64,000 nt of DNA from Haliotis rufescens (taxonomy: Eukaryota). The stretch lies in assembly GCF_023055435.1 (NCBI RefSeq), contig NW_025964001.1, positions 32,984,001 through 33,048,000 of the forward strand. Direction: 5' to 3'. The position numbers and the translations under genes are program-made. The notes beneath the pieces were generated by a model, which searched no databases, was not told the origin of the DNA, and worked only from the letters and a program-made list of their open reading frames with translations. Of this stretch, positions 1-64,000 are shown piece after piece; positions within the stretch are counted from its first letter, which is position 1, and each line of letters opens with the position of its first letter.

Positions 1-439
1 CTATCACGTAAAACCATTACCGATCGCTAACGAAATTGACGCACGAACGCTTTCACACATAGGTGTAGGGATCCATTGTTACAAGTCATAAACGTGTAAT
101 TTAATTAAAAGAGCAGGCAGGATGCGTAACGTTTAAAGTTTGACCATACGAACCTTACATATATATTGATTGATATTCCTAAAGTTATATACGGTCCAAA
201 TACTTGTAAAAGGAAATAACCGAAAGTGCCCATTCTTCTAAAAAAAATCAACTATTAAATACCCAAACGTCATCGTCATGCAATTTCTAAAAGATGAACA
301 ACTTGTTGACCTGACCAACTATGCGATCATCTGGTCCTGAACACATCGGTCGTTCTGATTATTGTAATACTAGTATAAACATAATAAGTATTGTGTATGA
401 TTATTTTCAAAAAGCTAAATTTAAGGAAACAAAACAGAA

Positions 440-532
440 GGGCCCCGTTCCTCAAAGCGATCGTATCACTAAGCTAGACGATCGTAACTTATGACAGTCG
501 TAAAGCTACGGCAGCTTTGTGGAAGGGCGCCC
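440..532. mobile_element. Short PIF/Harbinger-like MITE (GGGCCCCGTTCC..GGAA.GGGCGCCC termini)
   Basis: Imperfect terminal inverted repeats. The same family recurs at 22611-22708 and 41692-41785. Confidence 0.5.
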
Positions 533-1010
533 TGGAATGTTATGCAATGATCAGAGATGAATATCAAGTTAAGCCCTCACCGGAATAGTGCAGCAAATGA
601 TTAGCAAGACATGAACTCAACCCTGCTGCAGTGATTTTGTCCCACGACAGCTGGCTATCCTAGAGGGTAAGCACACGACCAAGGTTGGACTTCGTTAAAA
701 AGTTTGAAAAAAGACACATTCTAAGTATCCCCAACCTGTAATGGCTGCAGTTTAATAAAACTTATTCTTCGCAATTTGTTTTGTAAGGGAGACAACTACA
801 GTTGACTAAACTGCGCGATATGTGTCATAGCATATTGGGCATTAAAACACATCTGTGACGTCATTCTATTGTTTGAACGCTCCATTATGTTTCAGGAATG
901 GAGAGTTGCTTGTCAACTGTACATTATCTTAAAGCAGCATTTGAATTTTTCAAATATTTTCAAATACAGAATATTTTGTCAAAGTGTAAAAGTAGGGATG
1001 AGTTTTAAGT

Positions 1011-1120
1011 AGGGGAATATCCTCGTAACTCTCCATTCCTTAACAATAATGGGCATCGGCCCCTGCGGGGCCTCTGCTCCATTATTTTTAAGGAATGGAG
1101 AGTTACTCGGACATTCCCCT
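1011..1120. repeat. Fold-back inverted repeat (probable non-autonomous DNA transposon core)
   Basis: AGGGGAATATCCTCGTAACTCTCCATTCCTTAACAATAATGG pairs with CCATTATTTTTAAGGAATGGAGAGTTACTCGGACATTCCCCT around a GC-rich hairpin centre. Confidence 0.75.
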
Positions 1121-1375
1121 CTACATAAGAGACCATATCATAGATTCTATATTTACTTGCCCAACATTATTTGTAACTTACTGTAATACCACACCGTTTC
1201 TGAAAATGTCCCTGTCCATCCTACAACTAGCATCTGACTGAAGCTTTCACCAGAGTCCGAGGATACAGCAAGCTGACAAGATTTGCTCCGCAGCCCAGGT
1301 GAGAATAACAGGCCGACAGATTATTAGCGTATATATTAACATTTAATCGGTAGGATAATTTGAATGACGACATAA

Positions 1376-1505
1376 ACCCGGAAGTGTTGTCTTGTACAGA
1401 GCTGACTAAATCTACAAGGGTGCCTTGCGATTTCATATTGTATGTAAACAGATACCATACATTGAAATGTTTAGACGATATAAAGCCACAAATGAACAGG
1501 TAAGG
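1376..1505 (+). promoter_or_regulatory. Candidate promoter / non-coding first exon of the RING gene
   Basis: ETS-type CCGGAAGTG at ~1378-1387 in a locally CpG-richer zone, and a donor-like CAG|GTAAGG at ~1499-1505. The link to the 5471 acceptor is inferred only. Confidence 0.3.
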
Positions 1506-1711
1506 CTTCATAAATGGACATCCGCGTGCTTCGCTGTGTTCCGGCGTTAGTCCGATTAGACACCGGGACAAAAGTCTGTGTCTGAGTGACTACGGGACCC
1601 TGCGAAAGTAAGAGGCCTGTTTACTGTATGGGCACAAGATGCTCTATTTCTTTGGCTCACAGCCGAGTCTTCTTTGTGGTTACGGAAAGGGGCGAGGTTA
1701 GCCGATTGTGT

Positions 1712-1732
1712 CTGGGCCCCGTCTCTAGTATC

Positions 1733-1791
<59 letters not shown>

Positions 1792-1932
1792 TTTAAACTT
1801 GTTCTACCGTTGGTACGCGACGCACGCTAAGCGCAATTCGGTCTAGGAGGCATTTATAAGCTGGTTCCCGGCTCCTTATGCGCGTCGTCAACTTGCGCCA
1901 AGTTGTATTGTGATATTAGAGACGGGGCCCAG
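1712..1932. mobile_element. MITE with ~27-bp TIRs containing a (TA)n microsatellite
   Basis: CTGGGCCCCGTCTCTAGTATCACAATA ... TATTGTGATATTAGAGACGGGGCCCAG, with a (TA)n run at ~1737-1788. Confidence 0.75.
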
Positions 1933-2477
1933 CTCAAGGCATTTAGTGCTGACGACACATTGCAACACTTCATGTGAAACGTTCGAGATGAACAAGACTC
2001 CAAAAAGAGGTAATTTCACAATCGCATGATGCAAATCAGTAATAGGAAAGAATACGAAAGAGTAACTTACTTCAAACAGAGCAATATAACCTTGAAACGC
2101 TTATTTGGTTTATAATCTTTTCGGAAAATGGCTGTGTAGTGGGGAGTAAACAGACGACTTTTTGCACGAAATGGATAGGCCCTTTATGTCACACACCACA
2201 ATGAAAGCCTAGCTGACCCAGAAAAAGACTGTGTATACATAAGGTAGGACAAGGTTTCTATCTCATTCGTCACCACTCGCATCATCCCGGAATCACACAA
2301 ATGGTTCCTGTCTTGTCAGACGTGCTCAAGCAAGTTATTTATGCAAGCTCCTTGCAGCGATAACCACTTCACCGAGTTCTTCTAAACGGGATAGTCAACC
2401 TCCTCACAGCGACAACGACAGTGCACGTGCTGGGATGCAACTTGGAGCTTTTATCACATTGATTCAGTAACGGTCGT

Positions 2478-2621
2478 TAACTTTAGTAGCCTATCGAATG
2501 GTAATTTGGAATAATCATTTCTGTTCTGCCAGCAACTAAAATACTCACTTAACAGAAATGATTATTCCAAATTACCATTCACCACAGATATTCGATTGGC
2601 TACTAAAGTTCTGAGTATTTT
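2478..2621. repeat. Local inverted repeat
   Basis: AACTTTAGTAGCCTATCGAAT and GAATGGTAATTTGGAATAATCATTTCTGTT are mirrored by AACAGAAATGATTATTCCAAATTACCATTC and ATTCGATTGGCTACTAAAGTT. Confidence 0.7.
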
Positions 2622-2853
2622 CTCTCATGGTTATAACATATACTGATGGCTAAAAAACCCTACCTAGAAAATATACCAGTCTGTGATAAAAAGAGCCTCT
2701 CCTGGGTGGTTGTGCAAGCAGGAATTTGAAACACTGTAAGTGTTAAAGTCTTTGCAAGTTCCCTCCAGGAGTAATGAGATGCAGTAGAAATTTGGATGGA
2801 TTAATCGAGTTGATTATTATCCCCTACATGCCTATTGTGATGTTCGTTACACC

Positions 2854-3133
2854 TGGGGGCACGGGTGGCCCAGTCGTCTAAGGCGCCGCGAATGGCTGTG
2901 CAGAGTTGCGTCCCTTGGACATGCCAGAAACCTATGATTGTGGGTTCGAATCCCGGTTCGCCACGATTATGTTTCTAGGTTTGTCAGCATCATACCCGTG
3001 CTCGTAGGTTTCACCGAAGTGGTAAACATCTGAGACCTGCATCACTTCGGGCTTTCCTCCCACATCAAGCTAACACCACGATATAACTGGAGTACTGTTA
3101 AAAGCGGCGTTAAACCCAACTCACTCACTCACT
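2854..3133 (+). mobile_element. tRNA-derived SINE, family 2 (tRNA-Leu-like head, (ACTC)n tail)
   Basis: A-box GGTGGCCCAGTCGTCTAAGG, B-box GGTTCGAATCCC, 3' GATATAACTGG..AAAAGCGGCGTTAAACCC-(ACTC)n. TSD-like TCGTTACACCT/TCGTTGCACCT. Confidence 0.85.
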
Positions 3134-4261
3134 CGTTGCACCTTGTCATGTGTTCAGTAGTTAAATATCTGGGGTTATAGTGCCATCATGTTAATTTTAC
3201 TTCATATGGTATTTTCATTTACAAGTTTTTGACTTTTTGTATTTTATATTCTTTGCTAAAAACTGCAATAGACATTTGAAGTTAATAGCACATTATCGTT
3301 GTTGGAATGTAGCGATCAAAAAGTTGTACTTTTAAGTTTTCACACATGATTCTTTGTGTTTATCTGCAGGTACCAAGAGTTGTTTCCCTTTGATCTACTA
3401 CCGTTGAGGATTGGGTGGAGGTATATGTTGGATAACTGGTGAGCTGTTTCACCTAGCCAATCAGTATCTATGTGTCTCTAGATATTGTACAGTCTGTTTG
3501 TGTCAGAACACCTGGCATGGCTATTTGAAGATCTGTATGTCAAAACACGAGTGTTTCAATGATGATTTAAGGGATTTTATGTGTGCTTTGTTAAGACGAC
3601 ACACATGATATATAAATATGCTTGTAAATTTTTTATATCTGAATTCAGTCAAACTGTAGAATAACTCAAAATTTCAATTTACAAATTGCTTGATTCACAG
3701 AGTCAAAATAACAAATTGCCCAGAAAACTGGCATTTATTTTTGTCATCATAGTCTACAAGTCTACCAATAAGTAAACACAGCCTAAAATTTTGTTATTAA
3801 ATAAATTGACAAAACTTAAAGGTTAATACAAAATATGGTAAAATACACAATTACCGGTATATATTTTAAGTTATAGATATGAAGTATGATTTATCCTAAT
3901 TTGTTCTTATGCGTACAGCAAGTAGAATTAGGCTGTCTGTCAAATGAATCAGTGGAATTGTCAGACAAACATTAGAGCTCTGTTTGGGAGTATGGCTTGT
4001 GGTTGTGGGGACAGCATGTCGGGTATGGAGTTGGAACTGGTGGTTGTCCAGGGTTCAGAATTAGAGGTGGATGTATGGGTGTGGGATTTGGGCCTTTGAG
4101 GTTGTGGGTCTGATGGTGGGAGTTTTGGTTTGGGTATTGAGTTGTGGGCCGGGGCTGATTCAAAGTGTTATAGATATGGGAAAGGTCCTGGCATAGGGAT
4201 AGGGGGATGGGTCAAACATATATTATTTATTTGTTCACTCCTCAGAGTTATATTCTCTTAG

Positions 4262-4646
4262 TAGGGCTGGGACGATTACAAATTTACTACCCAAGTACCC
4301 AACCCCCTGTTACCCGACCCTACCTGGGTACCCACTGTAGGTCTCAAGAGATGTCTCAAAATGTCCGATTGGGAATTTATTTTACCATAGCCCTGTCAAA
4401 ACATATTTAGATACAAGTATTAAACAATCTGGTAATGCATATGCTAAAGTTGATTGAAGTTACATCTTTATTCAACCATATGAAAAGTCAGAGGGAATGG
4501 GTGCATTGTCAGAAAGAAATGCGAACATTAGTGACGATAGAGTTCTAGATAATTTTTGTCATTAAACAATATATCAAGTGACTAACCACGGGTCTGGGTA
4601 GTCCTGTGGGTACCTGGGTCCTCAGTACCCACCTGTCCCAGCCCTA
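4262..4646. mobile_element. hAT-type MITE
   Basis: TIRs TAGGGCTGGGAC / GTCCCAGCCCTA, 8-bp TSD TCTCTTAG/TCTTTTAG, subterminal TACCC repeats. Confidence 0.75.
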
Positions 4647-5146
4647 TCTTTTAGGTTTGTGTGTCCTCTTTGTTCACCATTGTTCACTCATTTTAGTCAT
4701 GTATTTGTACTTTATCATGTCACAAACCAAAAACAAGGCCAGTTGTCAGTCATATGATGTGAATATTTCTGCATTTGCTGTAGCTTGAAGTTTTGAGATA
4801 TCCACTGGTCCAAAATGGTCCTTATCATACCTCATCCTTTACCTGTGCCTAGGTTTTAACACAAGAACACATTTCTACTGAAGGTACAATTACCAAATTA
4901 AGTGTAAAACACCTACGCCACGACACAGGTTCTCTGATGGTCCTGGACACTGCAACTCGTCATGCAGATTTTGCATCCTTCATATGTCATGATTTGCATA
5001 TTGTGGATTTGAACATTTGGATCATTCCAATGTTAGATAATGATCTTTGGTTTGAAAGCACCAATCTGTGTCACTTTAAACTTATCCCAACAACAAGTTG
5101 ACATGACCTGGTGTAAGTGAAACACTATTAAGTGTATCCTTTTACC

Positions 5147-5425
5147 ACGGGTGGCCCAGTCGTCTAAGGCGCTGTGATTCCCGGTGCAGAGTTGCGTCCC
5201 TTCGGCACGCCAGAAACCTATGATTTTGTGTTCGAATCCCGGTTCGCCCCGATTATGTTTCTAGGTTTGTCAGCACCATACCCGTGCTCGTGAGTTTCAC
5301 CAAAGTGGTAAACGTCTTGAGACCTGCATCATTTTGGGATTTTTTCCTCCCACATTAAGCTGACACGCTGTGATATAACTGGAATACTGTTAAAAGCGGC
5401 GTTCAACCCAAATCACTCGCTCACT
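5147..5425 (+). mobile_element. SINE family 2 copy, in the intron just upstream of the RING CDS
   Basis: Highly similar to 2854-3133; TSD CTTTTACC. Confidence 0.85.
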
Positions 5426-5479
5426 TCTTTTACCGACATGTTATGATGTGTTAACAATGACCTGTTTTCAGAATCTACA

Positions 5480-6931
5480 ATGGCTACAGCATCCACTTTT
5501 GAAGATGAATTCCTCACTTGCACTATCTGTTATGATGTGTACACCATACCAAAGTCCCTGCCATGTCTTCACACATTCTGCCTCAAGTGTTTATCATCAT
5601 ACATCGTAGCAGAAGAAGAACAGTTTGGAGTAAAACGTAAAGAAGCTTTTCCCTGTCCTCTCTGCAGAGAGCTGATCAAAGCCCCTTGTTCATCCAAGCC
5701 TCTTGAACTGTGGGCCTCTGACTTCAAGACAAACTTCTACATAGAAAGTTTGATGAGTGCTTTAAAGGTCAACGAATCAGCAAGTCTGCAGGTGACACAA
5801 GTTGAGGATGTCTGGAGCCGTGCTAGATCCCTGCAATCTCCTGTCAACCCTTCACCCATGGATCTGCTGTCGCAAGCTTCTACCTCAAATAGGTCAAGAA
5901 GCATCAATAACATACCCTCAATAACTAGTGACCATCAGAGGGGTTTTGAGACTGCTACAACACATTCATCTTCCATGCCTAGTTTGAACCATCAAACCCG
6001 TGAGACTGTTCACATTTCTAGTCCAGCTTGCATACCACATAAGAAGAGGTTTCGACTTTTCAAATGTCTTTCAGGAGAAATGCAAGGTGACAATACAAAA
6101 GTTCAGTTTTGCGGAATATGTGTTGTTGGCGGTGTCATTGTCGTTTTGGACTTTGGAAATCAAAGCCTTAAAACCATTTCCAACTGGAAGGACCATGATG
6201 TCAAAATACAATCTCTTCAACTTGCAGGTAAGCCGAAATCTGTCACCAGCGTGACAGACAGCTATGTTGCAGTGACAGTTCCATGTCGGAAATCTATTTA
6301 CATTATTTCAATTGAGTCGGAGTTGGAAGTAGTCTCGGACTTACGTACTGAACGATGCTACAAAAGCATCCATGATTCAGGATCAGGAAACTTTATAGCT
6401 GTCACATCTCCGATCCATAGGCACCAAACTCACAGCAATGACGTGCTAGGACCCATAGACATTATCGATTATGAAGGGAGGCGGCTCACTTCCATACGCC
6501 TCTGTGACGAGCTGACTCATCTTGACTTCACCCACATAAGTGTCTCTTCTTCTGGTTTGATCCATCTTGTTGAATCTACAAACAAAACATTGCACTGTTT
6601 GACTCAATGTGGCCATGAATTGTATCGGTATCTTCCTAAATGCTTTGAGGAAAAATTTCTTTCTCCAAATGGATTATGTTGTCATAATGATGATATATAT
6701 GTTACAGATTTTGAAACAAACAGTGTGTTTGAGATAAAGTGTGACTGTGGACTTCCTGATGTTCAGGAGAAGATTTTGTCCATCTCTGACGGTATGAAGC
6801 AGCCTATGGATGTCCATGTAGAAGCTGATGGCACTGTGTTTGTTGCATGCTGGGATGGATTTGTTCGTGTATATTCTACATTTGGAGCACGACCTTCAAT
6901 ATTGAAGAAATTTAAGGAAACTGAAATTTGA
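5480..6931 (+). CDS. TRIM-like E3 ubiquitin ligase: RING-HC plus C-terminal NHL-like beta-propeller, 483 aa, single coding exon
   Basis: C3HC4 RING (CTICYDVYTIPKSLPCLHTFCLKC...CPLC) followed by the TRIM-typical DFKTNFYI, a Ser-rich linker and NHL-like blades (PKSVT, SPNGLCCHNDDIYVTD, QPMDVHVEADGTVFVACWDG). Acceptor TTTTCAG at 5471 and strong ACAATGG context. Confidence 0.9.
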   Translation: MATASTFEDEFLTCTICYDVYTIPKSLPCLHTFCLKCLSSYIVAEEEQFGVKRKEAFPCPLCRELIKAPCSSKPLELWASDFKTNFYIESLMSALKVNESASLQVTQVEDVWSRARSLQSPVNPSPMDLLSQASTSNRSRSINNIPSITSDHQRGFETATTHSSSMPSLNHQTRETVHISSPACIPHKKRFRLFKCLSGEMQGDNTKVQFCGICVVGGVIVVLDFGNQSLKTISNWKDHDVKIQSLQLAGKPKSVTSVTDSYVAVTVPCRKSIYIISIESELEVVSDLRTERCYKSIHDSGSGNFIAVTSPIHRHQTHSNDVLGPIDIIDYEGRRLTSIRLCDELTHLDFTHISVSSSGLIHLVESTNKTLHCLTQCGHELYRYLPKCFEEKFLSPNGLCCHNDDIYVTDFETNSVFEIKCDCGLPDVQEKILSISDGMKQPMDVHVEADGTVFVACWDGFVRVYSTFGARPSILKKFKETEI

Positions 6932-7337
6932 AAATGTGGGATTTATTTCTATAGTACGGTTTTTGCCATACTTAAGAAAAGACTCAATTTCCTGTCTGTT
7001 TACACATGACCCTCTCAATCCCACAGTGATTTGTAGCCCAGTGAGATGATGATAACAAGGATATATTGTAAGTAATGTCATGTGCAGGCCATTTTCATGT
7101 TCAGGCGATCAATAATATTGATAACAACATGGCATTAGTAACAATGGCCACCTTCTTGACCTCCTTTTCCCTGACCGCCAGGATACATGAGATTTACAAG
7201 AAAAGCAAAACTGTTCTGACCAAACAAATGTTTTCTCCAGGAATATATGATAAATACATATTGATTAGTTAAATATTAATCTTGGTCAAGTATCTTGTAA
7301 CATGTCAACAAATTTTGCCATACTGACTATAAACTGA

Positions 7338-7830
7338 CTTATTATCCCCCTGCCCAACAAAGTTGGCGAGGATATAGAAACAGGCTCCGTCTGTCCGTCC
7401 GTCCGTCCGTCCGTCATGTTTCGTTTCCAGAGCATAACTCAGCATAACTGGTGTCTTTTGCTATTTAGAGAAATTTAAGAAATTTTTATTTTTTACGTTT
7501 CCATGGCAACAAGATGGACTAGGTTCTGTGAGGGTAGGGTTTGTTTCGGAGCATAACTCATAAACCGTTCAATATTTTTTCATCAAATCTGCAGGTTTGT
7601 CAGGTACATGTTGAACTGGTGCCTTTTGCTATTTAGAAATTTTAGAAATTTTTATTTCTTATGTTTCCATGGCAACAAGATGGACTTAGATTCCAAACTC
7701 TTCTTTTTTTTTACAATTTCCATGACAAGTTCCGGTTCGGTTAAAAAAGGTTAGGGTTTGTTTAGATTTAATTATGTCATAAATTCTGCAACAGGGGCGG
7801 GGGATATAGCCACGTTAGTGGCAAACTCGT
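7338..7830 (+). mobile_element. HINE / Helentron-associated non-autonomous element (DINE-1/pearl-like)
   Basis: TT-flanked subterminal IR TTATCCCCC / GGGGGATA, (GTCC)n microsatellite, repeated internal cores, 3' stem-loop GCCAC..GTGGC. Confidence 0.65.
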
Positions 7831-7902
7831 GTCTTACCTTGGACGTATCATTAACATGGTATTCATCCTCAGTATCATTACTGCCAAAGTCTTTCACCAA
7901 CT

Positions 7903-8070
7903 GGGGGTGGTCGGGTAGCCTAGTGGTTAAAGCGTTTGCTCGCCATGCCGAAGACCCGGGTTCTATTCCCGTCATGGGTACAATGTGTGAAGCCCATTTG
8001 TGGTGTTCCCTGCCGTGATATTGCTGGAATATTGCTAAAAGCGGCTTAAAACCTCACTCACTCACTCACT
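7903..8070 (+). mobile_element. tRNA-derived SINE, family 1
   Basis: A-box TAGCCTAGTGG, degenerate B-box, (ACTC)n tail, TSD TTCACCAACT. Confidence 0.85.
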
Positions 8071-9309
8071 TTCACCAACTTCATATTTCAACCGTAAGAT
8101 TATGTGAACACCATAATTTAGTTAATGCTGTTCAATATTCTGCAATATCTATCATATGCTTTTCAAATAAAAAAGAGCTTTTGATACGCAAGTACAACCT
8201 CCTGTCACTTAATGAGTTCAAGTTATGTCTCCATTTATGTTTCAGCATATCCTTAAGTCTTAGGTTAAAAGACCCAATAAAACCTATGTTATTGGAAATA
8301 AGTTGGGTATTCCAGATGTCCCTAAAACATTATATACCCCGGGGTATAGGTGAGGGATAACAAAGCTGGAATATTGCTAGACCAAATATATTGGAAGTTG
8401 AAAGCGATTATATTGAACAACTTTATGTCTCGGTTACTCCATAAACATTATATTTTCGGGTCGTGCATGTCTAGTTGTTCCATCATCTGTGATTTTATTA
8501 TTTTGTTTTGTTTTGTTTTGTTGTGATTTGTGGTGATATTATTTTTATTATGATGTTGACTTTAATTGTTTTTATGTGTAGTATGAGCTGCACGTGACAG
8601 TATGAATAAATGATGTATTGTTGTCATGTAAGTCAAATAATATATGCGATCGTCAGAACTTGGTTCACTCTCCCACTCTCCTAAGTTGACCTTGTTTTGT
8701 GTTGATGCCACAGTGTTTTGGCTTTGTGATTATTCCTTGCATCAAGGTTTCCTTGTTTTATTTTGTTTGCCTCTTTAACTGACCTGTAATGTAGTTAAGG
8801 ATGTTTTGTATTAAACAATGTCTATACCTTTCAAATGATGTTCAAAGCACAGGGTGTTATTGATATGCAAATTTTCCTGTTTTGTTTTTTTTGCCATAAA
8901 AGGCAACATACAGGGCTCAATATACGCGTTGTGCTTGTATTTAGTTAAGAAGGTCCTTTGACCTGCTGTTATTTTGTATTAAATCCTATTCAATAGTATT
9001 GAAAATGTCTCGCCTGGTGTCTTTATGTTGCATCAATCTTCAATCTGTGATTGCTTTCAGGGATTGCTTGAAACTTTGTATGCAAGCTTGCAAAGTGTTG
9101 AAAGTACCTTAAGCTACTCAGTGTTTTTAAATACTATTTTAATTGAGTTGTTTTATATTTATAGTGAAAGTTTATTTACATATTAGGCAAGTGCTGAATG
9201 AGAGTAGGGCTAATGTCTAGAGCTCAACTCATAAGCTGTTCAATAATAATTTTAAAACATTCAAAAACGTCAGACAAGTGATGAACTGGTGCCTTATCAT
9301 GACGTATAA

Positions 9310-9560
9310 ATTTTTTGTCTCACCTGAGCCATGTGAGCTTATGTCATGGTCTGCTTGTCCGTCGTCTGTGTTAGTCATCATCATCATCTGTTAGCATCTT
9401 CACTCCGGAATCCACTGGACCAATTATGCTGACACCTCAACATGCTTATTCCTACCAGTACCACTGTTGGACATCTGTATTTACTCTAGGGATTTGCATG
9501 TGATTGTCAACATGATCGCCATGGCCAATTTAACTTTTGTATATTGTAATAATGTTTTTC
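9310..9560 (+). mobile_element. Degenerate HINE-like element
   Basis: TTTTTGTCTCACCTGAGC..GTGAGCTTATGTCATG followed by a GTCCGTCGTC simple repeat. Confidence 0.4.
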
Positions 9561-11579
9561 AATAGTACATCCATTCTTGCAGAGTGGTCATTGTGTAAAT
9601 TTAGAAATTTGTTTCACGCAGACATTAGCAACTTTTGTTAGGTGGCTGTTGACATTTAAAACTGCTGACCAGATTAGCTACAGTTCTGTTGCACATTTAT
9701 ACTTTTTTTTTGCGTTTCCAAAGCAAACTTCTATATTTTTGCATGAATCTCTGTATATACCTTCATGTGCCAACTGCTGAACTGGTATCTTTTGATAGTC
9801 AAGAAATATATATATTCAGTTTTTGCACTTCCCTGGCAGAAATGTCAACTTAAGGTAGGGTTTGAGGCCAGTGAGAAACTCGGTATTTCTCTAAGACATG
9901 TAAAGATTAATAATTTTATACCTTCACATTGTGAGAACTGGGCTTAAGTTTGAACATAATAAGGTTTTGTTTCAAGGGTATAGCTTCCAAATTTTCCGTA
10001 TTCCCTTCTGTATATAGAAAGATATAATGTCATTTGTATATACATGAAATTAGTAAGGTGCCTATTATTGTTTGGGTAATTTCAACTAATTCACTTCACC
10101 TTTGCTTACCAGAGATTAGGCACCCTCTCATAAGAAGATCAATATCATAATACTTTATTGCATTCTAGGCCTTAACATGTTCAACTGTATATGGGACAAT
10201 TTCAGGTCAACAGTTTCTTCTCAATACTCAATAGTAGACAATGCAAAGTGTACATGAATTATATGATGATAACAGTCGGACAAGGCAGTTCCTATTTTAA
10301 GTGTGCAAGTAATTTGTCCACAATGTATTTTTCCTCAAGTTATGAGATTCACACAGGTATTTTATCCTACCTGGCTTTCAGTGTAATGAAGGGACTGTTT
10401 TTGTTCTTTCTGTAACACCATAATTAGCTGTCAGTCACTTACATATGTCTGATTGATATTAATATCATCACAGAGTAATAAAAAATCTGTTAAATGATTT
10501 TTGTTATTATGATTTCTAATGTTGCTAAATATCGCATAAATAGGATTATGTTTTTATGCTGCACATTGTTTTAACCATTTTTGCCTTTTGTGTGAACCAA
10601 GCAAGGCTGCCCTTGTCGATTAGCTTGACACCTAAAAGTATCAAATTTTGCTCTCTGCCCTGGTGTGTTCTCTGAAAGGTTATTTCTATTTTTATCATTA
10701 TTTTCACCAAGTTTTACTTTGGCAATTTGAAGTTGTTCATCTTCTGAACAATTATGCACAGCTTAGGATCTCATCCCCTGCAGTGTCAGATCTTTCCATA
10801 TTTTCTTTGACAACAGTCCAATTGTTACAGCTACTTTAAGGTTTATTTTCACACTAATGTATAATTTCAATTTCAATTTTTTATCCCAAAATATGCAGCT
10901 TGCAATTAGTGTATCCATAAGCACAAGTTCAGGCTGCATTGTCCTCATGGGATGATACAAGTAATACCTGGTCTTCATATTTCCACAGAGGTATGTTGGC
11001 CATGTGTTGTAGAGACACCCAAATTTGCAGTGTAAAGTGGCCCCCCTTAGTAATGCCGGATCGCTGATTGTTTTGGAATCCAAAGTTCATAATAATTTTG
11101 TTCCGTGGTCTGCATTGTATATGTCTTGTGGGTTTCACTTCATTGGTAAATGGTTACATCCACATTAAGCTGTGAGGCTGTGATAGAACTGAAATATTGT
11201 TCAAAGCACCATTAGACACATCTCAGTCAAGTATTGGTCGCAATGTTATCTTTGCATCAATGAACACGACACTCATTAGCTGATCATAACAATATCACGA
11301 CTGTGTCACCTTGGAAAAGAAGCCTACCAGTAGCTAGCTTGTGGTGAAACATGAACAATGCTCAAGAGTGATTGAATGCAAGACAGAGTTTATCACTTGG
11401 GTAAAACCCATAAGTACTGGTATGGTGCAGACAAACCAATAGATATAATCAGGGCAAATCTGAGATTCACACCCACAAGCATAGAATTCTTCCGTGCTTT
11501 AGAGATGCAACTCTGACCAGCGAAGTAGGGTGCCTTACAAAGCTGGGTCACCGATGCCCCACCATGTACAAGAACTAGG

Positions 11580-11670
11580 ACGACAGCATCCGTGGTCTGG
11601 TGGTAGAGTGGAAGGTCGGGAGATTTATCCCAGGCCTCGTCATACCAAAAGACGTTAAAAGATGGTACTC
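11580..11670 (+). mobile_element. 5' fragment of SINE family 4
   Basis: Matches the head of the 53746-54097 element (GTCATACCAAAAGACGTTAAAAGATGGTAC). Confidence 0.65.
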
Positions 11671-11831
11671 AAAATTCCTCTCCGCTCTGAAACATGCCAC
11701 AGCATGTATCTCAGTTTGATCAATATCTCTGACACAGTGTGGCATGCTTGCCCTGAGGATTTAGGTCACTGATATTGTATGAAAACGGTACAAAAATGCT
11801 ATTTATATTGGTTGCTTTAGCAGTACATCCA

Positions 11832-11833
<2 letters not shown>

Positions 11834-11872
<39 letters not shown>

Positions 11873-11905
11873 CGTGTGTGCGTGTGTGCGTGCGTGCGTG
11901 CGTGT
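11834..11905. repeat. (GT)n/(GTGC)n microsatellite
   Basis: Direct reading. Confidence 0.95.
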
Positions 11906-12286
11906 GGGGGTGCATCGAAACATTTTAAACTTTGCACTTCTCATTCTGTGGAGTGTGACATTCTATTTATTGATGTAGAGCTAATCATTTTTATTTAATG
12001 CATGTGTGGTTCACTTCACACTATAATCAACGGAACACATTTGAAGATCTGACCGGATCATGAAATTAATAAAAGTCAGTAGGACAACGACATCGAATTA
12101 CTACAAAGAACCGCGACATCGAATATTTAGAATCACTGAAGCAAGTATAAGTAAGACCTTTTGACTGCAGACTCTTGGAATATTAGACACGTTTGAGTGT
12201 AGAAAGTTATTATTTGTGAGTGAAGAGCTTATAAGATGTTATTGTTTTAGATATCTTTTTGTAGTAAACCTGTACCAAATCAATTT

Positions 12287-12456
12287 GGGGAGCGGTCGGG
12301 TAGCCTCGTGGTTAAAGCATTCGCTCGTCACGCCGAAGACCCGGGTTCGAATCCCGACATGGGTACAATGTGTGAAGCCCATTTCTGGTGTCCCCCGCCG
12401 TGATATTGCTGGAATATTGCTAAAAGCGGCGTAAAACCATACTCACTCACTCACTC
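12287..12456 (+). mobile_element. SINE family 1, full length
   Basis: A/B boxes (GGTTCGAATCCC), (ACTC)n tail, TSD CAAATCAAT. Confidence 0.9.
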
Positions 12457-13090
12457 AAATCAATGTGGGAGTTAACTGAGAAGTAAATCTTAGAAGCAAA
12501 TCATTGAGTTTTGTTTGTAAACTTACATCTGCTGTGACTATACTGCCGCAAGCGTACCAATAAAGCGGGATTATTGTTACACGTGAGTAAAGGGCTGAGG
12601 GTTGAAGTCGACCTTCAAAGTAACTGGACTTGCACTTAAGCTGGCGTTCACAATGTGTTCATGCACGACGTCACTGACTGCAAGAAACTACAGATCTTCA
12701 CCACCTCACAGCAGGAACCTTTAGCAGCTGTGCGAATCTACTGTACTGTATGTTACGTTCTACACATCTCATTATCTGTTTGGCCACATCCATGGCCAAC
12801 TATAAGGTCTTTCCTCTCGTCTACTATCTACAAATGAACGGAAAAGAAGACATGTCCGTGAGTTTGAATATATCCGATCAGCTGCTCACAACTTAGGATT
12901 TTATCTCAACCAAGAAGTGTTTCACTCGAGAGTGTTATTCCTCTCCTTGGCCCAGTTTGGTCATGCAGTTGAAGGAACACTGCACAATTCCTTCTGGGGA
13001 AGTGCAGATAGTCAACATCGATGCCACATTCTGTTTCCCGAAGGAAGATCTTGTGAATCTCACGTCGGCACTTGAGTACACAGACCCTGT

Positions 13091-13361
13091 TTGTTTGTTT
13101 GTTTGTTTGTTTGTTTGTTTGTTGTTTAACGCCACACTCAGCCATTTTCCAGCTATATGACGGCGGTCAGTAAATAATCGAGTCTGGACCAGACAATCCA
13201 GTGATTGACATCATGAGCATCGATCCACGCAATTGGGATACGATGACATGCATCAACCAAGTCAGCCAGCCTGACCACCCGATCCCGTTAGTTGCCTCTT
13301 ACGATAAGCATAATTGCCTATGACGACAAGCATGGATTGCCGAAGACCTATTCTACCCTGG
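13091..13361 (-). mobile_element. SINE family 3 ((AAAC)n tail)
   Basis: (TTTG)n on the + strand and 9-bp TSD AGACCCTGT (13082-13090 / 13362-13370). Relatives at 17244-17380, 18232-18438, 23800-23900 and 63370-63445. Confidence 0.8.
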
Positions 13362-13619
13362 AGACCCTGTATCCGAGTTGACACATCTCGCGTACATGAA
13401 CTGAAACTTGTTTTGCTTCTATGGACAAAATGAGATCAATATTAATTCACACGTATATTGATATTATAGTATAATTTTATTATAGTATATTATATATAAT
13501 TTATACTCCGCAACAAAAGTTCCTGTGGTACTATATAAAACAAGAACCTGAGATCAATATTGATTCACACGTATATTTATATTATAGTATAATTTTACTA
13601 TAGTATTTTTTATATAATT

Positions 13620-14783
13620 TATACTCAGCAACAAATGTTCCTGTGATACTATATAAAACAAGAACCTGATCAAAGTAGACACACACATCTGAAAGAATTC
13701 AAACATTTTCAAACAGACAATGGACCAGTAAAACCACTTTACAAATTTAGTGACACATGGTCAGCACAGAGATGACGTTATCACACGATAAAGATGTAAG
13801 AACAACATGTCAATTCACACGTGAGTAGCGTGTGTGTCACCCTGTGTTGTCATGCTGAAAAAATCATGCCAGGTACATGTTGATTCAAAAAACGGCACAA
13901 CGATAAGCTGGATGGCCTCCGAAGAAACGGTCTTCCTCCACAACACAGTTCTGAGCGTAACGTTCACCGCAACGTCGGTATACTCGTATTCGGCCATCGC
14001 CGTGAGAGAGGTGCAAACGAGAATCGTCGGTGAACAGAACCTGTCTCCACTGAATTGCCGTACAGCGGACTCGTTGTCGCACCACTGCAGACACAATCGG
14101 CGCGTTGTTTGTTGGTCAGAATTTGGCGTCTGGCTGGTCTCCTCGCAACAATCCCGTAACGTCTAAGCCGGCGAGTGAGTGAGTCAGTATGGTTTTTACA
14201 CCGCTTTAAGCAATATTCCAGCATTATCACGGCTGGGGACACCAGAAATGGGCTTCACACATGGTACCCATGTCGGGAGACGAACGTGGGTCTTCGGCCG
14301 CCCTGGATCGACCACCCCCTAACGATCTTGACGGACGCTCGTAACGGGGGTTCTGCCGCTGCCATGACGTCCAAATGGTGTTTCTGTGCACGTCCAGTCG
14401 CCCAGCAGCTACACCCTGCGATGTTCCTGACTGCAGCATACCAATTGCTCTCAAGCGGTCATTTTCGGATGGGCATGGCATCTCCAAACTTCAAATAATG
14501 ATTGAAATTTTGATGTTTTTTCGTGTTGCAGTTGTCAAGACAAGCAGAAACAATGCATACCGAATCCCTACAACACGCGTGCTTTAATCCCCTGGTTTAC
14601 ATCATTAATTACATGATGGCTTCATGAAAGACATTTTTGCCATCATATCATGCTTTTCTGCTGAGGTTGCGCTTGTGCTTCATGTTTTCATATTTTCGTA
14701 TCCGATTTGAACACCAGAAAGATTTTTCTTGTATGAAACCGATCGGAAAGCAGTGTCACAGGAATTTTTGTTGCTGAATATAT
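13620..14783 (-). mobile_element. Degenerate Tc1-like transposon with a nested SINE (14173-14300); left end tandemly duplicated (~13431-13669)
   Basis: TIRs TATACTCAGCAACAAATGTTCCTGTGATAC / GTGTCACAGGAATTTTTGTTGCTGAATATA. Transposase pieces RLRAIGMLQSGTSQ and WRQVLFTDDSRLHLSHGDGRIRVYRR. Confidence 0.85.
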
Positions 14784-14913
14784 ATTTATATGTGATTTAA
14801 TATTATACTATTGAAAACATCTAAATAAAATATAGTGACATACATGCCGGCACACTGCCTGCAATAAACGGTGTCCGTACTGTAGAAGTTTAGTCTTGTT
14901 GTCACGATATCTC

Positions 14914-15541
14914 GGTACCTGGACATCGATTTATCAGATTCACTCAAATACAGCAGGTACCTGGACATCGAATTATCCGATTAACTCAACCACGGCAGGT
15001 CCCTGGACATCGAATTATCCGATTCTCTGAACCCCGGCAGGTACCCGGTCATCGATTTATCCGAATCTCTTAACCACGTAGGTACCTGGACATCGAATTA
15101 TCAGACTCACTCAACCACAGCAGGTACCTGGACATCGATTTATCCGATTAACTCAACCACGTAGGTACCTGGACATCGAATTATCAGACTCACTCAACCA
15201 CAGCAGGTACCTGGACATCGATTTATCCGAATCTCTTAACCACGTAGGTACCTGGACATCTAATTATCAGACTCACTCAACCACAGCAGGTACCTGGACA
15301 TCGATTTATCCGAATCTCTTAACCACGTAGGTACCTGGACATCTAATTATCAGACTCACTCAACCACAGCAGGTACCTAGACATCGATTTATCCGAATCT
15401 CTTAACCACGTAGGTACCTGGACATCGAATTATCAGACTCACTCAACCACAGCAGGTACCTGGACATCGATTTATCCGCATCTCTTAACCACAGAAGGTC
15501 CCTGGATATAGAATTTATCAGATTCACTCAACCGCAGCAGG
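14914..15541. repeat. Minisatellite, ~15 monomers of 41-42 bp forming an 83-bp higher-order dimer
   Basis: Alternating GGTACCTGGACATCGAATTATCAGACTCACTCAACCACAGCA and GGTACCTGGACATCGATTTATCCGAATCTCTTAACCACGTA. Confidence 0.95.
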
Positions 15542-15686
15542 TGGTCATTGAACGATTGTTCCCCAATCGCGGTACGGTGTCTAGCCGGGAGCGCCACATT
15601 TCAGAAATGGCTATTGCCGGTAGGGCCACATTTCCAGCTGAGTGCATTTCACCTATTCTAGCGGGTAATTAATTAATCCGATTACC

Positions 15687-15945
15687 GATACCTTTAAATG
15701 AGTGTCCCACATTTAAATTACTAAGCGTGGTGTTCTTTAGAGATACCTTTAAATGAGTATCTCACATTTAAATTACGAAGCGTGGTGTTCTTTAGAGATA
15801 CCTTTAAATGAGTATCTCACATTTAAATTACGAAACGTGGTGTTCTTTAGAGATACCTTTAAATGAGTATCTCACATTTAAATTACGAAGCGTGGTGTTC
15901 TTTAGAGATACCTTTAAATGAGTATCTCACATTTAAATTACTAAG
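15687..15945. repeat. 55-bp tandem repeat, ~4.7 copies
   Basis: GATACCTTTAAATGAGTATCTCACATTTAAATTACGAAGCGTGGTGTTCTTTAGA at 15687, 15742, 15797, 15852 and 15907. Confidence 0.95.
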
Positions 15946-16021
15946 AGATCAAAGGCCGTCTTAATTGACATTGAGTTCATCCTGTTATTCATAACATATT
16001 TAAGTGATGTCGTGTTCACGT

Positions 16022-16528
16022 AATCCAAAACAGGAAAAAGGGCACAGCCCCAGGATTAGACCTAACTTCTTACCAAATAATTAAAAAACTCCCCCTAAAA
16101 CTACTCCAGGCACTACTCAAACTATACAATCTCATCTACCTAAACGGACAGGTTCCTACTCCCTGGAAACAGGCCCTAGTCATACCAATCCCTAAACCTA
16201 ATAAACCAGCTAATCAAGCTAACTCATATAGACCAATATCCCTAACTTCAAACTTATGTAAAGTAATGGAATCAATGGCTAAAAATAGATTACAACATTA
16301 CTTAACCCAAAATAACATCATAAACCCAGATCAAAGCAGTTTCACTCCTGGCCGCTCAACCCTAGATAAGCTCGCCCGACTAGAACAAGATATTAAGACA
16401 GGACAACTAAATAAACAATATACCACAGGCATCTTCTTAGACTTCTCTAAAGCTTTCGACATGGTATGGCACGATGGGCTAATACAAAAACTTAAAAAAA
16501 TATGACTCAAAGGTCAGATAATAAACAA
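16022..16528 (+). mobile_element. LINE ORF2 reverse-transcriptase fragment (I/Nimb/Jockey-like)
   Basis: APGLD...WKQALVIPIPKPNK...SYRPISLTSNLCKVME...QSSF.PGRST.D...FLDFSKAFDMVWH. Confidence 0.9.
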
Positions 16529-18231
16529 GACTTGTTTTGTTATATACGGTAACCTGTTAGAATCACAAAGCATGTTTTGACAGCATAGCCGTGAGAGCCA
16601 CATTATACAATCACGCAACCATAACCATTGCCGGGAGCGCCACATCGATTTGGGCTATCTATTTTCGAAATGTGGCTTTGCCGGCCTGTAACCCGCGGTG
16701 CAGCTATTCGATGTCCGGGTCCATGACCCCCTTTTATTGCCAATTATAATCTTATACATAGCAATGTCGGTTAATTTAAATAGGTCACCTACACAAAACA
16801 TTAGAATGAGCCCATGCCACTGTCTTAGTAATACTATTTATTTCACCAAAATGGTAAGGTTTAAATATAATAATAAATAGGACCCCAGAGACTTTCTTCA
16901 TTTTCAGATACTTCAGTAATCTAGACTTGCCAAACATTATAGACTTGCATGGGCTGTATTGGATATATTTGTTTCAGGGTCTGTATCACAGACTAAATTA
17001 GGTGATAAACACACTAAATTTTAAATGCAGAGCTTTGCTACCTGTTTTTTGGCGGAGCTACATTTAACATTTAAACCCCACATTACGCTCTTTGTTCCAA
17101 ATTCAGTTTAGTACTGGCAAATCTACAGAGTACATATATGAAAGCACAGTTTATATCCAAATCAGACCACTGTGCAATTCAACTGACTGTGACTGTAGAT
17201 TTCATTTTGGGATCACAGTTACCTTTGTCTTTACAATATTGGTTTTTTGTTTGTTTGATTGTTTAATGCCGCTCTCTGCAATATCCCAGCTATATGACGG
17301 CGGTCTGTAAATAAAGTGAAAAGAGGACCAGACAACCGAGTGATTGATATTGGGAGCAACGATCCACGTCTTCGGGTACGATTTACAGTAATAAAGCGAA
17401 TTGTGAATTTTACTGGCATATGACAATGGCGACACAACCAAACAATATTGTTTCAACAAATGTATGCTCTGAAGGAAAGTGTTCATATGGCTGAAGAGGA
17501 GCTTGCTGGCAATACAGTTACCCTGTCTCTTGGATAAGCATGGAATAAGACATCGTGCTTCAGCCCCCAATTTAGTACTAAACATATTCAGATATTTTCA
17601 ACAGCAGTTGAAAAATAAACTCAGAACTTACATAAAATAAGACGATACATAACAAATATCTGTGTCATTGCACAGATAAAAATCACTCGTTTACCCAAAA
17701 ATAGTTTATGGAAAATTATTGTATTCCAACAAATGTATTTTGAAAAACATGGAAATGACTGTGACGATCGTAACATTTTCAATTTCCACGCGCGTCATTC
17801 CATTATGTCAATATTAATATGTCCTACAACCATTATTTTCTGTTCCTTATTTTGTTTTCAAAAGAGCACTATCCTAACTCAGTGAACATCTGAGGTTCTG
17901 TGTTGACCACACTGTCTAATGGAGGGTGATTGGCACTGGTGCTCTACATGGTCCGGCTGTGTGTTGTGGGTTGTGCGGTTTTTGTCAAAATCTCTTCTTT
18001 TTGCCAAAGAGTATTTTCTCAAAATGGCAATTCAATCGTCGTGTTCAATATATATGTACACTGTACATGGCTTTCTGTAAGCAAGAAACTGAAATGTAAC
18101 TGTCAGTGAAAAGACGATATTTCTGCAACATGGCGCAATTATCTGTCATTATATCATCGCCTGGATGTATATAGGGCACCCTGTCAATTTACAGATGATC
18201 ACCTGTTTTATCCCATTAGTATATTGCGACA

Positions 18232-18438
18232 CGTGAAGATCCGGGTTAGAATAGGTTTCCAGCCCCCCATGCTTGACTTGAGAGTCGACCTACGAGCTCG
18301 TAGACTTGGTTAATGTATGTCATCGTATCCCAATTGCGTTTATCGATGCTCATGATGTCAGTTACTGGTTTGTCCGCACAAGACTCGTTATTTAGCTGTA
18401 ATATTGCTGTGTGGTGTTAAACAAACAAACAAACAAAC
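18232..18438 (+). mobile_element. SINE family 3 copy
   Basis: Reverse-orientation match to 13091-13361, with (AAAC)n tail. Confidence 0.75.
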
Positions 18439-19779
18439 GATCTTTGCGATTCGATTGTATGTCTGTGCTGAAGTATAGGAGTTTAGATCCTCTTAGCCTT
18501 AGGTCGCTCTTTTGAACTGGCCCTGGTGACTTATAATACCCAATTCTTTATCCGAAGAAAGCATTTCCAACTGCGGAAGGAAAAGAACAACCCAAATAAA
18601 TAAGTTTAACTCACTACAATCAGTCGGTGGCACAATGTCAGTCTTAAAAAAACAATAACTCGTCTTCCGTTTCCTCGATTTGTTATGACTGGTATTTCAA
18701 GCAAGAGCAGTCAGCGGCATCTCTGACTGGTACGACGCATTGCCCGGAGGTTCGATACACGTGGAGTAGCAAACAATATAACTGTAGTCGCGAAAGAGGA
18801 CTATCCAAACTCGGTGTACAGCTGAGGTCCTGTGTTGACCACATTGTCTAATGGAGGGTGATTGGCACTGGTGTTCTACACGGTCCGGCTGTGTGTTGTG
18901 GGTTGTGCGGGTTTTTTTCAAAATCGCTTCTTTTTGCCAAAGAGTATTTTCTCAAAATGGCGAGCGTGACACTGACCAAGGCGGAAGTAAGTAAAACAAT
19001 AACTCGTTTTCCGTGTCCTCGATTTGTTATGACTGGTATTTCAAGCAAGAGCAGTCAGTGGGATCTCTGACTGGTACGACGCATTGCCCGGAGGTTCAAT
19101 AGACGTGGAGTAGCATTATGATACAATATAACTGTAGTCGCGAAACTGAAGAAGTTAAGTCTTGTTTTGTTTTATTCTTGCCAGGTGTAATGTTTTCTAC
19201 TTGTATTGAATCCCAATTTACGGGCTTAAAGTGATTGATTGTACACCCTATACCATATGTTGCATTGCCATGTTGAGTGCCTCGTTCACAGGGACATTTA
19301 TGTAATGTTCAAGTTATCGATTAGCAAAGAGACTTAAGAATAACTGAATGTTTTATTTTGCTTAGTAGTCACCAGACGTATGCACCGGCCTGTTAGCATT
19401 TTGGGTTATACAAGAACACAATAACCAATCGTCTTTAGAAGAAATGTGTGATTGAGATAAATGTTGTATATCAGATGGCGATGAAAGCACCGTACGATGT
19501 CATGAAGCGTCTATCGTTGACAACCTTGGAGTTTTATAGTGTAGCCGGTTCAAGGAACAAACAGTTCTATGTTTAAACTGATGCAAGACACCCGAATGAT
19601 ACAGATCACGACTAACGTAACCATTGCTTAGACCCATGGGGTTTCCGGAATACAACTGGACCTTATGCTGCCTGTGCTTGCTACAAGTAAAAGCGACAAA
19701 GCCATTTCATAAGAAATCCCATCAAAAAGCACAATCGATTTTAAGATTCCGACTGTATCTAAACATGCGTTCATGAATC

Positions 19780-20460
19780 ACTATCAAATAGTGATGATAC
19801 TTGGTGTTCGCGAAAGGTGAGAGTATCCTGCCCAACCGGTGGCACGCGTCACAAACACATGCGAAGGCAAGTCAAATGTTCGCCTGAAAACACACGGGAA
19901 CATTTGGTTTAAAATAGGGAATTGCATCGGATACAATTTTTGTCACTGATGAAATGTCCTCTACATGTCTTCCATAAAAGTTTTTGAAAGTTTAACTGAG
20001 GCCTTGAATGTTGTAACCTTGATCAAACAACTTCTGGGTAAGTTGATATCTTGGTTGAAATAGCATGCTCGATTTTACCTCAAAAGTTTTGAAATGTAGA
20101 CACCAAGGGCTGGGGCTGCAGGAATATAGCTCGACATAATGGGAAAGTTGACTATTGGAAAGGTGAAGTCACCCCTCTTGTCATACAGTCTTGTGGAGAG
20201 TGTTTTGTCACTATGAATATTTATGCATAGATCTAAATATGAAACAGAGTGAGGTGGTCTCACTGGTCTCCTTAATTTCTTGTTCTAGTGGGAAATTCGA
20301 TGGAAGGGAATTAGCTATTTGATAGTTATTGATTGATATAAGATCATCGCTATACCTGGAGCTAATGTTAAACTTCTTGGCCAAATCCAAATTCTTAAAT
20401 ATTTATATTCTATTACATATCAAAAGGTCGATTGTTTTGTCACATACCATACCCCGTGGA
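19780..20460 (-). mobile_element. Penelope-like element, degenerate RT C-terminus and 3' end
   Basis: SYLDLCI...LSTRLYDKRGDFTFPIVNFPIMSSYIPAAPALGVYISKLLR. Related pieces at 29730-30170 (-), 45690-46140 (+) and 47480-47790 (-). Confidence 0.7.
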
Positions 20461-22520
20461 TATTCCGTGATTGTTAACGCATCAGGCGTCAGACTTGGTT
20501 GATGGCGTGTCTTAGGACACCCTGTACATGGCAGCACCGAGCTGCTTTCTTCAAAATGTGGACAGTGCTGGCGGAAGACGTTTTTATCAGTTGCCCAGGT
20601 AGACAAACTGAAAATGTAGGTTTTTTGACCCTATCAATTAAAGATTTGATAGTAACATTGTTACATAAATTGTACTCTTAGTTTCAGTACATGAACCACT
20701 TTTATACATAATGTTTCGATTTCTCCCGTATCATTTGTAGCCTCAGATATCACAGTTATGCACCTTATTTTTATCAGGTTGTAAACAATGAGCACTGGTT
20801 GGTGACATCCAGTACTCAGAATCAAACTTACCTTGATCCACACATACATGTATGACATGATTTGTTACATGAAGTAGCCGAGAAGATTACTTTCTTAACA
20901 CGGTTTTAAGATCACCTGGATACAAACTGTATGAATTGTATGAACAACATGAGGCAGTTTTATTGAGTACATTTTATTTATATAGTTTCATTAAGCTGAC
21001 TCATTCATTCAATATCAACGCAACCTGGTCATTGTATTACATTATTATCTGTACGCGTTCAGTGTGCATTATATTTTCAGCTCGAGGGGAGAACACAACA
21101 CAAGCTCTCATAAGACTAGGTTTACATACACACTACGTTCTCTCCCTTCCTGGTAACCATTCACTACTGGGTGAACCGAGGCATATTTCGAACAAAATAT
21201 CTTGTCTAAGGAGATGCATGTAAGGTTTGTTTCAGTGTACGCCAGGATCGAAGCCCCAGAATCCTCACGAGTCAAGCTGCCGAACACGGACCAATCAATC
21301 TAATCTCCACGATCAATGTTGCTGAATTTTGCCTGATTTGTGACCGTGTGCACAACGTAAAGCACGGAACTATGACAACTACCTTCCGCAAGAAGTCCGG
21401 CAAATAACAAAGAATGTTAAAAGCATATATATGATATACTCACTGTGCACGTATATGTATGTTCAATAATTCATCTTATATGGCTCATAGTAGATAATTA
21501 ACATTTGGTGAAAACATTATAAACAAAACCCAAGAGGCAGCAAAATGGCCAACTTTTCTTTAGCATGGGAAAACGTTTGTAGCTGTATACTCCGACGGAA
21601 ATGTAGATCCCAGGACCAAACATAACCAGGGGTTCGTTCCAAACACAGATCCTTGCGCTAAGATGTTACTTTAACATACACTAACAGCCGTACAGCTGAG
21701 TGCCCATATCTTGTATGCCCAGTTGTGATATTGCTGGAATATTGCTAAAAGCGGCGAACAAACATACTCACTCACTCATGTAGAGCTAAGTCGCTTTGTG
21801 AACTACTAAGTAATATTGTAAGGATAGAGAGATTAGTAACTGTATTCTACATCGTTTTCATTATGGAAAGCTTAATGACACTGTAATTAGTAATTATGTT
21901 GATGGGCGTAGTTTTAAGCAACTTTTAACAATATTAGGAATCGAACCCCGGTATTAAGTTTGACGAGCGAGCGCTTTAGGACAGGGTTATCCTCTGCAGT
22001 GACCACTTACCCTTCTGACTGTCAACAGCTGACGGAACGTCTGTGGTGGGATGGGAGGGATCAGTCCTGGAAACTGTTGACAAAGATGACGTTGCTAGTT
22101 TAGCCATGATGCAGAGGTGATAAGCAAGTGAAAAAGTCTCGTATAAACATTCAACATTCGGTTCATACAAAATCATTTAACTGAATGCAGTTGCTTGAGC
22201 TGTAGTGGTAATAGGAATTCATTTAAGGACATCTGACCATTTATGAAAAGCTATATTTGTAAATGATCATTTAGATATCAAACATATCAGTTTGTACGAA
22301 ACGGTTCAACGCTGGTATACAGTAGACCGGGCATTTTCTGTGGATACCCTTCAACTAGGGATAATAACCAGGTGGAACCTATCCATTTAAAGTTTAATCA
22401 TAATGGGCGTGATAACAACACGTGTAGTGTTGACGGAGGGAGAAGGGAGTAAATTAAGGAAGGGGGGGCAAATTATGACCTAAAATCTATCTCGTCGTCC
22501 CCTCCCCTCCCCTCCCCCCC

Positions 22521-22573
<53 letters not shown>

Positions 22574-22610
22574 AATTAACAAAAAACAAAATAAACCAAA
22601 CAAATGCCCA

Positions 22611-22708
22611 GGGCCCCGTCCCACAAAGCGATCTTAGCGCTGAGATGATCATAACTCCCGTACTTTAACATAGGCTTACGCCCTACGGTCGCTTTGTGGA
22701 ACGGGGCC
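22611..22708. mobile_element. PIF/Harbinger-like MITE, next to a poly(C)-poly(A) tract at 22499-22570
   Basis: GGGCCCCGTCCCACAAAGCGATC ... GGTCGCTTTGTGGAACGGGGCCC. Confidence 0.7.
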
Positions 22709-23916
22709 CAGCTCCTTAAGTGAACCCAGTCCTATGTGCCATTATGTTAAACAACATATTCGTCTCGCATGCTATTTACCTTCACAAATAGAAGCAAGGG
22801 GAAACCCGCATGGCACCCAGTGTGGCCTCCATGTGTCATGAGCGTTCATCAAAGCTAGGCATGTTGTTATTGGTGAAACAATGAACGGAAAGTATTCATC
22901 GTATCCATTGGCCTCTTGTCCTGGAAGAATACAACAAGAAATTGATTGTTCAATGGAACCATCTGTACTAAATATTTCTTATTGTCATGGTTATGGAAAA
23001 GGTTGTACTCACTTAAAGGAATTAGTTCAATACACTTGGTTCTTAATATTATTCAGTTGACAAAACAGAGACCCACTTCCGGTGTAAAGGTTTTGTAATG
23101 CCACAAAAAGATATGTTGACATGCGTTATTGTTGCATACATTGATGATTAAAATACATTATGTAGTTCAGATTGTATGTTTTTGTGATTGTTGTGTGCGG
23201 AACAACCGATTATTTGCTACCCACTGAAACATCGTCAATCCAGACGCAGCGTTAACTACACAAAAATGCGGATTAGCAAGGTTCCCAGTGATCCACGAAA
23301 GATGGGGTTCCCGGAATAACGGGATTCGAACTAACGATATTTAACAATATACAGCATATGCAGCACGCATTCTCCCCCAGTTTGTGCTGAACATTGGCAT
23401 ATATTTAAGTCTAGCAATTCACCAGACACTGAATGATTTCTGCCACATATAATATCATACCATTGAGACATACACTGATGCAACGTTCATTGGTCAGTTA
23501 TTCTTAAATGGGTGAAGTTTACGAATAAGTTATATTGCTTTAAATCTACAAAGTCTTAACTTGATTCATGTAAGTTCCCAGATATAATCTGTGACACTCT
23601 TTGTTTCTACGTTTTGCTTTTACACTGTACTCTTTTACCAACAACGCAACTATGCAACAATAATCAGTTATGTTTACTTTACAGAATGAAAACTATGTGA
23701 GAATTTAAGTGACCTGACAATACAAGAGGTATGTTTCAACTATTAGTGCAGCTATGAGGTTACCACTTCGTACATGTTACACGTTTCTTGTCTCATGTTG
23801 GTTGGTTGGTTTGTTGGGATCGATGACATTGCATCAACCAAGTCAGCTAGCCTGACCACCCGATCCCGTTAGTCGCCTTTTACGACAAGCATAGTCGCCT
23901 TTCTTATCTCGTGACG

Positions 23917-25090
23917 TATACTACTCCAAAAGAGAAAAGCACAGTAAATGATTCAGAGTTGAGTATCAATATCAATAGGTGGTTTCACAATATGCATATT
24001 GATGGTCTTCACACATATTGATTTTCATTGACCGCTCGAATACAGAGCGTTTGCACCAGAACGTAAAATATGAAATTTGAAAGAAACAGCATAAATATGA
24101 AAGTCCCGTGAATATTATAAAACTTGTCATGCACGTGATACACGCGCACTGTGTCTATTAATGTGCAGTGCCAGAGCAGTGAGCGATGTGATGCGTGGAC
24201 AAAGTGAGGCTGAACGAAAATATGCCATTGGCTGGCGAATCTCTGTCAGTCGTGGCAAGGCGTTTCACAGAGAACCATAGGGTGACTTTAGCACCCTTAC
24301 TTAGCACAAGGAACAACGCGTGACCTGCTTCTGGCTGGAAGACCTTCGTCCTGGAAGACTACGGGACCACGACCACTAAGGACAGCTTAATCCGCTTACG
24401 TCATGCCAAAATCATCCCGGATGGCCCCGATAGCGATCGAGGATGTTGTTTTCAGCGATGAATCGATAATTGTTCTTCGACGTCCAGATTGCATAGCACG
24501 ACTATACAGGCTTCGTAATGAACGTTTCGCGCCAAACTGTGTTCAATAGGTGGACAGATATGGGGCTGCTAATGTTATGGTGTGGTCTCATACACTATTG
24601 GAACAGTCCTTGTCCCAGGCACCTTATCAGCCGTTCGTTACTGCAACGAGATCATTCGGCCACACGTATTTCACTCATAAAACAACAGAATGTCGTCTGT
24701 CAGCATGACAACGCCCGACAACACTCTATTAACAACTGTTTTCTTGGCACAGAACAATATTTCTGCTCTTCTGTGGCCATCCATATCACCAGATCTGAAC
24801 CCAATTTAACATGCGTGGAACGAACTTGATAGGCGTGTACGACTAGGTTGAACAGAGCCTCGTCGTTGTAAGACGTGTTGTTGGCCTTGCTACACGATTG
24901 GAATAACATCCCTAGACAGCTCATGCGGACTCTTGTTGATTCCATTGGTCGGCAAAGTCAGAGTCATTCATTCTAAGGTTGTCATACACAATATTAAGTG
25001 CTGTGTCCTTGACCTTTGTAACGCAGGGACGTTACTCATTTCGTAATTTTGAATGAATCCAAAAAACTGTACTCAAAATATGCAGCTTTT
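23917..25090 (+). mobile_element. Decayed Tc1-like element in intron 6 of paralogue A
   Basis: VVFSDES, QHDNARQH and SPDLNP motifs in shifted frames. Confidence 0.75.
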
Positions 25091-26229
25091 TATATAATAA
25101 ATATAGTTAAATTCAGCTATGCGTTTCATTGTTTGAATAGAATACCATTCAATTGACATTTAACACAAACTATACAAAATAACGTACCATCAACCCATTT
25201 CCTTGAGATGTTCGACACAAGCCCTATCCAAAAGTTAGTTTCATTCAGGATATCACTTGCAGTAGAAGTGTTCAGTTTGATCAAATCACTTGTGTGATCA
25301 GCTTGCATCCATGACTGCTTGTGGTTTGTATCTGATAGGGAAACACACATGCTCCTAGGACAATGTATCTGGGAAGTATCTGCAAAAGTATGAAGTACAA
25401 TGTATGACAACGTTTTTTGTAAAATGTGAAAAGTAATCAATTGTCACACAAGAAGATACAGTAAAGCACAATCCGAGGGCTTACGTGTGCTGATATTATT
25501 AAAATCATTGAGATGATCTTTTTGAGCTTGTCATACAAGTGACAGAGATATAAGAATGAACGTTCTTTAAAATGAAAAGGTTATACTCACTGTTTGCATA
25601 ATATGCAAATCTTCGGTTTTTTACTATACAGTTGTTGGAAAAGTCTAGTTGTATTGTTGATCTCCCCTTTTTTCTTCCATAATAGGCACATATCCGATTT
25701 CTGGTCGGAATAAACCCAATGTTTCCTACAAATAGGTGACAGGGACATAAAGTTCAGGGGGAACTTACATAAATTAATTATGAATCATCATTGATATAAT
25801 GAAAATGACGTACTTTGTACGCTATAAGTAAAAGCTTGAATGAGGAGTATAACCTACACTTTGTAACCATTACCATATGCCACTTCAATTGACAAGATAA
25901 AATACAGGACAACTGAGAGAAACTGTAGCAACGTATGTCTGTAACTAAAGCAAAACATGTATAGTATAATCTGTTAACAATCCCATCCGATGTTTTATAG
26001 GAATGTGGAAGGACGCACATACCAGTACCGCGTGTGTAGACTGACATTCCGGCATGGTTGCCACATTTTTCATCCAGGTTACCCGGACACTGCATCTCAC
26101 CTGCTGCACTGATATTTGGGACTTCATACGAATTGTCGAGACAATAACAGCTGGTCCCCTATAAATGATCAAACACTTAATGAGTTGTGTACTCCTGTCA
26201 CAGAAATACTTTATGATAATAATTATTAT

Positions 26230-27110
26230 CTGTTTACTGCATAGTGGTTCTTGTATTGTGTGCTAATAAGAACCATGCCGTCGGGAAACATCAGTAAAAA
26301 ACAACCGGATGTGAAGAATAATTACTCCAAACTCTTGAGAAACAGACAAGTCACTGACAATATCAAAATGAAAAGCGAAAATAGAATCGGCGATAAATTG
26401 TCTCCTTGTCGGACACCCGTAAACGAACTGAAAAAATTCTGTGCAGTTACCATCAACTGATTTGACACATGACTTGACATCTCTATACATGTTACGAAAT
26501 AAAGAGAGCAATTTGGAACTACAACACAATAAATTTAACTTGTGCCTGCCACAATGCTTGTCTATTCACAAAATCAATCGTTTACGAAAATCAATACGAG
26601 CAGATTATAACTTAAAACTTTACACAATGCTATATTTATAAGACCGTGTTACACGAAAATAGAATCTGTGGTACTGTTTTTTTCTTCTAAAACCAGACTG
26701 CTCTTCGACAAGGACCGAACAGTTCTCACACCACTCTATAAGCCCAGCTGCTAAATAATTCACGAGAGAAGAATAATTCCTCTAAAATTATCGACGATAG
26801 TCTTACTACCTTTAAGGTGAAAATGGACAATAACACCCTTTGTCCAATCAGTTAGATCATGTCCTGTTTTAATATAATATAAATAATACAATACATAATA
26901 TAATACAAATAATAGAAAACAGGTGGAGAGGTAGCCTCGGGACAGAACACCCAAGAGGCTTGGAAAGGAAGACGTCCTTCCCAGCTAGTGCAAACTGCTT
27001 GTGTTGAGACTGAAGTTGCCATGATGTCACAGTTCGTAATGGAGTCATAAATAGAGTCAGTTACAGTAATGTTTGAAAAAGGATCGCTAATGATGTACGA
27101 AACCAACCTG
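26230..27110 (-). mobile_element. Decayed LINE RT fragment (CR1/RTE-like) where exons 2-3 of paralogue A would lie
   Basis: DNFRGIILLS, EEQSGFRR..STTDSIF, MYRDVKSCVK and GVRQGDNLSPILFSLFI. Confidence 0.75.
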
Positions 27111-28130
27111 ACTGTGTATATTTATGTATTAATTTTAATTCCTCTATGGGAATGAACACAAGAGAAGATATAGTTTTATTGATAACAATATTAATGCTGG
27201 TCATCAAAACTTCAAATAAGCCAGTTTGTTTTACTTCCTTGCGTGGATGGCATACAATTCACAAACTTAAGGTTTGAATACAAATAACAGACTAGGATAC
27301 AAATAAGAGTTCACATCTCAATATGTTCATATCATATGTACATCAGGATGCTTCCTGTCAACAATGGTTTGAAATGTTACAGTACACATCTGATGTTTCA
27401 AAAACATTGCATCTTCATCAAATATCCCCGTGTCAGTTCGAACCCTCTATTTCCTCACCATTGGTAGATCGATATTTGTGTAACGTATATAAGGTGGGTG
27501 AGGAAAACTGAAACCTCAATGACACCGAATCCCACACTGGAGTGACACAGAGCAGGGACAGGAATGAATATAGTCAACCGAATAATGCCGAATATCTTTT
27601 TATAAAAGCGCTACGTTCTCAGATGTGAACTACAAGATCATATCGTGACACATGAATCGTTAAAAAGGTTAAATGTATTAAATGTAAGAACAAAATGTTC
27701 ACGAAAGATTTCATTCTCCGAGATGCCAAGTATAAAGTGTGATAGATGATAGTTTTTACACTGAAGGCTTAGACACAAACCATATGTATGTAGCCAAGCT
27801 ATGATGTAGATTACATAACCACATTCAACATCTTGAACTCCACATGTACAACATTACAGAAATGAAACACCGAAACATTAAGAGGACTATAACGTACAGT
27901 AAGTGATTAGGTTTACTTACATATGTTGACACTAGTTGCATATACACAGTGCATGTAGCAGACAAGCAGCCTCGCGGTCCACATGTCTCCGGACTGTGTG
28001 TCATGCATCTACTCGTGGTGGTGAACCCAACAGGGAAGTAGAACGCAGATTCGGAAAACAGAGCGGAAAACCTACTGTATCCCAGATCCTGTTGATGTAT
28101 GTTTTGTACTATCTGTTGGTCTGTTCAAAT

Positions 28131-28295
28131 GGGGGCGGACGGGTAACCTAGTGGTTAAAGCGTTCGCTCGTCACGCCGGAGACCGGGTTCGATTCCTGAC
28201 ATGGGTACAATATGTGAAGCCCATTTCTGGTTTCCCCCGCCGTGATATGGATGGAATATTGCTAAAAGCGGCGTAAAACCATACTCACTCACTAA
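28131..28295 (+). mobile_element. SINE family 1, ~150 bp upstream of the paralogue A start codon
   Basis: A/B boxes, tail, TSD CTGTTCAA. Confidence 0.85.
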
Positions 28296-31200
28296 CTGTT
28301 CAACAGAGTCGCTGAAGCAGGAGGAAACTGAGTTTTCACTATCACCCCAATATTTCATGATTTGCAATAGAGGAAAAGACATCCCCTTCATTTGCCGTTT
28401 TGGTATGTGACACATGTGCATCTATGTATATTATAACGCGGAGAACTCTTTTATTTATTTGGAGGAAATCGTAACATTTAGGAGATAAACAAACTGTGTT
28501 TTCAATGTAGAGCTAGGTTACCTGTAGATTTAACCCCGCTAAATTGAATTTGGAACCGAACGCGCAGCAAAATGAAACAATCTACCAGGTCATGAAATTC
28601 CCTGAAATGGAGGTTTGCAAGAAACACAATCAACATACATCCTTTTGCCAAGTGTGAGAAGGAAATCCTCAACAGTCGAAGATGTCCCGCAACTGCGACG
28701 CGGTTTATGCAATGTGATTCAACCTAATTAGGTTAAAAATCGACTTTATATATCTAAAATATTTTTTACACTAAAACTGTTTTTATCACTCGTACTGGAA
28801 TATTCATTCATGGACTAAATAATTTTATATTGTTTCACGTAACATTTTGTATGGAATGATCGTCAAGCTACCATCTGCTATCGACTAGCCGTTAGGCAAA
28901 AGTCATTATCGGTGTTTACTGTGATCTGTTGTTCGTGTTTTGAAAGTGTAAGTGGAAAACACGCGATTTTGTGGTCAGAAATGATACAATAGACCCTTAC
29001 TGTCGAACAGTTTTCGTCTTTTGGCCCCCATTTTACTTGTCGTAAGCTCCTGAGAGAGGCCCGCCTTTTTTGTTGTAACTGAGAGCTAAAACAGCCTCGA
29101 GAATAGACTTAGCTAAGATATTTTTCACTACGAATCTTTTACGCCAATGTTAGCGATAAGACAGCTTCGTCAATAGGCTGCCTTGATAATACTGATCATG
29201 TCTAACATAAGCGTATCGTAGAACCCATGGGGCAATCTTGATACGATTGGTCCTCATGCAACTCGTGCTTGCTGTAAGATCGGGTGTGATCGTGTGTGAT
29301 TGAGTGTGAATGAGTGATTGCGTGTCATCGTACCCAACGGCGTTGGACGTTGCTTATGCTATCAATCGCTAGTTTGTCTGGCCCAGATTAGATTATTTAC
29401 AGGTTTACGCCCTGGCATGAATATGGAAAATACTTCATTCCGATTGATCAATCAGATGTATCAAATCACCTTTACCACCTCTGATTGAAACAGCAGAATT
29501 CGACGGCCGCACCACCGCTCAAGCCAATATGTATATAAAAGTACTTCTTTATCGTGATTGTTGGTAGGCATTTTTAAATTGTAACATTTACAATAATAGC
29601 TCATCAAATGCAGATAACTGTAAGCACAATATTCAAAGTATGTGTGGCAATACATTTTGGGAAGAAAAAACGATAGATGATAGTTACGTGAAACATAATT
29701 TTATTTACCATAATTATAAGAAATATCTGCTAAGAGCAGAGTCCATCGTACGATTCCAACTATAGCATACGCCTTTGTAATGAATCACTATAAAAAGTGA
29801 TGATGCCAGGTGTTCTGAACAAAGGTGAGAGTATCCTGCTCCACCGGTGGCATCCGAAACAATCACATGCGAAGGCAAATCGAGTCTTCCCCTAAACAAA
29901 CGTATGGTACATCACACGGGAACACACGGTCAAAGTTGGTAATAGCATCGGACATCATGTTCTTTACGTGTTCACCATAAAACGTTTTAAAAGTTTTACT
30001 AAGGCTTTGCATGCTATACGTTTTACGACACTTTTTGGACACTCTTTAAAGTCTTCGTAAAAAGAGCATGCTCGAAATTGATTGTATCTAAAAAAAATGT
30101 GAAATGTAGACATCAAAGACTCAAACTTCTCGAATATTACTTCGCAAAAAGGGAAAGACAAACTACGTTCAATTTCTCAAGTCATTTAAATAGTGCATAC
30201 AATTAAAATGCTTAAATAGTACTAAGAAAGTTCCTAACCAAAACATAGAAAAATGATAATTCTTTTCTAAATTTTCTGTAAATGACAAAGACCCGTTTTT
30301 GGTGCTAAATGAAAATAGTGACAAAATAATGCGTATCCAGTTATCATGTGCGAATATGGTAAATATGAACATTCAGTAGAAACACGCTGTTCTGTCTGTA
30401 GGCGTAACAAGAAACGTGCATTGGTAAACATATATAATCTGCAAAAACAAGAAACGCAAAAGTAGTAAAATCGTAAATATCTGACAGAGTGATGACGATA
30501 TCCGTACAAAACTAATTGGTCATTTCTGCATTGATTGGGATTTTTTTGTATGGAAAATTGATTTACTGCAGAAATCTGGTGAAAACATGGAAAAATCGCA
30601 AAAACACAACCATATGAGAGCACGTGCAACATCACGTGTTGTGCAATAAAAAAGTTGGGATTCTCATGTGCATGCCATCACAATCTTACGGCAAGCGAAA
30701 ACAGGCCATGACTGACAGAAGCCCAACGCAACAACGACATCGGCCGAATCATCGTTGGCCGTAGCCAGGTTTTTCTATGTTGCACTAAGAACCATTACAA
30801 GACTGTAGACCCGTTATCAGACGCACGGGACAACATATAAATTTATACTAAACTATTTTTACAATATAGAAAAAGATATGTGGGGATTATAACGTGATTT
30901 TATCACACTGATTTACGAAACGAATGGCAGGATTCTTTGTATTTGCAAGCCATCACTTCTAAACTGACGTGAATCAGAAAACATTACACTTGAAAATTTA
31001 ATTTCACCTAAACATTGCAAACGTTACCAAAACGTTACCAGGTGTTATTTCTGCACATGGTATCTGTGAACCAGCTCAAACTGATCATAACAATGCCTGC
31101 TTTCAATCTGCCCATCAAACATTGAGAAATACATCTTTTTCCCGGCAGTTTTATTGGAAGCCACTTCTTGAAGTTAACAGCGTCAACATGACGTCAATCT

Positions 31201-34149
31201 GTACGTTGTCCACGCTGTCAACCATTGTTTTTGCCTGGCCTAAACTTGACTATTTATGGCCAGTCGTAATAAAATTTTAATAATGTTGACCGTGACGTTA
31301 ACACAGCAAACAAACAACTAAATGAATTTCATCACATGGAAGATTTGGGTACACTCTTTTTAATTCAAAAAATCAGTATGTCCTTCGATGACAACGCCAT
31401 TCAGATGACTTCATAAAGAGGTCTTAGGTGTAAACATCAGGATAATACATTTCTCTTCAATTTATAACATAAAATGACATCTAGAATGAAATGAAGTTAA
31501 TTTTCTACACACATGTACATTCAGATTCCCAAAATTCGTAATTGTTTTCAGTGTCGTGTATCGTTTTATAATTGCCAGTGTCATCTGTGACCCAAGACGC
31601 ACTTCCTGCACTGTACATTATCGAGGGTAGATAGCACAAGTATATTCGATTATTACTACATCTCAATACACCTACACATATTTCATATTTCATGACTTAC
31701 AATGAAAAGATACAGGGAAATTGAAAGAACTCTTCGTGGGCGTGGTCAACACTGCAGTCAGCTTAAACTACTTCACGTTCAGTTGTAGTTTTGTGTATCT
31801 GACTCCTAGGTAGAAGACATATTTTTTTAAGTTGTAATAAGCATTAGTGTGAAATCTAAATCTAAATCTATATATATATAAGAGATATAGCTGAACATTT
31901 ACCTCAGGGGCTTGTATCCTGTCCTCAACACTGACAAAATTGTCATGCTACTCATTTAAAGGTATGAATTTGGCGAAAACATATGTTTGTTAATGGATGC
32001 ACTAGTGTGGAATGTGGTTATTTCAATGTTTGTCCGATATGTGCGTGTAACATATCATTTTCACACAGGAATGTACAGCATTGCTATATCAATAGCAGTA
32101 GAGATAGCTAAAGATAAAATGGGTATGGATATGGGTAAACCATCCTGTTACAGTGATACATGTAGAAATTGTCTAATTTATCAAACTTGTTGTTTCAAAG
32201 ATTTAAATAAGCATCACAAGCCCCGACATTAATACAAAAATTAACAAATTACATGTCCGGAATGGTATCTGACAAACGAATTCATTCTTCAGATTCTGGT
32301 TTCTTTTCGCTATTTAAAGAAGTGCTGCTAGGAACCTCACCTTTGCAGAAGAAATACAAGAGTGACGACTATCAGGCGAAAACCACATAGCCTGCAGCCA
32401 GCCCTATGATTACACCTGGACAAAAAGGAAATGTTAGATGTCAAAAACTAAATAAATATGTTGAACGCACATACTAGTTTACCCAAGAAATATTGGGCAT
32501 GTCCAGTAAGTATGTATACTATATTGAAGTAAACGATCACTATGGAATGCACACCGAAAACTGCTACAACTATTAAAGTACACAATATATAATGATATGT
32601 CATGCAATCTTGACAAGGGGCCTGTTCCAATCAGAGCTGAGATGATTAAACACTAACAATAGTTGTAGAGCTGAGTGCCCATATCTGGTTTCCCCGCCTG
32701 ATAAAACTGGAATATTGCTACAATCTGCGCAAACTCATACTCACTCACTAACGTTAAGCTAAGTCGCTTTGTGGAATATTGAGTACTACTGCATACAAAC
32801 AATTTTCAATGAAACTGAATTCTTTATCACTTTCATTATGGACTGTTGATAATACTGTTATGGGGAATTGTGATGATAGATGTGGTTTTACACCACTTAA
32901 CAACAATATTCAAACATTAGGAATCGAACACTGGTCTTCAGCGTGGCGAGCGAGCGCTATTATGACAGGGTAACCCCCTGCAGTGACCACTTACCCTTCT
33001 GACTATCAGTTGATGGACCGTCTGTGGTGGGATGAGAGGGATGAACAGTGGAAACTGTTGACAAAGATGGCGTTGCTATTTCAGCTATGATGGGGCAGGT
33101 GATATGACAAGTGTAATAGTCCCGTATAAACATCCAAAATTTGGTACATACAAAATGTTTAGGCTGAATGCAATAATTTGATTAGGTGTGTGGTAATGGG
33201 AAAATGAATCAGGATATCTGACAATATAACCAAATCTATATTTTTGAATGAATACGACTATGAATGAGAAGGGGGTTGGGTTGCTAAATGAAAAAGAGGG
33301 TACCAGTAACAAGATCTGAAGAAAGAAAAGTATTCATACGCCATTTTCTTTTCAAAGCTAGGCATGTTGATGTTGATGATTCAACGAACGGAAAAAATGG
33401 ATTAAAGAGAATCCACTCCTACTTACCATTGTGTACAACTACATTTGTATCTCTCATGCTAATTACCTTCACAGATAGACGCAAGGCGAAAACTGCATGA
33501 CACCCAGTACCGCTTCCATTTGCCATGGTTGTTTTTCAAAGCTAGGCATTGGCGTCTTGTTCTGAAAACATACAATAATCCACAGTCTGTACAATCCAAC
33601 CAGCATTCATATTTACATAGTTATGTAAATTGTTGTACAAACTTACGTAAACAGATGAATATACTTGGTTCTATGCTGTTGCTGTCTAGATATTTGTTGT
33701 CATCAACTGCTATTTATTCAAACAAATCAAATACCCATTTCTTGCTGTAGACTTTTTTGTAATGTCATTTAAGAGGAATATCTTAACATTCATAATTGGA
33801 GCACAGAGTAATCATCGAATTGCATGAAATTGTTCAGACGTGTATGATTATTATAGTTATGTAACAATCAACTGCAGCATTTCCAGTGAAGTCGTCCTTG
33901 TTAGCAAATCTCGCAGTGATCGCCCGATTGGTGGGGTTTCCATATTTTACTTTATTCTGAATATATAGTCACCATTTTATACCGTTTTGTACAGGCATAT
34001 TTTTAAAGTCTAACAATTTACCAAATGCTGAAATGATTTCTGCATATTTGATATTATATCATTAAGTTAGCCATTCGTTAGTGTCACTTTCAATTAAAGT
34101 TACACATGAATGGGCAACGTTTACGAAAACTTTTAATGATACAAGTGTC

Positions 34150-35110
34150 TATAGAAATGCAGGGTCCAAGAAGCAGCGAACGTTGGAAGTCATGCCTACA
34201 CTTACTGAAGCTGCGCGAAAAAAATTATCATTTAGAGGTAGTCCACGGGTGACCATGACCACCAATGAATGCTTCATGCGCTAACCTCACCTGTGTAGCC
34301 ACCTCTTAACGCCCCCTGTATCACTTCTGTAGTCCAAGGTTTTCGCAGAATTTCCGAGCACACCGTCAGGAATCGTTTGGTTAAGGGGGTGGGGGTAGGG
34401 GTGTCGGTATTAGCAGGTATTAGAGCCCTAAGTACAGTACGTGGCCTTGTTCTGTCACCACATTCAACTTCGTCTTTAATGGTGCCAAAATCATAATGGA
34501 TGGCCTCAACAGTTATTAATCAATATTTCTCCTACGACTTCCAGATGGCATAACACGGGTATACAAGCGACATTGATGAACGTTTGGCGCCAAACTGTTT
34601 TCAGATTTGGAGGTGGCAAATTTAATGTGTTGTGTTCTCGCACTGTAAGAACAGACCTTGTGTACGTCACAGGCATATTTACAGCCGTTCGTAACTGCAG
34701 CGAGATCCTTTGGCCAAACTCGTACTTCATTCCATTCCTGAACCAACGTGACGTCATTGTCAACACAACACGTATTTCCATTCACGGACGATTTCCGAGC
34801 AAACAACAATATTCTAGTTCTTCAGTGCTCATCCAGATCAACAGATCTGAACCAAATTGAATATGTATTGGATGAATCTGATAGGCGTGTTTCACGACGT
34901 AACATACATTGCAGGACTTGTTGTAGGCCTTGCAACTAGAGTGAAATAACATCCCCAGATAGTTCTTGGAGATTCTTGTTAATTCCATCGCTCGGCAGTG
35001 TCAGGCTATCATTAATTCCAGTGGTGGTCATACACAATATGGAAGTGCTCCGTCTTTGACCTTGCTCATTTCGTAATGTAACTGAATTCTTAAAACACTG
35101 AGAATAAAGA
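34150..35110 (+). mobile_element. Decayed Tc1-like element in intron 6 of paralogue B
   Basis: MPTLTEA, ERLAPNC..RFGGG and STDLNQIEYVLDESDRRV; collinear with 23917-25090. Confidence 0.7.
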
Positions 35111-38100
35111 CGTTGTTATATGTTTGTAACCAACTGAAAAGCTCTTTACATATAAATGTCATTGAATTCAGCCATTGCGGTTTATTCTATTAATACTATA
35201 CAACTTAAACTGACAGGTAAGCACAAAAATAATGAAACGTACCATCAACCCATTTCCTTGAGACTTTCAATACAAGCCCAATCCAAAAGTTATAAGATCC
35301 TGGAATATTCTGGATCTCTTTTGCAGTTGAATCGTTGAGTCTGATCAGATCATTTGAGTAATGAGCATGTGTCCATATCTGTTTCTGGCTTTTCGCTGAT
35401 GGGGACACGCACACGCTCCCACTGCAGTTTGCCTGGGGAGTATCTACAAACATATGAAATACAATGTCCGGTAACGTCTTTTTAGTTTACAATTAGAAAG
35501 AAGCCGATGGTAACACAAGATAACGGAGTGACAAAATACATGGGTTTGTATGAGTGCTCCTATCATGAAAATCGTTGTGATGATATGCTTTTATGATAGT
35601 CCATGACAATACAAGATATGTATGCTTAGCATGATTATTGTGTTGTGGACTTCATGAAGGAAATTTCACTACATTTAGATATGTCAACGCTTGAAATGCA
35701 TTCTGAAACCAGCATATGCTGCTTTTTAGCATTTTAGATCATTTACTTTTAAAAAGCGATATGTTTTCTGCAATCTGCATGCGCATGACAATTACGAGCT
35801 TCGGTTGACATTAGCGTTTCAGTTTAGTTGATTCTGGGGATTAAAATTTACATTTGTTAAATTCGCATTGGCCATGTGTGTCACTGGGTAAATCATTTCA
35901 GACTGCAGGAAACGCCGATTACGTAACAGAGTGATGTGAGATAACATAGGTCATACTTACTGTGGGAATAATATGCAAATCTTCGCACAAGGAGTATACA
36001 AGCGAGGTGATATTCAAATGTTATTGAAATTGTATGTGTCTTCAGGGCAACGGCACATCGCCAAGCTCCGACGGTATAAATCCAACGTTTCCTATAAAGA
36101 GGTGAAAGTGACATAAAGTCACACAAACATACACATGTTATTTATGACACAGCGTGATAATTTACATACAATTATCACGTACATTACTTGTAAAACCTTG
36201 AATGAGATGAATTGTTCAGTTTATGACAATTATCATATGGCTATTATGGTCACAACGTAGAGCAACCTGAAGTGAAACTTCAAGATAACAGCGTGATCTT
36301 GATGATTAGATTGTCACAATATCAACGTGAACTTTGAAGATACCACAAGATGATATGTTGCCTGTGAGTATAATCTTTTAACCATACTATCCGATATTTT
36401 ATATAGTATAAGTGTAGGGACGCACATACCAGTACCACGTGTATAGACTGACATCCCAGCCGCGTCGCCACACATTTCATCTGGGTTGCCGGGACACTGC
36501 ATTCCTCTTGCACTCGTATTTGTAACGTTGTACGAATGTCCGAGACAATAACACTTTACTCCCTACAAAACCCAAACACATAATGACTTTGTGTATTCGT
36601 GACTTTGTGTATTCGTGTATTCATTTCTGGTGTCCCCTGCTGTGATATTGCTTGAATATTGCTAAAAGTGGCGTAAAAACATACTCACTCACTGATTCAC
36701 TCACTAACTCAAGAATGCCATTGAAACATATTATAACTTGTTACGTCTGTCATAAAAAAACCCATTGATATCAATATGTAGAGGATCTTTTATTATCCAG
36801 GTGTACATGTACAACATCCATTACATTAACAAATAGTACCCCTCCCTCTCGTGTTTCCTTCATGTGTCGTGTGTGGGTTTTCAAAACAGAAGAAAATGTA
36901 CCAACGTGATCCTATTCTATATACCACTTTGGGATCAATTGTATTTGTGACAAAAAAAACCTCTTACGCTCAGGCCCACTGTACGGTTGGTTTTACAATG
37001 AAGTTGACACTCGTAAACAGAGTTACTGGACACATTGTTTGGGCTCGTTGTGGGTGATGCACTGTACCCATCATAGTTGTAGAGAGGGGTACCATCTTCT
37101 GTAATATCATATATTAGAGGCTTCAGTAACATACTAACTTCAAGTACAATTAATGCATAGACAACGCCACATTGATACATATATAGTATCTATTTAGCTT
37201 TGGGAACTACATGTACTTTTACTTTTGTAGACTCACCTGTCCATATCCATGTTGAATACCTCATGGCTCCTACCCAATAGCTTTTGTTACTGTGTAGAGA
37301 GTTTTCCACGACTGGAGGGAGAAACTCTGTATCAGAAATATACAGATCTCTCTTCGGCGCCATCTTACAGTTTTCCCGAGCATCCCACCAGTTGTTTTCC
37401 TGCTCGTTTATGAAGATGTGTTTTGTCTCCGTGGCTTCAAATGATTAATTAACATATTTTAAAATTATATCCACTGTTGGTATATACATATGCGACATAG
37501 TCAAGACATCTGCTTTCAGATATATAAGTATATATATTACTCCAAGTTTGCTAATGATCACCACTTTAAAAGGTAATACGTCAAATTGCGTGCATCTGTT
37601 GAAATAACCAAAGGCAATATTGCGTGAAGACAAGTTTAATGAATCAAAGTCCGTCGTTATTTGCCACACAATGTCAGCAAACAAGGTGTGACCGATAATC
37701 AGTCAGATCACCTGTCAAAAAGAGAATATCTCACCAAAACTGAAACGTCCAAAAATCACGAAAACAAATTCATTGTCCCCCAAAAACAACGCTAAGTCGC
37801 GCATATGAGATCTACGTGGTGCGGTCACAGCTTATCGCTGTCATCTCTTGCTCCCAATATACAAACATGCTCAGGATATAGTCGGAATCGTACAATCGAC
37901 TCTGCTTTTGGCAGAAATTTCTTATGAATATGGAAAGAGTTTTGTCGCTAATATTTGCCACAGAGCCGGTTTCGGCAGATTACAGGCGCGTGGTAAGAAA
38001 TGCCCCGGCCTAATTAATATCCACTTGGATATGCTAATCACGAACCTTCTGTGAAAAAGGAAAATTCATTCTACTGTCAGGTAAATCATCGTCTAATTTG

Positions 38101-38970
38101 AGAAGATGTTCTTATTTTAACTTGAAAAGCCATGTTTGATTGTTTGTTTTCATTCTGCCGATGTGTAGATCTTTGTTTCAAAATGTTTGTAAGCATGGTA
38201 TCATCACTATTTGATTGTGATTCACAAACACATGCCTATGAGATAGTCGGAGTCGTACAAAGGATTACTATAAGCGCTACTTAATATTATGGGAAATCAA
38301 TGGTTTTGTCTCTTTTATAACAAACAGATAGGGGATATTGTCACAGAAGAACGTTCATCAAGCCGAACACAAAGAAGGCACAGCATGACATTGGTGTAAA
38401 TTATCTATTTGAGATGACGCAAAGTCAGAAAATGTGTAAAATAGCTTGATAGCGTTAGGTGTAACGCTTTGTAGTGATTACAGTCTGTTGTCATATGTTG
38501 CACATTTACCTCAATTTACAATACCGGACGCAAGTCAAACAATCATATTAAACAACCATAAGGTTTTTTTCCCTCTAAACAGGATGTAGACATGCTCCTA
38601 AAACTGCCAATCATTGATATCTTTTGATCGGATATACGACGCTATATATTTAATCTGGTGTATCTATACATTTGTTGTAACTGTCTATTATTATAGAAAC
38701 ACGTTTAACAGCTTTTACTTTGTACATGATATGTTGCATTCCATTGAACGTGATCAAAATACGTTTGCACAATACAATACTTATCACGCATGGACCAAAT
38801 ATAACATTCGATCGACTGGTGTTTCATTACTAAATCAGACAAAAACGCACATCTAGAAAAAGTATATCGAATTATGTTAGGAGCCCATTAACTCTATGCA
38901 CAAATATCAGTCAGTTGTTTCAGTTGATTACAGTATGTTGTCATATGTTGCACATTTATCTCAATTCACA

Positions 38971-39240
38971 GTAGTGAGTGAGATGCGTTTAACGCCACTT
39001 TTAACAATATTAAAGTCATATCGCGGCGTGTCAGCTTAATGTGGGAGGAAAGCCCGAAGTGATGCAGGTCTCAGACGTTTATCAACTTCGATTAAACCGA
39101 AGCACGGATATGGTTCTGACAAAGCTAGAAGCATCGTCGGGGCGAACCGGGATTCGAACCCACAATCATAGGTTTCTGGCGTACCCAAGGGACGGAACTC
39201 TGCACAGCGAAACGTTTAGACGACTGGGCCACCCATGCCC
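38971..39240 (-). mobile_element. SINE family 2 copy
   Basis: Reverse complement of 2854-3133; TSD CTCAATTCA. Confidence 0.85.
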
Positions 39241-39759
39241 CTCAATTCAAAATACCGGGCACAAATCAACAAATCAAACAATAATATTAAACAAGCATAA
39301 GGGGTATTTATGTCCAAACAGGATGTAGACATGCACATAAAAATGCCAATCAATGATATCTTTTGAATTGATACATGACGCTATATACTGAATTTGGTGT
39401 ACATGTACATTTTTTTGTAACTGTCTATTATTATAGAAACACATTTTAACTGCTTTTACTTTGTACATTATTTGTTTTATGTCCATTGAAGCTGATCAAA
39501 ATCTTGCTAGGAACCCATTAATTCGTTTCAAATATATCAAATGAAGTTATTTCATTATTTGATTTATTTTAAAAAAAAAGTTATTGGAGCACAATCCTTT
39601 GAGTACAATCCTTTAGCACTAACCAGGTTCCTTGTATTGTTTGTATGGTAACATTTTCTGATATATTGGAGATAGAGCTTAGCTAATTTTACTGGATGTT
39701 ACCTGATTCGACATCAATATGTCATTCTGTGCTGACGTCAGTACATCTACGATGGCTGG

Positions 39760-40620
39760 TCAATACGTTCTAAGCCTGACTAACTTTCAACTATGGGTCA
39801 TTAAAAAAGTGAACTAGTCAATGTACTACATTGTTGGAGTAGTTCATTGCAAGAGTGTTTGGTCTGTTGAGGCCTGTAGTATATTAGTGACAGCCCGAAA
39901 TGGAAAAGAACGAGTACCGAGCAGTCATCGAGGTATTGACTTTAGAGAAAAATACTTCCCCAAACATTCATGACCGCATGTCACAAGTGAATGGGTATAA
40001 GAGCCAAAGCTATTCAACTTTTAAAGCAGCTATTAGGACACTATTTGACAGCTATGTATAAGGCTTGATGAACAAGTCTTGATGATGACTCTTGGTCTGG
40101 ACCTCCCTCAACTTCCATCCATGAAGATTCAATCTAGCGATAGAAACACTATAATGTCACGTAGACGTATTACCATTGATGAACTCGGGGAAGACACAGG
40201 TCTAAGCCATGGATTGAATGATACTATTATTCATAAATATTTACAGATGAATAAGATATCTGCTCGTTGGGTGACAAAGTTTCTAAATTCTGATCTTAAG
40301 AAAAAAGAACTGGCATTGCCAGAGACATCTTAGAGATAAGTGAGGATGATTTCATCAAATTAAGAAAGAGATAAGTAACGGGTGATGAAACATGGGTCTA
40401 CCAGTTTGATCCCTAGTCAAAACGTCAATCCATGGTTCCACTTCTCCGGCCTACTATGCTGATTTGCTTCATCGCTTGAGAGATTCTATCAAATAAAAAC
40501 AGCGAGGAAAGGGGTTCTACTACTTCATAACAATGCCTCTTCTCACACCTCTCGACATGTAAAGGCTGCTGTGCGACAATGTGGGTTCGAAGAGCTTCCT
40601 CACCCCCAATATTTCTTATA
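39760..40620 (+). mobile_element. Decayed mariner-type transposon in intron 1 of paralogue B
   Basis: MEKNEYRAVIE...IHDRM, MNKISARWV and VTGDETWVYQFDP; absent at the equivalent site of copy C. Confidence 0.75.
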
Positions 40621-41383
40621 TGAGATATCAATATAACGTACAGCCTCTTTAAGGATGTAAGCAAAAAGTACACGCTTTAATCATATCTTCCCGTATTTAA
40701 ATAATGATGACTCCCCGAATAGAATCAGACCGCGGCAATGTCGGACAAGTCCATTTCATGCACATGAGGGTTATATTGGTCTTTCGAAAATATTCTCACA
40801 ATTGTTGCGTCGATTACTGTAATTTTGCTCCTAATACCGATTGATATATCTATCTCACTTTTGGATGTTATCGTTCGGTCAATGCGTTTATCTGCGTTGC
40901 CCTGTTACATCTATGGGGAACACCTCACTAGACACTTCCCTCTAAAAAATAACGTTGTCCTATATACTGACGTCATAAAATATGTTTGAATCTCCAGAAA
41001 TGACGTCCTGATAGAACAATATGCTTCGTTCTTCATTGTTCTTTGCGAATATTCATTATTCATCAATATCTCATATTTCATTTAGACATTAAAATGACTT
41101 TAAAGGACATCATTTGAAAAACGTTTACTTACATATGTTGACACTAGTTGCATATACACAGTGCAGGCAACAGACAAGCAGCCTCGCCGTCCACATATCT
41201 CCGGCCTGTGTGCATATACCTCTACTCGCTGTGGTTTACCCAACAGGGAAGAAGAACGCTCACAACGGTTCGAAAGAAGTGATTATTGTAACGCATAATC
41301 TGTGAAAGACTTTTTTTTTCGATGAATTGCAATATCATAGTATCGAATTTTCCTAATGCGATTACATATACCATGAGCTAAAT

Positions 41384-41532
41384 ATAGAATACTAAACGAG
41401 CTCCCGTGTAATACCAATTTTATGAAACGAGTGAATAGTTGTGGTATCTGACGAGCGAAAGCGAGTCAGATACCGCAACTATTCACGAGTTTCATAAACT
41501 TTGTTTTACACGAGAGCGAGTTTAGTATTTTA
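41384..41532. repeat. ~150-bp fold-back palindrome
   Basis: Arms pair around the centre GACGAGCGAAAGCGAGTC; part of a B-specific insertion (~41381-42134). Confidence 0.8.
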
Positions 41533-42137
41533 TTTATTACTTGCCATTTATAGCGTTTTTTTAGAATTATGCTGTTGAATGTGAATATGCTGACACCTAC
41601 ATGACCCACGGCATAATCCAATTGAGTTCAACATAATAATACTTCAAACACGTCAAAAGTTGAAACATAATTATGAATTTAATACCATTCAGGCGTCCGT
41701 TCCACAAAACTATCGTAGCCCTAAGGTTATCGCAACTCACGTACTTTAACTTAGACCAACGACTGTCGTTGCGCTACAGTACGATCGCCTTGTGGAACGG
41801 GGCCTTGCACCTCAAAGTTTACAATCACGTCACAGTACCCGATGACGTAAGTTGTGGAATTTTGTTGCAAGATCCAACGGCGAAACAATGCCATGTGACG
41901 TCAGCCTAGCAACAAGTTTGCTGGGGTTATCGAGTGTGGATAAGCTCCTCTCAGTGATCTATCATCTCCACCCGCAATGTCGCTCAATAAGCCAAGGGAT
42001 GTCGAGAGCTTTCAATATTTGTTCGTAAAACGTGTTCCGAGAGTACATAAGCACGCGTTTTGGTATTACACAATGTGTAATACAGCTGTATGTTTATTAA
42101 ACGGGTGATCTCTTCACGGGCAAGTAATACATTTAGT

Positions 42138-42600
42138 TACGAGGGTTGATTGATAAGATCTGAGCCTCACGAAGAATTGATTAAGATGGAAATCTTTCGT
42201 TGAGGACATTACATTATATAGAGGTATATACACAGTACTTGGGTCATTTGAACACATTGTTTCGCTGTGACAAGCCAGTAAAATACGCAGGGGTCTGCGA
42301 CCTTTACAAAAGTGGATAAACTTTAGGAACGTGGAGTGATCAAGAACTTGCAATCTTCTGTTTGGACTCAGACCGGTCGTAGTGAAACAAGGGTTTCATC
42401 CATACTCATAAATCGTTAAACAAAAATCGTTCTGCGTCAGCTTCACACAGAGCTAGATTATCACGGGAGACGTTCCTGGTGCGTTTTTCTGATCAGATGT
42501 CATTGCTAGATTTTCTGTGAAGTAATCTGTCCTCGGGAAAGAAATACGACGCTGCCCACTTAGACTTATTCTTTGCTGCCCACCTTTTAACAGTTGTTTA
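42138..42600 (-). mobile_element. Old mariner relic (paralogous copy at ~62028-62440)
   Basis: TACGAGGGTTGATTGATAAG terminus; on the minus strand GWMKPLFHYD (cf. DE.W..HYDPE). Confidence 0.5.
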
Positions 42601-43941
42601 GGAAGGAGCACCAATCCCTGTTATGAAAACCATTCCTTCCAGGTCAGCTTAAAACTTCACCTTTAATCAACCTTCGTACATACCACACCTCAATATTTCA
42701 TGCTTTCCAAAAGAGGAAGAGACTATCCCCCCTTCATTTACTTCCTGTGTGACAGGTTGGAATTTATGCATAATATAGCACAGGGAACTGTTGTATCTAT
42801 TTGCAAGAAATTGTAACATTCATTATTATTTCATTTCCTTCATCAGTTACGCGAATTCTCATAACCTACACTTCGTTTCTACATCTGCCTGTGTCCTGTT
42901 TGTGCATGTGTTGATGACGGGTGCCACTGGTGGGGCATATATACGCTCACCTTTTCGCGAACACCTGGTGTCATCGCTATTTGATAGTGATTCATAAACA
43001 TGTGCAAATGATATAGTAAGAGTCGTACATTGCTAAATATTCATGGCCTGCAAATGCGTCTTGAGGTCACCGAGAGCATCTGCTGAAAATGGCAACACAG
43101 TCAAGGCTGATGAAAAAATGCGTCAAAAGCGTGAAACTTATCAGTACAATTCAAACTGTCGGACATGTTTCATGGACAGTTAATCGGGTTTAAAAGGATA
43201 TACACGGTTCGTTTTTGTTCATCTTATTTGAAATCCCTGTTAAAATCATTCTCAAAATGTCTGACGCTGCTAACCTTGCCATCTTTGCACGATCAGCGAT
43301 GTTGTTTATTGAATAAGCCATGTAGCTTATCGTAAAGGTAACGTGCGGCCTTACATTCTGTGTTTAATATTCATTTAAGATCATGCACATGAACGCAAAA
43401 CATTTCGTTATTAACAGTGTCAGCTGAGGGGAAATCGTCCAACTGTGTCCTCCCTTCTGTGGTCAACCTGAGCCATGTGAACTGACACACGTCCATTCAG
43501 CGAAATAGATAATCAGCTGCATGTACATATTTAAAAGAAGATAATTGTTTTCTGCCACAAATCAAATTACTTCCGGATGTTTTCAATCATCACGGTCCTA
43601 ACGTCTGTTGCTTGATTAACGACGCACTCAGCAATATTCCAGCTATATAACGGCTGTTTTCTTTATCCGTAAAAAGTCATTTCCAACTAATTAGTAACAT
43701 ATTTTAAAACCAGTCAAGAGAAACATGTCAGTGTTCAAAAACAACATGCGTCTTGTCTATTTCCAAATGACTGAATGTGTACCCTATACTATGAATATGT
43801 TGCATTGCTGTGTTGAGGACCTCCTTGACAAGGACATTTAGGTTATATTCAAGTTATCGAATTGCGAAGTGACTTAGGTTATAACTAACTATTATGTTAT
43901 GATGTTTTAGTAGTCATGATCACCAGCCTAGACAAGCATGT

Positions 43942-44160
43942 AGGGGGCACGTGCGGCCCAGTCGGTTTCGCTGCCACAATTCGCTGTGTAGAGCTGCTTC
44001 CCTTTGGCACACCAGAAACCTGTACGTGTGGGTTCGTGCTTGTGGGTTTCAAAGTTGTAACCTGCAACAACTTCGGACTTTCCTCCTACATTGAACTGAC
44101 ACGCAGTGATATAACTGGAATACTGTTAAAAGCAGTGTTTAACCCAACTAACCCACTCAC
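43942..44160 (+). mobile_element. Degenerate SINE family 2 (paralogous copy at 63761-64000)
   Basis: Same flank (GACAAGCATGTAGGGGGCACGTG) in both segmental duplicates. Confidence 0.75.
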
Positions 44161-45689
44161 TTTTCACGGAAAGAAATCAAGAAATGATCGTTTTAAAGGA
44201 CAAGTAATGTGAAAAAAATTATATTTCGCATATCGATTTTCCTAGATACATCTAGTCAATTTTCGAGAGATATATTCGTAATATCCGTACAAAAAGTATC
44301 AAATTTTCCAAGTGAAAGTTCTGAAATCACAGGCCCTGTAATCGGCTTCCACAACAAACCTCCAAAGGGGATGATCTAAAGCTGTTTTCATTCAATTTGG
44401 CTGATAGGTTTGCCGCCTTTATATATCTTGTGCTTCTTAGCCGTAATACATAGATTTCTGCTATTTCCTGTAATCCTACAAAAAAATAATAGCATTTAGC
44501 GTTAACCGCTAAACTGTGTTATTGTTAGCGTCGCCATATATGGGTTTGTTTATATTGCTATCGCTATGCTGCTGGTTATCCGCTTACACAGCGGAAACCG
44601 ATAACAAAATTCCAGCCTGCTGTACAGTAGGTGGAATTCATTCGCTCGCTGTGCTCACCTCGTCTGCTAGTTCACAGAGGAGTGGTGATAGTTAAATGAT
44701 ATGCTCTCGCTGCTTCGGCTTCTCACCCTTGTTTAGCCATCCACACATATTTGCCACTACTACCAAAGAAAATATCTTCTTTTCTATTTTCATAGCGTCA
44801 GTCCACCAATAACAACATTGTATGCATTGTGAAATATGTGAAACGACCTTTGATCTTGGCATCGTGAATAATTGAAATAGCAACTAACAATCTATAACTA
44901 GCGTTTTATTACTAACAACCTGTTTGAGTAATAAAGTACCAGCTGCATCGGCCCGATTCCACACAATAAATGCCTGTCAGGGATAAATCCCCTGAGTAAA
45001 CAACTGAAGGCATCTTCAGTGTTGTTACATAGGTGACATAAGTTGTGGACATGGTTAACAAATAGATGAACAGACAGAAAAAAGACATAACGTATTTAAT
45101 AAATCCGAGGCAGAAGCAAGCAGACTGGGCGTCGCCCCCGTCATGATCGTTGAAATTGCACAGCACGTCAGACACCGGGAACCCGTTTTAACCCCAGTAA
45201 GGGGGATCCCCTCATTGGTGGTTTGTTTCGTTTTGACGACTTTGCATGTCGTTTTATCGTCTGTTTTAAGCTATTTACGTTTTTCAAATATGATTTTGGT
45301 CAAACATTTATCATTATGTATGCCCTAAAGTACGAACAATTTTACAAAGCTGCTATGGTGACTTTACATGCCCTTTAAGGTAATGGAAGCGCCGTACAAT
45401 GTATTGAAGAGGCTTTCATCGATATTGGTTAGAAATTCACACCGCCCATTGGTTCATAGAACAATCAGTTCTATGTTTAATACTGACGCGAGACACCTGG
45501 ATAATACAGATCATGACTAACGTAAATTGTAGCGTAGACCATTTGGGTCCAAACGCAACCTCTGCTTTCAGTAAGTGGCTGATCTGTTTCCTCATGTATG
45601 TGAATCATAATTTCTGCTCTGGTTGGCAATGTAAAAATATGTTACTTGGCCAAGAAGTTTACATCTGTTACATATTTAGATCTATGCAT

Positions 45690-46140
45690 AAAGATTTAGA
45701 GTGACTCTTCACAAGACTGTATGACAAGAGGGATGAGTTCAACTTTTAATAGTCAACTTTGCCTTTATGTCGAGCACTATTCCGGCAGCTCCAGCCATTA
45801 GTGTCTACATTTCGCAACTATGAAATACAATCGAGCATGTTCTTTCTACCAAGGATTCAAAGAGCGTCATACAACTCTTGCTGAGAAGTTGTTTGATTAT
45901 GGTTACAACATTTATGGTAGACATGTGGGGGACGTTTCCAAATTTGACGCAACAGTAACAAAAATGATTTCCTATTTTCACTTCTACCACATGTTCCCGT
46001 ATTGTTTTAGGTGAACAGAGGTCTTTGCATGTTTTTTTGTGACTGGTGCCACCGATGGAGCAGGATACGCTCCCCTTTTCGCGAACACCTGGAATCACCA
46101 CTATTTGAGAGTGATTCATAACCACATGCTCAAGATATAG
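45690..46140 (+). mobile_element. Penelope-like element fragment
   Basis: TRLYDKRDEFNF, VYISQL*.YNRACSFYQGFKERH. Confidence 0.7.
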
Positions 46141-48461
46141 TCGGATTCGTATAATCGACTCTATTTTTGGCAGAGATTTCTTATGAATATAGAAAGGGTC
46201 GCTTTTATTTAAAAGATCGGGTGGTTAGGTTAGGTGGCTTTGGTGGCGTTGAACGTTGCTTATGATATCAAACGCTAGTTTGTCAGGCCCATATGACAAT
46301 ATATTCGTGATATCATAGCTGTGATATTGCGGACTGCGGCGTTAAACACAACTGTATCATGAATCTGGAAATTACTTGATTCCGAATCGAATCCGATCGA
46401 AATAACCACCTCTAATTGAAACAGTCGATATGATGGCCGCATCAAGCTGCTTCCTTCAAACTGTGGACAGAGCTGGCGGAAGTTTCACGTATAGAGACAA
46501 ACTGAATACGCGGGCTATTTTGGCCCTGTCAATTAATGATTTAATAACGACATTGTCACACAGATTGTACTCTTAGCTTCAGTAAATTGTTTTTGTACGC
46601 ATAACTACATAAACCACTTTCATTCATAATGTTTCAATTTCTTCTGTAACATTTGTAGCCTCAGATATCGCAGTGATGTACCTTATTATTTTTATCAGGT
46701 TGTAAACAATGAGCACTGGTTGGTAACATCCACTACTCAGAACCAAACTTCCCTTGATCCACACATACATGTATGACATGATTTGTTACATGAAGTAAGC
46801 GAGTGGCTAAATTTCGGAACACGATTTTAAGATCGTCTGGAAACAGTTTGTATGAATAAGATTGTTTCACAACATAAGACGAAACACGTTTGTGTATAAA
46901 AGTACATTTTATTCATATAGTTTCAAGAAGCTGATCATTTAATATAGGACACGTAACCTGCTGGTGGCACTAAATTGTTATGAGTGTGTATTCAATGTGC
47001 ATTCAAATTTTATTTTCCGTTCCCAACTATGAGACTAGGTTAACATACGCACTACGATCTCACCCTACCTGGTACCCATTCCGAAGCCCCGGAAACCCTC
47101 TCGAATCAAGCTGCCAAACACGGACCCACCAATCTTCTCTCCGCGACCAACGTTGGGGAAATTCGACTGATTTGTGACCTGTGTGCATCACGTGAAGCAT
47201 GTATACATGACAAATACCTTCCGCACTAAGTCACAATTGTATGGCAAATGATAAAGGATGCAAAATGCAAATATATGATAAACTCATTGTGCACATATCT
47301 GTATGTGCAATTATTCATTATCTATGGTTCACAGTAGGTAATAAACATTTGGTGATAAACCTTTTTTTGCATAGGAAAACGTTTGTAGATGTACACACTT
47401 GCGGAAATGAAGGTCACAGTTGGGATCCAACATTTTGTCAAATGGGTCAATTAATGCTAACATTAACTCATGTATCCGGCCCCAACGGTGGCACCCGCCA
47501 CAATCACATGCAAGGGTAAATCAATTGTTGGACTCAAAATTGATAATTGCATCGGACATCATTTTGGACACGCATGCGTTAAATTTGTAAATGTCTTTCA
47601 CGTGTCCACCATCATCAGAGAGCTTTACTAAGGCCTCGAGTGCTGTAAGCAACTCTTGGGCTTAAGTCGTCGGACGTTTTTTGAAATATTCGTAGGAAAA
47701 GCATGCTCGATATCGATTGTACCTCAAAAGATTTGAAATGTGGACAAAAAAAGCTGGAGCTACTGGAATATAACGAAAAGGCAAACTACAATCAACTTCT
47801 CAAGACAATTAAATGGCGCATACGATAGTATTTAGATAGTACTTATCATAACCATTGATAAAAACCGACAAAACCTGTATTCAGAACAAAAACCTGCATA
47901 AAAAGTTAAACGATGGTGATTAAATAATACTTGTGTATAATATTGTGTAAAGAAATCAGGTGTGAATATGGTTGCAAAATGGGAAACTTTTTCAAAATAT
48001 CTGATTACATTACTAATAACAAATTATTCATTGAATTAATTAAGTTTAACGGAATATTAATCTACTGCAGATGTATTTTTGAAAGTTGAGAGAAATTAAG
48101 GTTTGAAACGCGTTTTGAATATGTTCAGTCAGTTGAGAGAGGCCTCAAAGTGGCAACGTGTTACAATGCATGTGGGCGTATTATTTGAACAAGAAATACA
48201 TAAGTAAACATAAACATGTAAATATATTTTACAATATAGAAAAAGATATATGGAAATTATTACGTGAAATTAAGTGTCTGAATCGTCTTCAAAACTGCCA
48301 TACAAAAGAGAGCATACACTTGAAAATCGGATTTGACCCAAAAGTTACAAACGTTATCAAAACGTTAGCCGGGTATCTGTGAACCAACTCAAACTGACAT
48401 TGACAATACCCGTTTCACTCTGCCCATTATATTACCTTCGAATTTCTTGTTTGTTTCGCTT

Positions 48462-48590
48462 TTTCGCTCGTCAAGCCGAAGACCCGGGTTCGATTCCCGA
48501 CATGGGTACAATGTGTGAAGCCCATTTCCGGTGTCCCCCGCCGTGACATTGCTGGAATATTGCTAAAAGCGGCGTACAACCATACTCACT
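48462..48590 (+). mobile_element. 5'-truncated SINE family 1 between ~90-bp direct repeats
   Basis: SINE body; 48370-48458 is repeated at 48605-48693. Confidence 0.8.
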
Positions 48591-49058
48591 AGTGGGCTGA
48601 ATGTCGGGTATCTGTGAACCAACTCAAACTGACATTGACAATACCCGTTTCACTCTGCCCATTACATTGCCTTCGAATTTTTTTGTTGTTTCGATTTAAA
48701 CCACCCTCACCACCCTCACCACCCTCACCACCCTCACACCTCACACTCTTCAATGTTAAACTGCATCACTAATACATTTTTAACCACTCTTTAACTTAGA
48801 AGTACTTACTTTAATTTATTTCATAATTGTTACATAATATCCGCCAAGATGTGGTTCTTTGATCTATAAAGAGAGACTTTTGCTTCAAACTAGTTTTCAT
48901 CCAGCAACACTTGAAAGATAACCCCATGTTATGTACAGTTACATTTCTCATGTCCTAGAAGTACTTCCCTTTGTACGACCAGACACTACTACCTATACTA
49001 TCCGGATCTCTGCAACAAATATATCATTACCACGATTTCAATTATCTCTGACGACAGA

Positions 49059-49776
49059 TCATGTGTTATACTCATCAGTGGCCTTACATGTGGTCTCATA
49101 CGTATGGTTGTAGGTGTCATCCAACCTGATCACATCAGGCCCAGCACTAGCGACATCATAGTCACCTTCTTCAAACACCTTGTCTATCGCGCCAATGTGA
49201 CTGTACGAGTCATTTACTTTTCTGGCGTTCTCCCCTTGCTGTGGGGTGTCGTAGTTTCCCTCTGCAGCTTCCGTGGGGTCATACAAACCAGCATCACTTT
49301 TATCCCCTCCCGTGGAGCTGCACTTCTCGAAGGTGTGGTACTGAACACCCTCGTCGGAGTTGGCTACACCAGAACCTCCTGCAGATTTGTCCAGTCCAGT
49401 GTCCCTTCCATCTCCGCTTCTGTACTGTAGAATACATTCTGCTGTGTCGTAGTCGGGTCCGGAGAGATGCATGTAGGGCTTTCCTCCTGGCATGTCGGTG
49501 TGTTGTTTACTGGGCGTTGAGAGAGAATTGGACACCTTCTCAACATCAGTCTCAGGATGGTTCACGTAGAATTTCTCAGTGTGAGCATTGGGGTTTACTG
49601 TCGCCGTTGGAACAGGGGGAGTGAAAGGCTTCCCGTCAATTGTGTCTGGGGTTATAACAGAATATGCGCCATTGTCTCTCGGAACATCGAGACCGTCGTA
49701 GATCGTGTTTTCTGTTGGCGGGTTGAAGTTCACCTGTTGATTCGTATCTCTTCTATCCAAATGGAGTTTGCGTTGT
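49059..49776 (-). CDS. Exon 10: cytoplasmic tail with ITAM and multiple pTyr motifs
   Basis: Acceptor TTTCAG|A, phase 2; 14 Tyr; ends at TGA. Confidence 0.85.
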
Positions 49777-52700
49777 CTGAAACAACATTTGAAACATGAT
49801 TGAATGTGATGTACAAACATGCCCTTAATAATAAGTTCAAATAAGTTATGCTTACTTTATTGTTAATATTTAGCACAGTAAGTGGTTAATAAGTTCAGTT
49901 GTTCTTTTTAAGTGGTATACGCAAAGTAATCATTGGAATAACTTTGAAGGAAAATGGCCCCACTGGTCATCTCGGTCGGATTTGAGAGGAATCCATATTT
50001 AATAAGTTCACGTGACTGTCATATCACTGGCGGCAGTCGTGACCATTATATAAATGCTTCTCGATATCAACTTGTATAGTATGGTATACTAAGGAATTAT
50101 GCTATATTACTACTCCATTGCGTCCCGATGTATCATGACTAGTGGATCGAAATGTGTCGGGGCTTGTATCCCGTCCTCAACACTGACAAAACTGTCATGC
50201 TACTCATTTATAGGTCATATGGATTTGGCGAAAACACATGTTTGTGAATGGATGCACTAGTGTTGAATGTGGTTGCTTCAATGTTTGCCCGATATGTGCG
50301 TGTAACATATCATTTTCACACAGAAATATACAGCATTGCTCAATACCAGTAGAGAAAGCTTAAGATCAATTACTAATGTGTAAACCATCCTGTTGAAATA
50401 TAAGAAAAGTGATACATGTAGAAATTGTCTTATTTCACAAAACAGTTGCTTCAAAGATTTAAATAAACATCACATTAATTTAACAAAATAACAAGTTACA
50501 TGTCAAGAATGGTATCTGATAAATGAATTCATTCTTCAGATTCTGGTTTCTTTTCGCTATTTAAAGAAGTGCTGCCAGGAACCTCACCTTTGCAGAAGAA
50601 ATACAAGAGTCACGACTACCAGGAAGAAAACCACACATCCTGCAGCCAGCCCTATGCTTACACCTGGACAAAAAGGAAGTGTTAGATGTCAAAAGCTTGA
50701 TAAATATGTTAAACGTACATACTAGTTTACACAAGAAATATTGGGCATGTCCAGTAAGTATGTATACTATACTGAAGTAAACGATCACTATTGAATGCAC
50801 ACCGAAAACTGCTACCTTCATAGAAGTACACAATATATAATAATATGTCATGCAATCATGACAAGGGGCCTGTTACAAACAGAGCTAAGATGATTGTACT
50901 TTTGATATTTTAGCATAAACTAACAACAGTTGTGGAGCTAAATGCCCATTTCTGGTGTTCCCCGCCTGATAAAACTGTAATATTGCTATAATCTGCGCAA
51001 ACTCATACTCATTCACTAAGTCGCATTGTGGAATATTGAGTACTACTATATACAAACAATTAATTTTCAATATTGTAAGGAATAGAGATACGTGAAACTG
51101 AATTCTCTATCGCTTTCACATGGACTGTTGATAATACTGTAATTGGTAATTGTGATGATAGATGAGGTTTTACACCACTTTTAATAATATTTAAAAGTGA
51201 GGAATCGAACCCTGCTCTTTAGTGTAGCGAGCGAGCGTTTTTATGACAGGGTTACCTCTGCAGTGACCACTTACCCTTCTGAATATCAAGAGCTGACGGA
51301 CTGTCTGTGGTGGGATGAGAGGGATCAGCCCTGGAAACTGTTGATAAAGATGACGTTGCTAGTTTAGATATGATGGAACGGGTGATATAACAAGTGAAAA
51401 AGTCTCCNNNNNNNNNNNNNNNNNNNNNNNNNNNNNNNNNNNNNNNNNNNNNNNNNNNNNNNNNNNNNNNNNNNNNNNNNNNNNNNNNNNNNNNNNNNNN
51501 NNNNNNNNNNNNNNNNNNNNNNNNNNNNNNNNNNNNNNNNNNNNNNNNNNNNNNNNNNNNNNNCGGGCGGTAGTAAGATCTGAGGAAGAAAGGAACACAT
51601 TCCTTCATTAATAAGAAAAAGGACGATGTTGTTTTGCATTTTAGTATCATCTTATAACATTATCTGAGCGATGTATACGAGTGAATTAAAGAGAATCCAC
51701 TCCTCTTTACCATTGTGTAAAACAACATATTCGTCTGACGTGCTTAGTACCTTCACAAACAGAGGCAAGGCGAAAATGGCAGGGTAGCCAGTATGGTTTC
51801 CAGACGCCATCTTTTTTCAAAGCTTGGCATGTCGATATTTGTGAAACAACGAACGGAAGGAAGATGTAATCCTCATTTCCATTGGCCTCTTGTCCTGGAA
51901 ACATACAATTATCCACTGACTGTACAATGCAACCAGCGGTATTAATTATTCTAATTGATAAGGTTATGTTAATAGTTGTACATACTTACGTAAATAGATG
52001 AATGTATTTGGTTCTATGCTGTTGCTGTCTAGTTATTTGTAGTAATCAACTGCTAACTTATTAATTCAAACAAATCAAAGACCAATTTCCCGCTGTAAAC
52101 GTTTTTTACAATTTAGTGAGTGGCTGAGTATGTTTTTACGCCGCTTTTAGCAATATTCCAGCAATATCACGGCGGGGACATCAGAAATGGGCTTCACACT
52201 TCGTACCCATGTCGGGAATCGAACCCGGGTATTCGGCATGACGAGCGAACGCTTTAACTACAAGGCTACCCGACCGACCCTTTTTACAATTTAAACTGAC
52301 AGGTTAGCACAAAATAATAAAACGCACCATCGACGTATTTCCTTGAGACTTTCAATACAAGCCCAATCCAAAAGTAATCAGTTGGTCCTTTAATATTTTG
52401 GATCTCTCTTGCAGTGGAATCGTTGAGTCTGATCAAATCATTTGAGTAATGAGCATGTGTCCATGTCTGTCTTTCCGCTGATGAGGACACGCACACGCCC
52501 CCACTACAGTTTGCCTGGGGAGTATCTACAAACACATGAAATACGACGTCCGGTAACGTCTTTTTAGTTGTACATTTAGAAAGTAGCGGATGGTAACACA
52601 AGATGACAGAGTAAAACGCAATATATGGGATTTTATAAGTTCGTATTTTAGTAAAATCGTTGTGATGATATGCTTATAAGATAGGCCATGACAATACAAG

Positions 52701-55700
52701 ATGTTTATGCTTAGTGCATTGTGTTGTACTTGTCGTGGGCTGCATGAAGGAAATTTCAGTCTATTCAGATATGTCAACGTTTGAAATGCATCTTCAAAGC
52801 AGTTTCATCTGCTTTTTAGCATTTTATATAATTTACTTAATACATGTTTTCTGCGCTCTCCATGCGCGTGACAGTTACGATCTTGGGGTGACATCAGCGT
52901 TTTAGTTTAGTTTATTCTGAAGTATTAAAGTTTACATTTGTTGACTTCGCATTGGTCATGCGTGTCCTGGGTAAATCATTTCAGACTGTAGGAAACGCCG
53001 ATTGTGTCACAGAGTGATGTGAGATAACATAGGTCATACTTACTGTGGGAATAATATGCAAATCTTCGCTTATAATCTATACAAGCGTAGTAATAGTCTA
53101 GTTCTATTGAAACTGTATTATTCATTTTCACTCCATAAGCACATCGGCCATCCTTCGAGGGTTTAAATCCAACGTTTCCTACAAAGAGGTGAAAATGACG
53201 TAAAGTCACACAAACATACACAAGTTATTTATGACACAGCATAATTTACATACAATTATCAGGTACATTACCTATACTTGTAAAACCTTGAATGAAATGA
53301 ATTGTTCGGTTTATGACAATTATAATATGACTATTATGTTCACAACGTAGAGCAGCCGAAAGTAAGGCTTCAGGATAACAGCGTGATCTTGATGATTAGC
53401 TTGTCACAATATCAACGTGAACTTCGAAGATAACACAAGATGATATGTTGCCAATGAGTACAAGCTTTTAACAAGCTTATCCGATATTTTATATAGTATA
53501 AGTGTAGGGACGCACATACCAGTACCACGTGTATAGACTGACATCCCAGCGTCGTCGCCACATATTTCATCTGGGTTGCCCGGACACTGCATCCATCTTG
53601 CACTCGTCTTTGTGACGTTGTACGAATTTCCGAGACAATAACACTTTTCCCCCTACAAAAAAACAAAACAACAAACACATAATGACTTTGTGTACTCCTG
53701 TCATAGTCAACCAGGGCACGGCATCCCACCTGCTGCACTGGTATTTGTGAGGTGAGGTGGAATGGGGTTTAACGTCGCGTCCAAGATTATTGCACTTATA
53801 TAGCGACGTGCATGCACGTGTATCTATATGTGAGGCTGCTTGTACTAGTCCGGACTAATGCCGATTTATAGTGCTAGCTCACTGAGATACCATGCCGCAA
53901 CATGAATACCCCACTCAGACACAGTATACTGACTCCGAGCCGACCAGTCCTTGTTTTAGCCCCTTAATGCCGAGCGCCAGACAGGGTAACAACAAGTACC
54001 ATCTTTTAACGTCTTTTGGTATGACGCGGCCGGGGATCGAACCCCGGACCTTCCGCTCTCCGGGCGGACGCTCTACCACTAGACCACGAAGGCGGTCCAC
54101 TGGTATTAGTATATGCTTACTTTTTCCAAGACAATAACACTCCTCCCCTTCCCACAACAAACCACAAAATATGTTGTATACTCCTGTCATAAAAAGAGTA
54201 TTTTCCTAACATGACTAATGATATGAACTAAAGCGGTTCTTACATTATCATGGTGTGCTTGTACAACATCAGTCACATTCAGAAATAGAATCCCTACCTC
54301 CCTCATGCTTTCTGTATGTGTTGTTTGGGGTTTTCAAAACAGAAGCCAATGTAAATATGTGATAGAATTCTTTTAACCACCCTTTCAGACACAAAAGGTT
54401 TTACTGTCCTACGTTCAGGCCTATTGTGCGGGTGGTTATAAACTAGTATCCAAAAGAAACGATACCAACTTATTTTCAAAATTGTTTTTTACTAAGTGAA
54501 TTGTCTAGTATGAAAACATGCCAATTCGTATTGCACATCCCAAACACAGCATAGTCGATAAAAAATACCGGGAACACGTGATCACTTCCGGGAAAAAACG
54601 TAAATTTCGTGAAAGTGACATTTCCCTCTCTAGCATGTTATGCACGTGCATAAAAACTGTATAAATCGGCTGATCAGACACGTTGATATCACAGCAACAA
54701 AAAGAACACAAGATATGCCACGTTTGACAGCCATCGAGAGAGAGAGAGCCGTTGGAATGGTCCAACAAGGAGCGTCACACGTCGACGTCGCCAGAAGGTT
54801 GGGCTGCGCACGCATCACTATCACCAGGTTGATGCAGCGGTTACGTTAGACAGGTCAGACGTCAGACAGGCCCAGGAGTGGAAGACCACGAGTAACCACG
54901 CCCCGTGAACATCGTTACATCCGGGTAATACACCTAAGGAACCGCACCGTAACAGCGACGTCCACGGCGGCTAAAGCACTGGGACACAGGATCAGTCGAC
55001 AGACCGTCTACAGGAGACTACGGCAGTATGGTATCCGGCCACGTCATCCCTACCGCGGACCGCTCCTGACGCCTCGACACCGGAACAACAGACTGACTGG
55101 GCCAGGCGAGTTCGACGTTGGCAACGGCGGGACTGGGCACGTGTTATGTTCTCTGATGAGAGCAGATTCCTCATCTTCAGAAACGATGGACGGCAGCTTG
55201 TATACCGACGATTTGGTGAACGTTTGGCGCCTAACTGTATCCAACAGGTCCGGCCGTTTGGAGGTGGAGGGTTAATGGTTTGGGGTGGCATATGTGATGA
55301 CGTCAAAACGATGCTCGTCGTAATTCGTGGAAACCTGAATGCACAGCGTTATCTTGATGACATCCTACGGCCTGTTGTGGTGCCCTTTATTCAGCAACAG
55401 CCTCGTGGACTCCTTTTCCAACATGACAATGCAAGGCCACACACAGCAAGATTGACACAGAACTTCCTTGCCAACGCCAACGTACAGGTTTTGCCATGGC
55501 CCGCATGTTCACCGGACATGAATCCCATCGAGCACTTATGGGACCACCTCGATCGGCAAATCCGACGTCGCCGTGTGCCTCCAGTCAACGTCCAGGACTT
55601 GGAACGATGTCTCCTCGAGGAATGGCAACGCATCACTCCCAACGTCATCAGTCCGTAGGCGTGTTCTGGCATGTATTGATGCTCACGGTGGACATACCCG

Positions 55701-58700
55701 CTACTGACTTGACTTTGAGACGTGTGGTGTGACATTTCCCGTTGTTTCTGTGAATAGTGCTCTAACGAAATGTTCATTTTTCGACCCCACCCATCTTTAA
55801 AGGCTTGTCATATTGGTTGTACAGATTTTATTGCAATGAAATTTTTGTACAGATGCTGTGAAAGGATTTCTCAAAAGCATAACACCAATCCTAAACTTCT
55901 GCATTGTTTAGTTTTTCTTTTATGTCGTTGCAAACAGGTGGTATCGTTTCTTTTGGACACTAGTTTACATTGAAGCAGACCCGAAAAAGTGAATTATAAA
56001 GCGACCCTGTTGTATTTCCTGTTGATGGTGTACTGTACACATCATAGTTGGAACGTTCAGAGAAAATAACACATTTCCCCTACAAAAAATAGTACATATA
56101 ACATGTTAGGAAACATAAACCTTTATGGATAACAACTTCTGGTTTTTGTTTGGATTTAGCGACGTTTCGATGTAGATTCTTCCACCGTTATCAAGCTGGA
56201 GTGGAGGAAGGTGTAAGAATCTACATCGAAACGTTACTTACTGGAATAAACAGACGTTGTTATCCATAAAGTTGTATACTTTCTTATTTACTCATCAACT
56301 GTGTGAAGCCAATTTCTGTGATATTGCTTGAATATTGCTAAATGTGACGTAAATCCATACTCACTAACTAACTCTAGAATGCCAATCAAACATATAACAT
56401 GTTGTGTACTTCTGTCATAAGAAAACCTTGATATGAATATGAAGAGGATCTTTTATTATCCTGGTGTGCTTGTACAACATCAATTACATTAACAAATAGC
56501 ATCTCTCGCTCTCGTGTGTCGTTTGTGGATTTTCAAAACAGAAGAAAATGTACCAACGTGATCTATTCTTTATACCACTTTGGGATCAATAGTGTTTGTG
56601 ACAAAAAACCTCTTACGCTCAGGCCCACTGTGCGGTTGGTTTTACAATGAAGTTGACATCCGTAAACAGAGTTACTGGACACATTGTTTGGGCTCGTTGT
56701 GGGTGATGCACTGTACCCATCATAGTTGTAGAGTGGGGTACCATCTTCTGTAATATCATACATTAGAGGCTTCAGTAACAGATAAACTTCAAGTACAATT
56801 AATGCATAGACAACGCCAGGATGATACATATATATAATATCTATTTATCTTTGGGAACTACATGTACATCTACATGTCATATCATGCACAAGAGGCATCC
56901 ATAACAGATTAACTATACATACAGATAAATGCGTACACAACGTCGCTTATATATATCATTAATTTATATATTATCTATTGAGATGTGGGAACTACTTCTA
57001 CAGACTCACCTGTCCATATCCATGTTGAATACCTCATGGCTCCTACCCAGTAGGAAGTGTTGTTGTGTAGAGAGTTTTCCATGACTGGAGGGAGGAATTC
57101 TGTGTCAGAAATATACAGATCTCTCTTCAACGCCATCTTACAGTTTTTCCGAGCATCCCACCAGTTGTTTTCCTCCTCGTTTATAAAGATGTGTTTTGTC
57201 TCCGTGGCTGCAAATGATTTAGTAACATATTTTTAAATTATTTGTACTGTTTGTATATACATATGTGACGTAGTCAAGACATCTGCTTTCAGATATGCAA
57301 GTTTGCTGACGATCACCACTTTAAAGGGTGATACATCAAATCTGTTGAAATAACCAAAGGCAATATTGCGTGAAGAAATCTTTAATGAATCAAAGTCCGT
57401 CGTCATTTGCCACACAATGACAGCAAAAGAGATGTGACCAATTATCAGTCAGGTCACCTGTCAAAATAATAATATCTTACCAAAAACGAAACGTCAAAAA
57501 ATCATGAAAACAAATTCATTGTAAAAAAAAACCCACTAAGTAGCGCATATGAGATCTACGTGGTGCGATCACCGTCATCTAATGCCCCCAATAAGTGCCA
57601 TGATGGTTGCCAAGGGGTTCTTGTTCCACTCTTCATTATTACCATTGCCGAGTTCCTGTAGAGATGCCGGAGGGAAAGGGCGTTGTGAGAGGGCGATCTG
57701 CAGCTCTTTCCATATATGTTCGATAGGGTTGAGGTCTGGTGACCGTTGATGCTCTGAGTAGGCATCAACGATCCTGGCACGATGAGATCGTGCGTTATCG
57801 TCCATAAGGAAAACCTCGGTCCAATAGCAGCAGCATATCGTCTCACGTACACATCTAGAAATAAAGCGACAAAACCCTTTCCATAAAGTCATCCCTGTAA
57901 CGCCCGCCTGTCACCATGCTCCGCTGTTCTTCCAGCCCTACTGATCCCATCCCATGATTTACCCCTCCACACACACACTTCCATAGTGGTTACGTTCGGC
58001 TACGTTGGAATCCTGTTTTTCACAAACTCGGGCAAGGCGATCTGTGAAGTCCAGATAGTATCTCGATTCATCAGTGACAAATACTGGAGCTCAATCCTGG
58101 TCTGTTCAGTTGACGTGATGACCAGCCTATGTTGGGTCAGTGGGATGTGAATGTATGCCCTCAGTGACCGGGCATCAGCCTAAGGGAGACGATTACGCAC
58201 TGTCTTAGTAGAAACGTTAACGTCATTGGCCTTCCTCGGGTAATTTCTGATTGTGGTTGCAGTCACGACGTGATGACGTCTTGCTGCAATCAGGAGAAAC
58301 TTGTCTGCCCGCTGTGTGAAGGAACGCTGTTGAACACCTTCATGTCGCTGGCTAAGCGTATCCAAACGTCTGACACGTCGCTATATAAGTGCAATAATCT
58401 TGTGCTGGAGGTTAAAGCCCATTTCACCTCCATGCCCCGCCGATCACAATGTGGCTGACACCGAAGACATTTGCAACGTAACGTTGTGTTGACCCGGTTT
58501 CAAGCATGCCTATGCATCTACATAATCCTTCGGTCGTCAAACGACGATTTGATGCTAAGAGGGGATCAGTGCATTTCATTGTTGAAATCCACAGTAGCAA
58601 ATGCGGTTGTGCTCTCTGATGATGATGCGCAACGATTCTGTCACGATACATCCAATCACAGGTTTTCAAGCACCTCGTGCACATGCATCGTGCTCATGAC

Positions 58701-61700
58701 TGCATGCCTCTATCCGTTCACTATGAAATTGAGTTCCTGTAGGAACATTGGATATGTCAAACTTTATTGATAATGAATGATATTTTTATTTCATTAAAAT
58801 TTGATCCTTGGCAAATTATAAGAAGTACACATCTATGCGTGCGTGTGTGTATGTGCAGGCGCATGGGTTCAGCTAAGATACAAGTTTTGGCGTTCATAAC
58901 TAAGAAGGCAGATGTAAAACCCAATTGATGATAAGAGGGTTATTTTGATTATTACCTCTGTCAAAATCGTGTCACTATTCGTCGGCCGTAAGAGAGACGT
59001 ACCCCTTTGCCATTACGATAAGTCCACTCGGGTGTAAAATACCATCTTTTACGAACAACATATTCACTTACATTTTCTTTATGAGACCGATGAGCAAATA
59101 GTCCTTTGTATAAAGTAATCGCAAATGATAAAAATAAAGAAGTTTGTATGATTCTGTTTGACTAAACATTTTAAATGAACAAATAAAACACCCAAACTGA
59201 TATTATATTAGTGAAACTAAACCTAATGACAATCGTCAAGCATTCATGGCCGTTTAACGTGCTTTTTTTACGCGAACATTTTAAAGTGATTCACAATTAT
59301 ATACATGGTTATGGTCGGAATCATACAATCGACTCTGCTTTGGGCAGAAAATTCTTTTGTATATGGAAAGGGTTTTGTCGCTATTAGTTTGCCACAGATT
59401 ACAGGCTTGTTGTTAGACATGCCCGAGCCTAATTAATATCCACTTGGATATGCCAATCTCGATCTTTTCACCTGTGCGAAAAAGGAAAACTCATTCCACG
59501 GTCAGGTAAATCATCGTCTAATTGGAGGAGTTAAACTTGAAAAACCATGTTTGATTGTTTGTTCTCATTCTGCCGATGTATAGAACATTGTTTCAAAATT
59601 GTTTGTAAGCATAGTATCATCACTATTTGATTGTGATTCACAAACACATGCCTATGAGATAGTCGGAGTCGTACCATGGATTAATATAAGCGCAGATTAC
59701 TTATTATTATGGGACGCAGATTACTTATTATTATGGGAATGGTTTCATCTCTTTTATAACATAAGGGGATATTGTCACAGAAGAACGTTCATCAAGCCGA
59801 ACATAGGGGGGTGGGGGGTGGGGGGTGGGTGGGGTGTCGACAAGAAGTTTATATGTCATCAAAGGAAACACAAAGATGGGAGAGCATGACATTGGTGTAA
59901 ATGTTCTATTTGAGATGAGGCAAAGTCAGAAAATGTGTAAAACAGCTTGATAACGCTAGGTGTAACGCTTTGTGGTGATTACAGACTGTTGTCATATCTT
60001 ACACATTTACCTCATTTCACAATACCGGACACAAATCAAACAATCATATAAAACAACCATAAGGGGTATTTACGTCCAGGCAGGGTGTAGACATGCTCAT
60101 AAAACTGCCAATCATTGATATCTTTTGATCGGATATACGACGCTATATATTTAACCTGGTGGTTATATACATTTGTTGTAACTATCTATTATTATAAAAA
60201 ACACGTTTAACTGTTTTTACTTTGTACATTATATGTTGCTGTCCATTGAACGTGACCAAAATACGTTTGCACAATACAATACTTTTTACGCATGGATAAA
60301 AATATAACATTCGATCGACTGGTGTTTAATTACTAAATCAGAAAATAACGCATATCTAGAAAAAGTATATCGAATTATGTTAGGAGCCCATTACCTCTAT
60401 GCACAAATATCAAAGTCAGTTGTTTCAGTATTTGTTGTCATATAAAAATGATTTATTTAAAATAAGGATGTATTTGAACAAAGGTGATACCGTGGAACAC
60501 AATACTGTAGCACAAACCCAGTTCCTGGTATTGTTTGATACATTTGGATAACATTTTCTGATACATTAGAAATGAAGCTCAGCTTACATTTCACTTGATG
60601 TCACCTGATTTGACATTATTATACCATTCTGTGTTGACGTCAGTACGTCTATGTTCACTTTATATATGCTAACGTTTTCATATGTCATTTTATTCTCATT
60701 TTCACCGAACTAAAAATATAGCCCTATGTATCAATTCTATAGCGATACATGATTGGGAGTTTTATGAGAACATCAACGTCCTGATTCGATAACTTCCTTA
60801 TGCCAGTTTAATTTTTGTCCGGGATTGAAAAATGAGGTTAATCTGTGACATATAACAATATTCCGTACTTATAGCAAATCAATGCACCAAATAAACGTTG
60901 GTATTACCTTTTCGAAACTTAAACATAATGTCAATATATTAACAGTTTGTGCTACTTCCTTGTGTCGATCGCACAGAATCCCCAAAGTACACTCAAAATC
61001 TTAATAGACATATGCAGAACATACATTTAGCTAGACAGGGTATATCATAAACTGAATAATTGTTATTTACTTAATCACACATTGTTCCTGTACGAGACTT
61101 TACATAAACCTACCCCAATTATATACTGATGAAATACAAAAAATGTGCACATCACAATATATCATTATCAATTTTATCGCTGTAGTATATGTAGTCAGTA
61201 AATAGCTGATGTCGTTATCGTCTGAAAGAATGCAGGACACCGTGTCAATTTACAGATAATTCCTTATTTCCTACCATCCGTGTATTGAAATAAGTGTTAT
61301 CTTACGTGAATGAAGAAAAGAGATACGTTAAAGACACTGAATTTCAACTGACATATCCAAAGACACACTGGGGCGAAACAGTGCGGGATAAATTGAAAGA
61401 ATGTAGTCAACCATACAATGCCCAAAATTTAACATAAAAACACAATGTTCACATATGTGAACTACAATACCATATCGTGACACAAAGATCGTCATAAAAA
61501 TTGAATGTATAAAGAAAATCTTAAAGAATGATGTCATACACCGAGATGCTGTTTCTTGACCAATTTTAACTATTGCAGTCACATATTTCGTTATATACTT
61601 GCGGGAATACTGCATGTAATTCCACGCGATAATAGTATCAAAACTAAAGGCCCAGACATGTCCGAGATATTTCTGGCTTTAAACCATATGTATTAAGTTG

Positions 61701-61836
61701 TGATATAAACCACATTAAACGTAAAGACATTAAAATGACTTAAAAGGACATCATGTGAACACGTTTACTTACATATGTTGACACTAGTTGCATATACACA
61801 GTGCAGGTAGCAGACAAGCAGCCTCGCGGTCCACAT
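49059..61836 (-). CDS. Intact 10-exon type-I membrane receptor (paralogue C), 626 aa: SP - CTL/WSC/CTL ectodomain - stalk - TM - Tyr-rich ITAM tail
   Basis: join(61836-61773, 57207-57010, 56747-56617, 53652-53520, 53178-53044, 52525-52328, 51894-51751, 51358-51275, 50663-50588, 49776-49059) = 1881 nt. All introns GT-AG, phases 1,1,0,1,1,1,1,1,2 compatible, no internal stops. Exon bounds 1-9 are conserved in the paralogues. Confidence 0.8.
50588..50663 (-). CDS. Exon 9: transmembrane helix
   Basis: GVSIGLAAGCVVFFLVVVTLVFLLQR, followed by basic QRK; TCCAG| ... |GTGAGG. Confidence 0.85.
51275..51358 (-). CDS. Exon 8: Ser/Thr/Pro-rich stalk
   Basis: ATSSLSTVSRADPSHPTTDSPSALDIQK; TAG| ... |GTAAGT. 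Confidence 0.75.
51408..51563. other. Assembly gap (156 N) in intron 7 of paralogue C
   Basis: Direct reading. Confidence 1.
51751..51894 (-). CDS. Exon 7: CTL-like domain C-half
   Basis: GQEANGNEDYIFLPFVVSQISTCQALKKDGVWKPYWLPCHFRLASVCE (C..W..C......CE pattern). Confidence 0.85.
52116..52280 (-). mobile_element. SINE family 1, full length
   Basis: 13-bp TSD TTTTTACAATTTA. Confidence 0.9.
52328..52525 (-). CDS. Exon 6: second CTL-like domain N-half
   Basis: NCSGGVC...QTWTHA...YFWIGLVLKVSRKYVDG (WIGL and W/YxDG motifs). Confidence 0.85.
53044..53178 (-). CDS. Exon 5: CTL-like C-half
   Basis: GNVGFKPSKDGRCAYGVKMNNTVSIELDYYYACIDYKRRFAYYSH. Confidence 0.8.
53520..53652 (-). CDS. Exon 4: WSC domain C-half
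   Basis: GEKCYCLGNSYNVTKTSARWMQCPGNPDEICGDDAGMSVYTRG (WSC CxC...CPG...CG....SVY). Confidence 0.9.
53746..54097 (-). mobile_element. tRNA-derived SINE family 4 (Meta-domain-like), full length
   Basis: A-box TGGTCTAGTGG, B-box GGTTCGATCCC, central GTCATACCAAAAGAC...GGCGCTCGGCATTAAGGG, 10-bp TSD CACTGGTATT. Confidence 0.85.
54441..55965 (+). mobile_element. Near full-length Tc1 (DD34E) transposon with an inactivated transposase
   Basis: TA TSDs and ~27-bp TIRs AACTAGTRTCCAAAAGAAACGATACCA. ORF from 54715 (MPRL..HTH) with TAG at 54847 and a frameshift near 55095. FSDESRF, QHDNARPH and SPDMNPIE with 34-residue D-E spacing. Confidence 0.95.
56158..56197 (-). ncRNA. Putative minimal type-I hammerhead ribozyme in an inverted Penelope-like terminal repeat (56121-56271)
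   Basis: AGC-UUGAUAA-C-GGUG..CAUC-GAAA-CG-UC-GCU: U3:A8 core variant, 3-bp stem I, palindromic ACGU stem III. Confidence 0.45.
56617..56747 (-). CDS. Exon 3: WSC domain N-half
   Basis: EDGTPLYNYDGYSASPTTSPNNVSSNSVYGCQLHCKTNRTVGLS. Confidence 0.85.
57010..57207 (-). CDS. Exon 2: first CTL-like domain N-half
   Basis: STETKHIFINEEENNWWDARKNCK...TSYWVGAMRYSTWIWT. Confidence 0.9.
57570..58830 (-). mobile_element. Decayed Tc1-like element (C-specific), with a SINE family 4 tail at ~58372-58432
   Basis: MLETGSTQRYVANVFGVS, TDESRY, FLMDDNARSHR and SPDLNPIEHIW. Confidence 0.8.
61773..61836 (-). CDS. Exon 1: signal peptide
   Basis: MWTARLLVCYLHCVYATSVNI|GTAAGT; 64-nt exon conserved in all three paralogues. 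Confidence 0.8.
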
Positions 61837-64000
61837 ATCTCCGGCCTGTGTGTCATGCATCTACTCGTGGTGGTGTATCCAACAGGGAAGAAGAACGCTC
61901 ACAACGGTTCGAAAGAAGGGATTATTATATTGGCAAAACCCGTGAAAGACGTCTTTGTTCGATGAATTGCAAAATCATAGCACCGAGTTTTCCCTATACG
62001 ATAACATATACGATGAGCTAAATTTAGTTACGAGGGTTGATTGATAAGATTTGAGCCTCACGAAGAATTGAGTAAGAGTGAAATCTTTCCTTGAGGACAT
62101 TACATGTCATAGAGGCATATTCACAGTACACGCGTCCTTTGAGCAATATGTTTCGCTGTGACAAGTCAGTAAAATAAGGAGGGTCTGTTGAACAAAAGCC
62201 TTTCTGGATCAGCTTCAAACAGAGATAGATTAGCACGAGACACGTTGTGCTTGGTGCGTTTTTGATCAGATGTCAGAAGCTTTGGAACCCAACGATTTGA
62301 TACTTTCTTCATTGCCAGAGTTTCTGTGAGATACTCTGTCCTGGGAAATGATTACTGAACGAGCAATACGACGCCCAGATTTAAACTTTGCGGCCCACCT
62401 CTTTACAGTTGTATAGAAAGTAGCATCCATTCCTTCGTACATACCTCAGCTCAATATTGCATGCTTTCCAACAGAGGAAGAGACTATCCTCCCCATTACT
62501 TAGTTCCTTTCCTTCAACAGTTAAGCGAATCTTCATAACCTAAACTTCGTTTCTGTGTCTTCACTTTGCATGTCTTTATGACGGGTGCCACATGTGGGGC
62601 AAGATACGCTCACCTTTTCGCGAACACCTGATATCATCACTATTTGATAGTCATTGCTTAACATAAGCAAATGATATGCTCAGAGTCGTACATTACTAAA
62701 TTCGTAGCCTGCAACGGCGTTGTACATACTCTACGGACAACGAGTTCCAGTTTGGCTTGTAATGTTCCATCTTGAGGTCACAAAGAGCATCTGCTGAAAA
62801 TGGCAACACAGTCATGGCTGATGAAAAAATGAGTTATAAGCGTGAAACTTGTCATTACACATACATGCTGTCGACAATGTTTGATGGGCAGTCAATCGGG
62901 TGCTCTAAAGGATATATACGGTTCGTTTTTGTTCATCTTATTTGAAATCCCGGTTAAAATCACGCTCAAAATGTCTGACGCTGCAAATCATTCTCGCTGC
63001 ACGGTCAGCGATCTAGTTTATCGAAAAAGCTAAATAGCTTATCGTAAAGGTAACGTGCGACCTTATTTTCTGTGTTTAATGATCATTAAACATAATCCAC
63101 ATGAACGCAAAACATTTCGTTATTAACTATGTCAGCTGAGGGAAAATCGTCCAACTGTGCCCTTCATACTGTGGTCAGCCTGAACCATGTGAACTTACAC
63201 GTTCGTTCATTCGGCGAAAGAGATGATCAGCTGTATGTGCATATTTAAAATAAGATAAGTTAACTATTTTTTGCTAAAAAGCTTCAGCGTTTGATAATAC
63301 AATTACAAATCAACATTACATCTGGATGTTTTCCTTTGTTTGCAATAATCACGGTCCTAACGTTTGTTTATTGATTAACGACGCATTCAGCAATAATCCA
63401 GCTGTATAACGGCGGGTTGTAAATAATCTGGACCAGACAATCAAGTTATCTTTATCCGTAGAAATCATTTCCAACTGAAGAAGGAAAAGAACAAACTTAA
63501 AGAAATAATTAGTAGCATATTACACCTATCAAGAGAAACAGGTCAGTGTTCAAAAACAAATATGCGTCTTGTTTATTTCCAAATGACTGAATGTATACTC
63601 TATATTAACCATGAATATGTTGCATTGCTGTGTTGAGGGTCTCCTTGAGAAGGACATTCGGGTTATATTTAAGTTATCGATTTGCGAAGTGACTTAAGTT
63701 TAATTAACTATTATATTATGCTTATTTAGTAGTCATGATCACCAGCCTAGACAAGCATGTAGGGGGCACGTGTGTCTTTGGTGCCACTATTCGGTGTGCA
63801 GAGCGGCGACCCTTTGGCACACCAGAAACCTATAATTGTGGGTTCGTATTCTGGTTTCTCCCCAATTGTGTTTCCAGGTTTGCCAGCACCATGCTCGTGC
63901 TCCTGGATTCCAAAGTTGTAACCTGCAATACCTCCTGACAAGCAGTGATATAACTGTAATACTGTTAAAAACGGTATTTAACCCAACTAACTCACTCACT

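What the first reader, a model, noticed from the sequence alone, without database searches (positions are those of the whole stretch)
49059..61836. Hidden 10-exon CTL-WSC-CTL transmembrane receptor with an ITAM tail: candidate Dectin-1-like signalling receptor family
Seen in sequence: ten phase-compatible exons give a 626-aa ORF with signal peptide, CTL-like and WSC motifs, mucin-like stalk, one TM and a Tyr-rich tail; two more paralogues lie in tandem. Established: fungal WSC domains can bind beta-glucans; Dectin-1 is a Ca2+-independent CTL that signals through a hemITAM and Syk. Inference: an independently assembled invertebrate receptor joining glycan-sensing folds to ITAM/Syk-type signalling. 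No EPN/QPD/WND motifs are visible, so canonical Ca2+-dependent sugar binding is unlikely. I do not recognise this architecture as a named family, but I cannot search databases.
Basis: partly seen in the sequence, partly recalled or inferred. Interest (0 to 1): 0.9.

Follow-up and report, generated by a model that had tools for sequence, protein, structure and literature searches.

The report
Abalone lectin-WSC receptor with tyrosine tail
This is a real, transcribed red-abalone gene, already in RefSeq as an uncharacterized protein, for a membrane receptor that joins two lectin-like domains and a WSC domain to a tyrosine-rich tail, and its proposed Dectin-1-like immune signalling is plausible but untested.

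Summary
The ten-exon minus-strand gene is real. All introns are GT..AG and the ORF is continuous: 619 aa from the ATG at 61836, 627 aa from the ATG at 61860. It is identical to RefSeq XP_046338729.1 (Haliotis rufescens LOC124120054, "uncharacterized protein"), so it is not hidden.

Spliced contigs from two studies join exons 4-5 and 6-7-8-9-10. The N gap lies inside intron 7 and is spliced out.

Pfam, a family profile against PDB sequences, and an AlphaFold model of a 70%-identical relative support the C-type lectin-like (CTLD) and WSC folds. The sugar/Ca2+ motifs are absent.

The model and the cysteine pattern suggest the two CTLDs are intertwined. The first N-half pairs with the last C-half, and the WSC domain plus a permuted inner CTLD sit between them.

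The tail motif YDGL-x8-YSVI fits the ITAM consensus (chance 1-2% by shuffling). It is kept in this subfamily in four abalone species, but only 6 of 23 tail-bearing relatives have L at +3 of the first tyrosine. YSVI and DDSYSHI are conserved family-wide.

The genome holds two Syk-type loci. Oyster transmembrane lectins with hemITAM-Syk signalling are already published. The family was found only in Haliotis, and function is untested. The same scan carries first-reader notes on this stretch (ITAM, nested WSC, cysteine loss).

The parts
61773..61836 (-). Exon 1: start codon and signal-peptide-like N-terminus. RefSeq uses the in-frame ATG at 61860, which adds 8 residues.
   Evidence: The GTAAGT donor is phase 1. 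SignalP was not available, so the signal peptide is inferred from hydrophobicity and the AF2 helix.
57010..57207 (-). Exon 2: N-terminal half of the first CTLD (WWDAR..C, YWVGA, WIWT).
   Evidence: Pfam Lectin_C on P0023 residues 42-115 matches profile positions 2-73. The exon alone gives E = 0.019. The family profile hits the N-part of the DC-SIGN CRD.
56617..56747 (-). Exon 3: end of the CTLD N-half (EDGTPLY), a Ser/Thr/Pro linker, and the first part of the WSC domain.
53520..53652 (-). Exon 4: second part of the WSC domain.
   Evidence: Pfam WSC E = 0.013 on the exon and 9.1e-5 on P0023. Yeast Wsc1 (7pz2) hit. The joint to exon 5 is seen in X1, X2 and X4.
53044..53178 (-). Exon 5: a CTLD C-terminal half (beta3-beta5) that keeps C2 and C3 but has Tyr in place of the last Cys.
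   Evidence: Spliced contigs. Alignment and Cys table.
52328..52525 (-). Exon 6: N-terminal half of the second CTLD (WIGL), lacking the alpha1 Cys.
51751..51894 (-). Exon 7: C-terminal half of the second CTLD (C2, C3, C4).
   Evidence: The joints to exons 6 and 8 are in an X4 contig. Family profile positions 229-344 match PDB CTLDs, E down to 6e-6.
51408..51563 (.). Assembly gap (156 N), inside intron 7 (51338-51750).
   Evidence: The X4 contig goes from 51751 straight to 51337.
51275..51337 (-). Exon 8: short Pro/Ser/Thr stalk (21 codons).
50588..50663 (-). Exon 9: transmembrane segment.
   Evidence: Kyte-Doolittle 3.0 over 19 residues. AF2 helix 362-400 in P0023. Joints on both sides in X1 and X4.
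49059..49776 (-). Exon 10: basic juxtamembrane stretch, a 238-aa acidic, Tyr-rich, disordered tail, and the stop codon.
   Evidence: pLDDT is about 22-29.
49653..49700 (-). ITAM-consensus motif YDGL-x8-YSVI (P0023 Y415 and Y427).
   Evidence: Regex and shuffles. Conservation table.
48749..49058 (-). 3' UTR, at least this far.
   Evidence: Contigs X4 record 14 and X2 records 9 and 10.
32340..41211 (-). Copy B. The signal-peptide exon and exons 2-8 are recognisable, the TM exon is split by an indel, and there is no tail exon.
   Evidence: tblastn.
21979..28008 (-). Copy C. It has the signal-peptide exon and exons 4-8, with no exon 2/3, TM or tail. RefSeq LOC124120083 (P0024, 364 aa) joins copy B's 5' exons to copy C's 3' exons.

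Best explanation
The stretch encodes Haliotis rufescens LOC124120054. It is a spliced, expressed type I membrane protein of a tandemly expanded gene family that my searches found only in abalones.

The ectodomain holds two C-type lectin-like domains and a WSC domain, and it has none of the Ca2+/sugar-ligating residues. It is predicted to fold as an intertwined unit. The first N-half pairs with the last C-half to form an outer CTLD. The WSC domain and a circularly permuted inner CTLD sit in the hinge.

A short stalk and one transmembrane helix lead to a 238-aa disordered acidic tail with conserved tyrosine motifs.

My best reading is a cell-surface recognition receptor whose ligand is bound without Ca2+ and is still unknown. 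I infer that clustering leads to phosphorylation of the tail tyrosines, which then recruit SH2 proteins. In this subfamily the membrane-proximal YDGL-x8-YSVI would fit the tandem SH2 domains of a Syk-type kinase. The family-wide YSVI and DDSYSHI would act as single (hemITAM-like) sites.

Shown: the gene model, transcription and splicing, the folds, motif presence and conservation, and the presence of Syk-type loci. Inferred: ligand class, phosphorylation, Syk recruitment and an immune role.
For: Gene model:
- Continuous 10-exon ORF identical to P0023.
- Spliced contigs from two studies.

Folds:
- Pfam Lectin_C above its cut-off and WSC at E = 9e-5.
- Family profile against PDB: CTLDs E = 6e-6, yeast Wsc1 E = 4.8e-4.
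- AF2 model of P0024: pLDDT 79.7, pTM 0.76.
- VIA-align: 50 CTLD hits at Z 10.6-13.9.
- Foldseek: Wsc1 at TM 0.63.

Intertwined topology:
- Every VIA row spans model residues about 25..335 with only about 110 aligned residues.
- The low-rmsd Foldseek single-CTLD matches are only about 55-70 columns long, half-domain length.
- The A subclade lost both the last Cys of exon 5 and the alpha1 Cys of exon 6.

Tail:
- ITAM pattern expected by chance at 0.9-2.1%.
- Kept in A-type proteins of H. rufescens, H. cracherodii, H. rubra and H. asinina.
- Y427 present in 20/23 relatives, always with I or V at +3. YSHI tyrosine present in 21/23.

Signalling partners:
- Two tandem-SH2 plus HRDLAARN tyrosine-kinase loci in the genome.
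- Molluscan ITAM/hemITAM-Syk signalling is published for oyster CgIgR (PMC6994640) and for CgCLec-TM1 and CgCLec-HTM (review PMC13027682).
Against: - The first ITAM tyrosine has L at +3 in only 6 of the 18 relatives that keep it. The others have A, E, D or V.
- The neighbouring copy D has YDGF.
- Pfam's ITAM model gives no hit on P0023 at E <= 0.1.
- There are no data on tissue, induction, phosphorylation or ligand.
- Contig depth is low, about 4-5.
- WSC stays below Pfam's gathering score, and only 6 Cys are seen where the domain has 8.
- The fold evidence comes from a 70%-identical relative, because the whole-protein model of P0023 was poor (pLDDT 38.8).
- The topology is read from aligned ranges, not from coordinates.
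- The cysteine pattern of P0029, P0007 and P0040 fits neither topology cleanly.
- Other first-reader notes in this genome also report ITAM-like tails, so a selection effect is possible.
Confidence: 0.5

Rival explanations
1. Endocytic or phagocytic uptake receptor. The tyrosine motifs (ENTxY, YSVI, YMHL, YSHI) would act as YxxPhi / FxNxxY-type sorting signals for adaptor complexes, as in the mannose-receptor family, not as docking sites for Syk.
For: - Type I orientation with tandem CTLDs.
- The best whole-model Foldseek matches are the multi-CTLD endocytic receptors MR, Endo180, PLA2R and DEC-205 (E = 2.6e-4).
- The family-wide conserved features are single YxxI motifs and ENTxY rather than the dual ITAM.
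- From my own knowledge, not tested here: the mannose receptor uses FENTLY.
Against: - At 238 aa with about 9 conserved tyrosines in acidic contexts, the tail is far longer and richer than typical sorting tails.
- The residue at -5 of ENTxY is T or A, not F.
- TM-scores of the multi-CTLD matches are low (0.12-0.16).
- Uptake and signalling are not mutually exclusive.
Confidence: 0.2
2. Non-immune surface sensor of matrix, mineral, mechanical load or cell adhesion. The WSC head, stalk, TM and tail echo the yeast Wsc1 layout. WSC and CTLD co-occur in polycystin-1. Ca2+-site-less CTLDs include biomineralisation proteins.
For: - The WSC part matches the Wsc1 mechanosensor domain (PMC9024836).
- The VIA list includes struthiocalcin-1 (Z 13.1) and ovocleidin-17 (Z 11.9), tied with immune CTLDs.
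- A secreted family form exists (P0024).
- From my own knowledge: polycystin-1 carries WSC plus CTLD, and abalone nacre perlucin is a CTLD protein.
Against: - A tandemly expanded, fast-diverging, genus-restricted family is more typical of recognition genes than of core mechanosensors.
- The stalk of this copy is only about 20 aa.
- Conserved acidic tyrosine motifs point to phosphotyrosine signalling, which this reading does not explain.
- There is no expression evidence either way.
Confidence: 0.2
3. A decaying or functionless member of a duplicating family, whose ITAM match is coincidence.
For: - The neighbouring copies B and C are incomplete.
- Expression is low.
- dN/dS of the C-half exons against copies B and C is 0.45-1.15 on very few codons.
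Against: - The 619-codon ORF is intact across ten exons.
- All splice sites are canonical and used.
- The H. cracherodii protein is collinear at 86% identity.
- Tail motifs are conserved across four species.
Confidence: 0.05

Closest known systems
Dectin-1 (CLEC7A) and CLEC-2, the vertebrate hemITAM C-type lectin-like receptors
   Same: - CTLD fold: murine Dectin-1 (2bpd_A) is the top VIA row (Z 13.9, rmsd 2.0, 109 aligned).
- No Ca2+/sugar motifs.
- A tyrosine motif of the ITAM kind in the cytoplasmic part.
   Different: - Dectin-1 is type II with one CTLD, and its short N-terminal tail carries DEDGYxxL.
- This protein is type I with two CTLDs plus WSC and a 238-aa C-terminal tail.
- The Dectin-1 row is tied (within 1 Z) with many unrelated CTLDs, so there is no specific kinship.
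- Beta-glucan binding is untested.
Oyster transmembrane C-type lectins CgCLec-TM1 and CgCLec-HTM (review PMC13027682) and oyster CgIgR (PMC6994640)
   Same: Molluscan membrane receptors whose tyrosine motifs (hemITAM or ITAM) recruit Syk and drive ERK and cytokine expression. This is the same logic as proposed here.
   Different: - The oyster lectins have a single CRD and no WSC, and CgIgR has Ig domains.
- No sequence relatives of the abalone family were found outside Haliotis.
- The oyster proteins were tested experimentally. This one was not.
Mannose-receptor family (MR, Endo180, DEC-205, PLA2R)
   Same: - Type I membrane proteins with tandem CTLDs and tyrosine-based tail motifs.
- Best whole-model Foldseek matches.
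   Different: - No CysR or FNII domains, and only two CTLDs.
- A WSC insertion and a far longer tail.
- The predicted intertwined topology is not seen in those structures.
Yeast Wsc1 cell-wall integrity sensor (PDB 7pz2, PMC9024836)
   Same: - WSC fold: profile E = 4.8e-4, Foldseek TM 0.63 and rmsd 3.4 over 98 columns.
- Overall layout of extracellular WSC, stalk, one TM segment and a cytoplasmic tail.
   Different: - No CTLDs in Wsc1.
- The abalone WSC matches Pfam profile positions 16-81 only and has 6 of the 8 Cys.
- Tail chemistry is unrelated.
Polycystin-1 (PKD1)
   Same: WSC and C-type lectin domains occur in one ectodomain. This is from my own knowledge and was not tested here.
   Different: Polycystin-1 is a very large 11-TM protein with LRR, PKD, REJ and GPS modules, and its WSC and CTLD are separate and sequential.
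Domain-swapped CTLD dimers (BDCA-2 crystal form 3wbr; loop-swapped snake-venom IX/X-binding proteins)
   Same: Halves or loops of CTLDs are exchanged between two domains. 3wbr chains and snaclecs are among the Foldseek matches.
   Different: In those proteins the exchange is between two chains. Here it is predicted within one chain and with a third domain inserted in the hinge.

Membership tests
C-type lectin-like domain (Pfam PF00059) | Score at or above the Pfam gathering cut-off (22.6 bits) | tested here: met
   P0023 scores 25.1 bits, E = 3.2e-5. Relatives reach up to 36.7 bits. Single exons alone fall below the cut-off.
C-type lectin-like domain (Pfam PF00059) | CTLD fold | tested here: met
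   On the AF2 model of P0024 (70% identical, pLDDT 79.7), VIA-align gives 50 CTLD chains at Z 10.6-13.9 and rmsd about 2-3 A. The direct model of P0023 was too poor to use.
Ca2+-dependent carbohydrate-recognition CTLD (true C-type lectin) | EPN or QPD motif plus WND motif | tested here: not met
   None of EPN, QPD, WND, EPS, QPN or EPD occurs in the protein.
C-type lectin-like domain | Canonical C1-C4 and C2-C3 disulfide cysteines in each domain | tested here: inconclusive
   C2 and C3 are present in both C-halves. The C4 of exon 5 and the C1 of exon 6 are replaced in the A subclade. This fits one lost disulfide if the domains are intertwined.
WSC domain (Pfam PF01822) | Score at or above the Pfam gathering cut-off (27.8 bits) | tested here: not met
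   P0023 scores 23.1 bits, E = 9.1e-5, over profile positions 16-81. The best relative, P0008, scores 26.7 bits.
WSC domain (Pfam PF01822) | WSC fold and similarity to a solved WSC domain | tested here: met
   The family profile hits 7pz2_A (yeast Wsc1) at E = 4.8e-4. Foldseek gives prob 1.0, TM 0.63 and rmsd 3.4 over 98 columns on the P0024 model.
WSC domain (Pfam PF01822) | Eight conserved cysteines | tested here: not met
   Six Cys lie in the segment (model positions 118, 122, 135, 137, 154, 162). The N-terminal part of the profile is not matched.
ITAM | Yxx[LI]-x(6-8)-Yxx[LI] in a cytoplasmic tail | tested here: met
   YDGL-x8-YSVI lies 26 residues after the TM segment. Chance is 0.9% (strict spacing) or 2.1% (x6-12) in 200,000 shuffles of the tail.
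ITAM | Match to Pfam PF02189 | tested here: not met
   No hit on P0023 at E <= 0.1.
ITAM | Conservation of both Yxx[LI] halves among relatives | tested here: inconclusive
   The second half is kept in 20/23 relatives (I or V at +3). The first Tyr is kept in 18/23 but has L at +3 in only 6. The motif YDGL-x8-YSV[IV] is intact in A-type proteins of four species.
ITAM | Tyrosine phosphorylation and binding of the tandem SH2 domains of a Syk-family kinase | not testable with these tools
   Only the precondition was checked. Two tandem-SH2 plus tyrosine-kinase loci exist in the genome.
Dectin-1 cluster (group V, type II, hemITAM CTLRs) | Type II orientation with an N-terminal DEDGYxxL hemITAM and a single CTLD | tested here: not met
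   The protein has an N-terminal signal-like segment, a TM segment at residues 356-381 of the 619-aa model, a C-terminal tail and two CTLDs.

The most novel reading that the evidence does not exclude
Abalones evolved their own receptor family in which two C-type lectin-like domains are swapped within one chain, giving an outer CTLD built from the first N-half and the last C-half. A WSC domain and a circularly permuted inner CTLD are lodged in the hinge. I found no description of this fold arrangement. This Ca2+-independent recognition module would be wired to an ITAM/hemITAM-type phosphotyrosine tail that signals through a Syk-type kinase, an independent assembly of Dectin-1-like logic.
Probability: 0.2. 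Interest if true: 0.75.

Novelty: new variant of a known kind. Interest (0 to 1): 0.5.

Why it matters
Abalones are farmed and endangered animals that suffer from bacterial and viral disease, and their immune receptors are poorly known.

A genus-restricted, tandemly expanded family of membrane proteins with lectin-like and WSC domains and conserved tyrosine motifs is a concrete set of candidate recognition receptors. There are at least 23 first-half exons, all on one chromosome.

If the tail engages a Syk-type kinase, it adds a gastropod case to the oyster evidence that ITAM-type signalling predates adaptive immunity.

The predicted within-chain swap of two CTLDs around an inserted WSC domain would be a new way of building a CTLD module. 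Disulfide mapping can test it directly.

Tried and rejected
- **Joined model not sent to any tool.** Exons were searched by reference. The join was made only inside a local script, to test frame continuity and to compare with database proteins. Once P0023 was returned by a search and proved identical, it stood in for the joined model.
- **Per-exon Pfam.** This gave only sub-threshold hits.
- **First AF2 job.** The whole P0023 with 14 sequences was poor (pLDDT 38.8). Foldseek on it gave only weak CTLD rows. I replaced it with the ectodomain-only relative P0024 and 27 sequences.
- **ESM Atlas.** All feature scores were below 0.9, so they are leads only.
- **Literature.** Searches for the LOC and XP identifiers, for abalone plus WSC, and for intramolecular CTLD swapping found nothing relevant.
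- **dN/dS per exon against copies B and C.** There are too few codons, and B and C are probably decaying. Both dN and dS are higher in the 3' exons, so it is not evidence of positive selection.
- **Dectin-1 kinship.** I rejected a specific relationship because the match is tied with many CTLDs, the orientation is opposite and the architecture differs.
- **ARAGORN.** It found no tRNA in the window, so the highly covered short repeats are not tRNA genes.
- **Junctions E1-E2, E2-E3 and E3-E4.** I could not test them with reads, because the single read-laying run was limited to 6 kb.
- **Tissue of expression.** It could not be read because run records are coded.
- **Gap letters.** They were not looked up.

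Full report
**What is there**

On the minus strand of 49059-61836, stop-to-stop translation and splice-site reading give ten exons. They are E1 61836-61773, E2 57207-57010, E3 56747-56617, E4 53652-53520, E5 53178-53044, E6 52525-52328, E7 51894-51751, E8 51337-51275, E9 50663-50588 and E10 49776-49059.

Every intron starts GT and ends AG, the phases fit, and the joined frame is open for 619 codons. The join was made only inside a local script.

A search of 1.84 billion representative proteins with the tail exon by reference, followed by a word-indexed search, returned P0023. This is RefSeq XP_046338729.1, "uncharacterized protein LOC124120054 [Haliotis rufescens]", 627 aa. Its residues 9-627 equal my translation exactly. 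RefSeq starts at the in-frame ATG at 61860.

So the window is red abalone and the gene is already annotated, though unnamed. The coordinates are right.

**Transcription and the gap**

I laid contigs of four RNA-like runs on 48300-53760 (the only such call allowed, 5.5 kb). They show coverage on the exons and none on most intron bins. Five joints have CT..AC ends on the + strand, which is GT..AG on the minus strand:
- 53177/53519 (E4-E5), seen in X1, X2 and X4
- 51893/52327 (E6-E7)
- 51337/51751 (E7-E8)
- 50661/51273 (E8-E9)
- 49776/50588 (E9-E10), seen in X1 and X4

These come from two studies. One 353-nt contig joins E7, E8, E9 and E10, so the last lectin exon, stalk, TM segment and tail sit on one RNA.

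The assembly gap (51408-51563) lies inside intron 7 and is skipped by that contig. The H. cracherodii protein P0001 shows no extra residues there. A further alternative exon inside the unread part cannot be excluded, because relatives such as P0013 have a longer Ser/Thr stalk at that point.

E1-E2, E2-E3 and E3-E4 were outside the laid stretch. They rest on the two RefSeq models. Depth is low, about 4-5.

**Domains**

On P0023, Pfam Lectin_C scores 25.1 bits against a cut-off of 22.6, matching residues 42-115 to profile positions 2-73. WSC scores 23.1 bits, below its 27.8 cut-off, at E = 9.1e-5 over residues 112-171.

A profile of 27 family members searched against PDB sequences hits:
- many CTLDs with its positions 229-344 (best E = 6e-6)
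- the N-part of the DC-SIGN CRD with positions 29-93
- 7pz2_A with positions 90-175 (E = 4.8e-4)

7pz2 is the WSC domain of yeast Wsc1 (PMC9024836).

AlphaFold on the whole protein failed (pLDDT 38.8). On P0024, a 364-aa ectodomain-only relative that is 70% identical, with 27 aligned sequences it gave pLDDT 79.7 and pTM 0.76.
- Foldseek finds multi-CTLD receptors (E = 2.6e-4), single CTLDs, and Wsc1 (prob 1.0, TM 0.63).
- VIA-align finds 50 CTLD chains at Z 10.6-13.9, led by murine Dectin-1 but tied with many others.

No EPN, QPD or WND motif is present.

**An unexpected topology**

The exon order is N-half of a CTLD (E2, start of E3), linker and WSC (E3, E4), a C-half (E5), a second N-half (E6), then a second C-half (E7).

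In one search every one of the 50 CTLD rows spans model residues about 25 to about 335 while aligning only about 110 residues. In one search the low-rmsd Foldseek alignments to single CTLDs are only 55-70 columns long, which is half-domain length. So the model contains no contiguous complete CTLD. Its best CTLD is built from the first N-half and the last C-half.

The cysteines fit this. Most relatives have all eight CTLD cysteines. The subclade that holds this gene has lost exactly the last Cys of E5 and the alpha1 Cys of E6. Those two would be partners in the intertwined arrangement, whereas in a sequential arrangement two cysteines would be left unpaired.

The connections between N- and C-halves are flexible or variable linkers, as expected for swap hinges. 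That last point is inference.

Caveats:
- I saw aligned ranges, not coordinates.
- Three relatives (P0029, P0007, P0040) have patterns that fit neither scheme.
- The cysteine loss may be a single evolutionary event.

I rate this topology at about 65%. Two first-reader notes (s1-816399, s1-816514) gave me the lead.

**The tail**

After the TM segment (Kyte-Doolittle 3.0) come basic residues and then 238 acidic residues with 14 Tyr. This region is disordered in the model.

YDGL-x8-YSVI at 49700-49653 fits the ITAM consensus. Shuffling the tail produces such a pattern in 0.9% of trials (x6-8) or 2.1% (x6-12).

The tail is a family module. The own-genome search gave 16 matches on contig C223. Only 11 representatives were found in the whole protein library, all but one marginal hit from four Haliotis species.

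Among 23 tail-bearing relatives:
- The second ITAM Tyr is kept in 20, always with I or V at +3.
- The first Tyr is kept in 18 but has L at +3 in only 6.

YDGL-x8-YSV[IV] is intact in A-type proteins of H. rufescens, H. cracherodii, H. rubra and H. asinina, and P0007 has YDQL-x9-YTAI. The neighbouring copy D has YDGF. Pfam's ITAM model does not hit.

More widely conserved are YSVI, DDSYSHI (21/23, reminiscent of the acidic hemITAM context), QYxxL, DYDTA, YDVAS and DDTYNH.

The safest statement is a multi-tyrosine scaffold, with an ITAM-like pair in this subfamily.

**Can the pathway exist here?**

SH2 and tyrosine-kinase exon hits in the same genome reveal two loci with two SH2 domains followed on the same strand by kinase exons carrying HRDLAARN:
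- C1:61,697,081-61,707,811
- C605:21,382,594-21,414,847

This is the architecture of the Syk/ZAP-70/Shark family (established knowledge). Orthology was not tested.

In oysters, CgIgR uses an ITAM to recruit CgSyk (PMC6994640). The transmembrane lectins CgCLec-TM1 and CgCLec-HTM use hemITAM-type motifs, Syk and ERK (review PMC13027682). The concept is therefore not new for molluscs. The architecture is.

**Family and neighbours**

The E2-type exon has 23 matches, all on contig C223, in clusters at 16.03-16.22, 17.16-17.22, 18.80-18.83, 25.38 and 33.02-33.09 Mb. Word-indexed searches with the ectodomain, and then with the family profile, found only Haliotis proteins, all "uncharacterized".

The two downstream copies in the window are incomplete. 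RefSeq joins copy B's 5' exons to copy C's 3' exons in a 364-aa secreted model, P0024.

**Verdict**

The most likely function is a Ca2+-independent surface recognition receptor that signals through phosphotyrosine motifs (0.5). Within this, I put true ITAM-Syk coupling at roughly 0.3.

The rivals are an endocytic receptor (0.2), a non-immune matrix, mineral or mechano-sensor (0.2), and a functionless copy (0.05).

I class it as a new variant of a known kind.

Noticed in passing
window 5480-6931 (+): Intact single-exon ORF of 483 aa with an N-terminal RING finger (zf-C3HC4, E = 3e-9) and a C-terminal NHL / beta-propeller-like region. It looks like a TRIM/NHL-type E3 ligase gene.
   Followed up: partly
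window 55146-55658 (+) and 57578-57910 (-): Remnants of Tc1/mariner-type DDE transposases (Pfam DDE_3, E = 1.9e-13 and 2e-6) sit inside intron 3 and intron 1 of the gene.
   Followed up: partly
window about 48466-48590 and about 52131-52275: A short repeated element lies in the 3' flank and in intron 6. Its summed contig depth is 1e5 or more in all four RNA-like runs, and many different loose ends flank it. This fits a very abundant dispersed repeat. ARAGORN finds no tRNA there.
   Followed up: partly
window 21979-41211 (-): RefSeq LOC124120083 (P0024, 364 aa, no TM or tail) maps as a join of copy B's 5' exons with copy C's 3' exons. It skips copy B's own 3' exons and copy C's signal-peptide exon.
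   Followed up: partly
window exons E1-E4 versus E5-E7, copies A and B: Between copies A and B, synonymous divergence is 0.11-0.22 in exons 1-4 and 6, but 0.29 in exon 5 and 0.84 in exon 7. This suggests a mosaic history or gene conversion of the 5' part rather than positive selection alone.
   Followed up: partly
G000:C223:33051350-33052242 (about 3.4 kb beyond the window's end): The tail exon of a further copy (D, RefSeq LOC124120375, P0002) is 84% identical. Its TAG sits four codons before gene A's stop and is that copy's normal stop, as in the H. cracherodii protein. Its first ITAM half reads YDGF.
   Followed up: partly
G000:C1:61697081-61707811 (+) and G000:C605:21382594-21414847 (+): Two loci each have two SH2 domains followed by tyrosine-kinase exons (HRDLAARN). 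They are candidate Syk-family kinase genes of red abalone.
   Followed up: partly
window 52282-52327: One contig of run X2 (record 12) runs 46 nt past the exon 6 donor into intron 6. This is either unspliced RNA or DNA carried in the run.
   Followed up: no
P0005 versus P0015 (H. rufescens LOC124111983, 16-Mb cluster): Predicted isoforms differ by exactly 45 aa, the length of the exon-5-type C-half. Skipping of that half-domain exon may therefore be a regular isoform in the family.
   Followed up: no

What the first reader, a model, noticed from the sequence alone, without database searches (positions are those of the whole stretch)
49653..49700. Canonical membrane-proximal ITAM: ENTI-YDGL-x8-YSVI
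YxxL-x8-YxxI with an upstream acidic residue, about 26 aa after the TM, matches the ITAM consensus YxxL/I-x6-8-YxxL/I that docks tandem-SH2 kinases (Syk/Shark). The TM has no charged residue, consistent with adaptor-independent signalling (inference).
Basis: partly seen in the sequence, partly recalled or inferred. Interest (0 to 1): 0.8.

Follow-up and report, generated by a model that had tools for sequence, protein, structure and literature searches.

The report
ITAM-like tyrosine pair, abalone lectin receptor
The motif is really there, in the inner tail of an expressed red-abalone lectin-type surface receptor, but only one small branch of an abalone-only gene family keeps it, and its spacing could be chance, so it is a plausible, untested signalling site and not a surprise.

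Summary
Confirmed. Window 49700-49653 (minus strand) encodes YDGLDVPRDNGAYSVI, Tyr415-Ile430 of Haliotis rufescens LOC124120054. This is a 627-aa type I C-type-lectin/WSC receptor. The motif starts 27 residues after an uncharged membrane helix. Transcript-like contigs confirm the splicing.

The 238-aa tail has 14 tyrosines, no Pfam or PDB match, and relatives only in Haliotis (16 hits among 1.84 billion proteins). In 27 aligned tails the second tyrosine (YxVI) is kept in 23. The first is kept in 19, always as N-x-x-Y, but has Leu/Ile at +3 in only 7. The strict consensus occurs in 3 proteins. All six members of the gene's own branch (four species) keep both tyrosines and their spacing, with Leu>Phe in one and Ile>Val in two.

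Residue shuffles give P about 0.01. Given the tail's four YxxL/I units, ITAM spacing arises by chance in 14-31%.

The genome encodes a Shark-type SH2-ankyrin-SH2-kinase and an SHP2-like gene; I did not locate a true Syk.

Best reading (0.4): a branch-specific ITAM-like docking site in a Draper-like multi-tyrosine tail. Main rival (0.3): separate NxxY and YxxΦ sorting signals.

The scan noted ITAM-like tails on other abalone receptor families elsewhere in this genome.

The parts
49653..49700 (-). ITAM-consensus stretch YDGLDVPRDNGAYSVI (Tyr415-Ile430 of LOC124120054). The Tyr415 codon is 49700-49698 and the Tyr427 codon is 49664-49662.
   Evidence: Direct translation; identical in RefSeq protein P0031.
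49701..49715 (-). T-E-N-T-I before Tyr415. This gives an N-x-x-Y context (Asn at -3) and Glu at -4.
   Evidence: Asn at -3 is present in 21 of 27 family tails and in all 19 that keep the Tyr.
49059..49776 (-). Terminal exon: the 238-aa acidic tail with 14 tyrosines, plus the stop codon.
   Evidence: ORF and acceptor site. Transcript-like contigs end exactly at 49776 (X1 record 1, X5 record 29). No Pfam or PDB match.
50588..50663 (-). Transmembrane exon, 76 nt: (G)VSIGLAAGCVVFFLVVVTLVFLLQ(R). No charged residue.
   Evidence: Matches P0031 residues 364-389.
51275..51337 (-). Stalk exon, 63 nt: SRADPSHPTTDSPSALDIQK.
   Evidence: AG/GT scan in the right phase. 63 + 76 = 139 nt, which equals the unlaid middle of contig X5 record 29. 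Present in P0031.
51751..51928 (-). Exon for the C-terminal half of the membrane-proximal C-type lectin-like domain (...WKPYWLPCHFRLASVCE). The donor GT is at 51750-51749. The upper boundary is approximate.
49059..61860 (-). Whole gene LOC124120054, about 10 exons: signal peptide, lectin-like/WSC/lectin-like ectodomain, stalk, membrane helix, tail. Further exons lie at about 61860-61774, 57229-57011, 56751-56617, 53664-53518, 53182-53042 and 52526-52326.
   Evidence: tblastn of database proteins P0003 and P0031 on the window. Pfam on P0031: Lectin_C 25.1 bits (cut-off 22.6) and WSC 23.1 bits (below the 27.8 cut-off).

Best explanation
SHOWN. The 48 bases encode the two membrane-proximal tyrosines (Tyr415, Tyr427) of the cytoplasmic tail of Haliotis rufescens LOC124120054. 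This is an expressed, spliced type I receptor. Its ectodomain has a C-type-lectin-like domain, a WSC-like domain and a second C-type-lectin-like domain. It has an uncharged membrane helix and a 238-aa acidic tail with 14 tyrosines, about ten of them conserved across an abalone-restricted family.

INFERRED (about 0.4). In this gene's branch the pair works as an ITAM-like module inside a Draper-like multi-tyrosine tail:
1. Ligand-driven clustering lets Src-family kinases phosphorylate Tyr415 (YDGL) and Tyr427 (YSVI).
2. The doubly phosphorylated pair docks the two SH2 domains of the abalone Shark-type kinase (SH2-ankyrin-SH2-kinase, contig C605) or of Syk.
3. The other conserved tyrosines (PYxHL, GDYDTA, QYNVL/QYHTF, VYDHV, YSHI, DYDVA) recruit further SH2 or PTB proteins.

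The module looks like a branch-specific elaboration of two older signals, an NxxY and a YxxΦ. It is not a defining feature of the family.
For: - The consensus is present in a cytoplasmic position.
- Splicing is supported. Three transcript-like runs cover the exons only, and one contig joins 49776 to 51751 through 139 nt, which equals the TM exon plus the stalk exon.
- In the gene's branch (P0031, P0003, P0002, P0018, P0033, P0023; four species) both Tyr and exactly 11 intervening residues are kept. Half of the intervening residues differ, and the whole tails are only 43% identical to the H. rubra and H. asinina members.
- The 16-residue window ranks 17th of 223 for conservation against those two members.
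- Leu/Ile is enriched at +3 of the tail's tyrosines (P = 0.009).
- ITAM-consensus pairs occur in 9 of 32 family tails, against 0.6 expected from shuffles. Some look independently built on the same anchor Tyr: YCII-x8-YHHI in P0013/P0027 and YCGL-x10-YSVI in L015.
- The own genome encodes SH2 (37 bits), ankyrin repeats (33 and 30 bits), SH2 (22 bits) and a Tyr-kinase exon (68 bits) on one strand at C605:21382570-21406658.
- Precedents: the Draper tail has an ITAM, an NPxY and 10 other Tyr (PMC6219719). Oyster CgIgR uses a classical ITAM with CgSyk (PMC6994640). Oyster transmembrane C-type lectins CgCLec-HTM and CgCLec-TM1 act with Syk (review PMC13027682).
Against: - Only 3 of 27 aligned tails are strict ITAMs, and Leu/Ile at +3 of the first Tyr occurs in 7 of 27.
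- The closest paralogue (84% identical) has YDGF. The H. rubra and H. asinina branch members have YSVV.
- The 16-Mb cluster has YGLA. Several copies lack one Tyr.
- Given four YxxL/I units, ITAM spacing arises by chance in 14% (x6-8) to 31% (x6-12) of random placements.
- The acidic residue is at -4, not -3.
- dN/dS between the two neighbouring tails is only mildly below 1: 0.63 overall and 0.42 for the first 60 residues, on small counts.
- No phosphorylation, binding or tissue data are available.
Confidence: 0.4

Rival explanations
1. The two tyrosines are independent sorting or adaptor signals, and the ITAM match is incidental. Tyr415 sits in an (E/D)N(T/A)(T/I)Y motif of the NxxY type, like FENTLY in the mannose receptor or NPxY in LDLR, CED-1 and Draper. 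That type drives clathrin uptake or PTB-adaptor docking. Tyr427 sits in a YxxΦ signal (YSVI) for the AP-2 μ2 subunit. On this reading the receptor is mainly an endocytic or phagocytic lectin.
For: - Asn at -3 is kept in 21 of 27 tails and in all 19 that keep the first Tyr. Leu/Ile at +3 is kept in only 7.
- Y-x-[VA]-I at the second site is kept in 23 of 27 and sits in the most conserved block of the tail, RDNGAYSVITPDTIDG.
- Spacing between the two Tyr columns varies from 6 to 12 residues across the family.
- The ITAM spacing is not significant once the YxxL/I units are taken as given.
- FENTLY mediates clathrin-dependent uptake of another multi-lectin-domain receptor (PMC8551360).
Against: - There is no Pro at -2 and no aromatic residue at -5, so it is not a full FxNPxY motif.
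- Within the gene's own branch, YDGL and the exact spacing are retained across four species.
- The many other acidic Tyr motifs argue for phosphotyrosine signalling, not only sorting.
Confidence: 0.3
2. The phosphorylated pair docks a different tandem-SH2 protein, above all the SHP2/corkscrew-type phosphatase. The module would then be modulatory or inhibitory rather than activating.
For: - The own genome has an SHP2-like tandem-SH2 gene at C212:3.143-3.148 Mb.
- The second site has Val or Ile at +3 (YSVI, YSVV), as ITIM-type sites do.
- One paralogue lineage reads S-E-Y-C-V-I, a formal ITIM (L014).
Against: In the query the -2 residues are Thr (Tyr415) and Gly (Tyr427), so neither site fits (S/I/V/L)xYxx(I/V/L). 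No phosphatase-binding data exist.
Confidence: 0.1
3. The match is neutral. The tail is a fast-evolving, disordered, Tyr/Asp-rich region in a young, genus-restricted, tandemly duplicating family. This particular pair has no specific function.
For: - Frequent loss or change of either half among paralogues.
- dN/dS is about 0.6 overall and about 1.2 in the distal third.
- The neighbouring copy in the window has lost its tail exon and has a broken TM exon.
- The chance level is 14-31% under the unit-preserving null.
Against: - The block around Tyr427 is the best-conserved part of the tail, and Tyr427 is kept in 23 of 27 tails.
- The gene is transcribed and spliced.
- About ten tyrosines are kept across tails that are otherwise about 30-40% identical.
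Confidence: 0.15

Closest known systems
Drosophila Draper (CED-1/MEGF10 family) tail and its Shark kinase
   Same: Single-pass type I receptor that signals through its own tail. That tail holds an ITAM consensus (YxxI/L-x6-12-YxxI/L), an N-x-x-Y type motif and about ten further tyrosines (PMC6219719). A Shark-type SH2-ankyrin-SH2-kinase is encoded in this genome too.
   Different: No sequence homology: there is no Pfam hit on the tail, and the profile search finds only Haliotis proteins. The ectodomain is lectin/WSC, not EGF repeats. The motif here is NTIY rather than NPxY. Nothing has been tested experimentally.
Oyster transmembrane C-type lectins CgCLec-HTM and CgCLec-TM1
   Same: Mollusc membrane C-type lectins whose cytoplasmic tyrosine motif associates with Syk and drives ERK and cytokine output (as summarised in review PMC13027682).
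   Different: Those are described with a hemITAM or 'non-classical' ITAM. Here there is a full two-tyrosine consensus in a 238-aa multi-tyrosine tail, with a lectin-like-WSC-lectin-like ectodomain. The tail family is abalone-only. I did not compare the sequences directly, because the oyster proteins were not retrieved.
Oyster CgIgR
   Same: Mollusc receptor that carries a classical ITAM (D/ExxYxxL/I-x6-12-YxxL/I) in its own tail and binds CgSyk (PMC6994640).
   Different: Its ectodomain is an Ig domain. Its acidic residue lies at the classical position. Binding was shown experimentally there and not here.
Mammalian Dectin-1 and CLEC-2 hemITAM receptors
   Same: Lectin-fold receptors that signal to Syk without an adaptor chain (PMC3576117, PMC3634610).
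   Different: They are type II proteins with an N-terminal tail holding a single YxxL preceded by a tri-acidic stretch. This protein is type I, has two tyrosines and has no tri-acidic stretch.
Mannose receptor (MRC1) FENTLY internalisation motif
   Same: Type I multi-lectin-domain receptor. E-N-T-(L/I)-Y is shared almost letter for letter with T-E-N-T-I-Y here (PMC8551360).
   Different: The aromatic residue at -5 is missing here (Thr or Ala). The MRC1 tail is short and is not a multi-phosphotyrosine scaffold.

Membership tests
ITAM (immunoreceptor tyrosine-based activation motif) | Sequence YxxL/I-x6-8 (to 12)-YxxL/I | tested here: met
   YDGL-x8-YSVI at 49700-49653, minus strand.
ITAM (immunoreceptor tyrosine-based activation motif) | Lies in the cytoplasmic part of a membrane receptor or adaptor | tested here: met
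   N-terminal signal-like peptide, a single hydrophobic helix at residues 365-387, and basic QRQRKLHLDRR after it. The topology is inferred from sequence.
ITAM (immunoreceptor tyrosine-based activation motif) | Acidic residue at the classical position (D/E-x-x-Y) | tested here: not met
   The sequence is T-E-N-T-I-Y, so Glu is at -4 and position -3 is Asn. This feature is absent from many accepted ITAMs.
ITAM (immunoreceptor tyrosine-based activation motif) | Both Tyr, their +3 Leu/Ile and the spacing conserved in relatives | tested here: inconclusive
   Own branch: the Tyr pair and the spacing are kept in 6 of 6, but only 3 of 6 are strict (YDGF in one, YSVV in two). Whole family: 3 of 27 strict, +3 Leu/Ile in 7 of 27, second Tyr in 23 of 27.
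ITAM (immunoreceptor tyrosine-based activation motif) | A tandem-SH2 kinase (Syk/ZAP-70/Shark) is available in the organism | tested here: met
   SH2-Ank-SH2-Tyr kinase exons on one strand at C605:21382570-21406658. True Syk was not located. Syk is reported for abalone transcripts (PMC8428104) and for invertebrates in general (PMC10253181).
ITAM (immunoreceptor tyrosine-based activation motif) | Dual Tyr phosphorylation and phospho-dependent binding of the tandem SH2 | not testable with these tools
   Needs phosphopeptide binding and cell assays.
hemITAM (Dectin-1/CLEC-2 type) | Single YxxL preceded by a tri-acidic stretch in the N-terminal tail of a type II lectin | tested here: not met
   Type I topology, two tyrosines and no tri-acidic stretch (TENTIY). 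The definition is taken from PMC3576117.
ITIM | (S/I/V/L)-x-Y-x-x-(I/V/L) | tested here: not met
   The -2 residues are Thr (Tyr415) and Gly (Tyr427). Only one paralogue lineage (SEYCVI, L014) fits.
NPxY / FxNxxY internalisation or PTB-docking motif | Asn at -3 of the Tyr; Pro at -2 and an aromatic residue at -5 in the full motif | tested here: inconclusive
   Asn at -3 is present and conserved (21 of 27). Pro at -2 and the aromatic at -5 are absent.
YxxΦ (AP-2 μ2) sorting signal | Tyr with a bulky hydrophobic residue at +3 in a cytoplasmic tail, some distance from the membrane | tested here: met
   YSVI lies 39 residues from the helix, and the YxxΦ form is kept in 23 of 27 tails. Binding was not tested.

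The most novel reading that the evidence does not exclude
In this abalone-only receptor family an ITAM is being 'born' repeatedly from older sorting signals. Around one conserved anchor tyrosine (YxVI), ITAM-consensus pairs have arisen at least three times with different partners: an upstream YDGL/YDQL, an upstream YCGL, and a downstream YHHI. Neighbouring copies carry broken halves (YDGF, YGLA, Tyr-less) or no tail at all. The tandem arrays would then work as natural activating and non-activating paired lectin receptors wired to Shark or Syk.
Probability: 0.15. Interest if true: 0.6.

Novelty: new member of a known kind. Interest (0 to 1): 0.35.

Why it matters
If the pair really docks Shark or Syk, abalones would have a genus-specific, tandemly expanding set of lectin receptors that signal through their own tails without an adaptor chain. 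That would add a gastropod case to the oyster (CgIgR, CgCLec-HTM) and fly (Draper) examples of ITAM signalling outside vertebrates. The family also offers natural variants (L418F, I430V, a one-residue deletion, Tyr losses) that amount to a ready-made mutational series. As it stands, it is a plausible annotation for an 'uncharacterized protein', not a surprising finding.

Tried and rejected
- Tail homology. Pfam on the tail gave no family. A PDB sequence search gave no match at E <= 1.
- Tail paralogues inside the window. There are none. tblastn finds only the query exon. The neighbouring copy lacks the tail exon.
- Hunt for Syk. I examined tandem or kinase-linked SH2 loci from the Pfam SH2 and kinase scans of the own genome. 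They turned out to be:
  - SHP2-like (C212);
  - two CSK-like genes (C1:61.697-61.707 Mb);
  - two PLC-gamma-like genes (C79);
  - p85-like (C112:48.43-48.45 Mb);
  - Tec-like (C446);
  - Fer-like (C46).
  These names rest on my reading of the exon translations against remembered family sequences, not on a database test.
- Shark-type locus. The C605 locus is Shark-type by domain order. Its kinase exon alone matched EGFR and JAK chains best, and its first SH2 matched Nck, Syk and ZAP-70 about equally. Those two searches therefore did not decide anything.
- Closest paralogue of the Shark kinase exon. It lies at C35:14831153-14831323 at 53% identity and may be Syk. No paralogue of the Shark SH2 exon was found.
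- Limit reached. The stretch C605:21393100-21406199 and the C35 locus could not be read.
- hemITAM and ITIM readings: rejected on sequence.
- Joined model. I built, typed and searched no joined spliced model of my own. Exons were handled one by one. The only full-length sequences used were database proteins returned by the search tools (P0031 and others).
- Other limits. The N run at 51408-51563 was left as it is.

Full report
**1. What is there**

The window is eukaryotic: about 40% GC, with split genes. The finding lies on the minus strand. The codons from 49700 down to 49653 read YDGLDVPRDNGAYSVI, preceded by TENTI. The coordinates are exact.

The stretch sits in a terminal exon, 49776..49059, which has a ttcag acceptor. 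The exon encodes 238 residues: 27 Asp, 14 Glu, 14 Tyr.

The exon before it, 50663..50588, encodes (G)VSIGLAAGCVVFFLVVVTLVFLLQ(R). It has a gtgagg donor and a matching phase. A 63-nt Ser/Thr/Pro-rich stalk exon (51337..51275) precedes that.

**2. Gene and organism**

The word search returned P0031 = XP_046338729.1, 'uncharacterized protein LOC124120054 [Haliotis rufescens]', 627 aa. It is identical to my exon-by-exon reading. In it the helix is residues 365-387 and the tyrosines are 415 and 427.

The gene is therefore annotated, not hidden, but it has no function assigned. Own-genome loci are identical to other H. rufescens RefSeq proteins. The window is therefore red abalone: a 1.33-Gb assembly, contig C223, near 33.03 Mb.

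Pfam on P0031 finds Lectin_C (25.1 bits, above the cut-off) and WSC (23.1 bits, below the cut-off). About ten exons map between 61860 and 49059.

I made no joined model of my own. Exons were searched separately, and only database proteins were used whole.

**3. Expression**

Three runs of the same species label, from two studies, cover the tail exon and upstream exons. They have zero depth in the intron 49788-50575. A DNA-like run covers the intron as well.

One contig ends its match at 49776 and resumes at 51751 after 139 letters. That equals 76 + 63 nt, the TM exon plus the stalk exon. This shows a spliced transcript that joins the tail to the membrane helix. It says nothing about tissue or expression level.

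**4. Chance**

- Shuffling the tail's residues gives the x6-8 consensus in 0.9% of trials and the x6-12 form in 2%.
- The tail holds four YxxL/I units: YDGL, YSVI, YMHL and YSHI.
- If those units are kept and placed at random, two of them fall at x6-8 spacing in 14% of trials and at x6-12 in 31%.
- The real oddity is the excess of Leu/Ile at +3 of tyrosines (P = 0.009), that is, a tail rich in SH2- or AP-type tyrosine motifs. The ITAM spacing itself is not unusual.

**5. Relatives**

The tail has no Pfam family and no PDB relative.

In the own genome there are about 14 related tail exons:
- a neighbour 18 kb away (84% identical);
- two or three degraded copies nearby;
- a cluster of seven or more copies at 16.04-16.23 Mb on the same contig (39-46% identical).

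A profile of these tails (A1), searched against 1.84 billion representative proteins, gave only 16 hits. All are from Haliotis rufescens, H. cracherodii, H. rubra or H. asinina. The tail family is abalone-restricted as far as HMMER can see.

**6. Conservation of the motif**

Of 27 aligned tails:
- The second Tyr is kept in 23, always as Y-x-x-Φ (mostly YSVI).
- The first Tyr is kept in 19, and all 19 have Asn at -3: (E/D)N(T/A)TY.
- Leu/Ile at +3 of the first Tyr occurs in only 7.

Motif state by group:

| State | Members |
|---|---|
| Strict YDGL-x8-YSVI | the query, and H. cracherodii P0003 and P0018 |
| YDGF-x8-YSVI | H. rufescens neighbour P0002/L002 |
| YDGL-x8-YSVV | H. rubra P0033, H. 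asinina P0012/P0023 |
| YDQL-x9-YT(V/A)I | P0035/P0010 |
| YGLA...YSVI (one-residue deletion moves Leu to +2) | 16-Mb cluster |
| First Tyr lost | P0011/P0032, P0004/L011, P0009, L014, P0006 |
| Second Tyr lost | P0014/P0034 |
| Both lost | P0007 |

Within the query's own branch (six proteins, four species), both Tyr and exactly 11 intervening residues are kept. Four of the eight spacer residues change, and the tails as a whole are 43% identical to the H. rubra and H. asinina members.

The 16-residue window ranks 17th of 223 by conservation. The peak of conservation lies just downstream, at RDNGAYSVITPDTIDG.

About ten other tyrosines are also conserved: PYxHLSGPD, GDYDTA, EGQYNVL, AGVYDHV, EGxYDT, DxYSHI, EDAYDVA, DDTYxH.

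ITAM-consensus pairs (x6-12) occur in 9 of 32 family tails, against 0.6 expected from shuffles. They include apparently independent ones built on the same anchor Tyr: YCII-x8-YHHI in P0013/P0027 and YCGL-x10-YSVI in L015. The tails are related, and the unit-preserving null is far less strict, so I take this as suggestive only.

dN/dS between the two neighbouring tails is 0.63 overall, 0.42 in the first 60 residues and about 1.2 in the distal third, on small counts.

**7. Possible partners**

Pfam SH2 and Tyr-kinase scans of the own genome, followed by reading of candidate loci, show one locus with the full domain order. On one strand at C605:21382570-21406658 lie an SH2 (37.4 bits), ankyrin repeats (32.8 and 30.5 bits), a second SH2 (22.1 bits) and a Tyr-kinase exon (67.6 bits). 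This is the Shark/HTK16 domain order.

Other tandem-SH2 loci look like SHP2, PLC-gamma (two) and p85. CSK-like, Tec-like and Fer-like genes were also seen. These names come from my reading of the exon translations, not from a database test.

A true Syk was not located. The closest paralogue of the Shark kinase exon is at C35:14.83 Mb.

The literature says invertebrates have one Syk plus SHARK (PMC10253181). A SYK-annotated transcript is reported in abalone (PMC8428104).

**8. Reading**

Three points shape my reading:
- The family-level signal is a multi-tyrosine, acidic tail of the Draper kind: an ITAM, an NPxY and ten other Tyr (PMC6219719).
- The two tyrosines in question are conserved separately, as an NxxY and a YxxΦ. 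The first nearly repeats the mannose receptor's FENTLY uptake motif (PMC8551360).
- Only in the query's branch do they add up to an ITAM consensus.

I put 0.4 on a working ITAM-like docking site for Shark or Syk in that branch. I put 0.3 on two independent sorting or adaptor signals, 0.1 on docking of an SHP2-type phosphatase, and 0.15 on no specific function.

Mollusc receptors that signal to Syk through their own tails are already described: CgIgR (PMC6994640) and CgCLec-HTM/TM1 (PMC13027682). At best this is a new member of a known kind, in a new abalone-only tail family.

Other notes of this scan report ITAM-like tails on other receptor families elsewhere in the same genome. I did not test those.

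Noticed in passing
window 31907-41211 (minus strand); TM-exon homologue about 32341-32415: A second tandem copy of the receptor gene. Its DNA matches the query gene from 51399 down to 50159 at 83% identity, then the homology stops, so there is no tail exon. Its TM-exon homologue has a 1-bp deletion that brings a TGA into frame. It is either a pseudogene or a tail-less form.
   Followed up: partly
window 22009-28008 (minus strand): A third, more divergent copy of the lectin/WSC ectodomain exons (40-90% identical to P0003, varying by exon). No TM-like or tail exon was found in the 5 kb downstream.
   Followed up: partly
L002 (G000:C223:33051350-33052060, 18 kb beyond the query tail): The closest paralogue, LOC124120375, reads YDGF instead of YDGL. 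It ends at a TAG three codons before the query's stop. Its H. cracherodii counterpart P0018 keeps YDGL.
   Followed up: yes
P0013 / P0027 (H. rufescens LOC124125500 and its H. cracherodii counterpart): The tail carries about seven tandem repeats of a unit of about 30 residues, GEDQYNVL...GVYHHVGPG. It also has a separate strict ITAM consensus, YCII-x8-YHHI, built on the family's conserved anchor Tyr.
   Followed up: partly
G000:C605:21382570-21406658 (L044, L046, L045): Shark/HTK16-type gene: SH2, ankyrin repeats, a second SH2, and a Tyr-kinase exon 13 kb further on. The middle of the gene could not be fetched.
   Followed up: partly
window 5480-6931 (+): A single 483-aa open frame that starts with a RING-like cysteine pattern (CTICYDVY...CLHTFCLKC...CPLC). 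It may be a TRIM/RING-type gene. It was not scanned.
   Followed up: no
window 55146-55658 (+) and 57575-57892 (-): Open frames that look like Tc1/mariner transposase pieces (...HDNARPHTA..., ...DDNARSHRA...). They lie inside introns of the receptor gene.
   Followed up: no
window 52125-52300 and 53750-54100: Very high summed contig depth (10^4-10^6) and many loose ends in all four runs. These are short interspersed repeats in introns. The same element recurs near 48500-48590 and at several other places in the window.
   Followed up: no
window 51408-51563: A run of 156 N in the intron between the stalk exon and the lectin-domain exon. Left untouched.
   Followed up: no

What the first reader, a model, noticed from the sequence alone, without database searches (positions are those of the whole stretch)
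53044..57207. WSC domain appears nested inside the long loop of a C-type lectin domain
Exon 2 gives the CTL N-half through YWVG..WIWT-EDG. Exons 3-4 then give a whole WSC domain. Only exon 5 supplies the CTL C-half (C-AY...C....RF). The WSC therefore sits where the CTL sugar-binding loop normally is. It has 6 of the usual 8 Cys, lacking C1 (YDGY for YxGC) and C6; as I recall these form one disulfide in the Kremen1 WSC domain, so this would be a paired loss consistent with a folded domain. Split domains like this can be missed by HMM annotation.
Basis: inference. Interest (0 to 1): 0.75.

Follow-up and report, generated by a model that had tools for sequence, protein, structure and literature searches.

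The report
WSC domain nested in split lectin
An abalone cell-surface receptor gene carries a WSC domain inserted in the middle of a C-type lectin-like domain, and models suggest that its two lectin-like domains have exchanged halves, an arrangement that ordinary domain annotation misses.

Summary
On the minus strand, exon 2 (57207-57010) encodes the N-half of a C-type lectin-like domain (CTLD). Exons 3 and 4 (56747-56617, 53652-53520) encode a 6-Cys WSC domain. Exon 5 (53178-53044) encodes a CTLD C-half-like piece.

The order N-half, WSC, C-half, N-half, C-half is kept in all 25 gene copies examined on this chromosome. Named relatives were found only in Haliotis.

The WSC does sit at the long-loop position of a split CTLD. 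But two AlphaFold2 models (this protein and a 31%-identical paralogue) place exon 2's N-half with exon 7's C-half, not exon 5's. Exons 5 and 6 would then form a second, circularly permuted CTLD.

The cysteines agree. The 14 ectodomain Cys of P0151 pair fully only if C52 (exon 2) bonds C341 (exon 7). The exon-5 and exon-6 partner Cys are lost together in 6 of 20 copies.

I could not inspect model coordinates, so this pairing is inferred. Notes on this same window had already proposed a swap. New variant of known kinds; interest moderate to high.

The parts
61774..61860 (-). Exon 1: start codon and signal-peptide-like N-terminus (P0151 residues 1-29)
   Evidence: tblastn of P0151 on the window, 100% identity. 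The ORF piece was seen. That it is a signal peptide is inferred from the hydrophobic stretch only.
57010..57207 (-). Exon 2 (198 nt, phase 1-1): CTLD N-half (beta1, alpha1 with C52, alpha2, beta2 YWVGA...WIWT)
   Evidence: Splice sites. Profile against PDB, 58 of 60 rows shown are CTLDs. Pfam Lectin_C profile 2-73 of 107. hhalign against the E6 set, probability 93.8%, E 1.7e-7. The joint 56747/57010 is present in contigs of X1 and X2.
56617..56747 (-). Exon 3 (131 nt, phase 1 to 0): end of the CTLD N-half (EDGTPLYNY), then the WSC N-half (YDGY in place of YxGC; C126, C130)
   Evidence: Contig pieces 56616-56747 in X1 and X2.
53520..53652 (-). Exon 4 (133 nt, phase 0 to 1): WSC C-half (C143, C145, C162, C170; CGD in place of CGG)
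   Evidence: Pfam WSC profile 47-81 of 82, E 0.0028, on the exon alone. The joint 53651/56616 is seen in 4 of 4 runs.
53044..53178 (-). Exon 5 (135 nt, phase 1-1): CTLD C-half-like piece (C196, C216; FAYY where most paralogues have YACY)
   Evidence: hhalign against the E7 set gives E 0.012 with the three Cys in register. The AF2 model has three strands here, 194-202, 205-212 and 221-226. A profile of 8 E5 pieces found 0 PDB sequences at E<=10.
52328..52525 (-). Exon 6 (198 nt): second CTLD N-half (C235-x4-C240 hairpin; alpha1 Cys replaced; YFWIGL)
   Evidence: One X5 contig joins 52344-52525 to 53044-53160.
51751..51894 (-). Exon 7 (144 nt): second CTLD C-half (C317, C333, C341). In the models it completes exon 2's half-domain.
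   Evidence: The VIA model ranges end at 343-351. The borders are computed from the reading frame and P0151, not from a read joint.
51273..51353 (-). Exon 8: Ser/Thr/Pro-rich stalk (approximate borders)
   Evidence: tblastn of P0151 residues 338-364, 85% identity over the piece including intron overrun.
50587..50664 (-). Exon 9: transmembrane helix (P0151 residues 364-389)
   Evidence: The AF2 model has a helix at 366-398.
49059..49778 (-). Exon 10: Tyr-rich cytoplasmic tail, including YDGL-x8-YSVI, and the stop codon
   Evidence: Model pLDDT is below 50 here.
54438..55967 (.). Tc1/mariner-like element inside intron 3 (not part of the protein)
   Evidence: Contigs of 1549 nt lie on it with 16 other letters and two insertions. 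Transposase-like ORF pieces were seen.
53747..54098 (.). tRNA-derived SINE-like repeat inside intron 3 (not part of the protein)
   Evidence: A tRNA-like sequence was read. Contig depth is 1e4-1e5, with many loose ends at its borders.

Best explanation
Exons 2-7 of this 10-exon gene (NCBI LOC124120054 of Haliotis rufescens) encode the ectodomain of a type I membrane protein built from five half- or whole-domain modules. Each module is bounded by phase-1 introns. In order they are: CTLD N-half (E2), WSC (E3+E4), CTLD C-half (E5), CTLD N-half (E6), CTLD C-half (E7).

Shown:
- the exon structure and its splicing;
- the CTLD identity of the N-halves;
- the WSC/PAN-like fold with 6 Cys, lacking the C1-C6 bridge;
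- conservation of this module order in every gene copy examined.

Inferred from two AlphaFold2 models and from the cysteine pattern:
- The E2 N-half packs with the E7 C-half into one discontinuous CTLD, with a C52-C341 bridge.
- E5 and E6 form a second CTLD that is continuous in the chain but circularly permuted (C-half before N-half).
- The WSC domain is therefore nested in the long-loop region of the outer CTLD, together with the permuted CTLD.
- Neither CTLD carries the EPN/QPD and WND calcium-sugar motifs (motifs recalled; the sequence shows KPS and LDY in E5 and YWLPC in E7). Any ligand binding is therefore more likely to use the WSC and the composite surface than a classical Ca2+ site.

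Speculative: the expanded, variable family with a Tyr-motif tail acts as a pattern-recognition receptor.
For: Exons and splicing.

N-half identity: 58 of 60 PDB rows shown are CTLDs; Lectin_C 25.1 bits against a cut-off of 22.6, profile 2-73; E2 against E6, probability 93.8%.

WSC: (E4 alone, E 0.0028), and (Wsc1 7pz2_A, TM 0.69 and 0.66, rmsd 2.5 and 3.2 over 93 and 92 columns).

Conservation: 23 E2-like exons on the same contig. Collinear E2-E3-E4-E5-E6-E7 hits in all 25 gene copies tabulated: E2 in 24, E4 in 24, E6 in 24 of 25.

Pairing, from the models:
- Model 1 (P0151): ectodomain blocks 41-300 have pLDDT 63-92. All 50 of 50 top VIA rows are CTLDs, with Z 11.6-14.8, rmsd 2.2-3.8 and 93-124 residues aligned. 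The range always runs from 22-35 to 343-351.
- Model 2 (P0021, 31% identical, all four CTLD Cys present): ectodomain blocks have pLDDT 72-95, pTM 0.71. Again 50 of 50 rows run from 1-12 to 319-327, with Z 10.5-13.9.
- Foldseek finds no full CTLD in either model at E<=0.001. In model 2 single-CTLD targets align at rmsd below 4 over only 55-57 columns, although Pfam matches P0021 residues 224-318 to Lectin_C 3-106.
- In model 1, BDCA2 3wbq_B aligns over 315 columns with TM 0.62.

Pairing, from the cysteines:
- P0151 has 14 ectodomain Cys. They pair fully only if C52 bonds C341.
- Over 20 copies with both exons aligned: the E5 last Cys and the E6 alpha1 Cys are both kept in 13, both lost in 6, the E6 Cys alone lost in 1, the E5 Cys alone lost in 0.
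- The E2 alpha1 Cys is kept in 24 of 24 and the E7 last Cys in 21 of 21.
- The double losses fall in three places of the E2 tree.

Isoforms: isoform X4 of LOC124111983 (P0173) skips E5 and E6 together, leaving N-half, WSC, C-half.
Against: - I could not read model coordinates, contacts or PAE. The pairing rests on first and last aligned residues, aligned lengths and TM-scores.
- Both models were made from the same 27-sequence alignment, so they are not independent. The five models of P0151 range from mean pLDDT 56 down to 41 over the whole chain.
- The Cys co-loss is not statistically established. Only 2 independent pairs lie on well-supported branches, sign test p 0.5.
- Three lineages keep the E5 Cys while lacking the E6 Cys: L026/P0032, P0158, and P0012/P0165.
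- Other predicted isoforms skip E5 alone (P0003) or E6 alone (P0175, P0004), which fits neither pairing.
- The WSC-less isoform P0012 joins E2 directly to E5, as the simple nested reading would expect.
- By sequence, E6+E7 is an ordinary full-length Lectin_C match in paralogues.
- E5's identity as a C-half is weak by sequence: 0 PDB hits and hhalign E 0.012.
Confidence: 0.6

Rival explanations
1. Simple nesting. E2 and E5 form one CTLD with the WSC alone in its long loop. E6 and E7 form an ordinary second CTLD.
For: - This is the sequence order one would expect after a WSC cassette is inserted into the phase-1 intron of the first of two tandem CTLDs.
- Most paralogues keep all four canonical Cys in E2+E5 and in E6+E7.
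- E6+E7 is a full-length Lectin_C match in P0021 and P0162, 33.1 bits.
- Isoform P0012 skips the WSC and gives a contiguous E2-E5.
Against: - Neither AF2 model shows it. All 100 of 100 top VIA rows span E2 to E7.
- Foldseek alignments of ~155-173 columns, a length that would fit E2 to E5, reach TM 0.30-0.40 at rmsd 15.8-17.3. No full CTLD match is found for E6+E7.
- In this gene, and in 5 other copies, it would leave two unpaired extracellular Cys (C52 and C341). The E2 and E7 Cys are never lost: 24 of 24 and 21 of 21.
- P0012 gives no Lectin_C hit at E<=10.
Confidence: 0.27
2. The E2 and E5 pieces are decayed remnants that no longer fold as a CTLD. The protein is a string of WSC plus one CTLD, or this copy is a decaying pseudogene in a transposon-rich cluster.
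For: - E2, E3 and E5 alone give no Pfam hit.
- Intron 3 holds a Tc1-like element, a SINE and decayed exon-like pieces.
- Neighbouring copy 2 has a frameshifted E5.
- Some predicted isoforms drop single half-domain exons.
Against: - All ten exons of this copy are open and match P0151.
- Spliced contigs with 0 other letters lie on E2-E6 in four runs.
- W, C, G and Y positions of E2 are invariant over 12 paralogues down to 37% identity.
- The module order is kept in all copies.
- The models give pLDDT 63-92 (P0151, blocks 41-300) and 72-95 (P0021) across E2 and E5.
Confidence: 0.08

Closest known systems
C-type lectin-like domains of NK and myeloid receptors (NKp80 8qmd, Dectin-1 2bpd, CLEC5A 2yhf, CD72 5b1r)
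   Same: Best structural matches of the modelled outer domain: Z 13.0-14.8, rmsd 2.2-2.7, 102-112 residues aligned. These are membrane receptors with CTLD heads and, as far as I recall, no Ca2+-sugar motif. The tail carries a Tyr motif.
   Different: Those are type II proteins with one contiguous CTLD. Here the protein is type I and the CTLD is split at the long-loop region. About 220 residues (a WSC plus a second CTLD) lie between the halves in the models.
WSC domains of yeast Wsc1 (7pz2) and human Kremen1 (5fws)
   Same: PAN/Apple-like fold. Foldseek to Wsc1: TM 0.66-0.69, probability 1.00; to Kremen1: probability 0.99 in model 1 and 0.51 in model 2. Bridges C2-C4, C3-C5 and C7-C8 are kept.
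   Different: The C1-C6 bridge, which those papers call strictly conserved in Wsc-like domains, is missing throughout this family. CGG is CGD. The domain is inserted within another domain rather than standing in linear order.
Polycystin-1 and other proteins that carry both WSC and C-type lectin domains (recalled, not tested here)
   Same: The same two domain families occur in one extracellular region.
   Different: As I recall, the domains there are separate and contiguous along the chain. Here the WSC interrupts a CTLD.
Loop-swapped snake-venom C-type lectin-like heterodimers (factor IX/X-binding protein, 1iod)
   Same: CTLDs that exchange structure at the long-loop region. 1iod_A is among the matches: Z 12.1, 93 residues aligned.
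   Different: There, as I recall, only the loop is exchanged, between two chains. Here whole C-halves would be exchanged within one chain, making one domain discontinuous and the other permuted.

Membership tests
C-type lectin-like domain (Pfam PF00059 Lectin_C) | Sequence match to the family profile above the curated cut-off | tested here: met
   P0151 scores 25.1 bits against a cut-off of 22.6, E 3.2e-5, but covers only profile 2-73 of 107 at residues 42-115. The exon-2 profile hits CTLDs in 58 of 60 PDB rows shown. Exons taken alone give no hit.
C-type lectin-like domain (Pfam PF00059 Lectin_C) | CTLD fold (two helices, two sheets, N and C termini paired) | tested here: met
   Predicted models only. 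VIA Z is up to 14.8 (rmsd 2.5, 111 residues aligned) and 13.9 (rmsd 2.2, 105 aligned). 50 of 50 top rows are CTLDs in each model.
C-type lectin-like domain (Pfam PF00059 Lectin_C) | Four canonical Cys (alpha1 to beta5, and beta3 to the loop after beta4) | tested here: met
   Met for the E2+E7 pairing: C52, C317, C333 and C341. The E5+E6 unit of this gene keeps only C196 and C216. 13 of 20 copies keep all four in E5+E6 too. No bond was observed; the pairing is inferred.
C-type lectin-like domain (Pfam PF00059 Lectin_C) | One contiguous stretch of about 110-130 residues | tested here: not met
   The N-half and the next C-half are separated by the 88-residue WSC cassette. In the models the partner half lies about 220 residues away.
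Ca2+-dependent carbohydrate-recognition subgroup of CTLDs | EPN or QPD motif and WND motif in the long loop and beta4 (motifs recalled) | tested here: not met
   Read directly from P0151. E5 has KPS and LDY at these places. E7 has no EPN/QPD, and YWLPC.
WSC domain (Pfam PF01822) | Sequence match to the family profile above the curated cut-off | tested here: inconclusive
   P0151 scores 23.1 bits against a cut-off of 27.8 (E 9.1e-5, profile 16-81 of 82). Paralogue P0013 scores 29.5 bits, above the cut-off.
WSC domain (Pfam PF01822) | PAN/Apple-like fold with the long L5 loop | tested here: met
   Predicted models. Foldseek to Wsc1 7pz2_A gives TM 0.69 (rmsd 2.5, 93 columns) and TM 0.66 (rmsd 3.2, 92 columns), probability 1.00. 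Kremen1 5fws gives probability 0.99 in model 1.
WSC domain (Pfam PF01822) | Eight Cys forming four bridges, including C1-C6, which is specific to Wsc-like domains | tested here: not met
   Six Cys are present. C1 (Y in YDGY) and C6 are absent. Only these six are nearly invariant in the 27-protein family alignment. Pairing is taken from PMC9024836 and PMC5014086.

The most novel reading that the evidence does not exclude
An abalone-specific receptor family has an intertwined head. One CTLD is split at its ligand-binding loop. It hosts a WSC domain and a complete, circularly permuted second CTLD. Every module is a phase 1-1 exon unit that splicing can remove (WSC alone, or E5+E6 together). One gene could then produce several different recognition heads on the same ITAM-like signalling tail.
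Probability: 0.45. Interest if true: 0.8.

Novelty: new variant of a known kind. Interest (0 to 1): 0.65.

Why it matters
CTLDs and WSC domains are both well known. I found no description of a WSC nested inside a CTLD: 0 papers held 3 or more of the five terms, and nothing relevant appeared among the 4 listed or the 15 listed. These searches cover only the held library.

Why it would matter if true:
- It would be a clear natural case of domain insertion at the CTLD long-loop region, the part that normally makes the binding site.
- If the models are right, it would also be a case of intramolecular exchange of half-domains that creates a permuted CTLD.
- It shows how split domains escape annotation. 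NCBI calls all these proteins "uncharacterized", and precomputed Pfam is blank for this one.
- The family has at least 23 copies on one chromosome, variable C-half exons and a Tyr-motif tail. It is a candidate immune-receptor family in a farmed mollusc.
- The phase 1-1 exon modules make exon shuffling and combinatorial splicing directly testable.

Tried and rejected
Pfam exon by exon. Only E4 gave a hit (WSC). This shows that single exons are too short, not that the domains are absent.

Profile of 8 E5 pieces against PDB sequences. It found 0 hits at E<=10, so E5's CTLD nature could not be shown by sequence search.

phmmer of P0151 against PDB. It gave only 8 weak LOX-1 rows (E 0.85-1.3), covering residues 41-103 and no more.

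I did not cut and join sequence myself. The natural WSC-less isoform P0012 and its sister isoform P0165 both gave no Lectin_C hit, so the test was uninformative to negative.

A regex search for E5 in paralogues. It missed most copies. HMMs built from the family alignment then found E5 in 20 of 25 copies at E<1e-3 and in 2 more at E<1e-2.

A search for a gene copy without WSC exons. None turned up among the 25 copies. L020 lacks E4 and E5 hits but has E3.

Tree test of Cys co-loss.
- Only the E2 tree was built. The planned E4 tree was not made because its input file did not exist.
- Only 2 independent pairs lie on supported branches (p 0.5), so the association is descriptive.
- win_c2 was not in the 20-copy table because its E5 hit (E 9.3e-3) fell below the filter. 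Read directly, it lacks both Cys.

Foldseek against PDB. There was no match at E<=0.001. I use the pattern of weak rows only.

Things I could not do or did not use:
- Spliced contigs showed no E2-to-E5 skip among the joints listed. 11 joints were not shown, and contigs drop rare forms.
- The runs are labelled "RNA?" as a guess. The intron-less joins are my reason to treat them as RNA.
- Supplements of the two papers were not consulted.
NCBI's own record P0151, returned by the protein search, was used instead.

Full report
WHAT IS THERE

The finding lies on the minus strand of an intron-rich animal genome.

I located four exons with AG/GT borders:
- E2, 57207-57010
- E3, 56747-56617
- E4, 53652-53520
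- E5, 53178-53044

Further exons follow downstream:
- a second CTLD N-half, E6, 52525-52328
- a second C-half, E7, 51894-51751
- a stalk exon, a transmembrane exon and a long Tyr-rich tail exon

Exon 1, with the start codon, is at 61860-61774.

All module exons are multiples of three with phase-1 borders. E2 is 198 nt, E3+E4 is 264, E5 is 135, E6 is 198 and E7 is 144.

The protein search returned NCBI's own model of this gene, P0151 (627 aa, "uncharacterized protein LOC124120054 [Haliotis rufescens]"). It matches the window's exons and uses the same joins.

IS IT EXPRESSED AND SPLICED THAT WAY?

Contigs of four public runs were laid on 52300-57300. The runs' kind is only guessed as RNA.
- One 379-nt contig of X1, with 0 other letters, covers E5, E4 and E3 and crosses into E2.
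- The E3/E4 joint skips 2964 nt with CT..AC ends, which read GT..AG on the minus strand. It is present in 4 of 4 runs.
- An X5 contig joins E6 to E5.
- Intron 3 holds a Tc1/mariner-like element (54438-55967), a tRNA-derived SINE and two decayed exon-like pieces. None of these is in the spliced contigs.
- No E2-to-E5 skip was among the joints listed. 11 joints were not shown.

WHAT ARE THE PIECES?

Exon by exon, Pfam recognises only E4: WSC profile 47-81 of 82, E 0.0028.

The N-half (E2):
- A profile of 12 E2-like exons from this genome (A1) hit CTLDs in 58 of the 60 PDB rows shown.
- The matches cover the first ~60 residues of the CRDs (DEC-205 E 4.2e-6, BDCA2 E 1.6e-4). The two other rows had E 0.47 and 0.91.
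- On the whole protein, Lectin_C reaches 25.1 bits (cut-off 22.6). It stops at profile position 73 of 107, at residue 115.

The WSC:
- Pfam WSC covers residues 112-171 at 23.1 bits, below its cut-off of 27.8. It is above the cut-off in paralogue P0013, at 29.5 bits.
- The domain has six Cys. Their spacing matches C2-C5, C7 and C8 of Wsc1 and Kremen1.
- The two missing Cys, C1 and C6, form one bridge in both solved structures: Wsc1 C27-C86 and Kremen1 C122-C186 (passages read).
It holds for the whole family, since only these six WSC Cys are nearly invariant in the 27-protein alignment.

E5 is the weakest part:
- A profile of eight E5 pieces found nothing in PDB at E<=10.
- hhalign against the E7 set gives only E 0.012, although with all three Cys in register.
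- For comparison, E2 against E6 gives probability 93.8%, E 1.7e-7.

THE FAMILY

- The genome has 23 E2-like exons at E<=0.01, all on the same contig, in clusters near 16, 17, 18.8, 25.4 and 33 Mb.
- I fetched 21 ten-kilobase loci and searched them and the window with per-exon HMMs. The order E2-E3-E4-E5-E6-E7 is collinear in all 25 gene copies tabulated.
- Counts per exon: E2 in 24, E3 in 23, E4 in 24, E5 in 20 (2 more at weaker E), E6 in 24, E7 in 21.
- No copy lacks the WSC exons altogether.
- A search of 1.84 billion representatives with A1 gave 303 proteins at E<=1e-3.
- Of the 159 proteins then held, 17 carry the "W.W then WSC" pattern.
- All family proteins for which a source name was returned are from Haliotis rufescens, rubra, asinina or cracherodii, and all are "uncharacterized".

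WHICH HALVES GO TOGETHER?

I tested this with two AlphaFold2 models built on a 27-sequence family alignment.
- P0151: ectodomain blocks 41-300 have pLDDT 63-92.
- P0021: a 31%-identical H. rubra paralogue that keeps all four canonical Cys in both CTLDs. Its ectodomain blocks have pLDDT 72-95 and pTM is 0.71.

Results of the structure searches:
- In a Foldseek-independent search of 48,161 PDB chains, all 50 top rows of each model are CTLDs.
- Every alignment starts at the E2 half and ends at the E7 half, with about 90-124 residues aligned.
- For P0151 the ranges run from 22-35 to 343-351, Z 11.6-14.8. For P0021 they run from 1-12 to 319-327, Z 10.5-13.9.
- A contiguous E6+E7 domain would have given ranges starting near residues 232 and 205.
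- Foldseek reports no CTLD match at E<=0.001 in either model. In P0021, single-CTLD targets align at rmsd below 4 over only 55-57 columns. This is despite a full-length Pfam Lectin_C match at P0021 residues 224-318.
- Alignments of ~155-173 columns, a length that would fit E2 to E5 (Foldseek prints no ranges), reach only TM 0.30-0.40 at rmsd 15.8-17.3.
- One 315-column alignment of BDCA2 reaches TM 0.62.

I read this as follows. In the models, E2 pairs with E7. By elimination, E5 pairs with E6 as a circularly permuted CTLD. I could not see coordinates, so this is an inference from ranges and scores. The two models share one alignment.

CYSTEINES

P0151 has 14 ectodomain Cys:
- 52
- 126, 130, 143, 145, 162, 170
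- 196, 216
- 235, 240
- 317, 333, 341

With canonical intradomain bridges, all of them pair only if C52 (E2, alpha1) bonds C341 (E7, beta5).

Across the genome's copies:
- The E2 Cys is kept in 24 of 24 and the E7 last Cys in 21 of 21.
- The E5 last Cys and the E6 alpha1 Cys are both kept in 13 of 20 copies and both lost in 6.
- The E6 Cys alone is lost in 1 copy. The E5 Cys alone is lost in 0.

On an E2 tree the double losses fall in three places:
- the 33-Mb subclade that holds this gene;
- L014 and L017, inside the well-supported 16-Mb clade, whose other six members, L030 among them, keep both Cys;
- L024.

Loss of both members of one bridge is what the E5+E6 pairing predicts. The E2+E5 and E6+E7 pairing would instead leave two orphan Cys each time.

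Against this:
- The formal test has too few independent pairs: 2 on supported branches, p 0.5.
- Proteins of other species (P0158, P0032, P0012/P0165) keep the E5 Cys without the E6 Cys.

ISOFORMS

NCBI predicts isoforms that remove modules in frame.
- P0012 (H. cracherodii, X4) skips the WSC cassette and joins E2 to E5. Its sister isoform P0165 (X2) keeps the cassette.
- For H. rufescens LOC124111983, X1 is complete, X2 skips E5, X3 skips E6, and X4 skips E5+E6, leaving N-half, WSC, C-half.
- X4 fits the swapped model, P0012 fits simple nesting, and X2 and X3 fit neither.
- All are predictions whose read support I could not see.
- Neither P0012 nor P0165 gives a Lectin_C hit at E<=10.

HOW IT LIKELY WORKS

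Shown: a type I membrane protein whose head contains a WSC/PAN-like domain inserted at the long-loop position of a split CTLD.

Inferred, at about 0.6:
- The outer CTLD is E2+E7.
- It hosts the WSC and a permuted inner CTLD (E5+E6), giving one compact, intertwined head.

Read from the sequence: the classical EPN/QPD and WND motifs (recalled) are absent, so a Ca2+-dependent sugar site is unlikely.

Speculative: ligand recognition through the WSC and the variable E5 surface, with signalling through the tail's YDGL-x8-YSVI motif.

COMPARISON AND NOVELTY

- The domain families are known. The structural neighbours are NK and myeloid CTLD receptors, and Wsc1 and Kremen1.
- What differs is the topology: a discontinuous CTLD with a nested WSC that lacks the otherwise strictly conserved C1-C6 bridge, and possibly exchanged half-domains.
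- Three paper searches found no description of such an arrangement. They cover only the held library.
- Notes of this scan on the same window had already proposed a CTL-WSC-CTL receptor and a swap from complementary Cys loss. My tests agree with the swap idea but do not prove it.

VERDICT

- Observation: confirmed.
- Interpretation: partly supported.
- Novelty: new variant of known kinds.
- Interest: 0.65.

Noticed in passing
window 54438-55967: A Tc1/mariner-like element sits in intron 3. Contigs of 1.5 kb from all four runs match it with 16 other letters. They carry an extra T after 55096 and 17 extra letters after 55641, so the window's copy differs from the transcribed or multi-copy form.
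   Followed up: partly
window 53747-54098: A tRNA-derived SINE-like repeat in intron 3 has contig depth of 1e4-1e5 and many loose ends at its borders.
   Followed up: no
window 55963-56079 and 54110-54148: Two decayed exon-like pieces lie in intron 3. One is E3-like and cut by the Tc1 insertion. The other is an E4-like start (GEECYCLGK) cut by the SINE. Neither is in the spliced contigs. They look like remnants of a duplicated WSC cassette.
   Followed up: partly
window 35962-37432 and 22778-26158: Two paralogous copies lie in the same window. Copy 2 has a frameshifted E5 (36089-36060 against 36060-35962). NCBI's model P0152 (LOC124120083) joins copy-2 exons E1-E3 to copy-3 exons E4-E7 across about 10 kb.
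   Followed up: partly
window 53044-53178 and 52328-52525; loci L014, L017, L022, L024: The last Cys of E5 and the alpha1 Cys of E6 are lost together in 6 of 20 gene copies. The E2 alpha1 Cys and the E7 last Cys are never lost.
   Followed up: yes
window 57560-57910 (minus strand): A mariner-like transposase remnant (open frame of 110 aa with DDE-type motifs, by eye) lies in intron 1 between E1 and E2.
   Followed up: no
window 49059-49778: The cytoplasmic tail carries YDGL-x8-YSVI close to the membrane and many further Tyr. It is modelled as disordered (pLDDT below 50).
   Followed up: no
L033 (G000:C223:18795500-18805499): Two successive E2-E3-E4 sets lie within 6 kb before a single E5-E6. 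This is either a tandem duplication of the N-half plus WSC unit or two partial genes.
   Followed up: no
proteins P0174, P0003, P0175, P0173 (H. rufescens LOC124111983): Four predicted isoforms differ by in-frame skipping of E5, of E6, or of both. All module exons are phase 1-1.
   Followed up: partly
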